In this document: positions 1 through 64,000 of the stretch, piece by piece
Position numbering within the stretch: the first letter of the stretch is position 1
Layout of the letters: every line of letters starts with the position of its first letter
Source: a virus
Strand: one strand, 5' to 3'
Length of the DNA: 64,000 nt
IMG/VR virus record: IMGVR_UViG_3300045988_079613
Program-made: the position numbers and the translations under genes
The notes under the pieces: model-generated
The model's database searches: none
Told to the model about the DNA's origin: nothing
What the model saw: the letters and a program-made list of their open reading frames with translations, nothing else

Positions 1-48
1 AACCTTATTTCTTTACAGGTTTCTTTCCGCCTTTCTTGCATCCCATAA

Positions 49-402
49 TTAATCCTCCTTATAACTTTTAATTTTACAATATTTTAACCAAGAATAGTGT
101 TTCCTAGTCTCAGGGTAAGTGTAGTTATTTTCATTATTGTAAGCTTCCTCTTCAAAGCTAACATCATGATATATAACGTTCTATTTACTGAATAACCTAA
201 ATAATCTAATTATACAATATTCTGTTCCATACCATATATAATATGGTAACCATAACATTTCTTGCATCTATTTTAAATGAATTTTTTCATGGTTATAGCT
301 CTTAGCATTTATCTTAGAAGCATCCCTAGTAAATATTAAGCCAAATAGATTTATATATTTATAACCCTTAAAAGGTATCCATTTATTCTGTATTACTCTC
401 AT
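49..402 (-). CDS. small HExxH-motif protein (117 aa), TAG-recoded
   Basis: ATG at 400-402 and TAA at 49-51. The frame is open only if TAG at 181-183 and 268-270 is read as sense. Contains HEKIH. Lies just downstream of the portal stop. Confidence 0.5.
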
Positions 403-439
403 GTTACTTCATTATATATCTAATATATTCCAGCCATTA

Positions 440-2956
440 TTATTTTCCTCTCGCAGCTTCTGCATTAGTTTTATTCTTCAACGCTGTTTTGGCTTTCAAC
501 TTCTCACGTTCCATTGCAGCATCGTCTTTCATCCTCTATAATTCTTTTTGAGATTCTAGTTTTTGTTTTTCTAGAGCTACTTTCTTCTCCTCTATCTCTC
601 TCTTCAACTATTGTTCTCTTACTTTATTGTTGAATTCGAATTGTTTAGAAGCTTCATCAGATGCTTGTTTTCTTTCTGCTAATGCCTGAGCTGCAATTTC
701 CATAGTATCTGGTATTCCATTTCCATTCTGGTCCATGTTCTCCGCACCTCTATAAGCGTTCAATTGAGCTACAGTAATCTTAGTTGCGTTGTTAGAATCA
801 ATTTCATATTTCTTGAGATCCATTTCAGCTTCTTTAAGCATAAGTTCTTCTTCTTTAACCTCATTCTGCATCTGCAACATCTATTGTTCACGTTCGGCTT
901 GTGCTTGTTCCATAGCTTGTTGTTGTTCCATTCTCTTCTGTTCAATTTCTTCAAGCTTATTTTTAATCATTGTTACATTATCCATAGTAATGATTTCAGT
1001 GATATCTAATAAGCTAGCTCCATTTTGCATAGCTGGTTGCATGAGGTTCTTAAGTGCGTCTATTTGTTGTTGATTTTTAGTAGTATCTTCAACAAATACG
1101 TCATAATCCTCATAGAAGAAGTTATCTGATAATGTTATAAAGGCTCTAGTAGCATCATCTAGTATGTACTATAGATTCGTTTTATTGTCTTTCCAAGCCC
1201 ATTTAGAAGTGTTTAAAAGCATGCTAATAGCCTCTCTTTTTACTTGATTATGAGTCCAAAACCACGGTTCAGTAATATGAGCAGACTATACTACAGATCT
1301 TTCTACATTGCCTACCAATTCATTAGAGGATATACTACCTTCCCTTTGCTTACTTACTCCAGATATTTCAGATAACATAGATTCTATCTTATCCATCAAC
1401 ATAATGTACTAATTAATAGTATTAGCCATAGTAAGATCCAATGCTGTAATCTGATTAAATTGAGCAGGCTTGCCTCCTTCTCTACCAGGTATATCCCAAC
1501 CTTCTTCATACGGATTAATAAAATTAACCCCTAGAGCTGACAAGTAATGCATCCATTTAGATACATCTATATTCATAGACTTAGGTATCTGAGTAATATC
1601 CATATTCACCACTTTACCTTTATCTCTAGCCATTGCTAACTCTAGGCGATACCATAGTACAATATACATATACTGTAATGGTTTCATCATGCTTACCAAA
1701 GATCTAGGTTTACTATTAGTATTATTATATATTACTCCAGTATATGGTAATCTCTAAGCATTAGGATTATCGGCCGATATAAACTAATATTCTATAGGAC
1801 CCATACCGAAATATAGATCTTCTCCAGCTCTATATCCTTCGTATGTCTCTATAATCCATCTCCATTCTACATTTAACTCCATACCGGTAACATTGTAAGT
1901 CTCATCTACTACATATTCTACAGGCTCTCCAGTTTCCGGATCAGTAATGGTAACGAAACCTATTTTCTTAAAACCTTGCCAACACGTATGCCATACGCTT
2001 ATGTTACTCCCGTCCTCAAAAGGATTAGTACTAAATCCATTAATAGTGTGGGTTTTAATATGGGGGTAATCTAATGAAGTTTTACGCACCTCAGGATTAA
2101 CTCCTCCTTTTGCTGAGTCACTCATTAGATCTAGAAGCTCGTTTAATTGTTTTTCAGACAATTTATCATAATATCTATCGTATATGTCAGTAACAGATAG
2201 TTTCATTTCATAAACACACCACTGTGCATCATGAATAAATTCTAGATCTGATGTTTCAGTATCATAATCAAAATACAGAGGATTGATTCGTTCTAAACAA
2301 GGTTCCCCATTTAATATACCCACATAATAGATTTCTTCTCCTCCTATTAAGGCATCTTTCCAACCTTTGAAGAACTCATGAGTAATATTTAACTTATTCT
2401 TTAAATAATTTAGACTATGATATGCAGTTATTTCGGCAATATCCTTATAGTCTTTACTCATATACTTTTGTATCTATTCTGGAGGCATAATCTCTCCAGA
2501 CTCTAAAGCTTGTTGATATCTAGCTTGTTCTTCCGGCCCTAATTTACTCATAATAGTAGCCTGAATATAGTCTATCAACATTTGTTTAGCTTTATCTTGC
2601 ATTTCACTAGTAGCTATTTCACTAGTACGAACTACTCTGAAATTAAATGGTCTTTTAGTCTCTTCTCCAAGTAACAGGTCTATCTTAGGTTTGATTATAT
2701 TATAATCCTAAGCCATAGCTGGAAACCCGTCCTATTGTTTAAATGGATTTGTAACATACTTTAAATCTTTTTCATTGTATATACTATTATACAAATCATA
2801 GTATGTCTACATCTCTTCTTTACGAGTTCTATTGTTACCATTTCTAGAACCACCTTGACTTTTACCAATTATATAGTCTACGCAACTTTTCTTCCAGTCT
2901 TCTGTCTTTTTAGACATAGGTAGTTTCTATAGTGGAAATTGATTAATATTTTTCAT
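440..2956 (-). CDS. portal protein (838 codons), TAG-recoded
   Basis: One frame is continuous through track ORFs 608-880, 1409-1699 and 1784-2461. Only TAG interrupts it, and it ends in a double TAA at 437-442. The ATG lies 2 nt after the terL stop; an alternative ATG is at 2917. Size and position fit a portal. Confidence 0.7.
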
Positions 2957-2958
2957 AG

Positions 2959-5900
2959 TTAAAACATATATGCTTTTATATTATCAATAGTATCGTCGTC
3001 ACGATACCATTCTTGAGTAAAAATAGGACCTTCGAATAGTACCCTATTTTTATTCTCTTTTTTCTTCTCTTTGACCTTTACATTATAGAGCTACTCTCTA
3101 TAAATCATCACCTGCATCAACGCCATGACTCTATCAAAGTTTCCTGTATCATTATAGCTTATAAGCTCTTCTAATAGCGGCTCTGACAATATGTTATGCA
3201 AGTTCTTTTTACCAGGAGCCTATTCTTCATTTAACCAGTCCTTAATCAAGCCTTCTCCCCATTGCTTGATCTATTTATTCATGTGACAACCTTTTTTTCT
3301 TTGTACTTTGGAATTACCAACGACATCGGAAATAATATCGGGTTGGTCAGCCAGCAAATAGTCGCAATGCTTAGCAGTAAAATAAGGGAACAAGCCTTTG
3401 CGCTCATTTTCGTACATGATTCTGCCATTATAGTATACGGCTAATTTGCGTAAATTTTCATAATACTCTTCAGCTGTAGATGGGCGGCCAGTATACTCAG
3501 CAACAATAATATCATAATAGTTTTCGAAGTCTTGAAAACGTTTATAAACAAATGTAGATCCCAACGAGTTAGTACCAGATTGATCATGATCATAAGGGTC
3601 AACGCCTAGTATGTATAAACCTATAGGAGCATCTTTAACTGGATGTTCCCATATAACTATACTTCCTGTTGGATTATCATCCTTTTTTAACGGATAATGA
3701 GTTATATCACCAATTTTTTTAATCACCCACTTTAGTGTACCATCCTTTTCCCATATCAGATCTCCAATCTATTTATGATTACTTAAGTGTTTATTAGTAC
3801 GTATAGTAGCTAACTATTCCTATAACTCTTTCTTAGGGAATATGTTACCACCAAACTCCAAACATGCTTCCTAGGGCGTTATACAGTTATGTACCCAAAC
3901 ACCATTAGCAGATAGGGCGTGTGTGATGGTATTAATATCCCACACTTTATCAGTTTTTATATATTCAATTGATACTATTTTACCATATGAGTAATCACGC
4001 ATTGACTTAGAAGGTTTGGTATCTTTGATGTACTCATTCTTTCTATAACTTATAAATCCGATCTATTCTCTAAACTTAGGTATATCTATCTTTCGTATGT
4101 TTAACTTGTTTTCTATATACGTGTATCCATTTCCATTTATAGAGTTTCTAGATTTAACAGAAGCGTGAATGTCAAAACCTCTCAATAAGAACTACATATC
4201 TAACAATACCTATTTTTCTTTGCTAAAGAAACCTACATGATTACCATCCTTAGAAGAATATCCGTCAGAATCAAATAGGCCAGATAAAAATGCAGAAACT
4301 ACAGATTTCGGTGATTTTAATATATATTCAGGAATATATACTCTTCTCATTAGATTACCATTAGAATTAGAACGTAACAACTGTAAAGCCTTAAAGATTT
4401 CTATAGATCCTTTTCTAGATACTCGTAACTCTATTCCTCCTTTTAATTTTCCAATTTCAGTTTTATTACAACCTCCAAAATTAAGATTGAAAAAAGCCTC
4501 TGCCCATTTTATAGAGTCTATATCCTATTTATCGAATACTAAGCCTATTGCTCCGCTTGGACCATAAAAGAACCCATCTCCCATAAATAATCCTAAAAAT
4601 CTACCCCAGTCTTCATCTATCAATATAGAAGTATTAGTTGCAGGAATCAATCCAGGAACAGAAACGTGTTGATATACTTCAGAGAATTCGGTATTATAAT
4701 ATTTAATTGGATCTCCTACTTTGTAATCTTTTAATTCTCTATACTATTTACCATCAAATATTTTATGATTGTCTGTAAGTAACAGTTCCGTTCCATCTTC
4801 TGTAGTTAATCTGTATACATCCTTTACACCCGATATCCACGCTTTAGGATTATCCTTTATTCTTGTTACTCCATCTTCTGTACTAATCCAAGTATCACCG
4901 TCTAAACAGTGTTCTGCAACGTATCTATCTACTGCTACAGAGTTAGTAGCATTTTCTATTACTTTTCTACGCTCAGCTAATATATATTCTACGGACTTTC
5001 TACGTAACGTATTTCCATCATTATCCATGTATATTCTATTACCTTCATCATCACGGAAGTCCATGTTTGTATACTGAGGTATAAAGAACCCACACTTCTT
5101 GTCCGATGGTGTTTCATCCCATATGTTATCAAATCCCATACAGTTGTAACCATCAGGATTATAGAACATATCTTTAAGAGTCTCAAAATGGCTATCTTCG
5201 TCACCACCTGTACCAAATGCAATCATTGTTCCGAACGCCATACCATCTTGTTCTACAGATGGTCTAGCAATCTGCCATGCGGCGCCTAGTTCTGAGAATG
5301 AACCAGCTTCTTCAAAGATAATTAACTTGCCAGCTTTACCACGAACTACGTCAGGGTTATCTTTTAGAGTAACACCAATTATTTCTGACTTGAAACCTAA
5401 TTCTATCTCATTACCATATTCGTCTTTAGTAAAGAATCCAGCACGTTTACGCATCTAAGTATTAACAGACCTCTTTTTACCCCAGGCCGTATTCTTATCT
5501 ATAAAGTCCATATAGTCCCATGCTTTAGTAAGAATACCGTCTTCTGTTAAATACTACTTATTACTAGCATATATATATGTTTTACTACCTGGGAATAAGT
5601 AGTAGTTACGACACGCCATAGAAGCGTTCTTATATGAGTAACCCTTACGTCTACTCTTCAATGCACATAAATGTTTACCTTCTCCTTCAGCATCTTCTAC
5701 TGCTTGAAAGAAGTAATAGTCGTAATCATAGAAGTCTGGGAACTATAGATCACGTGTCTTTTTTATCTTAGTAGATCCATCTGGATTGTTTATAGTAGTA
5801 TAGATAATTCTTTGAATAGGACAGAAGTTTAAATAAAAATAGTTATACCCACTGATGAAATCACCATCATCAGCTGTATAACCATATTTACATCTATCCA

Positions 5901-6033
5901 TCTATTCGTCCCAGTATTTAAAGTACTCTGATGTACCTTCTGGGTACTAACAATAAGAGCCGACTTCGAGAAATCTCAGAGCCGGCTGTCTAAACTTATC
6001 GCTGTTTTTTATCTACTTATTGAAGTCTACCAT
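2959..6033 (-). CDS. terL: terminase large subunit, intein-containing, TAG-recoded (1024 codons; about 683 after splicing)
   Basis: ATG at 6031-6033 follows an in-frame TAA at 6046-6048; the stop is TAA at 2959-2961. Only TAG interrupts the frame. Terminase-like ATPase and nuclease segments flank the intein (GKLIIFEEAG, GTGGDEDSHF, LGVDPYDHD). Confidence 0.85.
3886..4908 (-). mobile_element. intein (341 codons) with LAGLIDADG homing-endonuclease domain inside terL
   Basis: Begins with Cys in CLDGDTWI (codon 4906-4908) and has LTDNHK (TxxH block). Two LAGLIDADG motifs are present (LGLFMGDGFF, LSGLFDSDGY). Ends VWVHN (Asn 3886-3888), followed by Cys at 3883-3885. Confidence 0.8.
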
Positions 6034-6574
6034 CTTGTGAATTACTTAACCTGTATCTTTTAGGGTATCTTTTATATAGAGTATCTTCTTTATATATAAT
6101 ATAATGCATAGTTCCTTTACTGGATATATTATATTTATTCATTAACTGAGTATATGTAAAACCAGATTCTCTATCTTTTCTTATATTTTCTACTATATCT
6201 GCAGAGTATTTTCTACGTATTTGACCGCAATTAATAGATATCAGTTCTTTTGGAATGTCGTGTTTATTGTCTTTAATAGTTCCTATTCCTATATTGTCGT
6301 AAGAATTATCATATCTATCTCCATTCAAGTGTCTTACTACTATTCCATCTTCATAAATTTTATCACCAAACTTTTGATATGCTTGTAACCTGTGAATCAT
6401 ACAATGTACCTTCTTATTTTCTCTTCTAGGTCCTATTCTTATATCGAAGTTGTAGTAATCTCTCTTACGATCTTTTATCCTACCTTTTACTTGTACTCCA
6501 TTTCTGTTTAAAAGAATTCCATCTTTTGTAACAGTGTAACCCTTAATAAGGGCTAATTCTTCTGGTTTTATCAT
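6017..6574 (-). CDS. HNH homing endonuclease (185 aa), standard code
   Basis: HNH core VHCMIHRL...RHLNGDRYDNSYDN...DNKHD plus a C-terminal HTH-like segment. No in-frame TAG. Its last 17 nt overlap the terL start. Confidence 0.85.
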   Translation of the reverse strand: MIKPEELALIKGYTVTKDGILLNRNGVQVKGRIKDRKRDYYNFDIRIGPRRENKKVHCMIHRLQAYQKFGDKIYEDGIVVRHLNGDRYDNSYDNIGIGTIKDNKHDIPKELISINCGQIRRKYSADIVENIRKDRESGFTYTQLMNKYNISSKGTMHYIIYKEDTLYKRYPKRYRLSNSQDGRLQ

Positions 6575-6591
6575 AATAAAATAAAATTAAT

Positions 6592-6670
6592 TGGTCCTCC
6601 CGTCCGGTTCTGCTCCAGATCCTCAACTTTTAGAGAGTTGTGTGCTAAGCATCTCATACACTACAGGAGA
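6592..6670 (-). tRNA. amber-suppressor tRNA, anticodon CUA (likely Gln-derived), CCA encoded
   Basis: Cloverleaf of 76 nt plus CCA. Acceptor TCTCCTG/CGGGAGG (two G-U pairs); D stem GTGT/GCAC. Anticodon arm CAACT-CTCTAAA-AGTTG with the anticodon at 6631-6633. T stem TCTGG/CCGGA; discriminator A followed by CCA at 6592-6594. Confidence 0.75.
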
Positions 6671-6678
6671 ATATTAAG

Positions 6679-6781
6679 CGGGAGAGGAAAGATTCGAACT
6701 TTCAAACCCAAGAGTTTTGTTAACGACGACTTTAGGGCGCTTCCGTCAATCTACTGCCGTATACCATTCCGCCACTCTCCC
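6679..6781 (-). tRNA. atypical 103-nt tRNA-like gene (Leu/Ser-like D arm), anticodon arm not foldable
   Basis: Acceptor GGGAGAG/CTCTCCC is perfect and the T arm is GAAAG-TTCGAAT-CTTTC. The D region reads GGCGGAATGGTATACGGC. The 53 nt between the D and T arms contain no 5-bp/7-nt/5-bp hairpin. Confidence 0.45.
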
Positions 6782-6826
6782 GTGCCAGGGAATATTTAAT
6801 GTCTGTCCCTGTCAGACTTTTAAATA

Positions 6827-6967
6827 TCAAAACCAAGAGAACAGTCTCTTATACCAAGGTTTTCTTTGACCAAGTTTATGTAAAACTGCATATGCTTCTT
6901 CCATCTGCTGCCATACTTCTTCTTGGGTTTTATTCATATCAATTACAATATTTACTTGCTTTTTCAT
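6827..6967 (-). CDS. possible small protein (46 aa)
   Basis: ATG at 6965-6967 and TGA at 6827-6829. Below the track cutoff. Lies between the last middle gene and the tRNAs. Confidence 0.3.
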   Translation of the reverse strand: MKKQVNIVIDMNKTQEEVWQQMEEAYAVLHKLGQRKPWYKRLFSWF

Positions 6968-7026
6968 CTTATTCAAAATTATATTATTATAAACGTATTG
7001 TTTAATTTTGGTTGTCTTTAACTGTA

Positions 7027-7560
7027 TTATCCTGCCAACTCATAAGGATTAACCTTGGCATCTCCCTTTACTTTACCCATAGTTAATTCCTCAGCTTGAA
7101 CCATAGACTTTAATGCTTCTATACTCTTAATAGTATTAGCTGTAGAACCCATTCCAGCTAGTAGATCTTTGATCTTCTTCTCATCCAAACAATCATCTAA
7201 TGACTCTTCATACCACCTAGTAACTGAGTCTAATTTGTTCATTTGAGCATCTAGCATCTTTAGTATTCTAGTATTTTGCCAATCTATGTACTCCTGTTCA
7301 GCTACCTTTTCTTCTTCAGTAAGTTCATAGCTAGGGTCTTCAAATACTTGCTCTTTGAGTCTTATTTCTCTAGTATGAGCATCCATACTCTTCTTATATG
7401 GGCTACTCCATTTATGCATAAGTACTATATAAGTAATAACAAGCTCTTGATGAACTTTGTCTTCCGAAGTATCATGTTCATACAGTCTTTTGAATGCTGG
7501 TACAAAGTATAGATCAGGATGAATTACTACTTTACCGCCTACTATATCAACAAGATTCAT
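7027..7560 (-). CDS. hypothetical protein (177 aa)
   Basis: Track ORF with a TAA stop, tightly packed. It is the last gene before the tRNA and terminase region, so a small-terminase role is only a positional guess. Confidence 0.65.
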   Translation of the reverse strand: MNLVDIVGGKVVIHPDLYFVPAFKRLYEHDTSEDKVHQELVITYIVLMHKWSSPYKKSMDAHTREIRLKEQVFEDPSYELTEEEKVAEQEYIDWQNTRILKMLDAQMNKLDSVTRWYEESLDDCLDEKKIKDLLAGMGSTANTIKSIEALKSMVQAEELTMGKVKGDAKVNPYELAG

Positions 7561-7849
7561 TTCTTTGTTTACTTAATTTATATTGATACCACTCACCTAA
7601 ATCATGAATAGCCGCAGGATCTGATATTACCACTACTTTTACTTCATCCTTGTCATTATAATATCTGACACATGTTAGAATAAACTCTCCTGCTTTAACA
7701 TCAATCACTTCATTAGTAGTAATAACTTGACCATCTGAATCTGCTCTGTATATATTACAGTCTACATTAGTAAGTTTTGGAGTAATAGCATTATTATCCG
7801 TATTAAAACTTATTGCTTCTCCATAATTATTCACTAGTATCTTTTCCAT
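7547..7849 (-). CDS. hypothetical protein (100 aa)
   Basis: Track ORF with a TGA stop. Overlaps both neighbours by a few nt. Confidence 0.65.
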   Translation of the reverse strand: MEKILVNNYGEAISFNTDNNAITPKLTNVDCNIYRADSDGQVITTNEVIDVKAGEFILTCVRYYNDKDEVKVVVISDPAAIHDLGEWYQYKLSKQRNESC

Positions 7850-8226
7850 TATGCTGCTCCTACAGGTTCACAATCGCAACAACCTTTATCGTTCATTGCT
7901 ACTTTTCTTTCTTTTCTATCAGCTTCCAGTATCTCAATTCTTCTACGATAATAGTCCTTCAATTCTGGATTATCTAACACTATATACTCCTTATCATAGT
8001 AGTTACCGGTAGTACTATACATTCTAAGTATAATGTCATACTGTTTTAATTCAATAGATTTTTTATTACTATCTTTATCAATTATTTCCAATATACCGTT
8101 TTCTGGCATAATATAAATATAATCAATATCATTGAATCTACCAATAGCTTCGAATTCTTCTTTCTCGAAATCTACTTTATAGATGTTAGAGTTATCTACT
8201 CTTGCATAAAACTTTACCATAATCAA
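7849..8226 (-). CDS. hypothetical protein (125 aa)
   Basis: Track ORF with a TAA stop. Confidence 0.65.
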   Translation of the reverse strand: MIMVKFYARVDNSNIYKVDFEKEEFEAIGRFNDIDYIYIMPENGILEIIDKDSNKKSIELKQYDIILRMYSTTGNYYDKEYIVLDNPELKDYYRRRIEILEADRKERKVAMNDKGCCDCEPVGAA

Positions 8227-8253
8227 TCAATTCTATAACCTAAATATTTCTCT

Positions 8254-8658
8254 TTATTTAATCTCTGTATTATCGCTAACGCTCTCCTCAGTGATACATT
8301 CGGATTTGTGTAGTTTTTCAGGGTCTGATACTTCTGCACTATCTGTTGAAAGTTCTGTAATTCCTGTTCCAAGCTCTCTGGCGTTATATTTTTCTTCATA
8401 TCTCTCAGTTAAACGCTTACACATTAGATCTATTTGTTCTACTCTATCTACAGTATCAATTTCTCCTTTACCTTCTTGTACCATTAAGGTAGTAAGTTCA
8501 TCAATAGTATCATTAGTAAAGTCTTCATAAGTAATAATACCATTTTCGATAACTTTATCCACGGCTTTATATAAAGCCTTCATACCTTTAGTAAAGTTAA
8601 CTTGGTCAACATTACTCTTCTCGATGTTCCACATCGCCTTACTCTCTTCTATTGTCAT
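8254..8658 (-). CDS. hypothetical acidic protein (134 aa)
   Basis: Track ORF with a TAA stop. Confidence 0.65.
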   Translation of the reverse strand: MTIEESKAMWNIEKSNVDQVNFTKGMKALYKAVDKVIENGIITYEDFTNDTIDELTTLMVQEGKGEIDTVDRVEQIDLMCKRLTERYEEKYNARELGTGITELSTDSAEVSDPEKLHKSECITEESVSDNTEIK

Positions 8659-9073
8659 TTTGTTTTGCTTTAATTATACTCTTACTAACACAACCAGCTA
8701 TCCATCCTACTAAGTAAGCATAACCTTCATTACCATCCTTGAAATCTTCTGTATACATTCCTAGTTCTTGATATATATAGTCTGCAGCATGTACTGCCTC
8801 ATGTGATATATCAGACTGTTGCATCTCATCTAAATCAGGTACTTGAATTAATACACCATACTTGCCATCTTCCTTGTTTATTACAGAACGAGTTACCATT
8901 GCATAGTTACTACCGCGGAAGTCTACTTTAGCCTCCTCATCAGTAAATTCAACTTTACCATCTGTACTTAATAACTTGAAATGCTCCTGTAAGTCTTCAA
9001 CTTCTACCGCTACGTATAGTCTTCTAGGGTATATCTGAGGATCATACATGTCTATTTTTGGCGTCTTCTTCAT
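8639..9073 (-). CDS. putative zinc metallopeptidase-like protein (HExxH)
   Basis: Track ORF containing the HEAVH motif. Confidence 0.5.
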   Translation of the reverse strand: MKKTPKIDMYDPQIYPRRLYVAVEVEDLQEHFKLLSTDGKVEFTDEEAKVDFRGSNYAMVTRSVINKEDGKYGVLIQVPDLDEMQQSDISHEAVHAADYIYQELGMYTEDFKDGNEGYAYLVGWIAGCVSKSIIKAKQNDNRRE

Positions 9074-9219
9074 ATCTCTTCTTTATCTTGATCTTCCCTA
9101 AGTAAGCAAACATTACCGGTTTAGGATCTAAATCTGTTATGATCTGATTAGTAAATTTAAACGGGCTATTACATATCACTTCAATAACTTGATATGGAAT
9201 GTTATACTTGTTACTTAAT

Positions 9220-9606
9220 TTAGTATATATACTCGTCTAATTTCTCATTCCATTCTACTTTCTTATAATATTTACATGTAGCTAATGTAATAGGTCCTAA
9301 TAACGTGTTAGGTCTTACTATATTTATTAGTGATGCTATATCTACCCAATCGCTACTATATAAAGTGTCCTTAGCAAGGACGCTTATCTTAGATTGTTCT
9401 TGTTTATTATACTTACGTATAGGTTCATATATTTCTATATCTTTCATATCATCCGAGGTAAGCAACTCTGTTCGATTAGGTACTATAGTAAACATGTTAA
9501 ATGGTAGCTGTTTACCTCTAATCTTATTCCACAGTTTCTTGATATACGGATACTTCTTCCATGCTATTATTGTTCCTGCCTCAAGCAGGAATGATCTCAT
9601 TTTCAT
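9220..9606 (-). CDS. hypothetical protein (128 aa)
   Basis: Track ORF with a TAA stop. Confidence 0.65.
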   Translation of the reverse strand: MKMRSFLLEAGTIIAWKKYPYIKKLWNKIRGKQLPFNMFTIVPNRTELLTSDDMKDIEIYEPIRKYNKQEQSKISVLAKDTLYSSDWVDIASLINIVRPNTLLGPITLATCKYYKKVEWNEKLDEYIY

Positions 9607-9718
9607 CTTTATTTAATCTTAATATAATTGTAATTTGTACTCTATCACCGATTATCTCAGGTATTAATACTTTATTTACTTTTACCTCGTCTTCTATTTC
9701 ACCTTTTACTAGTATACC

Positions 9719-9973
9719 CTAACTCTTGAATTTAGCTATGTATCTACTCAAATTATCTGGAGTAATACCTAGAGTACGCTTAATGTACTTCCTATTTTCA
9801 GCACTTATTACATTCTTACTAATATTAGGGAGTTTAGGAGTATTAATGTCTAAGTCTATAAACGTAGCTAATAATTCTAACTCCCTATTAGTAAGGTCTA
9901 ATATACCATTAAGGCTTTTTAAGAATTCTTTATACAAATCGGTTTTAGATACTTTCTTAACCAATTTATTCAT
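9719..9973 (-). CDS. hypothetical protein (84 aa), TAG-terminated, possible read-through to 9581
   Basis: Track ORF and the only gene of this block that ends in TAG (9719-9721). The frame stays open for 45 more codons to TGA at 9581-9583. Confidence 0.6.
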   Translation of the reverse strand: MNKLVKKVSKTDLYKEFLKSLNGILDLTNRELELLATFIDLDINTPKLPNISKNVISAENRKYIKRTLGITPDNLSRYIAKFKS

Positions 9974-10385
9974 TCGTCAATTCCTCTTTAATCTTATTTA
10001 ATACCTTAGTAAGGTTAAAATAAACTGTTTCAGCTTCTACTTTAACACACGGTTGAACTTTACCTTCTTTATACTTCTGTGTTACTTCTTTGTAATCATC
10101 TTCGTATTGTTTAAGTAAAGAATCAATGAATTCAACAGTAGTGTTGATCTTATCATTTTCAGGTTCAGCATTAGCTACCAGCAAACCTTCCAAACGCAGA
10201 TCTTCAACAGTACGTTCATCAATCATTGCGGATCTAAAACTATTACCATCCTCTACATCCATAGTAAAGGCATCAATATCTTCATTCCAAGTAAGTACAT
10301 CATTTGCTTTGAAAAAGCCGAAATCTTTCTTAAATGTATATTCCATATTATTTCTTATTTTTATCACTGAGCCCCCATACGGCAA
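9966..10385 (-). CDS. hypothetical protein (139 aa)
   Basis: Track ORF with a TAA stop. Confidence 0.65.
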   Translation of the reverse strand: MPYGGSVIKIRNNMEYTFKKDFGFFKANDVLTWNEDIDAFTMDVEDGNSFRSAMIDERTVEDLRLEGLLVANAEPENDKINTTVEFIDSLLKQYEDDYKEVTQKYKEGKVQPCVKVEAETVYFNLTKVLNKIKEELTNE

Positions 10386-10479
10386 GCCATATCATGGAAA
10401 AGCAGAGACCCATTACTATTAATTTTTCCATATGCCTATAAAACGTTAATTGTGAATAATTGTTAATAGCTTTTAACAT

Positions 10480-10489
10480 TTGTTAACAA
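10480..10489. promoter_or_regulatory. perfect 10-bp palindrome TTGTTAACAA (copy 1)
   Basis: Intergenic. An identical copy lies at 12579-12588. Confidence 0.35.
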
Positions 10490-10585
10490 TTAATTAATAT
10501 ATAAAAAGAAAGCCCGACCTAAGTCGAGCCTTCTAGTAATGTTGCAAACGAACTAATTTTTATTTTTATGAAAACTTAATTTATA

Positions 10586-10936
10586 TTACTTAACGGCAAT
10601 AATGTCATAAGGTTTCACTAATTGGGTATCTTTTACCAGATCAAAATACATTGCAAATTTCTTATTATAAGCAACTGTATCACCAACCTTAAATTTAACA
10701 TCTGTTAAGTGTGAAGGGATCTGTAGTACAATACCTGTAGCCCAATCAGATTCTACTTCCTTAGTCTCAGTCTTAGTATCATACTCGTTAAATCCATTCT
10801 CATCTACTTTACCATTAGGTACTTGTTCTGTAAACTCTTTAGTAACCATGGTAGGGGGAAGAGGTTTAATTAAAACATCTTTCAACATTCCCCATCCTAT
10901 TCCATTAACTACTGTTTCTAGTACTTTATCTTCCAT
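10586..10936 (-). CDS. hypothetical protein, possibly GroES/Cpn10-like
   Basis: Track ORF. The pattern LIKPL...GIVLQIP...KVGDTVAY...DIIAV resembles co-chaperonins by eye only. Confidence 0.45.
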   Translation of the reverse strand: MEDKVLETVVNGIGWGMLKDVLIKPLPPTMVTKEFTEQVPNGKVDENGFNEYDTKTETKEVESDWATGIVLQIPSHLTDVKFKVGDTVAYNKKFAMYFDLVKDTQLVKPYDIIAVK

Positions 10937-10968
10937 ATTCTTTTTACTTAGTTTCTAACTATAACGTA

Positions 10969-11253
10969 TTATTTCTTGTTTGGTTCTGCTTCTACTATAA
11001 TATTTCCTCCATTTGAGGTACAATATGTTACAGCTCTCTGTGGGCATTGTTTGCCCATAAAGCAACAACCATCACAAGTGCCTAGAGGAGAACTCTCTAT
11101 ATGGTATCTTTTACCTTGAATTTCTACTACTTCTCTATTCTTGATTATATCTGCTAATTCTGGATCGTATAGTGTCATACCTAATTGCGTATTAATGTTA
11201 AATAAGTAATTTCTAGCTTCTTCTACTTGTTTTCTAGTTACTTTTGTATTCAT
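10969..11253 (-). CDS. Cys-rich hypothetical protein (94 aa)
   Basis: Track ORF containing CDGCCFMGKQCP...C. Confidence 0.6.
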   Translation of the reverse strand: MNTKVTRKQVEEARNYLFNINTQLGMTLYDPELADIIKNREVVEIQGKRYHIESSPLGTCDGCCFMGKQCPQRAVTYCTSNGGNIIVEAEPNKK

Positions 11254-11558
11254 TCTGTTGTTTTACCTTTTCCGTGTTTGTCTAACCAAAGTAAAGCTAT
11301 GGCATTCCATGCTACTTGTGCTAGATGTTGACAACCGGTATCTTCATCTATTTTAGTACCTTTTTCATATTCTACCAGGTGTCTAAGTAAAGCAGCTTTG
11401 TAACGTTGGTAACCATTATCTAAATTCTGCCAACTATTATCAGAGTATTTCTTAGCACCTTCAGTATATACTTTAACAATATCTTCTATCTCTTCTAACG
11501 GTAGTAGATCCCATCTTAACTTACCGTCCTTAAAGTCATTCTTTAATCCTTCTGTCAT
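11250..11558 (-). CDS. dATP/dGTP diphosphohydrolase-like (DUF5664-type) protein
   Basis: GKLRWDLLP...GAKKYSDNSWQN...ALLRHL...DEDTGCQHLAQVAWNA matches my memory of that family. Confidence 0.55.
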   Translation of the reverse strand: MTEGLKNDFKDGKLRWDLLPLEEIEDIVKVYTEGAKKYSDNSWQNLDNGYQRYKAALLRHLVEYEKGTKIDEDTGCQHLAQVAWNAIALLWLDKHGKGKTTE

Positions 11559-11947
11559 AGTATGTATTATCTAAAGTAAGGTATTATATCTGTTAAAACA
11601 AGTATTATATTACTACTTACTTAAGAGTATACTATACTTAGTCTATCTGCATATCCCCCTTACCCCCATAATAACGCTCTTATACTAGGTTTGGTTCCCT
11701 TTTCTTTAACATTTATTAACAATATTTAGGGCTATTTAACTACAGAAATTTAACACTATTTAACAAAAAAATATATAAATTTTTTTACCCCAAAAAAATT
11801 TTGGAGGGGTTGTGCGTGTGATTACCAGCAAAGGATTACTCCCCTGTATTTAGTATCGGTAGGGAACACCCCTAGTCGGCTAATCTGACTAACGGTCTTT
11901 TCCTACACTTATAAATTCAAAATTCAAACCTTTTAAATTTAAACGTT
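11559..11947. promoter_or_regulatory. divergent intergenic control region
   Basis: A 389-nt gap between outward-facing gene blocks. It has three TATTTAAC-like repeats (11741-11775) and the hairpin CCAAAA-AAA-TTTTGG. A G+C-rich structured stretch at 11806-11905 includes TAGGG-aacac-CCCTA. Confidence 0.45.
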
Positions 11948-12520
11948 ATGTTGTGTTATTTACAAACTAAGATGCGCAAATCGCGCGAAGGTAAACCGGA
12001 TTTTTTCGTGTGTACATGGCTAGGTATTCAAGGCGATAAAGATGCTAAGAAAACGTTAAAAGACCCAAAAACGGGTAGATTAAAAATTAATATTGCAGCC
12101 GCAAAGGCTCGTAATATTACACTTACCAAGTGTATCTTTCCTATCGATGATGACGATGTAAAAGAATGGGATGACGTGCTAGAACCTATGACGGAATTAA
12201 TATTGGATTCTGAAACGGGCGAAATAACAGAGAAGCAACGAAACAAAAAATTAGATGATTGTTTGAGCCTTGATTTGTGCTACAAACAAATTCCGTTAAA
12301 AGATATTAACGATGAAGTTAAGCGCATACAGTTTTACTCGAATTCGGGTAAACTGATAAAACAAAATTTCATTACTGTTATTGGTCTAGCTGATGAAAAT
12401 GGAGATTGGGCGGAGGATTTAACAGCTGAAGAAACGGCGTTAAATAATCTTAATAATAACCTATCTTCAGGCGTCTACATTGACATCACGAACGAAGAAG
12501 AGGAAACAGGTAAGGAATAA
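11948..12520 (+). CDS. hypothetical protein with acidic C-terminus (190 aa)
   Basis: Track ORF and the first gene of the plus-strand block. Confidence 0.6.
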   Translation: MLCYLQTKMRKSREGKPDFFVCTWLGIQGDKDAKKTLKDPKTGRLKINIAAAKARNITLTKCIFPIDDDDVKEWDDVLEPMTELILDSETGEITEKQRNKKLDDCLSLDLCYKQIPLKDINDEVKRIQFYSNSGKLIKQNFITVIGLADENGDWAEDLTAEETALNNLNNNLSSGVYIDITNEEEETGKE

Positions 12521-12543
12521 ATATATAGCCTTAACAGTTTTTA

Positions 12544-12565
12544 AGGGTTGGCACACGTCAACCCT
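12544..12565 (+). terminator. hairpin AGGGTTG-8nt-CAACCCT
   Basis: A 7-bp perfect stem 24 nt after the stop. The T-run is displaced. Confidence 0.4.
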
Positions 12566-12578
12566 ATCTTCATCGTTT

Positions 12579-12588
12579 TTGTTAACAA
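12579..12588. promoter_or_regulatory. perfect 10-bp palindrome TTGTTAACAA (copy 2)
   Basis: Identical to 10480-10489. Extended by AACAATTGTT. Confidence 0.35.
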
Positions 12589-12842
12589 TTGTTTTACCGA
12601 TATAGCAAATTTAGGTTTGAATATTTATTCTATTTTTGAATAATTTAGATTGTAAGTCCATTCTACGTTGTAATGGATTATTGGCGCATTCATAGTAATA
12701 TAAGACACCAATTCTAAGTCAAAGTGGTTCTGACTGTTAAATCAGAAGAATATGACGACTGCAATCTATATTATAAAAAGTCCTGAGTAGGACTATAAAA
12801 GGCTCACCATAAACATATGTTTAACTTAAAAAACCAATTAAA

Positions 12843-13004
12843 ATGGACAGATTGACATTTAATGGTCTATTACTTGCATTCTTTGTGATTTGCGATGTAA
12901 TAACTTGGTCATTTGTTAGTAACGGTAAAGATCCTTTACCAATACTAATAAGTATCCAGTTATTATCATTGCTAATCGCTAATGCATGTAAAGAGGCCGA
13001 TTAG
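12843..13004 (+). CDS. possible small membrane protein (53 aa)
   Basis: ATG at 12843 and TAG at 13002-13004, then TGA 3 codons later. Two hydrophobic segments. Followed by a terminator. Confidence 0.35.
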   Translation: MDRLTFNGLLLAFFVICDVITWSFVSNGKDPLPILISIQLLSLLIANACKEAD

Positions 13005-13028
13005 TTCGTTGTGTGAGGTTGGTTTTAT

Positions 13029-13055
13029 GGGCAGTCTTTATGGCTGCCCTTTTTT
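13029..13055 (+). terminator. Rho-independent terminator
   Basis: GGGCAG-9nt-CTGCCC followed by TTTTTT. Confidence 0.65.
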
Positions 13056-13347
13056 AAATCCCTTATTATGGTATTAAATTAGAACACTAGCCGTTTGTGA
13101 AAATCAATGTAAGTGCTAGCGTGGTTAGGTAACATAGACCACCGAAGTGAAAAGCTGTTACACATTAAAAAACTCAATAACTTCCCAAGTCATTGAGGGC
13201 ACCAGTTTCTTACTACAAGAGAAATACAATTCTGACATGGTAGGAACCAGAGAATTGTATAGTGATTTGCATAACATGCAAGTAGGTAAAAGTCCTACAA
13301 GTAAGTTTTAGGTGTAAAATGCAATTAACCCATTAATACATAATCAC

Positions 13348-13509
13348 ATGAAAAAGAGACTAGTATTATGTTCAAAACATAGAAGATTTGGACATAAAAC
13401 ATTTTACTTATGTGCTACAGAAAAAGAAGCATTAGAAGTAGCAGAACATTGTAAAAGAGACTATATTAATGTAGAAATAGTTTCAGTTCCTGACACTTTA
13501 CAAATGTAA
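13348..13509 (+). CDS. possible small protein (53 aa)
   Basis: ATG at 13348 and TAA at 13507-13509. Below the track cutoff. Confidence 0.35.
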   Translation: MKKRLVLCSKHRRFGHKTFYLCATEKEALEVAEHCKRDYINVEIVSVPDTLQM

Positions 13510-13875
13510 CAATAAGTATTATTTAAAGTAAGAGAAAATGAGATCTTTATCCGGATAGCTCTTAGCATAGCTTATAATAACTTTTCAAACGAGATATCTA
13601 ATATATCTTCATATACCTAGTTATTATATTAATGCGCTTACTTTATTTTTTATTTGATTACTAATTAAAAACTATATAAGGATGTCACGTATCCTAACTA
13701 CTACATGTAAAATCCGTGTCTAATAAGGTATTGTAGTAGTATTCTCTATCAATAAATACAACCTCATCGTGGTGATAGAGTCTAGTAACATGTTAAAAAA
13801 CAAACCTTCCTAGTTTGCATGTGAAGCTAATGTATTTAAATTATTTAAGAGTATTAATCAATAATCAAAGTATAT

Positions 13876-14154
13876 ATGAAGAAAAACAGTAAAAGACATC
13901 TTATTGTAGTCAATATGCCTTATTTACTATTAGTTACATTAATTAGAAATAAAGCATTATCCTTTTATATCTCTAATTTAATTATTAATAGAGAAGTTAC
14001 TATAAATTATAGTGATAACGCGATTGAGTTTTTTAGTATTAAACCAATAAGTAGAATACTAATATGTTCATTTTCTTGGAGTAGTACTAAAGAAGGTTAC
14101 AAATTTTGGTACGATATCTATAATGAACTCTGTGATAAATGTGGTTCGCAATAA
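13876..14154 (+). CDS. hypothetical protein (92 aa)
   Basis: Track ORF. Confidence 0.55.
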   Translation: MKKNSKRHLIVVNMPYLLLVTLIRNKALSFYISNLIINREVTINYSDNAIEFFSIKPISRILICSFSWSSTKEGYKFWYDIYNELCDKCGSQ

Positions 14155-14235
14155 TAACTATTGCAGCTACCATTGTAGTAGTGATAGCTGTAGTGTATGA
14201 ATGTATTATGTTATGGAAAGAAATAAATAAATAAT

Positions 14236-14535
14236 ATGGTAGTACGCGTAAAGAGTCACTTTGATATTCTTAACAAAATAAGTAAATTATTAATAGTATC
14301 TATAACTATTATAATTATTTGTTATATGTTTAAAGAATATGTTCCTAAAGATCCATATAACTTTGTGGATTTGCAAATGCGGTATAAACATTATATAGTC
14401 TCAGATAAATTTCAAGAAAGTGAAACTGACTATGTATTTCGTTTAGTAAATCCAGTTACTGATCAAGAATATAAAGTATACGTTACAGATTACTTATATA
14501 TGAATGTATACTTTGTTGGTGATACCATTAAATAA
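14236..14535 (+). CDS. hypothetical membrane protein (99 aa)
   Basis: Track ORF with an N-terminal hydrophobic helix. Confidence 0.6.
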   Translation: MVVRVKSHFDILNKISKLLIVSITIIIICYMFKEYVPKDPYNFVDLQMRYKHYIVSDKFQESETDYVFRLVNPVTDQEYKVYVTDYLYMNVYFVGDTIK

Positions 14536-14545
14536 TTATTAACTA

Positions 14546-14564
14546 TTAAAACATTATCAAAATG
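14546..14564 (+). promoter_or_regulatory. conserved leader TTAAAACATTATCAAAATG (copy 1)
   Basis: A 19-mer identical to 21086-21104. It ends in the start codon. Confidence 0.5.
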
Positions 14565-14747
14565 AAAAAGAAAAGTTTTATTGTACATGACAAAGAGACA
14601 GGAGAAGAAATTCTCATTGCTAGTGACGGATTCTGTTATGCAGAAGTATGTGACGGAAATACTGAAATAGGTGCTTCAGACAGAATATTTGTAGTAACCG
14701 AAAGCATTCAAGTTGTTCAATCATTGTACGAAGAAATGGAGGGATAA
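14562..14747 (+). CDS. hypothetical protein (61 aa)
   Basis: Track ORF preceded by the conserved leader. Confidence 0.6.
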   Translation: MKKKSFIVHDKETGEEILIASDGFCYAEVCDGNTEIGASDRIFVVTESIQVVQSLYEEMEG

Positions 14748-15197
14748 ATGGAAGATAATCAATATCCTGTATTAAGAAAATCATCAAAGGGATTTTGGTG
14801 GTTATTAGTAGCTATTGCAGCTGTAATCGCTACTGGAGTAATAGTGTTTATGTGTCATGAACCTATTGCTAAGATTGTTACGTCAGAAGACGAATCAATT
14901 TGCATTGATACTGTGAAAGCAGTAGAGCCTGTATTAACTATACAGGAAGTTCTTAAATTTAGAGAAGACGTAAAAGAGGGAATGCGCATTGATAGTATAT
15001 TTTTAGCAATGCCAGATGCAATCTTAATTGATATTTTAATGACTCATGGTACATCATTGTCAAATAAAGACATAGTTACTATATATGAATCAAACAAATC
15101 TCATTTTAAAGATATACTTAAAGGTGCAGTTATTCAACGTGATATAATTACCCCAACAGATTCTGTGAAGAATCCTCGTGATTCTCTAAAGCGTTAG
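14748..15197 (+). CDS. hypothetical membrane protein (149 aa)
   Basis: Track ORF with one TM helix. TAG stop, with a back-up TAA 8 codons later. Confidence 0.6.
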   Translation: MEDNQYPVLRKSSKGFWWLLVAIAAVIATGVIVFMCHEPIAKIVTSEDESICIDTVKAVEPVLTIQEVLKFREDVKEGMRIDSIFLAMPDAILIDILMTHGTSLSNKDIVTIYESNKSHFKDILKGAVIQRDIITPTDSVKNPRDSLKR

Positions 15198-15199
15198 AG

Positions 15200-15690
15200 G
15201 AAGTATATGCATAGTAGTATTTAACAACAATTTATTATGATTAATGGTTAAATGTGAATTTATAGCTAACCGGTTCGTGAGAATAGGTTAGTCTTCAGAA
15301 GATGACAAGCCTGTGGGGCGTAAGTAAGTGCATATCTATACTGTACTAAATACGATAAGATAAGTATAGAAATACTCGTATTTGTGCTTATAATCGTGCG
15401 GACGTAAAAATCAGGTGAGTGATAAGATTAGGTTTGACAGCCTTTTCTGCTTGTACTCTGGAGTAATCCTAAAACATGTGAGAGTCATAGAATAAAACTC
15501 TAACAAGTAATGTTAAAATTTGATTTTCTTTATTAACACAAAGCGTTAAGTGCATTTGAAATCATTTTAGTATTAGTTAAAGTTATGGTATTATAACTTA
15601 AATCTCATTCATTAACAAATGTGTTTCTTACTCTAGAATACCCTAGAGTAACGTCGTCAATTTTATTAACTAACAATTTAAAGCCTATGT
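15200..15690 (+). ncRNA. ORF-free structured island (about 0.5 kb), candidate ncRNA or structured leader
   Basis: No ORF is present and G+C is higher than in the flanks. A pseudoknot-compatible helix pair lies at 15335-15383 and an 8-bp hairpin at 15629-15650. Confidence 0.35.
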
Positions 15691-15693
15691 AAA

Positions 15694-15939
15694 ATGAATA
15701 AGAACAAGAGGTATGTCACTTCTGTAACACAGCACAGTGACCAATTTCTGGCGATCCTATTAGGATTAAAAAGTATACTAGGGATGCCTATAAGCATAGC
15801 TAAACCTATAGCTAGAAGCAAACCAGGTATAACAGTGGAGTTAAACCCACACTTCGAAATTAACTCAGAATTATCTACTGATGAAATTAAAAATCAGTTA
15901 GATGAATATGAGATAGAAATAACAATAATTAATCAATAA
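15694..15939 (+). CDS. hypothetical protein (81 aa)
   Basis: Track ORF. Confidence 0.6.
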   Translation: MNKNKRYVTSVTQHSDQFLAILLGLKSILGMPISIAKPIARSKPGITVELNPHFEINSELSTDEIKNQLDEYEIEITIINQ

Positions 15940-15941
15940 TT

Positions 15942-16427
15942 ATGAAAGCAGTATTAATTTTAATCAATGGTAATTACCGAAGTAATAAACATGAAGAAGA
16001 TTTGATCAAAGATATCATATCTACTGTGTGTACTAATACAGATGCTGAAGGAGCAAATGCTCTTAATGTAAAGACATACGATGAAGCTGATTTACTTAAG
16101 TTAATGATGCCTAATCCAGATGATAACGCATTTAAAGACGTAGATACATTTAAAAACAAATTGATATCCTTCTGTGATAAGATACATGAAATGATTGGAG
16201 ATCCAATATTGTTTCATACTGATGAAGCCTTTAAACTTGAGTTTATCAAGTATTTCGTAAATGACAGTACATTTAGAACTGATCATAAAGAAGTCATAAC
16301 TTACTTAGCAAAAAGAGTAGGAGTAAAAACTAACAAATCAGTTGTAATAAATGTTCTAAAAGATTTTCATCTAGAGAATATAGGTAAGTACATAAAAGAA
16401 ATCAACGACGTAGTAGAACTTGTTTAA
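15942..16427 (+). CDS. hypothetical protein (161 aa)
   Basis: Track ORF. Confidence 0.65.
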   Translation: MKAVLILINGNYRSNKHEEDLIKDIISTVCTNTDAEGANALNVKTYDEADLLKLMMPNPDDNAFKDVDTFKNKLISFCDKIHEMIGDPILFHTDEAFKLEFIKYFVNDSTFRTDHKEVITYLAKRVGVKTNKSVVINVLKDFHLENIGKYIKEINDVVELV

Positions 16428-16428
16428 T

Positions 16429-16527
16429 ATGGGAAAAGATAAGGAGAAAGAAGTAAAAACTAAGACGGAATACAAAAAACGTCCTAAGCATAAGAAAATG
16501 GAACCTTATAATCGTAAAAAGGCATGA
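16429..16527 (+). CDS. possible basic peptide (32 aa)
   Basis: The ATG lies 1 nt after the previous stop, and its stop forms an ATGA overlap with the next gene. Confidence 0.3.
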   Translation: MGKDKEKEVKTKTEYKKRPKHKKMEPYNRKKA

Positions 16528-16931
16528 TTAAATTAAGTAAAGAAAAACCTTATGAAGACGCATGTAAAATACTAGGTCTTCATCCTGTAGCTAATTATAA
16601 AAGCTACAAATTAACAGATGAAACTAGGAACTTCATCAAGTTAGAAACCATTGCAAAAGCTTTAAATGAAGGCTGGAAACCTACAACAATGGATCCAAAA
16701 GAGGTAAGATATTGTGTATGGGGTTGGAACTATACAGATGACAGAAAACCTTCCAGTTTGCTCTATTTGACTTCTTGCAATACGCTTGGCGCTGCTTTTG
16801 CCGCTGTCGGTTCTTCCTTAGAATTCAAAGACAAGGATACAGCAAAAGAATTTGCAAGAATATGTAAACCTATGATTGTCAAACACTTATTTGGTCGAGA
16901 TGATCATGAAAACTTCAGATTCGATTTCTAA
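16524..16931 (+). CDS. hypothetical protein (135 aa)
   Basis: Track ORF. Confidence 0.65.
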   Translation: MIKLSKEKPYEDACKILGLHPVANYKSYKLTDETRNFIKLETIAKALNEGWKPTTMDPKEVRYCVWGWNYTDDRKPSSLLYLTSCNTLGAAFAAVGSSLEFKDKDTAKEFARICKPMIVKHLFGRDDHENFRFDF

Positions 16932-17058
16932 CGAATGCCCTACACAAGATAATATTATCAACTGTAGTGAATGTGATCTTGAGTGTAAACTCAGAATGGC
17001 AACGAATAACAAGCAAGAGGTTCCGCCAGAGCCTCTGCCCGCTGTTATATATTACTAA
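16876..17058 (+). CDS. hypothetical Cys-containing protein (start uncertain)
   Basis: Track ORF overlapping the previous gene. Alternative ATGs at 16900 and 16906. Confidence 0.45.
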   Translation: MSNTYLVEMIMKTSDSISNECPTQDNIINCSECDLECKLRMATNNKQEVPPEPLPAVIYY

Positions 17059-17280
17059 TTAAATTGTTAGTATGGTGGATTCCAATCAACCCAAAAGAAC
17101 TGTAAATATACCAGAACCCTAATGGAAGTTCATAAGAACTAGAGTACAACGGCTATACAACGGCAATCCTATACAGGATAGAAGAAGGATAGGGGTTATC
17201 TACAAAATAAGGTATACAAATATGTAGAACAGTTCTTTTTTTAAATTTAAACTTAGTGTTAATTAATAATAGTATCAATC

Positions 17281-17301
17281 TTTAAACATTATCAAAAAAT
17301 G
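17281..17301 (+). promoter_or_regulatory. conserved leader TTTAAACATTATCAAAAAATG (copy 2)
   Basis: Near-identical to the copies at 14546 and 21086. Confidence 0.5.
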
Positions 17302-17763
17302 GCAAAAGAAGAAGTAAAAGTAGCAGATGTTCTGTCTACCGAAAACATCGAGGATGTTATCAAAAATGGTGCAGTAGTAACTGCTGAAATTGCAGAAGCA
17401 GCTGCAAAGAAGGTTGCAGAAGCAAAGAAAGAGCAGTTGACGAAAGAGTTGATTTCAATTGTAAACAAGGCTGATTATACGCACAAGCGTATGGTATTGT
17501 CTATGAAAAAGACAAAGAAAGAGGCAAATATCAAAGTAGAATACTTAAAGAAGTATACTGCTCTGGTAGAAGATCTCAAATCTGGCAATGCAACTCTATC
17601 TACTACTGAATTCCAGAAACAGGCAACAGAAGCCAAAAACATTGCAGTAAAAGCACTGCGTGAAAACGACAAATGGTATGAGGAAACCTGTGATGCTCTC
17701 GATAACCAGTATCCGGAAGCAAGATACAGTTGGCGTTATGACGATGCAATCGTCGGAAGATAA
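17299..17763 (+). CDS. hypothetical coiled-coil protein (154 aa)
   Basis: Track ORF preceded by the conserved leader. Confidence 0.65.
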   Translation: MAKEEVKVADVLSTENIEDVIKNGAVVTAEIAEAAAKKVAEAKKEQLTKELISIVNKADYTHKRMVLSMKKTKKEANIKVEYLKKYTALVEDLKSGNATLSTTEFQKQATEAKNIAVKALRENDKWYEETCDALDNQYPEARYSWRYDDAIVGR

Positions 17764-17764
17764 T

Positions 17765-18645
17765 AGTCACACAAGGTCCAGGAAAGATACTTGAATAATA
17801 GAGATATTAATTCTATAGAGAATCCGAAGAAAATTGAAAGCAAATGGTGAGGTCCATGTTACATCGGAACCCTATAATAAGCAGCTTCATCCTGAATTAA
17901 CAGGAAACAAACAAATGTACGATAGTGAAAACTATTCAATACTGGAGTTGGACTAGAAAACGTGCCACTGATCAAGTGCCTAAGATCGTGAGGATGTATT
18001 ATAATAATTGCGCAATATATAGTATTGAATCTATACTCAAAGAGTATATTATGCAAATAGCATTCTTATGATATCAAATCGGCAAACATTATAGCAAATG
18101 TTGAGTAGTAATACTTCTGTACTAGTCTATAAATGATCAGTTATCAAAACTTATAAGTAAAATAATTTAAAAGACCAAAGGCTATGTAGGTTTGGTCGCC
18201 TGCATAGCCACAATTGACTGTTAGATCTATGAATCAGTTGTAAGACGAGGGTTCGACTCCCTCATGCTCCACTATTATTCATTGCAGCGGAAGTCATGAC
18301 ATCTGTTACGAGAAACACTTATCCGGTAACCGAATGAATAAGAACATAAGTAGCATCTCACTTGCAAGAGAGAACATGTAGCTACTCACAAGGGGCATTA
18401 TGGTTTTGATTGCAACAATGTGAAGTAGAATAGGTCAATAAGCAGATAACTGGCAATACAAGTTATGTAATGGATTATACACGCTTAGCAGCGTGAGATA
18501 TCCCTAGGGGAGCATACAGTATCCTAGTTAACAACTCTTTATTTAAAGAGAAACTGTTACTAATGACGGGGTTGTGAAATAGATTTTAGCGCTAGAAATA
18601 GTGACAGTCGCCTCATAGTATCTAATAGATATAAAACTAAATGGA
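17765..18645 (+). ncRNA. ORF-free structured island (about 0.9 kb), candidate large ncRNA ending at a tRNA-like gene
   Basis: No plus-strand ORF is present. Long perfect helices include 18180-18190/18199-18209 and 18275-18283/18333-18341. Confidence 0.4.
18180..18271 (+). ncRNA. tRNA 3-prime-half-like module (11-bp hairpin, 6-bp hairpin, canonical T arm, 3-prime acceptor strand)
   Basis: GAGGG-TTCGACT-CCCTC followed by ATGCTCC-A. No complementary 5-prime acceptor strand lies upstream. Confidence 0.3.
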
Positions 18646-27511: not shown

Positions 27512-27705
27512 TGAAAGCTAAATATATTAGAAAAAGTTTATTTGAAACTAATAAGCATTTTGAGCGTCGTGTAAACGATGCTCTTAATGCTTGTACAGAT
27601 ATAGAACGTATTATATTAGATTATAATTATGTAACTATAATGTACAAAGAGAATAGTAACGTTAAGTCTCCTAAGAAAATACAAGGATTTCTACTTAACA
27701 AGTAA
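27511..27705 (+). CDS. hypothetical protein (64 aa)
   Basis: Track ORF with a 1-nt (TAATG) overlap onto the previous stop. Confidence 0.6.
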   Translation: MKAKYIRKSLFETNKHFERRVNDALNACTDIERIILDYNYVTIMYKENSNVKSPKKIQGFLLNK

Positions 27706-27729
27706 TAAAAAATAAAAATTATCAAGATT

Positions 27730-28341
27730 ATGGAAAAAGTTATTTATATAGATAAGCGTCAAGCAGAATATACAACAAAAGTAGCAACAGAATCTCGTAA
27801 TGAGAATAAAAATGCTAAGCTTTCTAAGAAAGAACGCATTAAACAAATACTTAAAGAAGCAGGATATGATCCTACTATCAAGTATACTAATAAAGAAAAA
27901 CGTAAATTTACACGTATTGTAAAGAACAAATTATTTGAAAAACCAAAACCTGTTACGTTAACTAAAGAACAGATAAAGGAGCGTATTAAATTTAAGCAAG
28001 GATTACGAGAACAACTGCTTAAAGAGTGCAAACATATTTCTGAATTTGTTAATAAAAAGATTCAGAAAGGATATACTGCTGCTGAATTATCAGTAAAAGA
28101 AAAAGCTGATATACGTACATTTCAGTATGTAGTACAGAAAAAGTCAGAAGATAATCCACAAAGAGATTATGATTTTTTGACAGACTATTTTAAAGCATCT
28201 TCTCGTGAAGACGCTAAAAATAAAGCTATGAAAATAGCTAAAAAATATGCAGACAATGATGATATAACCGGTATTAGAATCCAGGATAGTAAAGATAATA
28301 ATATTATCTATTATACTAAGTCAAAATTGCTTGCAGCATAA
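27730..28341 (+). CDS. hypothetical Lys-rich protein (203 aa)
   Basis: Track ORF. Confidence 0.65.
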   Translation: MEKVIYIDKRQAEYTTKVATESRNENKNAKLSKKERIKQILKEAGYDPTIKYTNKEKRKFTRIVKNKLFEKPKPVTLTKEQIKERIKFKQGLREQLLKECKHISEFVNKKIQKGYTAAELSVKEKADIRTFQYVVQKKSEDNPQRDYDFLTDYFKASSREDAKNKAMKIAKKYADNDDITGIRIQDSKDNNIIYYTKSKLLAA

Positions 28342-28350
28342 TTTTATGGA

Positions 28351-28467
28351 TCCCTAGTAGCTCAGCGGTAGAGCATCCTGTAATTCGTATATATTGATGT
28401 AATATTCGTATTACTATATATTCGTATATGTTAGGGGAGGTCGTCGGTTCAAATCCGAAATAGGGAA
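28351..28467 (+). tRNA. tRNA-Thr(CGU)-like gene with a triplicated anticodon-loop segment (about 45 extra nt)
   Basis: Acceptor TCCCTAG/ATAGGGA and D arm GCTC-AGCGGTA-GAGC. Variable and T region AGGTC-GTCGG-TTCAAAT-CCGAA. Three TTCGTAT units at 28384, 28405 and 28421 lie between the anticodon-stem strands. Confidence 0.5.
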
Positions 28468-28487
28468 CAAACTAACATTATTATATT

Positions 28488-30437
28488 ATGATTATACGAG
28501 ATAAGATTGTTTATGTATATGATATTGAGGTATTCCCCAATGTTTTCCATTGTACTGTAAAAAATACAGAAACAGGTGAATTGCATAAATTTGAAATATC
28601 TTGCAGAAGAAATCAATTAGATGAATTAGTTAATTTCTTTCATACAGTTGATACAGATTATACTTTCGGAGAATTATATACTACAAAAATTCAGTTAAAT
28701 ACTGATAAATTATTTTGTGGCTATAACAATCTTCATTATGATAACCCTATTATAAACTATATAATAGATTATTATATTATAATGAAATACAAAGGATATA
28801 GAGATATATGTAGATCTATATTCAACTTAAGTAAAGTAATTACTACTTCAAGTGAAGATGATATTAGAGCTTGGAGTAAGTGGAAGTATATGATTTGTTT
28901 TGATTCATTCGATATTCTTACTATGCTTTATAGTAATAAGTTAAGAGTAGGTTTGAAAGAAATTCAAGTAACAATGCAGTACAAAAATGTACAAGAATTT
29001 GTTGCAGATTGGCAGGCAGATTTACCTGAGAATCAGATAGATTCAATGATTGAATATAATATTAATGATGTTAATTCTACTGAGGAATTACTCAATAGAT
29101 GTAAAAAAGATGTAGATTTAAGATTAGCTATCGAAGATGAATACGGAGTAAGAGTACTTAGTAAAGACGGAGTAAACATTGGAATGAAGATTTTAACTCA
29201 GAAATATCTTGAAAAAACAGGTCAAACCTGGTATGATATTAAAGATTTAAGATCTCCAATGGATGTAATACCCTTGAATAAGGTAATACTACCGTTTATT
29301 AAGTATGATAGTCCTATACTTCAAAAAGTACTAGATGATATGAAAAATCAAATAGTATCTCCAGGAAGAAAAGGGTATGAAAATAAATTCATATTTGAAG
29401 GACTAAGATATTCTGTAGGAGTTGGAGGAATTCATTCAGTGAATGATCCTGAAATAGTTATACCAAAAGAAGATGAAATGCTCATTGATATAGATGTTGC
29501 ATCACTATATCCAAGTATGCTAATAGAATATGGGTTCTATCCTAAACATTTAGGACCTGAATTTCTAGAAGTATATAGACAAATTAAAGATGAGCGCATC
29601 GAAGCTAAACACAATGGCAATAAGGTTAAAAACGAAACCTTAAAGCTTGCTCTCAATGGATTATCAGGTAACTTACAGAATCCACATAATTTCTGTTATA
29701 GTCCATTTGCAGTAATGCAAATACGTATAAATGGACAGTTACTATTACTAATGCTAGCTGAAAAACTAACCCAATTAGGATGTCGAATCGTCCAAGCTAA
29801 TACAGACGGTTTGTTTGTATTACTTAAAAAATCTATATATGATAATGTAAACAAAGTATGCAGAGAATGGGAACAACTTACTAAACTTACTTTAGAAGAG
29901 GAACGTTTTAAGGCTATGTATCAATATGCTATAAATGACTACTTTGCTATTACTGAAGATAATAAAGTAAAAGAAAAGGGTATGTTTATTACTACTGTGA
30001 AACTAGGGAAAGGTCTAACTCCGAAGATCATACCGAAAGCAGTAATAAACTTTTTTAAGAATGGAGTGCCGGTAGAAGAAACTATAAAAGGTTGTCAAGA
30101 CATTAGAGATTTTCTAATGGCTGAAAAAACTGGTAAACAATGGCATGTTGAGTATAATAATAAAGAACAACAAAGAACTAACCGTTTCTATGCAAGTACT
30201 AATGGTGCTTATTTATGGAAATGGAAAGAGAAGGATACCAATCGTTTTGATATAAGTATTCCGTGTCCTACAGAAAAACAGTATCAGAATATGCTTACTG
30301 CATCAGGTGTTACTTTATTAAATTACTTAGACGATAAACCAATTGAAGAGAGAAAGATTAATTATAGGTACTACATTATGGAAGCCTATAAAATAATCCG
30401 TGAATTAAAACCGTTACAAATGAGTCTGTGGGATTAA
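28488..30437 (+). CDS. family B DNA polymerase with 3-5 exonuclease domain
   Basis: Exonuclease motifs YDIEVFPN, NNLHYDNPI and YNINDV. Polymerase motifs DVASLYPS, KLALNGLSGN and QANTDGLF. Confidence 0.85.
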   Translation: MIIRDKIVYVYDIEVFPNVFHCTVKNTETGELHKFEISCRRNQLDELVNFFHTVDTDYTFGELYTTKIQLNTDKLFCGYNNLHYDNPIINYIIDYYIIMKYKGYRDICRSIFNLSKVITTSSEDDIRAWSKWKYMICFDSFDILTMLYSNKLRVGLKEIQVTMQYKNVQEFVADWQADLPENQIDSMIEYNINDVNSTEELLNRCKKDVDLRLAIEDEYGVRVLSKDGVNIGMKILTQKYLEKTGQTWYDIKDLRSPMDVIPLNKVILPFIKYDSPILQKVLDDMKNQIVSPGRKGYENKFIFEGLRYSVGVGGIHSVNDPEIVIPKEDEMLIDIDVASLYPSMLIEYGFYPKHLGPEFLEVYRQIKDERIEAKHNGNKVKNETLKLALNGLSGNLQNPHNFCYSPFAVMQIRINGQLLLLMLAEKLTQLGCRIVQANTDGLFVLLKKSIYDNVNKVCREWEQLTKLTLEEERFKAMYQYAINDYFAITEDNKVKEKGMFITTVKLGKGLTPKIIPKAVINFFKNGVPVEETIKGCQDIRDFLMAEKTGKQWHVEYNNKEQQRTNRFYASTNGAYLWKWKEKDTNRFDISIPCPTEKQYQNMLTASGVTLLNYLDDKPIEERKINYRYYIMEAYKIIRELKPLQMSLWD

Positions 30438-30494
30438 CAAAGACTTATCAAATATATTTCAGAAAAACATGACTCATATAAAAAATATGAGAAT

Positions 30495-31061
30495 ATGATT
30501 TTAGAAATAGACACCTCAATCCTTGAACGGATTGAAAATTTATCTATTAATCAGTTAGTATTCCTAACCCTTGTATTGAATGATAATCAAACCATCAATC
30601 AAGACATTCAGAGACTTCTCAGCCTAGTTAATGAAGAAGAGATACAAGAGTTAGAAAATCAAGGTTTAATAACTATCACAAAATCTGATAGTAACCAAGT
30701 CATAAGTAAAACATCAAAATTAATTGAACTTCTAAAAGAAGATAAATCTATGTTTGATGAATTTTATGACCTATTTCCAGTTTATGTTATAAGACCTGAC
30801 GGAACTAAAGGTTTCTTAAGAGCTAATATAAACAAATGTAGGAAGGAATATAATCGTATAGTAGGCAAAAGTAAAGCTATGCATCAGCATATATGCAACT
30901 GCCTTAAATTTGAGATAGAAAATAAAATGCTTACTGGAAAAATAGGTTATATGAAAACTATGTGGAAATGGCTCACTCAACATGAGTGGGAAACCTATGA
31001 AGAGCAAATGAAAGTAGAACAACCATTAATTGAAAATAATTATGGAACAGATATCTACTAA
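30495..31061 (+). CDS. hypothetical protein (188 aa), replication-module position
   Basis: Track ORF lying between the polymerase and helicase genes. Confidence 0.6.
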   Translation: MILEIDTSILERIENLSINQLVFLTLVLNDNQTINQDIQRLLSLVNEEEIQELENQGLITITKSDSNQVISKTSKLIELLKEDKSMFDEFYDLFPVYVIRPDGTKGFLRANINKCRKEYNRIVGKSKAMHQHICNCLKFEIENKMLTGKIGYMKTMWKWLTQHEWETYEEQMKVEQPLIENNYGTDIY

Positions 31062-32016
31062 TACACTTACATTTCGTCATATATCTTCTGCAGCTATAGA
31101 GGCAGTAGAATATATAAAGAAGAGAAAAAATCATGAGATTGAATCTCTTAAGACAAGGTGGAAGAAGTTCAATACTCAATGTATGGGAGGGATTGAACCC
31201 AATACTATTTATACTATAGTAGGTATATCTGGTAGTGGAAAGTCTTCATTTGTGAATACGTTAGAAAATGATTTAATAGATCTCAATTCTGATCAGGATG
31301 TTATAGTACTTAATTTCTCTTTTGAGATGCTAAGTTCTAGGCAAGTAGGTAGAAAAATAAGCAGTAAGTTAAGGCAAACTACTGCTGAGCTATATAGCGC
31401 TAATGATAGTCTTACAGACGAATTATTAGAGAATGTTGAAGAAACAACTCAACAAATAAAGTCATATCCGATATATTATGTAGATACACCGGGAACAGTT
31501 GACAATATAGCTTCTACTATAGATTACTTCTATGAGAATAAGGCTAAAGGCAAGAGATTTGTGATCATATTAGATCATACATTACTTGTTGAAGGTCAAG
31601 CTTCTGCCTTGCAAGTGATTTCGGATTTACAGAAACTATTTATTAAGGTAAAAAAATACCCTAATACTACTATAATTCAGTTATCACAGATGAACCGAAA
31701 CATTGAAGCTCCTGATAGAATTAACAATCCTTCTATGCATTATCCAATGCGTAGTGATATTTCTTCTGCTGATACAATATTTCATGCTTCTGATTATGTT
31801 ATTTGTATTCATAGACCAGAATTACTCAATATACAACAATATGGACCAAATCGTTTACTAGTTAAGAACAAAGTCTATCTGCATATACTAAAAAACAGAG
31901 ATGCGGGCGAATGTTCAATATTAGAGTTTGATAACGATCTAAAATACAATAATTTAATTGAAACAGTACGAGACGAAGAACCAGCAAAGAAATTTTCGTT
32001 TAGTAATAACAATTAA
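31030..32016 (+). CDS. DnaB-like replicative helicase (RecA-fold ATPase domain)
   Basis: Walker A GISGSGKSSF and Walker B-like FVIILDHTLL. Also QLSQMNR and a DnaB C-terminal-like layout. Confidence 0.6.
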   Translation: MKIIMEQISTNTLTFRHISSAAIEAVEYIKKRKNHEIESLKTRWKKFNTQCMGGIEPNTIYTIVGISGSGKSSFVNTLENDLIDLNSDQDVIVLNFSFEMLSSRQVGRKISSKLRQTTAELYSANDSLTDELLENVEETTQQIKSYPIYYVDTPGTVDNIASTIDYFYENKAKGKRFVIILDHTLLVEGQASALQVISDLQKLFIKVKKYPNTTIIQLSQMNRNIEAPDRINNPSMHYPMRSDISSADTIFHASDYVICIHRPELLNIQQYGPNRLLVKNKVYLHILKNRDAGECSILEFDNDLKYNNLIETVRDEEPAKKFSFSNNN

Positions 32017-32031
32017 AAAAGGCTGAAAATT

Positions 32032-32547
32032 ATGAAAACATATACAATTACATTACCGAAGAAAGAAGATACCGCAAAAATTTATAAAGATAATTTGTTG
32101 AAACGAGTAATCACTGCTTACCCTTGGTTGACAGTAGATAGTAAATTTGATTATCCGTATTCCAATAATGGTGTAGAGTATGCATCTGCAGGAGATGTTA
32201 TCACTCTTGGTTTGAGCAATACTCATAAAGTTAGCTGGCTTCCTAAAGAATGCACTAACTGTCCGTTTAAGTGTTGGAACGAAGATACTATTAATTTCGA
32301 TCTTGAGAAAGAATTCTTTAAAGCAATTAATGCTCTTGATATATTTGCTAAAGAAAACTATCCGTTTAAGAAAGATTATGACTTTGAAGACGAATTTGGT
32401 ACCCCTATCAAGATCTTCGATAATTTCGTACAGATTGGATACGATATTATTCCAATTATGCCGGGTTCATTGAATCATTTGAAACCTAAAACAAAGAAAA
32501 CTATTATCAATATCACGATTAAGATTAAAAATCGTGGTTTATTCTAA
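32032..32547 (+). CDS. hypothetical protein (171 aa)
   Basis: Track ORF. Confidence 0.65.
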   Translation: MKTYTITLPKKEDTAKIYKDNLLKRVITAYPWLTVDSKFDYPYSNNGVEYASAGDVITLGLSNTHKVSWLPKECTNCPFKCWNEDTINFDLEKEFFKAINALDIFAKENYPFKKDYDFEDEFGTPIKIFDNFVQIGYDIIPIMPGSLNHLKPKTKKTIINITIKIKNRGLF

Positions 32548-32564
32548 TAAAATAATTATTCCAT

Positions 32565-32597
32565 ATATCAGAAACTTATCAGAAACTTATCAGAGGA
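32565..32597 (+). repeat. 3 x 11-nt tandem iterons ATATCAGAAAC / TTATCAGAAAC / TTATCAGAGGA
   Basis: Direct reading. Ends 20 nt before the ATPase start codon. Confidence 0.7.
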
Positions 32598-32617
32598 ATA
32601 TAACATAAATAAGCTTT

Positions 32618-33358
32618 ATGATTGTATTACCAAAAGAAAAGATAAAAGCCAAGGTAGAAAATCCTAGATTTTTAATACTATTTGGCAAACCAAAAGCTGG
32701 TAAAACTACTTTAGTATCTAGATTAGATAATAATCTAATTATAGACTTAGAAGGAGGATCAGAGTTTTTGGAAGCATTAGCTGTACAAGCTAGATCTGTA
32801 AAGGATTTAGGAGATATAGCTAGTGCTATTAAAGAAGAAATTAAACAAACAGGTAAAAAACCTTATAAGTATATTACTATAGATAATGCTTCTAGATTAG
32901 AAGAAATGTGCATGAGTTTTGCAGTACAATTGTATAAGGCTACTCCAATGGGAAAAGGTTATACCGGTTCTGATGTTAGAACACTGCCAAATGGATCTGG
33001 TTACTTATATTTACAACAAGCTGTAAGAAAAGTAATAGATATGTTTAAAGAACTATGCGATAATCTAATCCTAATTGGTCACTTAAAAGATAAAATGATT
33101 AATAAAGAAGGAGAAGAATTATCTGAAATGTCTCTTGATTTGGTAGGTAAACTTGCAAATATTATATGTGGTGAAGCGGATGCAGTAGGCTATGTATATA
33201 GAAAGAAGAATGAAACTCATATTTCTTTTGAAGGAGGAGATAATTCTGTAAGAGAAGCAAGAGCACCTCATTTAAGAGGAAAAAACATAGTAGTAGCAGA
33301 AAGTGATGCAGATAATGTAATTACTACTTATTGGGACAAAATTTATTTACCTGAATAA
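32618..33358 (+). CDS. AAA_24/Sak4-like recombination ATPase
   Basis: N-terminal P-loop LILFGKPKAGKTTL with an overall RecA-like layout (LILIGHLKD). Confidence 0.6.
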   Translation: MIVLPKEKIKAKVENPRFLILFGKPKAGKTTLVSRLDNNLIIDLEGGSEFLEALAVQARSVKDLGDIASAIKEEIKQTGKKPYKYITIDNASRLEEMCMSFAVQLYKATPMGKGYTGSDVRTLPNGSGYLYLQQAVRKVIDMFKELCDNLILIGHLKDKMINKEGEELSEMSLDLVGKLANIICGEADAVGYVYRKKNETHISFEGGDNSVREARAPHLRGKNIVVAESDADNVITTYWDKIYLPE

Positions 33359-33371
33359 AAATGATTAAGTT

Positions 33372-33974
33372 ATGATTTACAGCACAGAATTAGCAAACAA
33401 AATAGAAACTACAGACGTTTTAAAAAGTAAATACTTAGAAGCAGGTATTCACGAAGACGTACAGCTTGTAGGAGCAAAAGTTGACAAGTCTATTAATGGA
33501 AATATCTTTCTTGAGGTAAAATTTACTAAAGAAGGACAAGATTTAACTCATACAGAATGGGAATCTACTAAGAAACCTGGAGAATCTGATGAAGAATGTC
33601 AAACTAGAGGTAGTAAACAGGTTAAGAGAATTATGCAAATTCTTGAATGTTTCTACCCTAAAGAAGCGCTAGTATTTGCTGGTTCTTCTTATAAAGACTT
33701 TGTTGATTGGGTTGCTATGATGCTAAATGCAGCAAACAAGAATATTTTACTTAGAGTAAAGATAGTATATAATAAAAAGGGATATACTACATTGCCTAAT
33801 TATTGTAAGTTTACTTTTATCGAACCAATGAATCTTCCTGAAGGAGAGAAGAGTAAAATTGCAGAATTGAGTATAGACCAATTTACTAAACCTATAATAG
33901 CAGATGTAGAAACTAAGGATACTAATCCTCTAATGGAAACATCTTCTGATCCAACAGGTGATCTTCCTTTTTAA
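33372..33974 (+). CDS. putative single-stranded DNA-binding or annealing protein
   Basis: Sits in the replication module. The acidic C-terminal tail ends in GDLPF, resembling the SSB D-D-D-I-P-F tip. Confidence 0.4.
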   Translation: MIYSTELANKIETTDVLKSKYLEAGIHEDVQLVGAKVDKSINGNIFLEVKFTKEGQDLTHTEWESTKKPGESDEECQTRGSKQVKRIMQILECFYPKEALVFAGSSYKDFVDWVAMMLNAANKNILLRVKIVYNKKGYTTLPNYCKFTFIEPMNLPEGEKSKIAELSIDQFTKPIIADVETKDTNPLMETSSDPTGDLPF

Positions 33975-34021
33975 AGAAGAAAATAAAATAACAGTAGCTA
34001 CCTAGAGCATAAGCTAGGAAT

Positions 34022-34085
34022 ACGTAGGTTAGTGCACCGCACTATGAAAAATGAGTGATACACAATAGTGCACAACCTACGTTTT
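34022..34085 (+). terminator. long hairpin (15 bp with one bulge) followed by TTT
   Basis: ACGTAGGTT-A-GTGCAC ... GTGCAC-AACCTACGT. Confidence 0.55.
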
Positions 34086-34089
34086 AAAT

Positions 34090-34176
34090 AGGAGTTTCTG
34101 ATATTCAGAAATATGGTATAAATAAGAAAAAGATGTATTTCTCATTTATTATAGAGTTCGAATCTCTATACTCCTA
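34090..34176 (+). ncRNA. tRNA-like element with a 12-bp arm in place of the anticodon arm
   Basis: Acceptor AGGAGTT/TACTCCT (6 bp) and a perfect T arm TAGAG-TTCGAAT-CTCTA. The D position is the palindrome TTTCTGA-TAT-TCAGAAA. The central arm 34118-34149 is 12 bp long with an 8-nt loop. Confidence 0.35.
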
Positions 34177-34191
34177 CTAAAAATATATCAT

Positions 34192-35172
34192 ATGATTTAC
34201 GATACAACGAAAATAATAAAAGATGATGATAATATTACTTTAGATTATATACTTTCTAAAGTAACAGAGTATGATATATATGCTGCGTATATAGGTAATT
34301 TTAAAGTAGGAATGATTTATAATAGTCCATTTCGTAAAGATAGAAACCCATCATTTGGATGTTTCTATAGTAAGACTAGTAAACAATTAATGTTTAAAGA
34401 TCATGGAACTGGAGAATGTGGTAATGTTATTAAATTTGTAAGCATTTATACAGGATTAACAAATTATAATGATATACTTAAGGATATTATTCAGAAACTT
34501 AAAATTACTAAAGATACGCAATTAGTTAGCTCTAAGCAATATATACCGTCAACTGAAACAGTAATTGGTGTAGTACGTCAGAATTTCACTGATACTGACA
34601 TCAATTACTGGAAGCAGTTTAATATTACGGTAGATACTTTAAAGAAGTTTGGAGTAAGTAGTATAAAATACTACCTATGTAATGGCATAGTAAAAAGCAT
34701 TTATAAAGATGAAAATCCAATGTACGCATATAAGGTGTACAATCACTTTAAGATATATAAACCTTTAGCAGACAAATATACGAAATGGCGTAATAATTTA
34801 ACTGAATATGATATTCAGGGATATAAACAATTACCTAAAACTGGGGACATACTTATTATAACAAAGAGTATGAAAGACGTCATGTGTTTATATGAAATGG
34901 GGATACCAGCAATATCTCCTTCTTCAGAGTCAACTTTTATACCCAATAAGGTTGTAGAACAGCTTAAGAAGCGTTTTAAGCGTATTATTATAATGTTTGA
35001 TAGAGATGAAGCTGGAGTTAAATATCTTCGTAAAATGAGCCTTAAAACAGGTTTAGAAGGATTACTAGTCCATAAAAAATTTAAAGCAAAAGATATATCT
35101 GATGCGATTAAAGCAAATGGATTTGAGAAAGTAAAAAAATGGTTATATGAAGAAATAGAAAAAACAAGGTAG
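34192..35172 (+). CDS. DNA primase (Toprim domain)
   Basis: Toprim-like ILIITKSMKDV...PSSE...IIIMFDRDEAG. The N-terminal segment is primase-like. TAG stop with a back-up TAA 6 codons later. Confidence 0.65.
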   Translation: MIYDTTKIIKDDDNITLDYILSKVTEYDIYAAYIGNFKVGMIYNSPFRKDRNPSFGCFYSKTSKQLMFKDHGTGECGNVIKFVSIYTGLTNYNDILKDIIQKLKITKDTQLVSSKQYIPSTETVIGVVRQNFTDTDINYWKQFNITVDTLKKFGVSSIKYYLCNGIVKSIYKDENPMYAYKVYNHFKIYKPLADKYTKWRNNLTEYDIQGYKQLPKTGDILIITKSMKDVMCLYEMGIPAISPSSESTFIPNKVVEQLKKRFKRIIIMFDRDEAGVKYLRKMSLKTGLEGLLVHKKFKAKDISDAIKANGFEKVKKWLYEEIEKTR

Positions 35173-35527
35173 AGTTCGAAACGCAACCCCTAATGAATAT
35201 GAAGGAATTAAATTTCGAAGCAAACTTGAAACCTATACATACAAAAAGCTGAAAGAAGCAAATATCCTAGCAGATTATGAAATGCATAGGTATGAGCTAC
35301 TTCCAGCTTTTACTTTTAACAATAAAAAATATAGAGCAATAACCTATTTACCAGACTTTGTTGGTAAAGGTTTTATAATTGAATGTAAAGGCTTTCCTAA
35401 TGAAGCTTGGCCTTTGCGTGAAAAGCTATTTAACTATTATTTGTACACACATGAGCCTAAGACAGCGTTCTATGTAGTACATACACAGAAACAAGTTGAT
35501 GAGTTAATCAACAAGTTAAAAACATAA
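35147..35527 (+). CDS. DUF1064-type PD-(D/E)XK nuclease (putative Holliday-junction resolvase) with in-frame TAG at codon 4
   Basis: ATG at 35147, TAG at 35156-35158, then NEYEGIKFRSKLE...YLPDF...IIECKG. The track ORF (35282) lacks the conserved N-terminal 45 codons, and no other start exists in that frame. Confidence 0.6.
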
Positions 35528-35529
35528 AA

Positions 35530-36378
35530 ATGAATATTATGGCAGAATTTATTAAGATCGGAAATGAGATTACAGTTAAACCTAAGTTAGAAGGTATTTC
35601 TTATGAACTCATAAGTAACAAAGTATACGATCTAGAGTATGATAGAATGCAAGGTAGATCTTATCTCAAAGAAAATGGAGATTTGAATATGCCAAAGAAA
35701 TTATACAAACTAGAAGAAGATAATAAATTTATTAAACGTGTATTAAGTTATTTTAATTCTGATAATTCTGGAAAGACAACCGGTATATTACTTGCAGGTA
35801 CTAAAGGTACAGGCAAAACAATGCTCTCTAAACGTATTGCCTTAGAAAGTAATTTACCTATTATTATAGTAGCAAACGACTACCCTGCTAATAAACTTAC
35901 TAGTTTCTTTAAACATTTTACTACTCCTGTAGTAGTTATGTTTGATGAGATTGAAAAAAATACTTATTGGTGGGAAACTAAGGATCTGTTAGGATTCTTA
36001 GACGGTGTAGAAGCTACATCTAAAAAACTGGTATTGATGACCTGTAACAAAACAGATCAGATAGACGATAACTTCTTTGATCGTTGTTCACGTGTTCGTT
36101 ATTTTAAAGAATATGAAGCAAACTCTAATTCTGTATTTGTACGCTGTATAGCAGAAGATAAAGGAATAAAGAATATAGATGAAGTTGTGAATTTCATCGT
36201 TGAACATATAGAAGTTAAATCATTTGATAATATTTCAGCATTCTTAGATGAAGTTGTTCTCTTCGAAGATATTCCATTAGACAAATTAGCTAAAGATATG
36301 AATCTTAGCTTAAATGGAGTAATAAGAACAGGAACTAATATTTCTGATGAGGATGAAATAAATGAAGTTCTATTCTAA
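35530..36378 (+). CDS. AAA+ ATPase
   Basis: Walker A LLAGTKGTGKTML and Walker B VVVMFDEIEK. Confidence 0.7.
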   Translation: MNIMAEFIKIGNEITVKPKLEGISYELISNKVYDLEYDRMQGRSYLKENGDLNMPKKLYKLEEDNKFIKRVLSYFNSDNSGKTTGILLAGTKGTGKTMLSKRIALESNLPIIIVANDYPANKLTSFFKHFTTPVVVMFDEIEKNTYWWETKDLLGFLDGVEATSKKLVLMTCNKTDQIDDNFFDRCSRVRYFKEYEANSNSVFVRCIAEDKGIKNIDEVVNFIVEHIEVKSFDNISAFLDEVVLFEDIPLDKLAKDMNLSLNGVIRTGTNISDEDEINEVLF

Positions 36379-36429
36379 TGATACTATTTTATTCAATACT
36401 TATTTATAAACTTACTAAATTCTTACAAT

Positions 36430-37305
36430 ATGAAAATATGTGGAATTAGTGATATACATGGGAATCTTTATAATGAGATTCCTAAATGTGATGTATTGTG
36501 CATTTGTGGTGATATAGTTCCTTTAAACATTCAGAGAGATATGAAAGAATCTGATAAATGGTTTACTGAAGACTTTACTAAATGGATAAATAATTTACCG
36601 TGTAATAAAGTAATAATAGTACCTGGGAATCATGATTTCTATCTTGAAAGAATGTATATTGAAGGAACATGGGACGTAGTTAAAGCACTTATGAGAGCTA
36701 TAACTAATGATAAAGTAGAAATGCTTATTGATGAGTCTTATACTTATAAAGGAGTTAGTTTCTACGGAACGCCATGGATAAACCCTATTTTGTTTCAGCA
36801 AGGAAGGTGGGCATTTGAATTACAAGATAATGAACTATATAATAAGATACCAAAATGTGATATACTAATTACTCATGATAATCCTAATTATAATAACGCA
36901 TTAGGTTATTATACTTTTGGTAAAGCCAAAGTTCATTTATTTGGACATTGGCATGAAGGAGTATCTAATAAAAATCACAGAAAATATAACTGTTCTATAC
37001 TAGATAATAGTTATAACTTTAAAAAGGATTTAAATATAGTAACATTAGATTTTATGACACAAGAAGGAATTGCATTAAAAACTGAATTTATAGAGTATTT
37101 AAGACTTGTTATAAAAGACTATTTTAAACTAAATGGAAATAAACCTCTTACTCTAGAAGAGTGTAATACTTTTCTTGATATGCAGAAAGAGTTTATAGAA
37201 GCTCTAGAAGAAGACAATAACGAATGGGATACTTCTGGGAGTTTCTGTAGTGATTATAATGAGGAAGAAGATACTCCTAAATTAGAATTAGAAGAAGCAG
37301 CATGA
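36430..37305 (+). CDS. calcineurin-like metallophosphoesterase
   Basis: SDIHGN, CGDIV, GNHD and GHWHEG motifs. Confidence 0.75.
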   Translation: MKICGISDIHGNLYNEIPKCDVLCICGDIVPLNIQRDMKESDKWFTEDFTKWINNLPCNKVIIVPGNHDFYLERMYIEGTWDVVKALMRAITNDKVEMLIDESYTYKGVSFYGTPWINPILFQQGRWAFELQDNELYNKIPKCDILITHDNPNYNNALGYYTFGKAKVHLFGHWHEGVSNKNHRKYNCSILDNSYNFKKDLNIVTLDFMTQEGIALKTEFIEYLRLVIKDYFKLNGNKPLTLEECNTFLDMQKEFIEALEEDNNEWDTSGSFCSDYNEEEDTPKLELEEAA

Positions 37306-38273
37306 AAATAGAAATTCCGTATTATGAAGATAACACGCGAATATCAAATTCAGCAATAGGGTGGTTCTTGAAAAAAGGACCACGTTACCTCAAGGATATG
37401 CTTGACGGTAAAGAAGAAGGTATAAGTGGAAAATATCTTGAAAAAGGTACTATGATACACATGTACTTACTTCAGCCAGATGAATTCTGGCATAATTATA
37501 TGATTATTGACTATGAGAAGCCTAAAACAGCACAGCAGATTGCATTTTGTGAACGTTATTTTCATTCTACAGAATTATTAGAAGAAGATAAATTACTAGA
37601 TGCATATAAATCTGCATACTCTGGCAATAATATGTCTAAAGATGCAATGTTAAAGAAAGCAAAAGAGTTACAACTCAAGTTTGCAGAGTATATTGAATTT
37701 CTAGACAAAAATCAAACATTTACAGTAATATCATTTGCTGATTTAAATATGCTTAAACGAATAGAAGAGAATATTAATAATCACAAAAAAGCAAAAGATT
37801 TACTTACAAATAATCCTGGTTGGGACTGTAATAATGAGTTTCATATAAACTGGGAATCAGAAAAACAGAAGATATCTTGTAAGTCCTTATTAGACAGAGT
37901 TAAAATTGATTTTGTTAATAAGAAGATAATCCTTATAGACTTAAAAACTACAGCAGATGTTTATAATTTTAAGCACTCTGTAGAAGAATATGACTACTAT
38001 AGACAAATTGCATTCTATATTTTAGCTCTTACATGGTATATGTCTGATCTAGGATATAATATAGAGGAGTTTGACTTAGAAGCATACATTATTGCAATTC
38101 AAAGCAATGGTAATAATGAAGTAAGAGTATTTAATATGTTAAACGAAAAAGAGTTATTGGACCGTAAAGACCTAATAGCAGATACTTTAACAGAAATTTC
38201 ATACCATTATCAGACAGGAAATTGGGACCATACTCGTGAATATTACGAAGGAAATGGAACTGAAGAACTATAA
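37302..38273 (+). CDS. PD-(D/E)XK (RecB/Cas4-like) nuclease
   Basis: GTMIHMYLL, LIDLKTT and YYRQIAFY motifs. Confidence 0.55.
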   Translation: MKIEIPYYEDNTRISNSAIGWFLKKGPRYLKDMLDGKEEGISGKYLEKGTMIHMYLLQPDEFWHNYMIIDYEKPKTAQQIAFCERYFHSTELLEEDKLLDAYKSAYSGNNMSKDAMLKKAKELQLKFAEYIEFLDKNQTFTVISFADLNMLKRIEENINNHKKAKDLLTNNPGWDCNNEFHINWESEKQKISCKSLLDRVKIDFVNKKIILIDLKTTADVYNFKHSVEEYDYYRQIAFYILALTWYMSDLGYNIEEFDLEAYIIAIQSNGNNEVRVFNMLNEKELLDRKDLIADTLTEISYHYQTGNWDHTREYYEGNGTEEL

Positions 38274-38421
38274 AAATCTAAAACAATTAAAAGGCTCTGA
38301 TGAGAGCGCTATTGAAGCTATGTATAATAATATTATTGTTGATAATACTGAAGAAGAAGCAAAGTATTCTGCAGTAGAAGTAGATGAAGGGACTTGTGTA
38401 GAAGATGGAATTGACGCCTGA
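38236..38421 (+). CDS. hypothetical acidic protein (start may be 38254)
   Basis: Track ORF overlapping the previous gene. Confidence 0.45.
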   Translation: MNITKEMELKNYKNLKQLKGSDESAIEAMYNNIIVDNTEEEAKYSAVEVDEGTCVEDGIDA

Positions 38422-38824
38422 AGTAATTCTACTATCTCCTAGAGTATTAAGTAAAAGGAAACCCTTAGAACATAAGTCATTTAAAGGACTATATACTAGT
38501 CTTTACGACGAATATTCTAAGGGTTTTATTTATTTAGACTACGTATTCAACAATATTGAAGAAGAAAAAGATATCGAAGGTTGGCTTACTTGTGAAAAAA
38601 CGTATTTTAATAAGAGAATTTTCAATATTAATTCAAGTAAACATACTATATTTACTTTAAAATCTGAAGATAGTAGAGAACTAGAAGATTATAAACAAAC
38701 TGGTAATCTAGGTTTTGGAATAACAGATTGGTATCCTATCTTTCAGTTTTGGGGAGATAGAACAAAAGATATAAAAGATACTGTTTATAATACGATAACA
38801 GATTTAAATAATAGGTTTGAATAA
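38405..38824 (+). CDS. hypothetical protein (139 aa)
   Basis: Track ORF and the last plus-strand gene. Confidence 0.65.
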   Translation: MELTPEVILLSPRVLSKRKPLEHKSFKGLYTSLYDEYSKGFIYLDYVFNNIEEEKDIEGWLTCEKTYFNKRIFNINSSKHTIFTLKSEDSRELEDYKQTGNLGFGITDWYPIFQFWGDRTKDIKDTVYNTITDLNNRFE

Positions 38825-38828
38825 GAAA

Positions 38829-38850
38829 AGGGCTGTTGTGAAACAGCCCT
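38829..38850. terminator. bidirectional terminator between convergent modules
   Basis: AGGGCTGTT-GTGA-AACAGCCCT, a 9-bp stem with A-runs upstream and T-runs downstream. Confidence 0.7.
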
Positions 38851-38856
38851 ATCTTT

Positions 38857-41800
38857 TTATTCTCCAAGTATCTATTTTTTGTAATAATTTCTTTTACTTT
38901 GTATATCTTTTAATTCCTATATATTCCTAAATGGAGTAAGTTTTAAAAGGTTGCGCTCTTGTTCAGTCCATCCTTTATAAGCACCTCGCTTAATAGTAGC
39001 ATCATAATAAGTTTCTTTTAACCACCAGTACTTAATCCTTTCATATAATAAACTAACAGGATTAGAGAATAATTCAAACATATTACTAACATAGTCTGTA
39101 ATAGCAGAAGGTGACTTGATAATAGATGCCATATCCAGAAGATTATATGGAGCTAATGTTTCAAATTGCGATCTTATTATAGTATATGCCAGTAGTTGTT
39201 TAATGATGTTTTTCTTGTCGTCGTCCGCTGACTGCTCTAATAGCGGTCTAAGAAACCAAACAAGGCCTCCATATAATATACCTTCAAAGACCAATCTAGC
39301 CAAATTTTCTCTTACTAGAGGATCTTCTTGATTAAGTCTTTTATAAGTCTTAATTACGTTTTCATTGTTTTCTATAGCATTATCAAATAATCTTACTACA
39401 GTTTTGAATACTCCTTCTCTGTATCTCTAAGCTTGATAATCCCATTGTCTTGTCATTAACCATCTCTCTTGTAAAACAACCGGTAAATATTGTCTGTGCA
39501 TCATAACAAACTATCCTGCCCAATTAGCCAAAATCACAGGCTTTTGTAAAGAAGTAAGCTACCCATCGGCTGATTGTGCTAGAGTTTTGGCAATATAAGC
39601 TATTTTATTCATAGCCTCATCTACTGCTTTCTAGTTTGTTTTATCTTTTGCTACCATTTTACCACCTACAAATTCTACAGCATCATAGAATGAAGTTTTA
39701 TTTCCTAGATTCCAATCCATGTAATCGCCGGGAGCATAAGTAGGAAGTTTATGTTTTCTTTTATATTCCTCTCTACTCATAAAAATTTTTTTACCGCCTT
39801 CTTCTACTAGCTTAAAATTATGCATAACAGAAGCAAGAATCTATCCTTTTACTACATGATCCATTAATGAATATGGACCGAATGCCCAATGTTTAGTGAC
39901 AGCATTAACTAATTGCATTCTGTTTGTAGCATTTGGATTAATTTCTGCACCTATTTCGAAAAGTTCCATAGCTTGAGTTATGAATGTTTTTTTCCTAGAA
40001 ACTCCCAGAACGTTCGATATAGCAAAAAATGAATCTGCTACAATATCAAAGAACGCATGACCAGCATCTATAGGATTGTAATATCTTTGTATTAACATAT
40101 TTGTAATATGCTAATGTAAAGCTGTATAAGCCCCTGTTAACGCACAAGCAAGATTTAAACCTAGATTTCTAAGAGTACCTAACATCTTAAGTATAGATAA
40201 CATTTTTGTAATGTTAATTTCTCTTGGTTTACTTATATCATAAGTAAGTCCAAAAACATTGCCTTTATACGGAATCAAGCCTAATACTTTTCCAGTAGGG
40301 TTATCTCCATATCTTACACTAACGTCTTGAGTTTTTATATCATACAAATTCATGTCTATAAAGTTTTTAACGAATTTGTATGTATTACTGTTTCCGGTTT
40401 TTTCCTCTCCTCTTTTGTTAGTGTATTTAATACCTTGTACGTATCTTTTTAATATTTCTATTCTAGGTTGTATTTGAGTTTTATTTTTCCAACTTTCACA
40501 CGACTTATAGAACTATATTACTGAACCAACTAAATCCGCAGTTAAATACTCAGGATTATCTAATCTTTTAAGATAATATTGAGGTATTACATTTAATCTT
40601 TCTCCATTAGGTTTAGTGAGAGCTCTATTAAAACCAACATCATCGTTTCTACATGATATAAGATCTTTCCAATAATCAATAAACCCTTTAAATGCTCCAG
40701 ATATATAATTTCTTTTCCAACCTGCATGTATATATTTTAACAAACTACCAGATTTCTGTGGAACCCTATAAGGATAAGTCTTATGCAGGTTAGTTAACTT
40801 ATCGTTAGATTCTTTTATAGTATCTAAGATAGCTTGTCTAAGATTCTTTAGAGCCTCATTATTCATTACTTTATGATAATTCTTACTATTATCATAAGAC
40901 TCAACTATTTTACCATCTTCTATTACTTTAGATTTTGGTATCCAGTATTCATTCTATAAGTCTGGGTACTTTTCCTAAGTCTCATAGTAAGATTTGTTAT
41001 AGAATTTGGATTCTTTAGATACCTCTAGCCAGTTACTATTAGGAGCATATTCTATCAAACTTTTATCCTTTGGTACTACTTTTGTATACCATGCTTTTGG
41101 ATTTTTAATGTCATAAGCATTAGCTTTTAGCCACATTTCAGCAGATTCTGGATCTTCTAATACTACATTATAGTAATACTTTTTAAGATCCCTATACCAC
41201 TGTTCTGTTGGTATTGTCTCTGCAATGTCCTCAAATTTGGCATCTCCTTCTTGTATTTCAACTTTTTTGTTTTTTCTAATGATAGACATCTATCTAGACA
41301 ATCTTTGTATAGCAGCTTTAGAATTAGCTGACATATGATCTATGTCTATATTACCCGTCATATCATCCCTATGTTGATTTAATATAGATCTGCGCCTTTC
41401 TTGTAGTTCTGCGTATACAGGACCGTAATATTTTTTTTCTAGCTTTTCTAGTTTCTGATAAAACTCATCTTTATAGCGTACTTGAGAATTTCGTTCTAAC
41501 CATTTCTGTTTTTGTTCTTTTGTCAGATTTGGATCAGCCATAATTTTAGCTTTTTCCTCCTCATATGCTTTACTATTCTTAGTCATAGTAAGACCTTCAG
41601 ATAACTTCTTATTCAGTTCCTATAATTCTTCAGCTATTTTAAGCTTCTCTCCTTGCTTTTTAATACCTGTAGTATCATATAAACTAGCCAGTTGTTTTTT
41701 CTCAAGTAAATAAGCTCTATATGTGTTATATTCCTTATCGCTAAGTCTATCTAGATGTGCTATACCAGCAGAATCTCTAGTTTTATCTACTAGCTGTCGT

Positions 41801-43278
41801 ATTTTTAATTGAATCTCCTCTCTAGCTGCTACCGTACCTTCACTTAAATGATTAAACATATCATAATACTCTCTAGTATATCTTCTATCTGTATGTTTAG
41901 ATAACCATTCATTTCTTCTCTTATTATACTCAATACGCAGCTATCTATTTTCTGGAGCTTTTATATCAGTAAGATCTACACCTAATTCTGATGCTATTTT
42001 TTTCATAGCATCTGCATAGTTCTTTTCAAATTTACCATAGTTTCTAGCTCGTACTATATAACCAGTAGTATTACCATCATCATCTACTTCAAATAACATT
42101 CTCTGATTATATTTTCCAGCTTTACTAAGTAAATCCTCAAGTTTTCTTATAACCTGGTAAGTATTTCTATTTGTTTCTTCTTCTGCTTTATTGATTAAGT
42201 AGAATATTGTCTTAATAGAATCATTGTTTATCTTATCACCAGCACCTATATAGTATGTAAGCCAAGCTATATCTCTCTAAGATGGTGATGGATTAGACAT
42301 TGAATAGTCATAGATAGTTGAGGACTTTACTTCTAGACCTACTTGCTTTAAATTCTATCTAGCATTATCAGCTATTTTACCTTTTACTATAGAATAACCA
42401 TCAGTAAGCATAGCTTGGTAGTCTTTAGCTCTTTTAAGCATTCTATCAAGTATATATTCACCACTACTATCTTTTCCTATTATTTCTCTGTAGTTGTCTT
42501 TATATATTAATTGACTTACTATCTCATCTACTATATCATTATAGAAACCAAAGAAGTTCTGATCTAGATCATTCAACTTAGTATCATCTATGTCCAGTCC
42601 TTTTCTACGGACATTAACGAGATATTCGAAGGTAGGTCGCAATTCAAATCTTAAATTAGCTAAAAATTCATTAATGTTATCTAAATCTGATTTAAGACCT
42701 TCACTAATATTTGCAATTAGCCATTCTGATTCTTTTTTTATCTTAGTTCTAAGTTCTGCGTCAGGATTAGTATTTACTTTTAATCTTGACTATAAACCTT
42801 TCAGTATCTTTACATTTATGTCTCTTAAAATACTATCTAGTTCTTCCTTTTCTTTAGAATTATAATTATCTTTTGTCTATTCTAATCCTATTTCTAAGTC
42901 ATTGTAAGCCTAATCAACGCGTTCTCTTAAGTCTTTATCTGTGTCAAAAAAAGACTTAGCTTCTTCACTTAAAGAATCTTGTGATTGATACTCTAACACC
43001 TACTAAGCAGTTGGTTCTATAGTTAAATCTTTATAAGTATTCTTAAAACCAATTAAAAAAACTTTAGATTTTTCCCTGATAGCCATTTTAGAATCATTGT
43101 TAAAATGACTTAAAAGATCCTAATATAACTTAGAATCTTTACCTTCACTATCAAACTCTAAGCCATAACCATTATTTTCAGATAAGACATAATAGGCAGC
43201 ATCATAGCTACCTAATATGTCAGTATACTCTTTTAACTATGCCTTTATTTCAGGCAATTCTGTTCTTAAACACGTCAT
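38857..43278 (-). CDS. large virion-associated protein (about 1473 codons), TAG-recoded
   Basis: ATG at 43276-43278 overlaps the upstream stop (ATGA). Only TAG interrupts the frame. The first non-TAG stop is TAA at 38857-38859; the last TAGs are at 38917 and 38872. Confidence 0.7.
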
Positions 43279-46200
43279 GATTTCTTACAATGTTTTTTAC
43301 GTTTTTTACCTTCTTCTTTAAGGTTATTCAGATACTCATTTACTTCTGTAATACCTGTTTCAGAGTCCTACAAGGATCCTATAATATCATCTACCAACTC
43401 TGTAGAATCAAAATAGGATTCGTCAGGCATTGCATAATCTTCTCCAAATGTATCATTAGCTTCTTCAATTCCTCCTAACATTTGATCTATTTCACCAAAA
43501 TCTTCTATTGTAGTAGAATTATCCGAAGTATCTACAAAACTTAAAGAAGGATCGCTATCAATTGATTCTGGATCAGATTGTATTCCACTATCTCCAAATG
43601 ATTCAATTAATTCATTTTGAAGTTCTTGATCTAAATTGGAATACTCCTAAGTTTTACCAACTTCAATATTAGAATACTACTCATCCTTAACAAACTGAGA
43701 ATCTTTAATAGTTTTAATATATTTATCTACTATACTATCTATATCCTCAACGGTTTGTTTGATCATTGTGTCTGTAAACTTGTTATTCTCGAATGCAGAT
43801 TGTTCTGTACCATTTTTATATAACTCATATATAGAACTTGCTCCATTATTGAAACCTAACTTAGGTATAGCAACATATACAATGCCGATAGTATTACCGT
43901 CTGCATCTACTATTTGTCCAGATCTCTGGTATAATACCGTATTAGTAGATCTAGAACCTCCTATTTTTACAAACTTATTATTCTTATTTATGTCTGATCT
44001 ACCTAATGCAATAAATACAGTATTCACAGAACTATTAGTACGGTCTTTAGAACTAGCTAGATACATTGTATTAGATTTAGATTCTTCTCCATATCTAACA
44101 TCTACTTTTGGTATATACAATGGAACTACATCATTATCTGCCCAGTAATTTCTTACCATATTTAAATAGATAGAATCTGTTAGTTCTTCTAAAGTAGAAG
44201 CATCCTAAATTATATCTATATCATTCCTTATCAGTTTGTTCATTGCATCTTTTATAGAATCTAAATATCCAATCTATTGTTTGTATTCCATTGGAACTAC
44301 ATTAAAGAATGAATTAGGAGTTCTATTATCATAACTAGTAACAAATGCATATTTTACCAAATCTTCTGCCAACTCTCTGACCATTTCGTCATCATTTGTA
44401 AGAAGATCGTAAAATGCTGACCTAAGTCTATCTTCATAATATCTCGAATTATTTAAAGAAGAAGTAGCAGTAACTATTTTGTTAGCTTTGTTTTTATTAG
44501 ATATGGTAATACCTTGTAGATAATTTAATAAATCGTTAGTAATATTGCCCTATTCATCTACTAAAGTAACTAAATTAGGATCCTATTTATTCTTTCTAAT
44601 ATAATTCTTGACAGCATTAAGTCTGCTAGCTATATTGTCCTTACCAAATGCCATACTGTTTAACTGTTCATCAGACAATCTAATATCAGTACCAGCTATC
44701 ACTACTTTAGCACGAATTATACTCTCTACTTTCTCATTTATTTTTTTCACTAATTCTTTATTACTAGTAGGTCTATATAACTATATAGAAAGAGAACCAT
44801 TAACTTGCTATGGATAATTACCACCTCTTAAATTATGCATTATACTCGTGAATATAGTCTTATAACCATTGGTAGCTCCAAATACTTGAGTTTTAAGTAT
44901 ATTATTAGCTAAATCCATAGCATATACTAATTTCTTATTTAAGAACGTCTTATTAAAGTAGTCCTCAAGCCCATTAAGATCCTCTCTACCTTCAGTATCA
45001 GGAGTAGAGAAGTCCTGTTGATGGTCTTTTATAAATGTCTGATATGAATTATAAAAGTTCTATAATTGAGTAATGTTATTACCATACTTTTTAGTATCTA
45101 TCTGAGAACGTTGAACTAAGTCTGCCATAGTTTGAGCATCTCCACTTAATTCATTATAAGCTGTAAGTACGATTAACTACATTTTAATATCCTGTGGAGT
45201 TACCTAGCCTCTTCTAAATGCATCTAATGTACGAGACAATCTATCCTTGTCAAATGCTAATTTTTTATCTTCATCTGTTATCTTAAGAATAGATTCCTTA
45301 TAAGACTATGATATAGGATAATTATTTAACATTTTAGTATATTTGTCTATCAGTCTACTAATTATAGTATTATCATACTACTGTTTAGATCCAATAGCAC
45401 CATTATTAGCAATCTTAATATTAGCAAATTCCTTTAATATAGGTTGAGCTAAGAAGAAGAACGTATTTTCTCCCTTTCCACCACGTAACAATAAACTAGT
45501 CATATTATATGTTACTTGATTCACATTAAGTTTAATAATGTAAGGATCTTTAGCTACATCGACATGAGCATTAATCATTGCAGATAACCAGTCTAATATT
45601 TTGAAACCATCCTGTCCATTGATTTCATCAAATTGACCAAGACCATAAATATTGTTATGTGAAAATTTCATATGTAGATGTGTGGCTTGAGTCAAGCAAT
45701 GGTTAGTAGAGTTAAGAGCAAAAGGTGCTATACCAGCTTTACCCCAAGTATATTCCATCTTTCTATACTCTTGGAACGATGGCATTAATTCATACATATA
45801 ATCTGCTTCTTTCATCTCATCTACACTTACTTTTGGAAGTATTTCCTTAGTAAGGATACCGGTTAATGTATCAATAGATGCTCTAGTTTCAGACAATGTT
45901 TTTTCATCAGATATTACTAGCGTATAACTATCTAACAGTTTATTTATCAGAGCTCCTTTAGATTGGTCAGAATAGGTTTTAGCATCTTCTTTCCAAGTAT
46001 ATCTCTGATGCGTATTAGGATCATACGAATATGTAGCTATATACAATTTATCAATATCAAAGTCAGAACCAGTCATAGCAGTAAATTCATCAGGTACTAC
46101 TATGGTATCTCCGGTCTATGCTGGTAAAACATCAGCTACTATGAAAGAGAAAGTAGATGACAAACCCTGAGTAGGTATACGATAACCTATACCATATGGA

Positions 46201-49200
46201 TCACTTTGACTACCTATTATATTATTATCCAGCAACCATTTTCTTATTGCTACGTAACCCTATTCCTATACATCCTATGGTACTACATCTCTAAAGAAGT
46301 TAGTACTAAGCATTACTTCCATACTACCTCTTTTAGGATCGAAACTAAGTTTTTTACCATCATTAAAAGGTCTAGTATCTTCGTTAGCATCTGTTATTAC
46401 ATCATTAGCTTTAAAACCAAATGATGCCATTTGAATAGCAGAACCTCCTGGAGTATTTACGTCTATTACTTCTTTATTTATTAAAGAAATTATTTTACTT
46501 TCAATCCAATTACGAACGCTAAGTGCTGCTATAGGAGCTTTAAAGTTACCCTTACTGTCAAGTTTTAATGCATCTATTATTTCTTGAGACATTCCATTTC
46601 CAGTAGCTTCTTCTACTAAATATCTAGACAAAGCAGCTTTATCTATAGAACCGTCTAATTTGAAGAATCTACCTTTCTTTTTCTTTCCATTGATAGTTCC
46701 TCCTTTTAAAGAAGTATAACCTAACGTAGACAATGCTTTAATACAACCAAATATATCCTTTTTTATTTGAGATCCAGATACATGCTTTCCTTTGTTATGA
46801 CCATAGTATCTATCATCTACTACATTACCCATACCAATTTTTATCGCTTGAGTACCGAATGATCTATCTGTATGTTCATGTGGATCTGTATTAAGCTGCA
46901 ATCTTAACTGTTTAATATCTTGAATTCTAGTTGTTAATCCATCATTAAGTCTTTCAACGGCATTACCATTCGTAACTATCATAGTAGATGGCTTATTTAA
47001 GCCTTCTTTATTGAAACTTGTATTTCTGTTGTCATTATAGGCTTTGAACTTATCTTGAGGAGCACCGACCTTAACTGCAGATTCAAACAATAACATGTCT
47101 ATCACACCCAATTCTTCATTATTCATTCTGTCATATAAATACTTATTATCCGCTTTGGCTAGTATCTTAAACATAGGGAATAATGCCATTTTATCGAATG
47201 TAGGTACATTTAATTTAGCTACAGAATCATAGTAATCACCAAAATACATCATCTTTAATGGTTTTATTGATGCTCTTAGAGCTTTACTATACAATTCTGG
47301 ATTACTAAGAACATCATCTGAAGATTCTAGTATATTATATGCTTCTTCTATCTCAGGAGACCATTCTCCTAAAGCTTGCATAATTCTCTTATACATAGCT
47401 GGTCTGATATATACAGCAGCATCTGCTTGATTTATATTGCCACTATTATTCTCATCATCATATGCATAAGGATTTGCAGCTTTCTCAGACTGTTTATCAA
47501 CAAATTTCTTGGAATCATCAGATAAACTGTCATAAGATTCTTGCATTCTATCTTCATTCTTAGTAGCATCAAATAGCTATTTATCTGTCATGTCTGGATG
47601 CTCTTTCTGTAACATAGTTCTTATGAAAGATGCTCTAAATATCTATTTCAATGAATCGTGATATTCAGACCCTATATTGTTATCCTACATAACAGCACTA
47701 ACGAATTTAGTATCATTTCGTGGATCTCCTTCTCCCCAGTATGTTCTGAGATTAGTACCAGTAGATAATACAGAAGACAAACGTTTGATTTTATCCACAT
47801 CTCTCTGGAATACACCTACTTCTTTGCTGGACTTCCACTTATAAAAAGCAGGATCTCCAACAAAACACTTTTCTACTTCTTCTATAGATATTGCGCAATT
47901 AGTTACAAAATTAGCTATTATACTATATATAGCATCATTAGAATTTATATCGTCATAAGATGATTGAAACTATGCTTTATATTTTGCATATATATTAGTA
48001 GGAAGATTACCAGAAGTAAGTTTACCAGATGAATCCCTAGATATTACTCCTAGTTTAATAGCTTCTTCTACTTCTTGATCTACTCTTCTTAATAACATTC
48101 TATTAAGAATATCATGCATACCAGCTACATCTTCTATGAACAATTTTCTGATATTGTCTAAAGTTTCATTAATTAACTTTGGATCATTGCTTTCTTCTGC
48201 AAATTGTAATAGATCATTTAATGAACGTATTTCTCCATCAGGCATTATTATTTGGTTAAAATATCTGAATCTACCACCATTTCCGCCTGGTTTCATTTTA
48301 CCATCTTTCCCTATTTTGCCGTGATAGTTAGAATAATATCTCGATCTTCCTTGTTCTACGTCAGACTTTGTATTATAATATTCAGTAATAGCATTAAATT
48401 CGTCTACAAAATAATTATAGAATATATTTAAAGTATTTTTACTAAATCTAAAATCAACTGGTACTTCTATTGTTTCCCCTTCAAAATTTGTAGTTGTAAC
48501 AACAGAATGTAGAAAATCTTTAGGAACATCTATTCCTTCTATGCTATACCATGTCTTTTTATCAGACATTGTAGGTAAAACTAATCTATTATTTTCAGAT
48601 AAAGTTAACTTTGTAATATAATCCTCCAATGGAGTTATACCAAAATAATCCCTACTAGTATCTGTTAACTCATCATTAATAGCTAATAAAGTATGCAGTT
48701 TTAATTTAGGTTTATTTTTTCCTAGCAGTGCTTTTACAATAAGACTATTCTTACAATAAGGAGTATTGTTTAAGTTCTGCAATTTTCCATATGCGTTAGT
48801 GTTTAACCATCTGATCTAATCGGACATATAGTTATTCTATGTGATAGGATATACTAAGCTACCATCTGCCCCAGTTACACTAAATTCTTCTGGAGTAGGA
48901 TGTGTTTCTCCATATGCAATAGCCATTAAGTTCAATACGCTGTTTGGATTATAATAATTAAATATCTTATCTGCACTAATAGTCACTCCTCTAAATTTAG
49001 TAACTAAAGTTTTATTAGCCGCCATTGCTCTAATATTCTCATATACAGAGTTTCTTATAGAATTTATAGCTGCTCCATTTTTAGAGTCTGTATTCTTAGT
49101 TCTGAATATCAAGTTAAAAGCGTCTACACCATCTATTCCAGTAGATTCCTTAGTACTTATACTACCTAATAAATAAGTAAGAGCATCATTGTCAAAATTG

Positions 49201-52200
49201 ATACCCAGATTATTAACTAAATCTAGAAAGTCATTCTTAATATCTTCAAACAATTTTATATTTTCAGGAGTACGTTTGCCTTTTAATATTAAATTAAGAC
49301 CAGAATCTATTCTATTTATTAATTTAGTTATTTCTGCTAAAGCTTTAGAATTTATAACAGATCTGTTCTTACTATCTGTAGTAATCATAGTAGACAGCAT
49401 AAAATTCTGCGACCATTGGGAAGGAAGTCTAGCTATTTTTCTTAAGTTATCACTGTCTTGTACTTCCCAAGTTCTTTTTCCTAATTCAGGATTAACATTT
49501 GCTGTAGATTTAATATCAATAGTATCCATACTATTCTTAGCACTCTGTATAGTAGTTAACAACTAAGTAATAGTATTTTCAGGAAGTGGATATTCAGGAT
49601 TATCTATATAGTCTCTGAGAGTAGCAAAGAACGGATCTGATTTCGCTAATCTTCTTACTTTTGATAACAAATCGTTCCAGTCATTAGAAGACCATAAATT
49701 CTCTAATATTTTATTCCAAGTAATATCAAATGGTTGTACTACATCCATATCAAAGATAGGATCTTTAATAGTATCTGTAATCTTTCCATCCTCTGTGAGA
49801 ATAAATTTGCTCTTAGGAATAGAATAGAAGAACAACTTAGCATTAAATGCTACATTGGCTTTTTTACTTATTTCATATGAATTTCTATCCCATATATTAT
49901 CATAAGTATCTCCAGGATCTTTAAGCATCTATTCAGCAACTTCTGTCTCTTCTCTTTCAATACTCTTAATACCTAATTCTTGTAAGAAAGCTCTAATTTG
50001 TTTAGCAAATATTTCTTTATTCTTTAATACATCTTCTACTATTTGTTTATTAGTAAGATTTTCATCATATACTCCATAATCATAGTTATACTGTATTATA
50101 TTAAATACGTCATCTAACTTCAAATTACGTATGTCATCCATAGTACGAATATTCAAAGTAGCAAGAGCTGTACTACTCAATGATTCTATAATATTGTACA
50201 TAGTAGATGCATTAGTTATATGCGGTGTAGACTTTTGTTGAACATCTGATATACCAGGAGCATAATAATACATGCCTTCTGGGTGTCTTTTAGCAAATTC
50301 TGATAGTATTTCCTGTCCGATAAACGGTTTACTATTTTTAAATTTACCAGATCTTATAGCTTGGAACAATGTCTGCTATGCATTAAGAGGTCTATTACGG
50401 AAAGATGTAACAAGATTCCACAAAGCTTTGAAGAATTTTTTCATCCTATATATAGGGGAAATATTAGATTCATTTATCATATAGGTTCTGAATTCCTCTG
50501 CTAATACTTCTTCCATCTGATCTTTAGTGTACCCTTTATACTCAGGATGAGCTTTTATATAATCCGAATACACCTAATTTCTTTGTTCTTCACTAAGAAT
50601 TAGTTGACTGACATAGTGAAATGCTTCGTGATATTCTATGCCCTATCCAGCCTATTCAGACAAAACTATCTATGGATTAAATTCTTTGAATATTCTATTA
50701 AAAGATACTTTCATTAGACCATATACTTCTGGAGCATCAGCCATTCTCATAACAGCTCCAGTAACCAGTACATTGTCAATATCTAAACCTAATTTATCTT
50801 TTAACCATTTTCTAGCTTTCTATTCATCAAACTTACCTCTCCTTTTTGTAGTAGAATAAATACCTGAACTCTTCTTCAGTTTAGCTACAATTGGATTATG
50901 ACTTGGCAACATTACAGTAGTACCATCCTCCTTAAGGATATATTCCCATCTTGGTTTAGGAGTAAGCCCCATGGATAATGCTTCATCTTTAGATAGAAGT
51001 TTGTCTTTAGAAGATGGCTTACTAGCTGGAGCTATCGCTTCTTGTTTTACTTCAGTATCTTGTGTACTTTCAGTAGGTACATTATCCTTTCTAGGAGTTT
51101 CTGTAGTAGTAGGTCCAGTTATAGTAGGAGTAACTGGAGTAGGATCTCCTACTTCTTGTGCTCCATCCGCGTATATAAAAGGATCTTTAAATGCCTGTTC
51201 TCCTACACTAGTTTTTATTACTTGATGATTAATCATCCAAGACATTAAAGTAGGTGCTTCTTCGTGAGCTCTAACTACTTCTCCTTTATCGTTCTTGGTA
51301 AGTCCTAGATCCTACATAGTGAATATCAGATCATCACAGTTTAGTACTCTATAATAATCTGTTTTATATTCATTCATATACTGTATAGCATGTTCTACAA
51401 TGCTATCTGGAATAGGATCTTGCATCATTTGTTTGTCAGTATTCCAGTGTATATTATTAGATATATCTCTAATAGTTTGCCAAGCTTCTGCTTCTGAAAA
51501 TACAGGTTGACCCTTAGCATCTTTTACTTTAAGATACTTAGTAGTATAGAATCCTTCAGGAGTTCTACTTCCATACATCAAAAAGGTTTCTCCTTTTTCG
51601 TTCTAGAAAGAATGTAAAGTCTTTCTAACATAGAATGATAACTTTTCTACACGAGAGTCACCCAGAGTAATAGTAGATGGTCCATGATTACATAAGATAT
51701 TCAATATATCTTTGTATACCTATTGATTACTTATTGGCAATGTACCGGTAACTAGTCTAAATACTAATTCAGCACTGGTAAGAGGTATACGTTTGCCATT
51801 ATCATCATATTTAGCTTTACCATTAGGAGTATAAGATGTAACAAGGGTGCTAGATCCTCCTGGTATGAAATGTCTTTTCTCAGATAGCATAATTGGAGCA
51901 CTAACTCTCTAAGATGGAGTATTTGCTACTTTTGGAATTATGTATAATTTACCAGCATATCCTGTTCCCTAAGCACTTGTCTTAGTAGAACCATCAAACT
52001 ATACTATAGTAAATGCATCTGCCGGATCAAGAGGAAAAGGACCTTTACCGTAACCAAATTCTACTTCTCCAGACAATATTTGGTCACTCATTTCATATGG
52101 ATCAGCACTAAGTCCGAATTCAGGTACACTTGTTAATGATCTGTATATAGGATTATTACCTTCCTATTGGCTGTTTATAGAACCATTACTTTGTCGTAAA

Positions 52201-55200
52201 TTTACTGGAACAATACCATTTTGAGGATTAATTGGTAAAGTCACTTCAGCATTACTAAAATAATTAGGAGCGTATTTTCTTATATATTTACCAATTATCT
52301 CTCTTCTAAGTTCTCGTAATTTACGTACTTCCTCATTTTGTTTATCTGTAGGAACACCCCATTTTCTTACCTTAGTTCTAGCTTTATCTGGAGTATACAA
52401 TGCAGCATTATAGATATATTTTTTTCCATCTATATCTTCTTCAATTATCATATGTACAGCAAGTCTATCTGCTGCATCTTTTTCTAACTTTCTAGTTTCT
52501 TTAGAATCTGTGACTATATAGTATACTTTCTATTTAGATAACCAACCTGGTATAGCTAACTTTTTAGACAATTCAGAACCAGGCATTCTAGTTCCATTGA
52601 ATTTGACATCTACAGATTTACCTTTTACTTGGGTCTATATAGGCATTACTTCTGTATTATCATACGCAAAGAAGAATGTAGAATGGATTCTATTAGTCTC
52701 TACTTTTTTCTTACTGTCTAAACCAGGACTTTTATCACTTTGACCCAATAGTTCTGCAGCTCTAGTAGTAGCTGCCAGATCTACAGAGTCTAGTTCTTCC
52801 ATAGCATTTTGTAAGGCTAGTTGACTATCTTCTATATGAGTTCCTAGAGATGGGTCTTCATTACCTACCCATACATCAGTTCCATCAGAATACACCATAT
52901 TTGATGGTTCTTCTATTGTAATAGTTACATCCTATGTATTAGAACCATCAAATGATTCTGCTGTAACAATTACCTTAGTAGGTTCATCAGGCTATTTTGC
53001 AGTGGCTACCTCTATAGGCTAATCTGTTTTCTCTTCTTTATCTTGTTCTTCTACAGTAGGTTGCGGGGATTCATCGGCAACAGTAGATTCAATAACCTAT
53101 TGTGGGGTTTGATCCTATGTATCAGGTTCTATACCATCTTCTACAGCGATAGGTTGCCCATCCTCTACTTGCTCTAGTTTTGCTCTTATTGCATCTTCTT
53201 GTAGTACATCATCTGATACTCTATCTAATTCAGATGCTTCTACAGGAGTATCAGTTTCTACTCTATCCTCTGGAAGTATTCCTGTACTATCTTCCATCAA
53301 TATCTTGTTAGGATCCTATTCTAAAGTATCCTCTAATATTCTATCTATATCCTCCTATGTAGATAACTATACCTCATCTACTGGCGGTTGTTCTTGAGTA
53401 GAAGAGTCTACAGAATCTACAGGGGCTTGAGCAGTTGTTCTGTTCTATTCTGTATGTTCTGTAGTAACATTTACTTCATCTGGAGTATCGCTTTTTTCTC
53501 TATTTACTTGAGGTTTTATTTCAGGTTGGTCTATTATTTTTTCTTGAGTATCGGATTGCTCTTTATCATTAGCTAATTGCTCTGAAGTTTGTTCTCCATC
53601 GTTTTCAGCAGCTCTGTGTCCAGTCTCCTGTTCAATTTCAGTTTTAGCCTATGTTTCTTCTTGAACATCTCTTCTATTATTACTTAAAAATAAAGAATTG
53701 GCTAGAAATCTTTCAGTCTACTCTACATTAGCATCATTCTCCAAAGCACTCCATTGGTCTTGAATAGTTTTATTATAGTAGGCTATTACTTGTTTCCTAG
53801 TCGGCTCTTCATCTGTACTATACTGTTGTTTATATTTCTCAGAGTATTTCTATAGTACATTCTATTTATCTTCATCTGATAAATTGGAATATATAGGTTT
53901 ACTTTCTACTAAATATCTATCCTTTGTAGATAGTCTACCTGTAGTATAAGCATTAAGCTATGCATTTAAACTGCTAAGAATACCAGTATTTAATGCATTT
54001 ATAGCCATTTCTTGTTCTAATTCCTGTTTATTTCCGAAATCTGGAGCCTTAGACATTATATGGTCGATCCACTTATCTTTCTATCTTAAACTATTTTGTT
54101 CTCCTTGTAGATCTTTTAGTGAATCGTTTATGTACTTTAACATACCCTCTACACCAGTAATAGATACCTATATTCCATATTCGTCCTTTAACTATTCCAA
54201 AGTCTTCTTTCTAGATGTAAGATCTCTTTTCAGATTAGTAAGAGTGTTTGTCAAGGTTCTAGAACTAACAGCGTTTACTATTGATGATTTAAATTGCTGC
54301 TTTGTTATTGGTTCTGCATTCTATTTTCTTTGTGCGTTAGCATAAGCTTCATATTCTGAATTTATAAATGAATTAAAATCATTTACATCTTCATTATTTA
54401 TTATAGAGTTATTAATGTCACTTATACGTTTATCACTTTCGTTTTTAGCACTTGAAGCATCCTTCTATTTATCATAAAGGCTTACAGTAGTCTATACAAA
54501 TCTCTCAAAAAATTTATCTTTTTTACGATCTACACCTATATCTTTTAGATTCTGATCAATAAGCTTATTTCTATAAATAGCAGATACATCTTTTGCAAGA
54601 CGTATATCATCATCAATCATATCATCTGTAACACCTTCTGTTTTATACTTTTTGAAATCTTCTAAACTAGTAGTGAGGCTGTTGATATCTCTACCTTTTC
54701 TAGAGTAATCCAGAAATTGAGCTATTTTAAAGTTATTTTCAGCATTTTCAAACCCCTTAGCAGCTAATGCTTTTACTACATTGTCTCCTTGTAATTGATG
54801 TCTGATATCGTTGATATTTGTTAGATTTGCTCCACTTCCCATAAGAGCTCCGATAAATCCTCCAATACCCATTTCTATCTTTAATTGTTCATCGGTGTTA
54901 TATTTATCGTCCCAGTGCATACCTCTATATGCTAAATTAGCTTCTAAAGCTAATCTACCAGCTGTGGCGGCACCTCTAAATATATTATATGTATCTGGTA
55001 CCTATGCATTATCAGGAAGATCCTAATACCATCTTCCTATCATTCCTTGCTATCCTTCTTCAGTACTTTCAAACAACCATCTCTTACCTAAAGCTAATGC
55101 CATGTCTGTTCCAGCATCTCTAACATGTTTAGCCTTCATTCTAGTCACAGGACTTTTCATAAGTTTAACTGCGGCTTTATCTATCTTTGAATTAAGTTTA

Positions 55201-56738
55201 GATAAAAGAGCAGCAGTTGTCTTGTTTTTGGTAGCTAAATCTACAGCCTTGTTCATTATAGCTTTGAAACCTATAGATTTATTCAACAGCTTACCACCAT
55301 AACTTAAACCTAAGTTTTCAGCATAATCACCTAGAGCTAAAGCGTTATTAGTTTCTTCTATCTGTGTTAAACCTTTGCGAGCATCCTTGGCAAAAGTATT
55401 GTAGTTATTATCTTTAGTAGGTATATTATATGCCAAACCAAACTACAATGTTTCCATTTCATCCATTTTATCAGCATCGTAACCCATGGCTTTCAAACCA
55501 GCAGCATAGTCATTCAATACTGTAGATAAATCAAATTTACCATCTGCAGCAGCATTAGCTAATTTTTCAACATAATTAGACATTACTTCTCCTGCAGTTT
55601 CTTTATGTCTAAAATATCGTGTAAATAAAGAGTTGACAACAGCTTCCCCAGCAGCCCAAGCCAAAGGACCACCACCTAATTTGGTACCATATTTCACACC
55701 AAGTGCGGTAAGCATTTGCCATCCCATTCCCTATAATTCTGATGCACTACTACCTATATGCAACATACCATACTTCCAAGTAGTTGGATCTAAAGCAGAT
55801 ATCTAAACTTCTCCACGTTTCTTATCAAGAATAGGATCAATTACTTCAGGATTGTAAAATATTGGCATCGGAACAATTCCAAATAGAGGATCATGTAACC
55901 AATGCGCTGTCTTTAAACTCTATTGTTTCTATTTTAATTCATCATCTTTACTATCATATTCTAACTTAGCATCAGATAATTGCTTTTGTAAATTAGCAGC
56001 TTTTATATCTAACTAGCTAACTGTAGTTGGAAATGTATTAGTAAAATCGGGGTTATTCTATTTCCAAGATAAATCAGCATAGTAAGGAGATAATCTTCCT
56101 TCCGCTAGTTGATTCCTTACTGTAGAAGCTTCTATTGTTCTACTTGGTAACAAAGGGTTTACAGACTCTGTTACAGCTCCATAAAATACATTACTTAGAT
56201 AAGGATTGGTCTTAGCTTTCTATTTTATATCTTCTTGTAATTTCAACAACTCTTCAAGTTTCTGTTGTGAGGCTTGAATGAGATCTGTATTCTATGGGTT
56301 AGCTTTTAATTGATTTTGGAGTTGGATATATTCTTTCTAACCCTATATATAATTCTGCGCTTCTTCAATCTCTGGTAACCATTTACCTTCAGTATCCATT
56401 AGTTCTTTCTGTCTAGAAGTAATGTTCAAAGATAAAGCGTCTCTAGTATTTATATTAACTGCCTATTCAGCAAATGTAGTAGTTTTTCCAGATTCTGTAG
56501 TAGGCTCAAATAGTTTCTTACCACCAATAACTACAGAAGAAGCTATAGGATTTAGCAAAAATGCAGATACTTTGTTTATAATACCTAGACTAGTTTCTTG
56601 TTTATCTTCAGAAATGTTAGATTCCTGTTCCTATATAGGAGTGGCATATTCATCATCTATACGTCCGTAATAACCTGTACCGAACTAACTATCATTAGTT
56701 CTATTTATTACTGATAAAAAATCGTCAGAAAATTTCAT
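43275..56738 (-). CDS. giant multidomain virion protein (4487 codons) including virion RNA polymerase-like DxDxD and a zincin HExxH domain, TAG-recoded
   Basis: ATG at 56736-56738 and TGA at 43275-43277. Every gap between track ORFs, checked triplet by triplet, contains only TAG. DFDID lies at 46050-46064 and HEAFH at 50616-50630. Confidence 0.75.
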
Positions 56739-56749
56739 AAGTTATTATA

Positions 56750-58423
56750 TTAAAGGTTTTCTTCCTAAGATAACATATCTTGTATATCTTGTGTTTTTGT
56801 TTGTATTCCAAGATTCTTGTCCATCCAAGCTGCATCAGAAGTTATGGCAGCTTCTCCACTTCTAGGTAATTGCTGTAGTACAGTAATTCTGATAGTTTTT
56901 ACAGGAGTACTTGAAGATGTGGTAGTACTCTCCAAATTTCCTCTATTGTCATATCTTTCTGTAGTTTTAGGACCTGCATCCACAGTTACTGGAGTACCCA
57001 AAGCTGATAATGATTTTCTATCTATTCTGGCTTTTAGTAATTGATCTTCTGGAATGTATGCATGTTTTACTATATATATATCATTACCATCAGATATCAT
57101 TCTCTGGTCAGAAGATATTTTAAAGTTAGAGAAATTATTTCCATCATTCCACAGACTAATAAACTTCTATAATCCTTTGTCAGCATCTTTTCCAATTGTA
57201 TTATATACTAATTCTTTGGCTAACTTGAAATTTGAACTATTATTTGCTGTGTAGAAACCATCTTTATCCTATTTTCCTGTAGTACCATAGGCTGCATACT
57301 TATCAGAAGCTTCATAGCTTATAGGAGTAGACATAAGATCAATTACAGCATTTTCTGCAGTACTTCTCCTTCTTGTATCTTTCAGTACCTGATCGTAGTA
57401 ATTTTTCATTTTACTTTCTACATAACCTGGATTCTTAAGATTAAGAACCTCCTGTTGCTTTTCAGGAGAAAGGGCTTTAAAACCTTGTTCTGCAAATGCA
57501 TCCACTTCCTATGGAGTAAGGTTGGTAAACCTAAGTAAGTGATTCCTGGTAGCATCTGATTCTAGTACTCTGGTAAGATTGAGTAAATTATTGGCAGTAT
57601 TAGCAGCAGACGCATATTTGCGTTGTAACCTCATATTTTCTATAGCTACAGGATCTCTGTCTGCTTTATTCCATGTATACTCTCTACCTGCAGTATATAT
57701 CTCATTAAGTAATTGTTGTTGAGCCTGTTCAGGATTAAGCCCCATTTTCTAATATGTTTCTAGATATTTCTGGTACTGAGGAGTATTCTGTATACTTGAC
57801 AAATTTTTCTATAGTTGAGCATCTGTCATTTCATTAGTAACACCATTCCATAGAAATCCATTCTTAGAACCAAGAAATTCGCCTTTAAGGTTATTAACAT
57901 AAGGCTCTACTAATTCCCTTACAGACATATAAGGAAGAGGAGTTATATCATCAAATATTTTCTTACTACCTAACGTATCATAATTAGCAAAGTCTACGTC
58001 ATGCCATAGGGGGTTAAACCTATTCTCTAACATTAATCTTTGATTAATTTCTTGACGTTTTAGCATAGCATCTCTACTAGATTTTAGATTACTTAACGCT
58101 GCGTAATCTACACTGTTTATCATAGACTGTAATTGTGATCTAAATGCGGCATCTTTCAATGCATCAGGATTAGATACCATCTGATTAATAGCATTCTAGA
58201 AATCATTTCTACCTACAGTAAGATCATAATATCTCTGGGTATCTATTAGAGAAGGAGACTAAAATTCATTAAATCTCTACAGTTGAGCTCCAAACTATTG
58301 AGCTGCTTCATCTATAGCAGCTTTCTAGGCTGCCCCAATTCTATATAACTCTCCAAAATTAATCGGAGCATAAGTATTTATAAACTGAGCCTACGCGGCT
58401 TGATCGTACATATTTGCTGCCAT
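56750..58423 (-). CDS. virion or cargo protein (557 codons), TAG-recoded
   Basis: ATG at 58421-58423 and TAA at 56750-56752. Only TAG interrupts the frame. Confidence 0.7.
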
Positions 58424-58424
58424 A

Positions 58425-60677
58425 TTATCCTCTTCTAAATTGTTTCATTAAATTAATATAATCTCCAGATTTATAAGCGGCCTCTAAGAATGGAGCATAC
58501 GCTTCTAGCATAGCAATATCTCTATTTCTTTGATTTCTCATAAGTTCCTTATTCTAGAAGTAATTGCTTAATTGTGATAATCCTGCTCTATTAATGTTTC
58601 TAGAAGAAGCTCTACTTCTAGCATTTTGATCTATGGATAAATTTCTAGAACCAACGAATTGTTGTCCAAGATTATTTAAAGTATTTGCATAATCACTCTT
58701 ATATTGATTATCTATGTTATTTTTCTGTGAATATAAATCTGATATAGCCTTGTCAGCAGCTATTTGACTCTATAGTCTATATGCTAAATTAGCTCCTGTG
58801 GTAGGATTGTATTGGGAGGCATTATAATTTGATATAGCTCTATTTTCTCGTATAGCTCTCTTAGCTGGTGCAATATCAAATTTTCTACCAGACATTGTTC
58901 TTATAATATTATCAGCATACGGATTGTATACAGCTTCAAAATTTTCTGGACTTGCCATTAGATTTGAAAATATCGGAGCTATTTGTGATATGTTAGAAGT
59001 GATATCTCCTAAAATTTTTCTCCAATCATCTTTATCTTTAGGAGTATTTTCGTTATTGCTATCTTTTTTATTCTGATTATTTACTGCTGTAGAAACCAGT
59101 GTCTCATAAGGTATTACTTCATCTCCTACTCTTGATATAGCTTCTCCACTAAGATCTATTTCATTGTTAATGGGTTCTACTATAGATTTTCTATTAGGTT
59201 TACTTATTGTAGTACCGGTAGATCTTCTGGTTTTAGTTGGAGTTACAGATATGTTAGGTATATTTACAGAGTTATCGGTCGTTGTACTATTAATGGGAGT
59301 TGTATAATCAGAACCTGATAACAACCAATAAGGTACTCCACCTCTCCATTCTCCACTATTTACCAAGTTATCTGATGCCAATGTTTTAGCAGCAAGAGAA
59401 GAAGCATTTGTAAAGTAATTAGGAACGGATCTTCTAGGTACAGCTATTTGTTCATCAGGCACTCTAGCATAAGCTTCATTATTTAGATCAATATTATTTT
59501 CTATTAACTAAGGAGCTTTTCTAACATACTTACTTGGTTTATATTCGTTTATTGGAAACACTGTATCTAATTTAGCTTGAGGCTGTATATCATACAAATT
59601 ACCAATTGATTCCCCATTGTATGGGGTATAGGTTCCTGTCTTACTATCTTTTATCCATTTTCTTCCAGCCCTAGTAATAATATCACCGTCTGCTGCTGCC
59701 TATATGCCGTTCTTAACCTTAGATCTTTTATTCTTAGTTATTTCTTGAATAGCAAACAACTCATCGTGAATAGCCTAATCATTCATTTCATTAAGCATTG
59801 CAGAATTCTCTGCATATTTATCTTTACCTTTTGTCTTCTGTTTAGACATCAATCTTTTACCCATTTGTGCAAATGTTTCTTTACTTCCTGGTACTTTTAA
59901 CGTATCACTCAATACTCTACTACCTTCCGGTAAATTTACTAAATTACTATCTGTTGGTTTTCCTTCCTCTGGAACTTCTAGTATCTGTCCTTGAGGTGTG
60001 TTAATTAGTTCTCCATCGTCTACATATGCCATGCTAGAAGGAATCTAACCTCCAAACTCCATAGTATACACATTTTGATCATAATCTTCATCCCATTCCT
60101 ATTGAGCTTGCGCTCCAATACTAGCTCCAATTCTATGTTGCCCTGCTAAAGTTTTAGCAGCTTCGTACCTACGTTTTAAACCCTTATTACTAATGGCTCC
60201 TCGTATACCTGTACCCAGAGTAAGAGTAGGGTCTTCATAGAATCCGCCACCTGATATTTTACCTTTCTTACCTACCAATCCTGTAGCCAATCCTGCAGCT
60301 CCACCTACAATAGCTCCAACTGGACCAGCAACTGATCCCATCTGAGCACCCGTAGCAGCACCTCCTATTACATTTTGTATTGATTGTTGTACTGCTTCTC
60401 CTTTAGTAGTAGCTGTAGAAGGACCGGCTAACATACTGGCTATATTAGTCATACCTCCTATTATATCTGAACCTTTGCCTAATATATCTGTAATATTTAT
60501 ATTATTAGTAGAAGTAGATGTATTTCCAGTAGATCCAAGAGATGCTCTTTGGGCAGCATTAGGACCGTACTTAGAAAAATTAGGTACTCCTAATAACTGT
60601 TCTGTCATCTAACGTTGCCAATCTACTCCTCCGTATTGGTATTTCTTAATACCCTTAATTTTTCCTTTACTTTTCAT
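58425..60677 (-). CDS. Gly-rich virion or ejection-type protein (750 codons), TAG-recoded
   Basis: ATG at 60675-60677 and TAA at 58425-58427. Long Gly/Ala-rich hydrophobic stretch (GGAATGAQMGSVAGPVGAIVGGAAGLATGLVG). Confidence 0.65.
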
Positions 60678-60679
60678 GA

Positions 60680-63600
60680 TTATACTAATGAGTATCTATA
60701 TGTTGTATTAATATTTGGAAGATTGAAATTATGTTGATTATCACAATTAATAGTATAATCACATATCAAATATTTGCCTCTTAACCTACCAGGCAATGAT
60801 AATTCATCTTCATGAGTGCCTTCTCGACCTATAGCAAACCTATAAGTATCTTCTCTATAATCTATAGCATATCCTCCAGTTAGATAGTTTTCCTATATAG
60901 TACCAACCTAATTCTTAGTAGTAAACTTTGCATCTATTAACATGCTATTTATATCTCTGAACTAGCCACTGAAAAAAACATTATCAAATGTTTTAGTTAC
61001 TAATGGATCTTTATTAACCACATACTGTAACTTAGACTACATAGTATTTAACGGAAAATCTGCATTTTCCATTATCTTATTATTGTATATATACAATAAC
61101 TTATCAGAAAATCTGAGATGAGCTTTAGGATTAAACGTATAAAATGAAGTAAACCTCTAAGTATATTCATTAAATACTAATACTGCATTATCGAAGCACA
61201 TCTGTACTTCATTAAATTTGTTATCATATATGCTGGTACGTACTTGAATATCTGGATTATTATTCAAGTAAGTCTATACATTTTTTTCTTTAGATAACTT
61301 ATGTATTCTATCAGAAAAAGAACATATCTCATTCTTGTCCGTATCGTACCAATATAGAGAAGCATCTGATGCTACTATACTCTAATCATTAGATATAGAA
61401 GATCCATTATTAGTAGATACATAATCGTACCTAGTAAGGATTCCTCCAGTACCTAAAGTAAGAGTACTAACATTATTGTCTGTAATCAAAGATCTATCAT
61501 TTACAGATGCTATTCCTAATGCAGAATCTTGCCAGAAGAATAACTTATCTCCGAAAGCTTTCATATTAGTAACCGGTCCGTATTGACTATCTACTTCCAT
61601 ATAATTGGCAGGTTTAAACTAAGCCCAACTATCTGTAATCTCATTAGCAGTTTTAGTCTCAGAATAAATTATTTTGTTCGGCAATCTTAAGTTAGCCATA
61701 GAAGTAGTAGAATCTGCCACATACATCTGTGTACTAGGCTATAACGAGTAGACATCATTATATGCATAATATGGTTTAGTCTAATTAGAAAAACCTAAAC
61801 TATGTATATAATTAGTTAAATACGGATTGGGACAATTTCCTCTTTGTCTACTCATACTTTCACCATAAGCAAGGTTTAGATTAATGGTAGTTTCTAACGG
61901 AATGTAATCACTTAAACTTACTTTAGTTTGTCTACTATCATACTTTCCTCCTCCTTGTCCATCTGCAATAGGTGATCCAGTTCTATGGTCTAATACTCCA
62001 AGATAAGTATCTCCTCCAAATACATAGTTAACATTACTATCTGCTTCAGATATTAACTTATATGATGACGTGGATATATACGTAGAATTGCTTCTAGCAT
62101 TATAATTATTACCTCCATAAGGAACAACTCTCCTTTTTATATTTACTACAGGAGTTGAGAAAGGAGTATGATTATAGAAATTTATCAAATTCTTAACCCC
62201 TTCCCCCACAGCTATCTTATCGTCTACAGCAATAGAATGTTGTCTAGGAAAATAACCATTTAGTTCTACTACAGCACAACTTCCGAAGTAACACATTTTT
62301 GCACTAAGCCAGTCAAACTATTCCTAGTTATTCCACATAACTCCAAAATTTAAATAGGAACGTGATCCTATGCCTCTATAGTAAGCTTGAATATTACCTA
62401 ATTCTCCATTAGGTATAATAGGAGTAGTTATTGCTCTATTTATGTCAAATTGTATTCTATTTCCACCCTATAAATTCTGATAGTGAGTGATATACCTTTT
62501 CCCTATCATATTAACTACCATCTCGTCATCATCAGAACTATCCATATTAACCGCATTATAGAAGAATCCATCTTGTTTGAATATTGATCCTAAGAAACTT
62601 GGTTGAACGTAGGCAGTCTATGTGTTCATAGCATATGTCTGATACGGAGTCTGAAAATACTTAACAAATCCCTCTAACTTTATATTTTGGTTGTTTAATA
62701 CAGGTATAATTCTAGTAGTGTTAGGCATTCTAGTGTCACACCAATGACACAAGTCTAGATAAGTATTGTCACCTAATTCAGATATAACTTCATCGCCTGT
62801 AAAATCTATTTCTGGAGTTATTAAACTGAATATATTTTTAACTATACGATCCTAATTTAAATAAAGTTCTCCGTCTCTATAAGTAGTAGGTGCGTTATAG
62901 AAACTAACACCTCCACATATAGACATGTTAGTATCTGTAACTCCAAGAGGTATTCTAGGTCTTGTATCCATTTCACTTTTTAGCCATGTACCTGTAGTAG
63001 CATTAGGCCAAGGAAATGCAGTAGTATCTGACAGTATACCCTACATTAATACAGTTCTATCTTCTGCTGTTCTTTTGCATCTTACTATTTCGTATGCCAC
63101 AGCTCCGTCCGGAAAATTCTTTATATTAAACTTAACCCCTATAGCTTTACCTATAAATTCCTATGTAATAGAATTAGTAAGATCTCCATTTACAAACGAC
63201 ATGTAAAAATACCAAGGAGATACTTCAAATGAATGCGGGAATTTGATATCTGCTATCCAGTAAACAGGACTAGCAACATTCTTATTATTAAAAAATATTA
63301 TACCAAATCTGTATATTTCGTCTCTCTAATACCCTTTATATTTTGAATCTATATAAGGGTCGCAATAATTAGGTATTCTTTGTTTTACTTCAGGGTATTT
63401 TACTACAATGTTACTACCATCACTAATCTGATGTATTATTTTTCCTTCGTCCTATTTCCTAGGTACACTCATGAAATTATAATCTAGAGTGGTATCTAAC
63501 ATTATGTCTGTAGTTATAAACTCATAATCTATATTTAAACCAGTACCACCTAATACCGGTAACTGTTCTGAAGAAGACTTAAATTTATATTTTGAAACAG

Positions 63601-64000: not shown

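What the first reader, a model, noticed from the sequence alone, without database searches (positions are those of the whole stretch)
6679..6781. 103-nt tRNA-like gene with no foldable anticodon arm; CUA sits in a 15-nt loop
The acceptor stem (GGGAGAG/CTCTCCC), the T arm (GAAAG-TTCGAAT-CTTTC) and a Leu/Ser-type D region are all good. I tested every 5/7/5 window in the 53 nt between the D and T arms, and none pairs. The best helix is TGACG/CGTCG (6744-6748 with 6724-6728). It encloses a 15-nt loop, GAAGCGCCCTAAAGT, with CTA at 6733-6735. The gene lies 8 nt upstream of the suppressor tRNA. It could be a second, unusual suppressor, an intron-containing tRNA, or a non-decoding tRNA mimic.
Basis: seen in the sequence. 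Interest (0 to 1): 0.65.

Follow-up and report, generated by a model that had tools for sequence, protein, structure and literature searches.

The report
Phage tRNA-shaped RNA with a pseudoknot
The 103-nt gene is real, but it is not a second stop-codon suppressor: it belongs to an apparently undescribed family of tRNA-shaped RNAs in phages of Bacteroidota, in which a conserved pseudoknot takes the place of the anticodon and variable arms.

Summary
The gene lies on the minus strand (6781->6679) of a crAss-like phage (Buchavirus) that reads TAG as a sense codon in its late genes. The "15-nt loop with CUA" is not a free loop. Eight of its bases (6737-6730) pair with 6714-6707, and the C of "CUA" is one half of a covarying pair (C-G 34, U-A 9, A-U 5). 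I collected 54 distinct versions from gut, marine, freshwater and soil phage contigs. Their acceptor and T stems differ completely but stay paired, the inner core is almost invariant, and the discriminator base is free. The "CUA" triplet reads UUA, AUA, CUG, ACG or CCA elsewhere. Members also occur in phages that use the standard code, and sometimes beside a normal tRNA-Leu(UAA). No deletion restores a consistent tRNA. Best reading: a non-decoding, tRNA-scaffolded structured RNA. Its partner and function are unknown. It matches no Rfam family except, weakly, tRNA.

The parts
6679..6781 (-). Whole tRNA-shaped RNA gene (position 1 = 6781, position 103 = 6679, the discriminator G). No CCA is encoded.
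   Evidence: Rfam tRNA 35.0 bits. The family covariance model R1 scores it 118.2 bits, against 45.7 bits or less for ordinary tRNAs.
6775..6781 (-). Acceptor stem, 5' strand (positions 1-7, GGGAGAG).
   Evidence: All 7 pairs have changes on both sides across the family, and 99.5% of cells are paired.
6680..6686 (-). Acceptor stem, 3' strand (positions 96-102, CUCUCCC). The discriminator at 6679 varies freely (A, G, U or C) in the family.
6756..6772 (-). D arm (positions 10-26), tRNA-Leu type, with A14, A15, G18 and G19. Pair 12-24 is a purine-purine mismatch in every member (G.G here).
   Evidence: Invariant columns; pair counts.
6749..6755 (-). 5' connector AGUAGAU (positions 27-33), almost invariant.
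   Evidence: A scan that left positions 27-43 free found only three single-base variants.
6744..6748 (-). Pseudoknot stem S1, 5' strand (positions 34-38, UGACG).
   Evidence: Pair 37-55 changes from C-G to U-A in L010/L071 and in L147. Pair 34-58 is U.G in 32 sequences and U-A in 20.
6738..6743 (-). Loop L1, GAAGCG (positions 39-44), conserved. It mirrors positions 52-49 in antiparallel sense, so it may form a major-groove triplex (inference).
6730..6737 (-). Pseudoknot stem S2, 5' strand (positions 45-52, CCCUAAAG).
   Evidence: Pair 47-73: C-G 34, U-A 9, A-U 5. Pair 46-74 changes from C-G to U-A. Pair 48-72 is U.U, C-G or U-A.
6724..6728 (-). Pseudoknot stem S1, 3' strand (positions 54-58, CGUCG). 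The single base U53 (6729) links S2 to S1.
6715..6723 (-). Loop L3, UUAACAAAA (positions 59-67). It is A-rich and variable, and carries an extra hairpin in L146, L147, L151 and L177.
6707..6714 (-). Pseudoknot stem S2, 3' strand (positions 68-75, CUCUUGGG).
6704..6706 (-). Connector UUU (positions 76-78). U77 and U78 are invariant. U78 is placed like U48, the Levitt partner of A15.
   Evidence: invariant columns. The pairing role is an inference.
6687..6703 (-). T arm (positions 79-95), GAAAG-UUCGAAU-CUUUC.
   Evidence: 4 of 5 pairs have changes on both sides, and 100% of cells are paired.
6671..6678 (-). 8-nt spacer CUUAAUAU, invariant in all gut crAss-like copies.
6592..6670 (-). Neighbouring amber suppressor tRNA(CUA) with an encoded CCA and an aberrant T loop. 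It is context, not part of the RNA.
   Evidence: ARAGORN finds it only at -ps90.

Best explanation
The gene encodes a stable non-coding RNA that keeps the 'top half' and elbow of a tRNA: a 7-bp acceptor stem, the T arm, the D arm, U8, A14, A15, G18, G19 and a U48 equivalent. The anticodon arm and variable arm are replaced by one compact H-type pseudoknot. S1 is 34-38/54-58. S2 is 45-52/68-75. L1 is conserved and purine-rich, and L3 is A-rich. Shown here: the fold, its conservation, and its spread through phages whose relatives and source genomes point to Bacteroidota hosts. Inferred: the RNA is transcribed with its neighbours. RNase P and RNase Z cut it out, and the CCA-adding enzyme probably extends it, because those enzymes read only the acceptor/T half and the elbow. 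The tRNA part therefore acts as a natural maturation and stability scaffold. The invariant pseudoknot is the working part. It most likely binds a host or phage factor, for example as a decoy for a tRNA-binding enzyme or defence nuclease. It does not read codons and probably needs no particular amino acid. In the crAss-like clade it has become fixed directly upstream of the amber suppressor tRNA, at the head of the TAG-recoded packaging genes.
For: The window is a Buchavirus-like crAss phage. TAG is a sense codon in its late genes. The RNA is found in 139 loci as 54 distinct sequences. Acceptor and T stems are fully compensated. Overall, 89% of cells are paired against 73% in shuffles, and the covariation score is 0.478 against 0.164, with 0 of 500 shuffles as high. 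Slid controls score 0.15 or less. S2 pairs 47-73, 46-74 and 48-72 covary, and so does S1 pair 37-55. The core at positions 27-43 stays almost invariant even when the search does not require it. The discriminator is A, G, U or C, even between near-identical copies such as L124 and L128. That argues against a fixed aminoacylation identity. L3 tolerates inserted hairpins, like a peripheral element of a structured RNA. Members lie in tRNA arrays (L121), next to a canonical tRNA-Leu(UAA) (L154), and in standard-code phages. The family scores 95-125 bits with model R1, and the next hit scores 45.7. The only Rfam match in the region above noise is tRNA.
Against: There are no expression, end-mapping, charging or binding data. 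Function is inferred only from anatomy. Most family members were found with patterns that fixed parts of the core, so the measured invariance is partly circular. Only relaxes this, and it still fixed the D arm, AAGUC.UC and the T loop. The inner half of S2 (UAAAG/CUCUU) does not vary, so its pairing is not proven. Thermodynamic folding does not favour the pseudoknot stems over alternatives. An A73 discriminator with a Leu-type D arm in many environmental members leaves leucylation possible.
Confidence: 0.55

Rival explanations
1. It is a conditional decoding tRNA of the Leu/Ser class, and an extra amber suppressor in this phage. The pseudoknot masks the anticodon loop and is opened by a factor or a modification.
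For: The scaffold is a type II, Leu-like tRNA, and many members have A73. The 7-mer in S2a resembles an anticodon loop: CUUAAAG in marine members, CUCUGAA in gut clade 2, CCCUAAA here. The gene sits among tRNA genes.
Against: No 5-bp stem can flank that 7-mer in any member. The presumed position 33 or 34 covaries with position 73 as a Watson-Crick pair. The triplet differs between close relatives (CUA, CUG, CCA). A canonical tRNA-Leu(UAA) lies next to a member in L154. The RNA is present in standard-code phages. The discriminator is not conserved.
Confidence: 0.1
2. It is an intron-containing tRNA gene, like the 'enigmatic' short introns reported in Lak megaphage tRNAs. The extra 19-36 nt are excised.
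For: ARAGORN with introns calls tRNA-Val(GAC) with a 16-nt intron. Rfam aligns it as a tRNA with a 32-nt insert. There is a precedent in Lak phages (bioRxiv 10.1101/356790).
Against: A deletion scan of every segment of 8-74 nt in 8 divergent members gives no shared isotype. The only recurrent call, Val(GAC), becomes Ile(GAU) where the S1 pair 37-55 has changed. The anticodon stem in that model is 2-3 pairs. The insert is too short for a group I intron and has no bulge-helix-bulge motif. The 'intron' bases covary with the variable region.
Confidence: 0.05
3. It is mainly an RNA-processing or punctuation element. Its tRNA shape recruits RNase P and RNase Z to cut the polycistronic transcript, releasing the downstream suppressor tRNA or stabilising late mRNAs.
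For: In every gut crAss-like copy it lies 8 nt upstream of a suppressor tRNA, although that tRNA has several different sequence types (six by my reading of the sequences listed). It also lies just before the packaging genes: HNH and TerL here, the portal gene in L117.
Against: Punctuation needs only the acceptor/T half. It does not explain an almost invariant pseudoknot core kept across gut, marine and soil phages in unrelated contexts.
Confidence: 0.12
4. The pseudoknot is a small-molecule aptamer or a self-cleaving ribozyme carried in a tRNA scaffold.
For: It has invariant unpaired nucleotides, H-type topology with an A-rich L3, and optional peripheral hairpins. The same genome carries a Hatchet ribozyme and RAGATH RNAs.
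Against: No riboswitch or ribozyme family of Rfam matches, even at E<=10 on a 501-nt search. No expression platform or cleavage-site signature is evident.
Confidence: 0.15
5. It is a decaying tRNA pseudogene.
For: Standard tRNA finders reject it.
Against: It is far better conserved than its flanks: 3 differences in 103 nt against cr60_1, while the neighbouring ORF and the suppressor tRNA differ widely. Covariation is extensive.
Confidence: 0.01

Closest known systems
Bacterial type II tRNA-Leu
   Same: 7/5 acceptor/T geometry; a D arm of the form GGCGGAAUUGGUAnACG; U8, A14, A15, G18, G19; a U-U-C-R-A T loop; a long region before the T arm; A73 in many members.
   Different: No anticodon stem-loop. 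The 52 nt between the D and T arms form a pseudoknot. The discriminator is not conserved. Pair 12-24 in the D stem is always a purine-purine mismatch.
Engineered 'tRNA scaffold' RNAs, in which the anticodon arm is replaced by a cargo RNA for stable expression (recalled from memory, not checked here)
   Same: The tRNA top half is kept for processing and stability, and a foreign structured module takes the place of the anticodon arm.
   Different: This one is natural, and the module also uses up the variable arm.
Lak megaphage tRNAs with 'enigmatic introns' (bioRxiv 10.1101/356790)
   Same: Over-long phage tRNA genes that bacterial tRNA finders reject.
   Different: Those are described as inserts in otherwise canonical tRNAs with an assignable anticodon. 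Here no deletion restores a tRNA, and the insert covaries with the variable region.
tRNA-like structures of plant RNA viruses, and tmRNA
   Same: Viral or bacterial RNAs that mimic the acceptor/T half of a tRNA and contain pseudoknots.
   Different: In the plant-virus structures the pseudoknot builds the acceptor arm at a genome 3' end. tmRNA lacks a D stem and carries an ORF. Here the acceptor stem is ordinary, the pseudoknot sits where the anticodon should be, and the gene stands alone in a DNA phage.
H-type pseudoknot aptamers (preQ1-I, SAM-II; recalled from memory)
   Same: The order S1a-L1-S2a-L2-S1b-L3-S2b, a 1-nt L2 and an A-rich L3. As I recall it, the window's L3 (UUAACAAAAC) equals that of the T. 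tengcongensis preQ1-I aptamer.
   Different: No Rfam hit to any of them. The conserved nucleotides differ. It is embedded in a tRNA frame with no expression platform.

Membership tests
Canonical decoding tRNA | 7-bp acceptor stem and a 5-bp T stem with a T-Psi-C-type loop | tested here: met
   Full covariation in both stems. The T loop is UUCGAAU.
Canonical decoding tRNA | 5-bp anticodon stem closing a 7-nt loop with U33 and a purine at position 37 | tested here: not met
   ARAGORN default finds nothing. The Rfam alignment leaves 32 nt unaligned and marks 2 of 5 stem pairs as non-standard.
Canonical decoding tRNA | Anticodon and identity elements (discriminator) conserved among orthologues | tested here: not met
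   The candidate triplets vary, and the discriminator is A, G, U or C.
Canonical decoding tRNA | Score above the Rfam RF00005 gathering threshold | tested here: inconclusive
   35.0 bits against 29 with relaxed filters, but not reported in the whole-window run at gathering settings.
Amber suppressor tRNA | CUA at positions 34-36 of a 7-nt anticodon loop | tested here: not met
   CUA lies inside stem S2, and its C pairs with G73.
Amber suppressor tRNA | CUA kept in relatives and linked to TAG recoding | tested here: not met
   The triplet is CUG, CCA, UUA, AUA or ACG in relatives, and members occur in standard-code phages.
Intron-containing tRNA (group I or bulge-helix-bulge type) | Removing one segment gives a canonical tRNA with the same anticodon in all orthologues | tested here: not met
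   Exhaustive deletion scan with ARAGORN on 8 members.
Intron-containing tRNA (group I or bulge-helix-bulge type) | A group I core (more than about 200 nt), or 3-nt bulges around a 4-bp helix | tested here: not met
   Only 19-36 extra nt. The sequence shows a single-base bulge (U33 or U53), not a bulge-helix-bulge motif.
Intron-containing tRNA (group I or bulge-helix-bulge type) | A spliced mature RNA | not testable with these tools
   Needs RNA-seq or a Northern blot.
Known riboswitch and ribozyme pseudoknots (preQ1, SAM-II, pistol, twister and others) | Match to the family covariance model | tested here: not met
   cmscan of 6450-6950 at E<=10 gives only tRNA plus chance snoRNA and lncRNA hits.
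tmRNA | tRNA-like domain plus a tag-peptide ORF | tested here: not met
   ARAGORN finds the phage's tmRNA elsewhere, at 18182-18587, and none here.
New family proposed here (tRNA-scaffolded pseudoknot RNA of Bacteroidota phages) | tRNA top half, plus the core AGUAGAUUGAYGGAAGCR, plus S1 and S2 with 47-73 covariation | tested here: met
   The window scores 118.2 bits with model R1. There is a clear gap to ordinary tRNAs, which score 45.7 bits or less.

The most novel reading that the evidence does not exclude
The RNA is a 'self-decoding' tRNA mimic. Positions 28-44 have exactly the length of an anticodon arm (17 nt). The central 7-mer UUGAYGG has the U33 and purine-37 signature. Its five middle bases pair with a built-in 'codon' strand (C-R-U-C-R, 54-58), and the two strands change together (GAC/GUC to GAU/AUC). 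The molecule would then carry its own codon-anticodon helix. Like the PKI pseudoknot of the dicistrovirus intergenic IRES, or like tmRNA-SmpB, it could enter a ribosomal site independently of the mRNA and so manipulate translation in infected Bacteroidota.
Probability: 0.06. Interest if true: 0.95.

Novelty: new variant of a known kind. Interest (0 to 1): 0.68.

Why it matters
If correct, this is a natural counterpart of the engineered tRNA scaffold. It would be a widespread, phage-specific RNA that borrows tRNA maturation signals to deliver a conserved pseudoknot of unknown target. It occurs in some of the most abundant viruses of the human gut and in marine and soil phages, yet every standard annotation tool misses it; the copy in the RefSeq genome of cr60_1 is unannotated. 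The almost invariant core offers a direct handle for finding its partner in Bacteroidota, whether a tRNA-binding enzyme, a defence nuclease, the ribosome or a ligand. The result also warns against reading anticodons in unusual phage tRNA-like genes from a single sequence when inferring stop-codon recoding.

Tried and rejected
- ARAGORN default, relaxed and intron modes: only a weak Val(GAC)+intron model.
- Single-sequence folding: z = -0.34, and the minimum-energy fold uses a register (33-39/56-62) that the substitutions G58A and C37U+G55A contradict.
- RNAalifold on the gut clades proposed a variable arm 65-69/74-78 with a CUUG loop. I rejected it once broader sequences showed that position 73 covaries with 47.
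- My interim model of an extended anticodon stem 28-32/59-63: dropped, because U59C breaks it and nothing covaries.
- Antisense target of the loop within the window: only a chance-level match.
- Deletion scan for an intron: no consistent result.
- Conserved protein neighbour: none. The neighbours are a portal protein, an HNH endonuclease, a radical-SAM protein, a phosphoesterase and unknowns.
- Thermodynamic comparison of S1, S2 and the alternative structures: not discriminating.
- Literature searches by topic and by core sequence found no description. No supplementary text is held for the paper on candidate structured RNAs of viruses.
- GenBank phages: only cr60_1 carries the RNA.
- A shared 8-mer with 16S rRNA (UUGACGG region) is, by my own recall and estimate, at chance level.

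Full report
**Numbering.** Position 1 is window base 6781 and position 103 is base 6679. The window coordinate of position p is 6782 - p. The gene is on the minus strand.

**1. The observation**

The minus strand of 6781-6679 reads GGGAGAGUGGCGGAAUGGUAUACGGCAGUAGAUUGACGGAAGCGCCCUAAAGUCGUCGUUAACAAAACUCUUGGGUUUGAAAGUUCGAAUCUUUCCUCUCCCG.

- ARAGORN with default settings finds no tRNA anywhere in the window.
- Rfam at gathering settings reports only a Hatchet ribozyme, RAGATH-9 and RAGATH-20.
- With relaxed filters the Rfam tRNA model hits exactly 6679-6781 at 35.0 bits (gathering score 29). It leaves 32 nt unaligned in the anticodon region and marks two of the five anticodon-stem pairs as non-standard.
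- ARAGORN with introns offers tRNA-Val(GAC) with a 16-nt intron and an anticodon stem of only 2-3 real pairs.

**2. Where the window comes from**

The window is a crAss-like phage of the genus Buchavirus (Suoliviridae), 91% identical to cr113_1 over this region. Reading TAG as a sense codon turns fragmented minus-strand ORFs into long ones: 440-2956, 2959-6033 (TerL) and 38857-63802. The amino acids in ORFs of at least 200 aa rise from 4,912 to 13,742. The neighbouring suppressor tRNA is therefore meaningful.

**3. Close relatives**

- cr60_1 carries an unannotated copy with 3 differences in 103 nt, while the flanking small ORF and the suppressor tRNA differ widely.
- cr113_1, cr56_1, cr109_1, cr53_1, cr6_1 and cr52_1 lack the gene and have only a suppressor tRNA at this spot.
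- Pattern scans of IMG/VR gave two gut clades plus intermediates.
- In every gut crAss-like copy the gene is followed by the spacer CUUAAUAU and a CUA suppressor tRNA, although that suppressor comes in several different sequence types.
- Already in this set the T stem shows three compensated versions: GAAAG/CUUUC, GAGAG/CUCUC and GAAGG/CCUUC.
- The "CUA" is CUG in clade 2 and in L067, and CCA in L034.

**4. The wider family**

A metagenome scan with a core pattern that left the loop free returned the same inner core inside tRNA-like genes with entirely different acceptor and T stems. The contigs came from TARA ocean samples and from freshwater, soil and other sources.

A scan of species-representative genomes found it only on two Bacteroidota MAG contigs (Chitinophagaceae and Bacteroidales) and on a mis-binned crAss contig. 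The portal protein next to one environmental member is closest to those of Cellulophaga and Flavobacterium phages. The evidence therefore points to phages of Bacteroidota, though only for the members that could be placed. Among 50,697 GenBank phage records only cr60_1 has the RNA.

In total I collected 139 loci carrying 54 distinct sequences. A covariance model built from them scores members at 95-125 bits and ordinary tRNAs at 45.7 bits or less.

**5. Structure**

Counts on the model alignment are:

| Element | Result |
|---|---|
| Acceptor stem | 7 of 7 pairs changed on both sides; 99.5% of cells paired |
| T stem | 4 of 5 pairs changed on both sides; 100% paired |
| S1 (34-38/54-58) | 98.9% paired; 37-55 C-G to U-A; 34-58 U.G 32, U-A 20 |
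| Pair 47-73 | C-G 34, U-A 9, A-U 5; the six 'other' cells are an alignment slip in the L154 type, which has one extra pair |
| Pair 46-74 | C-G to U-A |
| Pair 48-72 | U.U, C-G or U-A |
| Whole structure | covariation score 0.478 against 0.164 in shuffles (0 of 500 as high); 0.15 or less when partners are slid |

Positions 45-52 therefore pair with 68-75 (S2). S2 crosses S1, which gives an H-type pseudoknot with these parts:

- L1 is GAAGCR (39-44).
- L2 is the single base U53.
- L3 (59-67) is A-rich and variable. It carries extra hairpins in L146, L147, L151 and L177, and the hairpins of L146 and L151 themselves covary around a GAAA loop.

The inner half of S2 (UAAAG/CUCUU, with U.U and A.C oppositions) hardly varies beyond A/G at position 49, so its pairing is inferred, not shown. 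L1 (GAAG) runs antiparallel to, and mirrors, positions 52-49 (GAAR). This suggests a major-groove purine triplex, again only an inference.

The 5' connector and L1 (positions 27-43) are almost invariant. This holds even in a scan that did not constrain them, where only U29C, A27G and C43U were seen. The tRNA tertiary positions U8, A14, A15 and G18 and the T-loop bases are invariant (G19 is nearly so, being lost in L034 and L135), as are U77 and U78 in the place of positions 47-48.

**6. What this means for the three proposals**

*A suppressor is unlikely.* The C of CUA is simply one member of a covarying pair. The triplet is not conserved. Members occur in phages whose coding density does not rise under TAG or TGA reassignment. 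In L154 a canonical tRNA-Leu(UAA) lies directly beside a member. The discriminator is A, G, U or C, even between near-identical copies. That argues against a conserved aminoacylation identity.

*An intron is unlikely.* Deleting every possible segment in eight divergent members never gives a shared isotype. The only recurrent call, Val(GAC), changes to Ile(GAU) where the S1 pair 37-55 has changed. The "insert" is under structural selection. Short "enigmatic" introns have been reported in Lak phage tRNAs (10.1101/356790), so I keep this at a low probability, not at zero.

*A pseudogene is excluded* by the covariation.

**7. Most likely mechanism**

Shown: a conserved L-shaped tRNA frame with a pseudoknot in place of the anticodon and variable arms.

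Inferred: RNase P, RNase Z and the CCA-adding enzyme need only the acceptor/T half and the elbow (established knowledge). The frame should therefore give precise ends and stability, as in engineered tRNA scaffolds. The invariant pseudoknot would then be the functional module, most plausibly a binding site or decoy for a host or phage factor.

No conserved protein neighbour points to the partner. In crAss-like phages the gene sits at the head of the recoded packaging module, next to the suppressor tRNA. In L117 it sits just before the portal gene, and in L121 and L154 it lies inside tRNA arrays.

Alternatives kept open are a processing or punctuation role, an aptamer or ribozyme, and a masked decoder.

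**8. Comparison with known families, and novelty**

Nothing in Rfam 15 other than tRNA matches above noise. Seven literature searches, including one with the core sequence, found no description. The closest known things are:

- type II tRNA-Leu, for the frame;
- engineered tRNA scaffolds, for the logic;
- Lak phage over-long tRNAs;
- viral tRNA-like structures and tmRNA, for tRNA mimicry with pseudoknots elsewhere in the molecule;
- H-type pseudoknot aptamers, for topology.

I file it as a new variant of a known kind, a tRNA-like non-coding RNA. It is probably an undescribed family.

**9. Caveats**

- Most members were found with patterns that fix parts of the core.
- There are no RNA-level data.
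- Host assignment rests on a few contigs.
- Recalled similarities (the preQ1-I L3, tRNA scaffolds, the IRES PKI pseudoknot) are leads from memory, not tests.

Noticed in passing
window 6592-6670 (-): The amber suppressor tRNA(CUA) is itself aberrant. Its T loop is AGCAGAA (no UUC), its D loop is 12 nt without GG, and its CCA is encoded. ARAGORN default misses it, and so does Rfam tRNA at E<=10. A U.G to U-A change in its T stem in L006 and L024 supports the fold.
   Followed up: partly
window 440-6033 and 38857-63802 (-): TAG is a sense codon in the minus-strand late genes (portal, TerL with an intein, and very large ORFs up to 4487 aa). The plus-strand genes at 21-38 kb are unaffected.
   Followed up: partly
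window 15291-18587 (+): A cluster of non-coding RNAs: Hatchet ribozyme (15291-15416), RAGATH-9 (17082-17239), RAGATH-20 (17890-17987) and a phage-encoded tmRNA (18182-18587, tag GNTSYVMDYTRLAA).
   Followed up: no
L117 3272-3369 (-); L114 609-706 (-): A second, different 98-nt tRNA-like gene with a non-canonical centre lies immediately upstream of the family member in two environmental phage contigs.
   Followed up: no
L088 2276-2373 (-); L092 4218-4337; L094 3459-3575; L128 5889-6011; L099 101-204: Other over-long phage tRNA genes (97-123 nt) with apparent inserts in the anticodon region. L088 looks like tRNA-Lys(UUU) with a 26-nt insert, and L094 has a good 5-bp stem enclosing about 40 nt. 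These may be cases of the 'enigmatic' phage tRNA introns.
   Followed up: no
L001 2094-2184 (cr113_1): The suppressor tRNA(CUA) annotated as tRNA-Gln in cr113_1 is 91 nt long with a long variable arm (type II shape). That is unexpected for a Gln acceptor.
   Followed up: no
window 6801-6817: A hairpin (GUCUGACAGGGACAGAC on the minus strand) lies between the small upstream ORF and the tRNA-like gene. It is also conserved in relatives that lack the gene.
   Followed up: no
window 6017-6574 (-): The ORF between the suppressor tRNA and TerL is an HNH endonuclease (Pfam HNH_3, E 3.8e-08). Relatives have other homing endonucleases or nothing at this spot.
   Followed up: partly
L139 1198-1272 (-): A 75-nt class I tRNA with a UAA (Leu) anticodon but no long variable arm lies next to a family member.
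   Followed up: no

What the first reader, a model, noticed from the sequence alone, without database searches (positions are those of the whole stretch)
35147..35527. Resolvase-like nuclease in the standard-code replication module is gated by a TAG at codon 4
The track ORF starts at 35282. However, the same frame is open for 45 more upstream codons that encode the conserved N-terminal part of a DUF1064-type nuclease (NEYEGIKFRSKLETYTYKKL). The only start codon in that frame is ATG at 35147. It is followed by AAG AAA TAG (35156-35158) and then the open frame. Full-length protein should therefore appear only after the amber suppressor is active. That would be a plausible timer delaying junction resolution until packaging.
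Basis: partly seen in the sequence, partly recalled or inferred. Interest (0 to 1): 0.7.

Follow-up and report, generated by a model that had tools for sequence, protein, structure and literature searches.

The report
Amber-gated resolvase gene in crAss-like phage
A gut crAss-like phage that reads the TAG stop codon as glutamine in its late genes keeps a single TAG at codon 4 of its DNA-junction-cutting nuclease gene. That gene sits among otherwise TAG-free replication genes, so the enzyme can probably be made only once the phage's own suppressor tRNA is working.

Summary
ATG 35147, AAG, AAA, TAG (35156-58) and then an open frame to TAA 35525-27 encode a 126-codon DUF1064 / T7-endonuclease-I-like Holliday junction resolvase. 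The standard-code ORF from ATG 35282 lacks the first 45 codons, including the conserved FRSKLE glutamate.

The window is a TAG-recoded crAss-like phage (Crassvirales, Suoliviridae, Buchavirus). Late genes on the minus strand carry up to 78 TAGs each, and the plus-strand replication block is otherwise TAG-free.

Among 100 distinct relatives of this gene, 91 have a TAG in the short basic tail between the ATG and the conserved core, at differing positions within codons 2-10. TAG density is 8.4% per codon in the tail and 0.27% in the body. The region upstream of 35282 evolves as coding sequence (574 synonymous against 216 non-synonymous differences). A non-canonical tRNA(CUA) lies at 6592-6670 (-).

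Suppressor-dependent translation is therefore well supported. The idea of a timer until packaging is plausible but inferred, and some TAG-recoded relatives (Oafivirinae, the cr4_1 group) lack the TAG.

The general principle is published, and RefSeq relatives already annotate this CDS through the TAG. What is new is the conserved, N-proximal, gene-specific gate.

The parts
35147..35527 (+). Full-length DUF1064 / T7-endo-I-like Holliday junction resolvase gene. It has 126 codons, with TAG at codon 4 read as Gln, and a TAA stop at 35525-27.
   Evidence: RefSeq relatives annotate the equivalent CDS.
35147..35149 (+). ATG start codon. It is the only ATG/GTG/TTG in this frame upstream of 35282, and it lies inside the last codons of the primase gene, in the +1 frame.
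35156..35158 (+). In-frame TAG (codon 4), the proposed amber gate.
   Evidence: It is conserved in 16 of 16 distinct sequences of this tail type, and a tail TAG is present in 91 of 100 relatives.
35159..35281 (+). N-terminal part of the enzyme that is missing from the standard-code ORF. It comprises the rest of the basic tail (KKQGRV), the conserved NATPNEY motif, a beta-hairpin, and helix alpha1 with FRSKLE (Glu28 at 35228-30).
   Evidence: Pfam DUF1064 and Phage_endo_I profiles cover it. Residues here are invariant in alignment A4. Synonymous to non-synonymous differences are 574/216 in frame, against 60/789 and 57/762 in the other frames. AF2 model, pLDDT 87.7.
35282..35284 (+). Internal ATG (Met46), the start of the 81-aa standard-code ORF. 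It is probably not a real start.
   Evidence: This position is Thr, Gln or Lys in the cr56_1, cr52_1 and cr4_1 types. The product would lack Glu28.
35354..35389 (+). Core nuclease motif PDF...IECK: Asp70 (35354-56), Glu79 (35381-83) and Lys81 (35387-89).
   Evidence: Invariant D66, E75 and K77 in alignment A4 numbering. A weak alignment to T7 endonuclease I (3cae) matches PDF and ExK.
34192..35172 (+). DNA primase gene (Toprim / CHC2 zinc finger). It ends in TAG at 35170-72 and has a back-up TAA at 35191-93. Its last 26 bases overlap the resolvase start and the gate codon.
6592..6670 (-). Candidate phage suppressor tRNA(CUA). It has anticodon loop CUCUAAA, an encoded CCA end and an unusual T-loop (AGCAGAA). 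It sits just upstream, in the direction of transcription, of ORF 6017-6574 and of the TAG-rich terminase, portal and later genes.
   Evidence: ARAGORN finds it only at a relaxed threshold. Its position is syntenic with the canonical tRNA(CUA) of cr60_1 and cr56_1. The cloverleaf is 100% paired, with 5 covarying pairs among 4 variants.

Best explanation
The gene encodes a small PD-(D/E)xK Holliday junction / branched-DNA resolvase. It belongs to the DUF1064 family and resembles T7 endonuclease I. Translation starts at ATG 35147.

The fourth codon is TAG. A host ribosome with only release factor 1 stops there after Met-Lys-Lys, so no enzyme is made. When the phage tRNA(CUA) is present, TAG is read as glutamine and the full 126-residue enzyme is produced.

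The gene appears to be co-transcribed with TAG-free replication genes (primase, ATPase, phosphoesterase, exonuclease). The single early TAG therefore separates its translation from theirs. The resolvase is made only, or mainly, after the phage has switched to the TAG=Gln code, together with the packaging and structural genes. That is when branched DNA has to be resolved, and after the period when a junction- and fork-cutting nuclease could damage replication.

Shown here: the gene structure, family membership, translation of the N-terminal region, TAG equivalent to Gln, the recoded late genes, the presence of a tRNA(CUA), and strong conservation of a TAG in the tail.

Inferred: that the suppressor is temporally regulated, that the gate delays rather than merely lowers expression, and the biological rationale.
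For: - The window is TAG-recoded on the minus strand: 4487-, 1473- and 1040-codon ORFs carry 78, 23 and 21 TAGs. The plus block is TAG-free, and five of its genes end in TAG.
- Family membership: DUF1064 E=7e-11, PHROG 190 E=3.6e-14, weak Phage_endo_I.
- The N-terminal region is coding: 574 synonymous against 216 non-synonymous differences, compared with 60/789 and 57/762 in the other frames. There is no start codon after the TAG.
- TAG equals Gln: at the conserved H[TN]QK site the codon is TAG in 20, CAG in 49 and CAA in 30 sequences. Proteomics in crAss-like phages supports this (PMC9523058).
- Tail TAG: 91 of 100 distinct genes carry one, at differing positions within codons 2-10 (5 to 15 codons before the core). 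Density is 8.4% per codon, against 0.27% in the body and about 1.5% in late genes. TAG/(TAG+CAR) is 0.63 in the tail and 0.14 in the body.
- In about 85 loci the neighbouring primase, exonuclease and AAA_24 genes have zero TAGs.
- A tRNA(CUA) lies at 6592-6670 (-) and shows covariation.
- There is no terminator-like site between the primase and 38829.
- The published model holds that recoding blocks premature translation of late genes (10.1101/2021.08.26.457843; PMC7886860). The main role of T4 endonuclease VII is debranching at packaging, and it cleaves stalled forks (PMC3016281).
Against: - There are no expression data, so the timing of tRNA(CUA) and of this gene is unknown.
- TAG-recoded relatives without any TAG in this gene exist: Oafivirinae cr273_1, cr131_1, cr130_1, cr7_1 and Dulem virus 42, and the cr4_1 group. 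cr6_1 has its TAG at codon 33.
- Rare TAGs occur in helicase (9 of 76), polymerase (2 of 71) and phosphoesterase (1 of 59) genes of some relatives. The replication block is therefore not absolutely closed to TAG.
- In several tail types the TAG lies in a stretch that overlaps the upstream gene, which adds constraint unrelated to gating.
- The sequences are related, so the counts are not independent events.
- The window's tRNA(CUA) is non-canonical and has not been shown to be functional.
Confidence: 0.6

Rival explanations
1. Dose limiter rather than timer. The suppressor competes with release factor 1 whenever the gene is translated. A single early TAG then simply keeps the amount of a potentially toxic nuclease low, with no role in timing.
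For: There is a single TAG in the window's gene and mostly one to three in relatives. Resolvases are needed in small amounts (general knowledge). Occasional TAGs in helicase and polymerase genes of relatives suggest some suppression while replication genes are being expressed.
Against: Late genes with up to 78 TAGs require almost complete suppression once the switch is on. In that state one TAG would reduce yield very little. Five plus-block genes use TAG as their stop codon, and the block otherwise avoids TAG. That pattern fits a state with little or no suppression.
Confidence: 0.2
2. Neutral codon use. The gene is translated only when the suppressor is present for some other reason, and TAG is just one of three Gln codons in a Gln-containing basic tail. 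No gate has been selected.
For: Tails of standard-code and TAG-free relatives also contain Gln (MKQRKTKRKKTTNQKV, MKKQGGRV, KKQGKV). TAG and CAR interchange inside the gene. Some recoded clades have no TAG at all in this gene.
Against: TAG share among Gln codons is 0.63 in the tail, 0.14 in the body and roughly 0.35-0.4 in late genes. No tail type is seen with its TAG replaced by CAR, whereas the internal site flips within clades that are at least 88% identical. The TAG sits at several different positions, including lineages that have CAA at the 'KKQG' site plus a separate TAG upstream, as in the window.
Confidence: 0.12
3. The real product does not need the TAG to be read. It could be the 81-aa protein from ATG 35282. 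It could come from initiation at a non-canonical codon after the TAG. Or it could be a primase-resolvase fusion made by a +1 frameshift in the A-rich overlap.
For: ATG 35282 opens a standard-code ORF. The resolvase frame is +1 relative to the primase, and the overlap contains an A6 run.
Against: - The region upstream of 35282 is under purifying selection in this frame from at least codon 10.
- It contains the invariant FRSKLE.
- ATG 35282 is not conserved.
- No ATG, GTG, TTG, CTG or ATN codon lies between the TAG and codon 20.
- In cr56_1 the gene is separated from the primase by a 51-nt spacer. In other types a roughly 100-aa ORF intervenes. Both arrangements still have ATG followed by TAG.
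Confidence: 0.04
4. The gene is a pseudogene, or the TAG is an assembly error.
For: There is an in-frame stop at codon 4 under the standard code.
Against: The same arrangement appears in more than 100 independently assembled contigs with otherwise intact, conserved genes.
Confidence: 0.01

Closest known systems
Stop-codon (TAG to Gln, genetic code 15) recoding of late genes in crAss-like and other gut phages (Ivanova 2014; Yutin 2021, PMC7886860; Borges/Peters 2021-22, 10.1101/2021.08.26.457843 and PMC9523058)
   Same: The phage group is the same and so is the codon reassignment. A phage tRNA(CUA) is present. The genome splits into an early block free of TAG and late genes rich in TAG. The proposed logic is also the same: in-frame stops block translation until the code switch.
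   Different: The published descriptions concern blocks of structural and lysis genes with many TAGs. Here a single gene inside the TAG-free replication block carries the gate, usually as one TAG. That TAG is specifically kept within the first ten or so codons while the surrounding tail sequence turns over. The papers I searched (PMC7886860, 10.1101/2021.08.26.457843, 10.64898/2026.08.21.746148) do not mention the resolvase.
RefSeq annotation of 'Holliday junction resolvase' in Buchavirus and Blohavirus genomes (cr60_1 YP_010112429, cr109_1 YP_010112509, cr113_1 YP_010112833, cr53_1 YP_010112223, cr56_1 YP_010112291)
   Same: These are orthologous genes, 80-95% identical, annotated from the same ATG through the same TAG.
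   Different: The annotation results from translating whole genomes with TAG=Q. It makes no statement about the position, conservation or regulatory meaning of the TAG.
T7 endonuclease I (gp3) and the DUF1064 family (Pfam PF06356; predicted PD-(D/E)xK nucleases, PMC1189080)
   Same: The motif order is the same: FRSxLE ... PDF ... ExK. Both are small proteins with a basic N-terminal tail, and both are phage-encoded. The match to DUF1064 is above the Pfam cut-off.
   Different: Similarity to T7 endonuclease I itself is weak (Pfam Phage_endo_I E=1e-3, below its cut-off; PDB 3cae E=0.36). Junction cleavage has not been tested for this protein.
T4 endonuclease VII (gene 49)
   Same: It is functionally analogous: a phage junction resolvase whose main role is debranching DNA at packaging, and which can cleave stalled forks (PMC3016281). 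From my own memory of Barth et al. 1988 (Genetics), not checked here, full-length gp49 is made mainly from late transcripts, and a shorter nested product comes from an internal start. That would parallel delaying the full-length enzyme by translational means.
   Different: The fold is unrelated (His-Cys box / H-N-H-like). Regulation is by mRNA structure and promoters, not by a recoded stop codon.

Membership tests
DUF1064 (PF06356), PD-(D/E)xK nuclease clan | Match to the family profile above the curated cut-off | tested here: met
   43 bits against a cut-off of 24.7, E=7e-11, covering profile positions 10-100 of 117. The precomputed PF06356 assignment is present on all 120 listed homologues.
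DUF1064 (PF06356), PD-(D/E)xK nuclease clan | Catalytic signature: E (helix alpha1) ... D ... E-x-K | tested here: met
   Glu28 (FRSKLE), Asp70 (PDF), Glu79 and Lys81 (IECK) are all invariant in the 18-sequence alignment A4.
DUF1064 (PF06356), PD-(D/E)xK nuclease clan | Alpha-beta-beta-beta-alpha-beta core fold of PD-(D/E)xK nucleases | tested here: inconclusive
   The AF2 model has pLDDT 87.7 and shows helix 22-33, a beta-sheet and helices. The top Foldseek PDB hits are PD-(D/E)xK enzymes (Cas4-family ACE1, PvuRts1I, Bax1, VRR_NUC, TnsA), but all have E>0.1.
Holliday junction resolvase (functional class; T7 endonuclease I-like) | Structure-specific cleavage of four-way junctions | not testable with these tools
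   Only annotation-level support is available: PHROG 190 'Holliday junction resolvase' E=3.6e-14 and Pfam Phage_endo_I at 19.2 bits, below its cut-off of 29.1.
TAG to Gln recoded (code 15) phage genes dependent on a phage suppressor tRNA | The genome uses TAG as a sense codon in conserved late genes | tested here: met
   Reading TAG as sense turns 16 fragments (longest 434 aa) into 10 ORFs of up to 4489 aa on the minus strand. TerL has 18 TAGs and the portal gene 13.
TAG to Gln recoded (code 15) phage genes dependent on a phage suppressor tRNA | The TAG in this gene aligns with Gln codons in homologues | tested here: met
   At the internal site H[TN]QK the codon is TAG in 20, CAG in 49 and CAA in 30 sequences. 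The tail TAG of the KKK*G types aligns with CAA of KKQG in the window and in the cr4_1 type.
TAG to Gln recoded (code 15) phage genes dependent on a phage suppressor tRNA | A phage-encoded tRNA with anticodon CUA | tested here: met
   Window 6592-6670 (-): found by relaxed ARAGORN, syntenic with the canonical tRNA(CUA) of cr60_1 and cr56_1, and supported by covariation. It is not detected by default ARAGORN or Rfam. Its function and the identity of the charged amino acid are untested.
TAG to Gln recoded (code 15) phage genes dependent on a phage suppressor tRNA | Temporal code switch: TAG acts as stop early and as Gln late | not testable with these tools
   The evidence is indirect. The plus block avoids in-frame TAG and uses TAG as the stop codon in 5 genes. 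The published model and proteomics are in PMC9523058.

The most novel reading that the evidence does not exclude
In TAG-recoded Suoliviridae, selection keeps an amber codon within the first ten or so codons of the resolvase gene as a gene-specific translational lock. The code switch is then used not only block-wise for late operons. It also works codon by codon, to pull one hazardous enzyme out of an early or middle operon and tie its synthesis to the packaging phase. The very early position would ensure that no partial polypeptide of a probably domain-swapped dimeric nuclease is made in the off state. The gene would also serve as a natural single-codon reporter for the time of the code switch.
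Probability: 0.45. Interest if true: 0.6.

Novelty: new member of a known kind. Interest (0 to 1): 0.5.

Why it matters
Why gut phages change their genetic code part-way through infection is an open question. The leading idea is translational timing of late genes, and it rests mostly on the block-wise distribution of recoded stops. A single, positionally conserved TAG in one nuclease gene, inside an otherwise TAG-free replication operon, is a sharper and directly testable case. A TAG-to-CAG change, or a reporter fused after codon 4, would read out when and how completely the switch happens. It would also show whether premature resolvase is harmful.

There is a practical point for annotation. 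Standard-code gene callers truncate this enzyme to a catalytically incomplete 81-residue ORF. Default tRNA finders miss the window's suppressor tRNA. This bears on reports of recoded Suoliviridae 'without a suppressor'.

Tried and rejected
- Downstream or non-canonical initiation was rejected. No start-type codon lies between the TAG and the region under purifying selection.
- The 81-aa ORF from 35282 as the real product was rejected. Its ATG is not conserved and it lacks Glu28.
- A +1 frameshift primase-resolvase fusion was rejected. The overlap is not conserved (cr56_1 has a 51-nt spacer and other types have an intervening ORF), yet ATG followed by TAG persists.
- A read-around of the TAG by frameshifting was rejected on reading the sequence. 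The ATG, the TAG and the DUF1064 frame are the same frame.
- I first read the full-length homologues with Gln in the tail in the protein collection as TAG-free relatives. Look-up of their DNA showed TAG at those positions, so they add no independent information on codon identity.
- The Foldseek search of the AF2 model gave only weak PD-(D/E)xK hits. A sequence search of the PDB gave only a marginal T7 endonuclease I hit.
- The sigma-70 promoter scan was uninformative: 37 sites found against 37.1 expected. Bacteroidota-type promoters are not covered by the tool.
- The N-terminal extension of ORF 38300-38824 (3 TAGs) was examined as a possible second gated gene. Its 'protein' sequence varies too freely between relatives to decide whether it is coding.
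Full report
**1. Checking the observation**

The sequence reads ATG (35147-49), AAG, AAA, TAG (35156-58), AAA, AAA, CAA, GGT, and continues open to TAA at 35525-27. Under the standard code, the first ATG/GTG/TTG after the TAG is ATG 35282, which gives the 81-aa ORF 35282..35527.

The upstream gene (34192..35172) is a Toprim / CHC2 primase. It ends in TAG at 35170-72, in the frame one base behind the resolvase frame. The resolvase ATG and its TAG therefore lie inside the last primase codons (...TAT GAA GAA ATA GAA AAA...).

**2. The genome**

Reading TAG as sense fuses the fragmented minus-strand ORFs into ten long ones of up to 4489 codons. Reading TGA as sense does nothing.

- ORFs 440-2956, 2959-6033, 38857-43278, 43275-56738, 56750-58423, 58425-60677 and 60680-63802 (all minus strand) carry 8 to 78 in-frame TAGs each.
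- The plus-strand block 11948-38824 has essentially none, and five of its genes end in TAG.

The closest records are crAss-like phages of the Suoliviridae, Loutivirinae, genus Buchavirus. cr56_1 is 92.9% identical over 33000-38500, and cr60_1, cr109_1 and cr113_1 also match. This is the published situation for 'delta-group' crAss-like phages. TAG is reassigned to glutamine mostly in late genes (PMC7886860). Proteomics has confirmed this in crAss-like phages (PMC9523058). The proposed purpose is to prevent premature translation of late genes (10.1101/2021.08.26.457843).

**3. The gene**

The protein after the TAG matches Pfam DUF1064 (E=7e-11, above the cut-off) from its residue 13 to profile position 10. 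It also matches T7 'Phage_endo_I' weakly and PHROG 190 'Holliday junction resolvase' (E=3.6e-14).

DUF1064 was predicted long ago to be a PD-(D/E)xK nuclease family related to T7 endonuclease I and TnsA (PMC1189080). The motifs FRSKLE (Glu28), PDF (Asp70) and IECK (Glu79, Lys81) are invariant in an alignment of 18 relatives.

An AlphaFold model (pLDDT 87.7) puts two short strands and helix alpha1 (FRSKLE...KKLKE) in the part encoded upstream of 35282. A Foldseek search against the PDB returns PD-(D/E)xK nucleases first, but none is significant.

The 81-aa ORF would therefore lack the first catalytic glutamate and part of the fold. By my recollection, this glutamate corresponds to E20 of T7 endonuclease I. 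That equivalence was not verified here beyond the Pfam profile match.

**4. Whether the upstream region is translated**

Among 55 distinct versions of codons 10-45, codon differences from the window are 574 synonymous and 216 non-synonymous. The non-synonymous changes are concentrated at five variable positions. The same DNA read in the other two frames gives 60/789 and 57/762. The region is therefore coding in this frame from at least codon 10.

Between the TAG and codon 10 the codons are AAA AAA CAA GGT AGA, and none can start translation. Met46 (35282) is Thr, Gln or Lys in other lineages.

Homologues in standard-code phages all include the N-terminal region and start with a short basic tail. 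These are Boorivirinae cr50_1 and cr1_1, Uncouvirinae cr118_1, Steigviridae cr108_1 and crAss001.

**5. TAG is read as glutamine in this gene**

At the conserved Gln of H[TN]QK[QE]V, the codon is TAG in 20, CAG in 49 and CAA in 30 of 100 distinct sequences. It flips within clades that are at least 88% identical. cr60_1 has three TAGs in the gene.

RefSeq already annotates the orthologues in cr60_1, cr109_1, cr113_1, cr53_1 and cr56_1 as 'Holliday junction resolvase' from the same ATG through the TAG. The large protein collection lists them with Q at that position. I confirmed that the DNA there is TAG.

**6. The new element: the position of the TAG is conserved, and the sequence around it is not**

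I collected about 200 loci from IMG/VR, GenBank phages and Logan assemblies. They contain 108 distinct gene sequences and 35 different N-terminal tails.

Tail variants carrying a TAG include:
- MKK*KKQGRV (the window)
- MT*RKRNKPSESKI
- MKR*RKKKEGKV
- MRRKK*LNSKV
- MKQKKK*GRV and MEQKKK*GKV
- MKRKKK*STGKV
- MKKN*KK*SKV
- MRQKKSIA*KGKV
- M*KN*KKKVPSKGRV
- MKSV*NKKV
- MKRLTKKKG*KKV and MKPKNKKK*TKGRV

The TAG lies 5 to 15 codons before the conserved core. This holds in genes that overlap the primase, in genes that overlap another small ORF, and in the stand-alone genes of the cr56_1 type.

Among the 100 sequences at least 60% identical to the window's core:
- 91 have a tail TAG, and only 22 have any TAG in the 115-codon body.
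- TAG density is 8.4% per codon in the tail and 0.27% in the body. In late genes it is about 1.5%.
- TAG makes up 63% of Gln-type codons in the tail and 14% in the body.

No tail type occurs with its TAG replaced by CAG or CAA, although exactly that replacement is common at the internal site. The window itself has CAA at the 'KKQG' position, where other lineages have TAG, and carries its own TAG three codons upstream. MKKN*KK*SKV has both.

Across about 85 loci the neighbouring genes are almost free of TAG:
- primase, exonuclease, AAA_24 gene, gene 33372 and ATPase: none
- helicase: 9 of 76
- polymerase: 2 of 71
- phosphoesterase: 1 of 59

These counts are not phylogenetically independent. Even so, the pattern is hard to reconcile with neutral codon use.

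**7. The suppressor**

Default ARAGORN and the Rfam gathering-threshold scan find no tRNA in the window. cr56_1 and cr60_1 have a canonical tRNA(CUA) just upstream, in the direction of transcription, of the terminase region.

At the syntenic place the window has a divergent 79-nt tRNA(CUA) at 6592-6670 (-). It has anticodon loop CUCUAAA, an encoded CCA and an odd T-loop, and it is found only with relaxed ARAGORN settings. Nine IMG/VR contigs carry it. Four distinct variants keep every cloverleaf pair, with five compensatory pairs. Its activity and the identity of its charged amino acid are untested.

**8. Mechanism and its limits**

The structural part of the model is well supported. Translation starts at 35147, and the full-length enzyme requires decoding of TAG by the suppressor.

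The regulatory part is inference. Several observations support it:
- Five plus-block genes use TAG as their stop codon.
- The block otherwise avoids TAG.
- No terminator-like site separates the resolvase from the primase or the downstream genes.

These points suggest an operon translated in a state where TAG still means stop. The resolvase would then be switched on only with the late genes. Late genes with up to 78 TAGs imply nearly complete suppression after the switch, so one TAG acts more like an on/off gate than a throttle.

The rationale is borrowed from T4. Endonuclease VII acts mainly to debranch DNA at packaging, and it cleaves stalled forks (PMC3016281).

Several points count against a general rule:
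- TAG-recoded Oafivirinae (cr273_1, cr131_1, cr130_1, cr7_1, Dulem virus 42) and the cr4_1 group have no TAG in the gene.
- cr6_1 has its TAG at codon 33.

**9. Novelty**

The code switch, its proposed role and even the CDS annotation through this TAG all exist already. What I did not find in the papers searched is any mention of the resolvase. Nor is there any mention of a single, N-proximal, positionally maintained TAG in a gene embedded in the standard-code block. I therefore file it as a new member of a known kind, of moderate interest, and valuable mainly as a clean experimental handle on the code switch.

Noticed in passing
window 6592-6670 (-): The suppressor tRNA(CUA) is non-canonical, with T-loop AGCAGAA, a long D-loop and an encoded CCA. 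Default ARAGORN and Rfam miss it, yet it shows compensatory changes in four variants. This bears on reports of TAG-recoded Suoliviridae 'without a suppressor tRNA'.
   Followed up: partly
window 6679-6781 (-): A 103-nt tRNA-like element lies directly upstream of the tRNA(CUA). It has an acceptor stem and a canonical T-arm, but a 32-nt insertion replaces a normal anticodon arm. The insertion contains a covarying stem (GACG/CGTC) and a loop with CCCUAAAG. The element is almost identical in cr60_1, although the adjacent suppressor genes differ completely, and it is absent in cr56_1. Its function is unknown; it could be an intron-containing tRNA or a regulator.
   Followed up: partly
window 18213-18496 (+) (ARAGORN 18182-18587): This is a permuted tmRNA-like RNA. 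It scores 43.2 bits against Rfam RF04321 (E=4e-7), just under the gathering score of 47. ARAGORN predicts the tag peptide GNTSYVMDYTRLAA. RefSeq relatives annotate 'tmRNA, SsrA' at the syntenic position. A phage-encoded tmRNA in a stop-codon-recoding phage may be worth a separate look.
   Followed up: partly
window 15291-15416, 17082-17239, 17890-17987 (+): A Hatchet ribozyme (92.9 bits), RAGATH-9 (139.5 bits) and RAGATH-20 (103.5 bits) are clustered in the early plus-strand region. All three score above Rfam gathering thresholds.
   Followed up: no
window 38300-38824 (+): This is the last ORF of the plus block. The standard ORF starts at 38405, but the frame is open upstream to ATG 38300 through three TAGs, giving a hydrophobic N-terminal extension (MRALLKLCIIILLLIIL...). 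TAGs are present in relatives too, but the extension varies a lot, so it is unclear whether it is coding. It is possibly a second TAG-gated gene.
   Followed up: partly
window 14748-15197, 19211-19669, 19656-20039, 22693-23082, 34192-35172 (+): Five plus-block genes end in TAG, each with a TAA or TGA 1 to 9 codons further on. After the code switch these proteins would gain short C-terminal extensions.
   Followed up: no
window 43275-56738 (-): A single 4487-codon ORF carries 78 in-frame TAGs. Completing it requires near-complete suppression.
   Followed up: no
window 38829-38850: A perfect 9-bp GC-rich hairpin has T-runs on both strands. It is a likely bidirectional terminator between the convergent replication block and the late block.
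   Followed up: no
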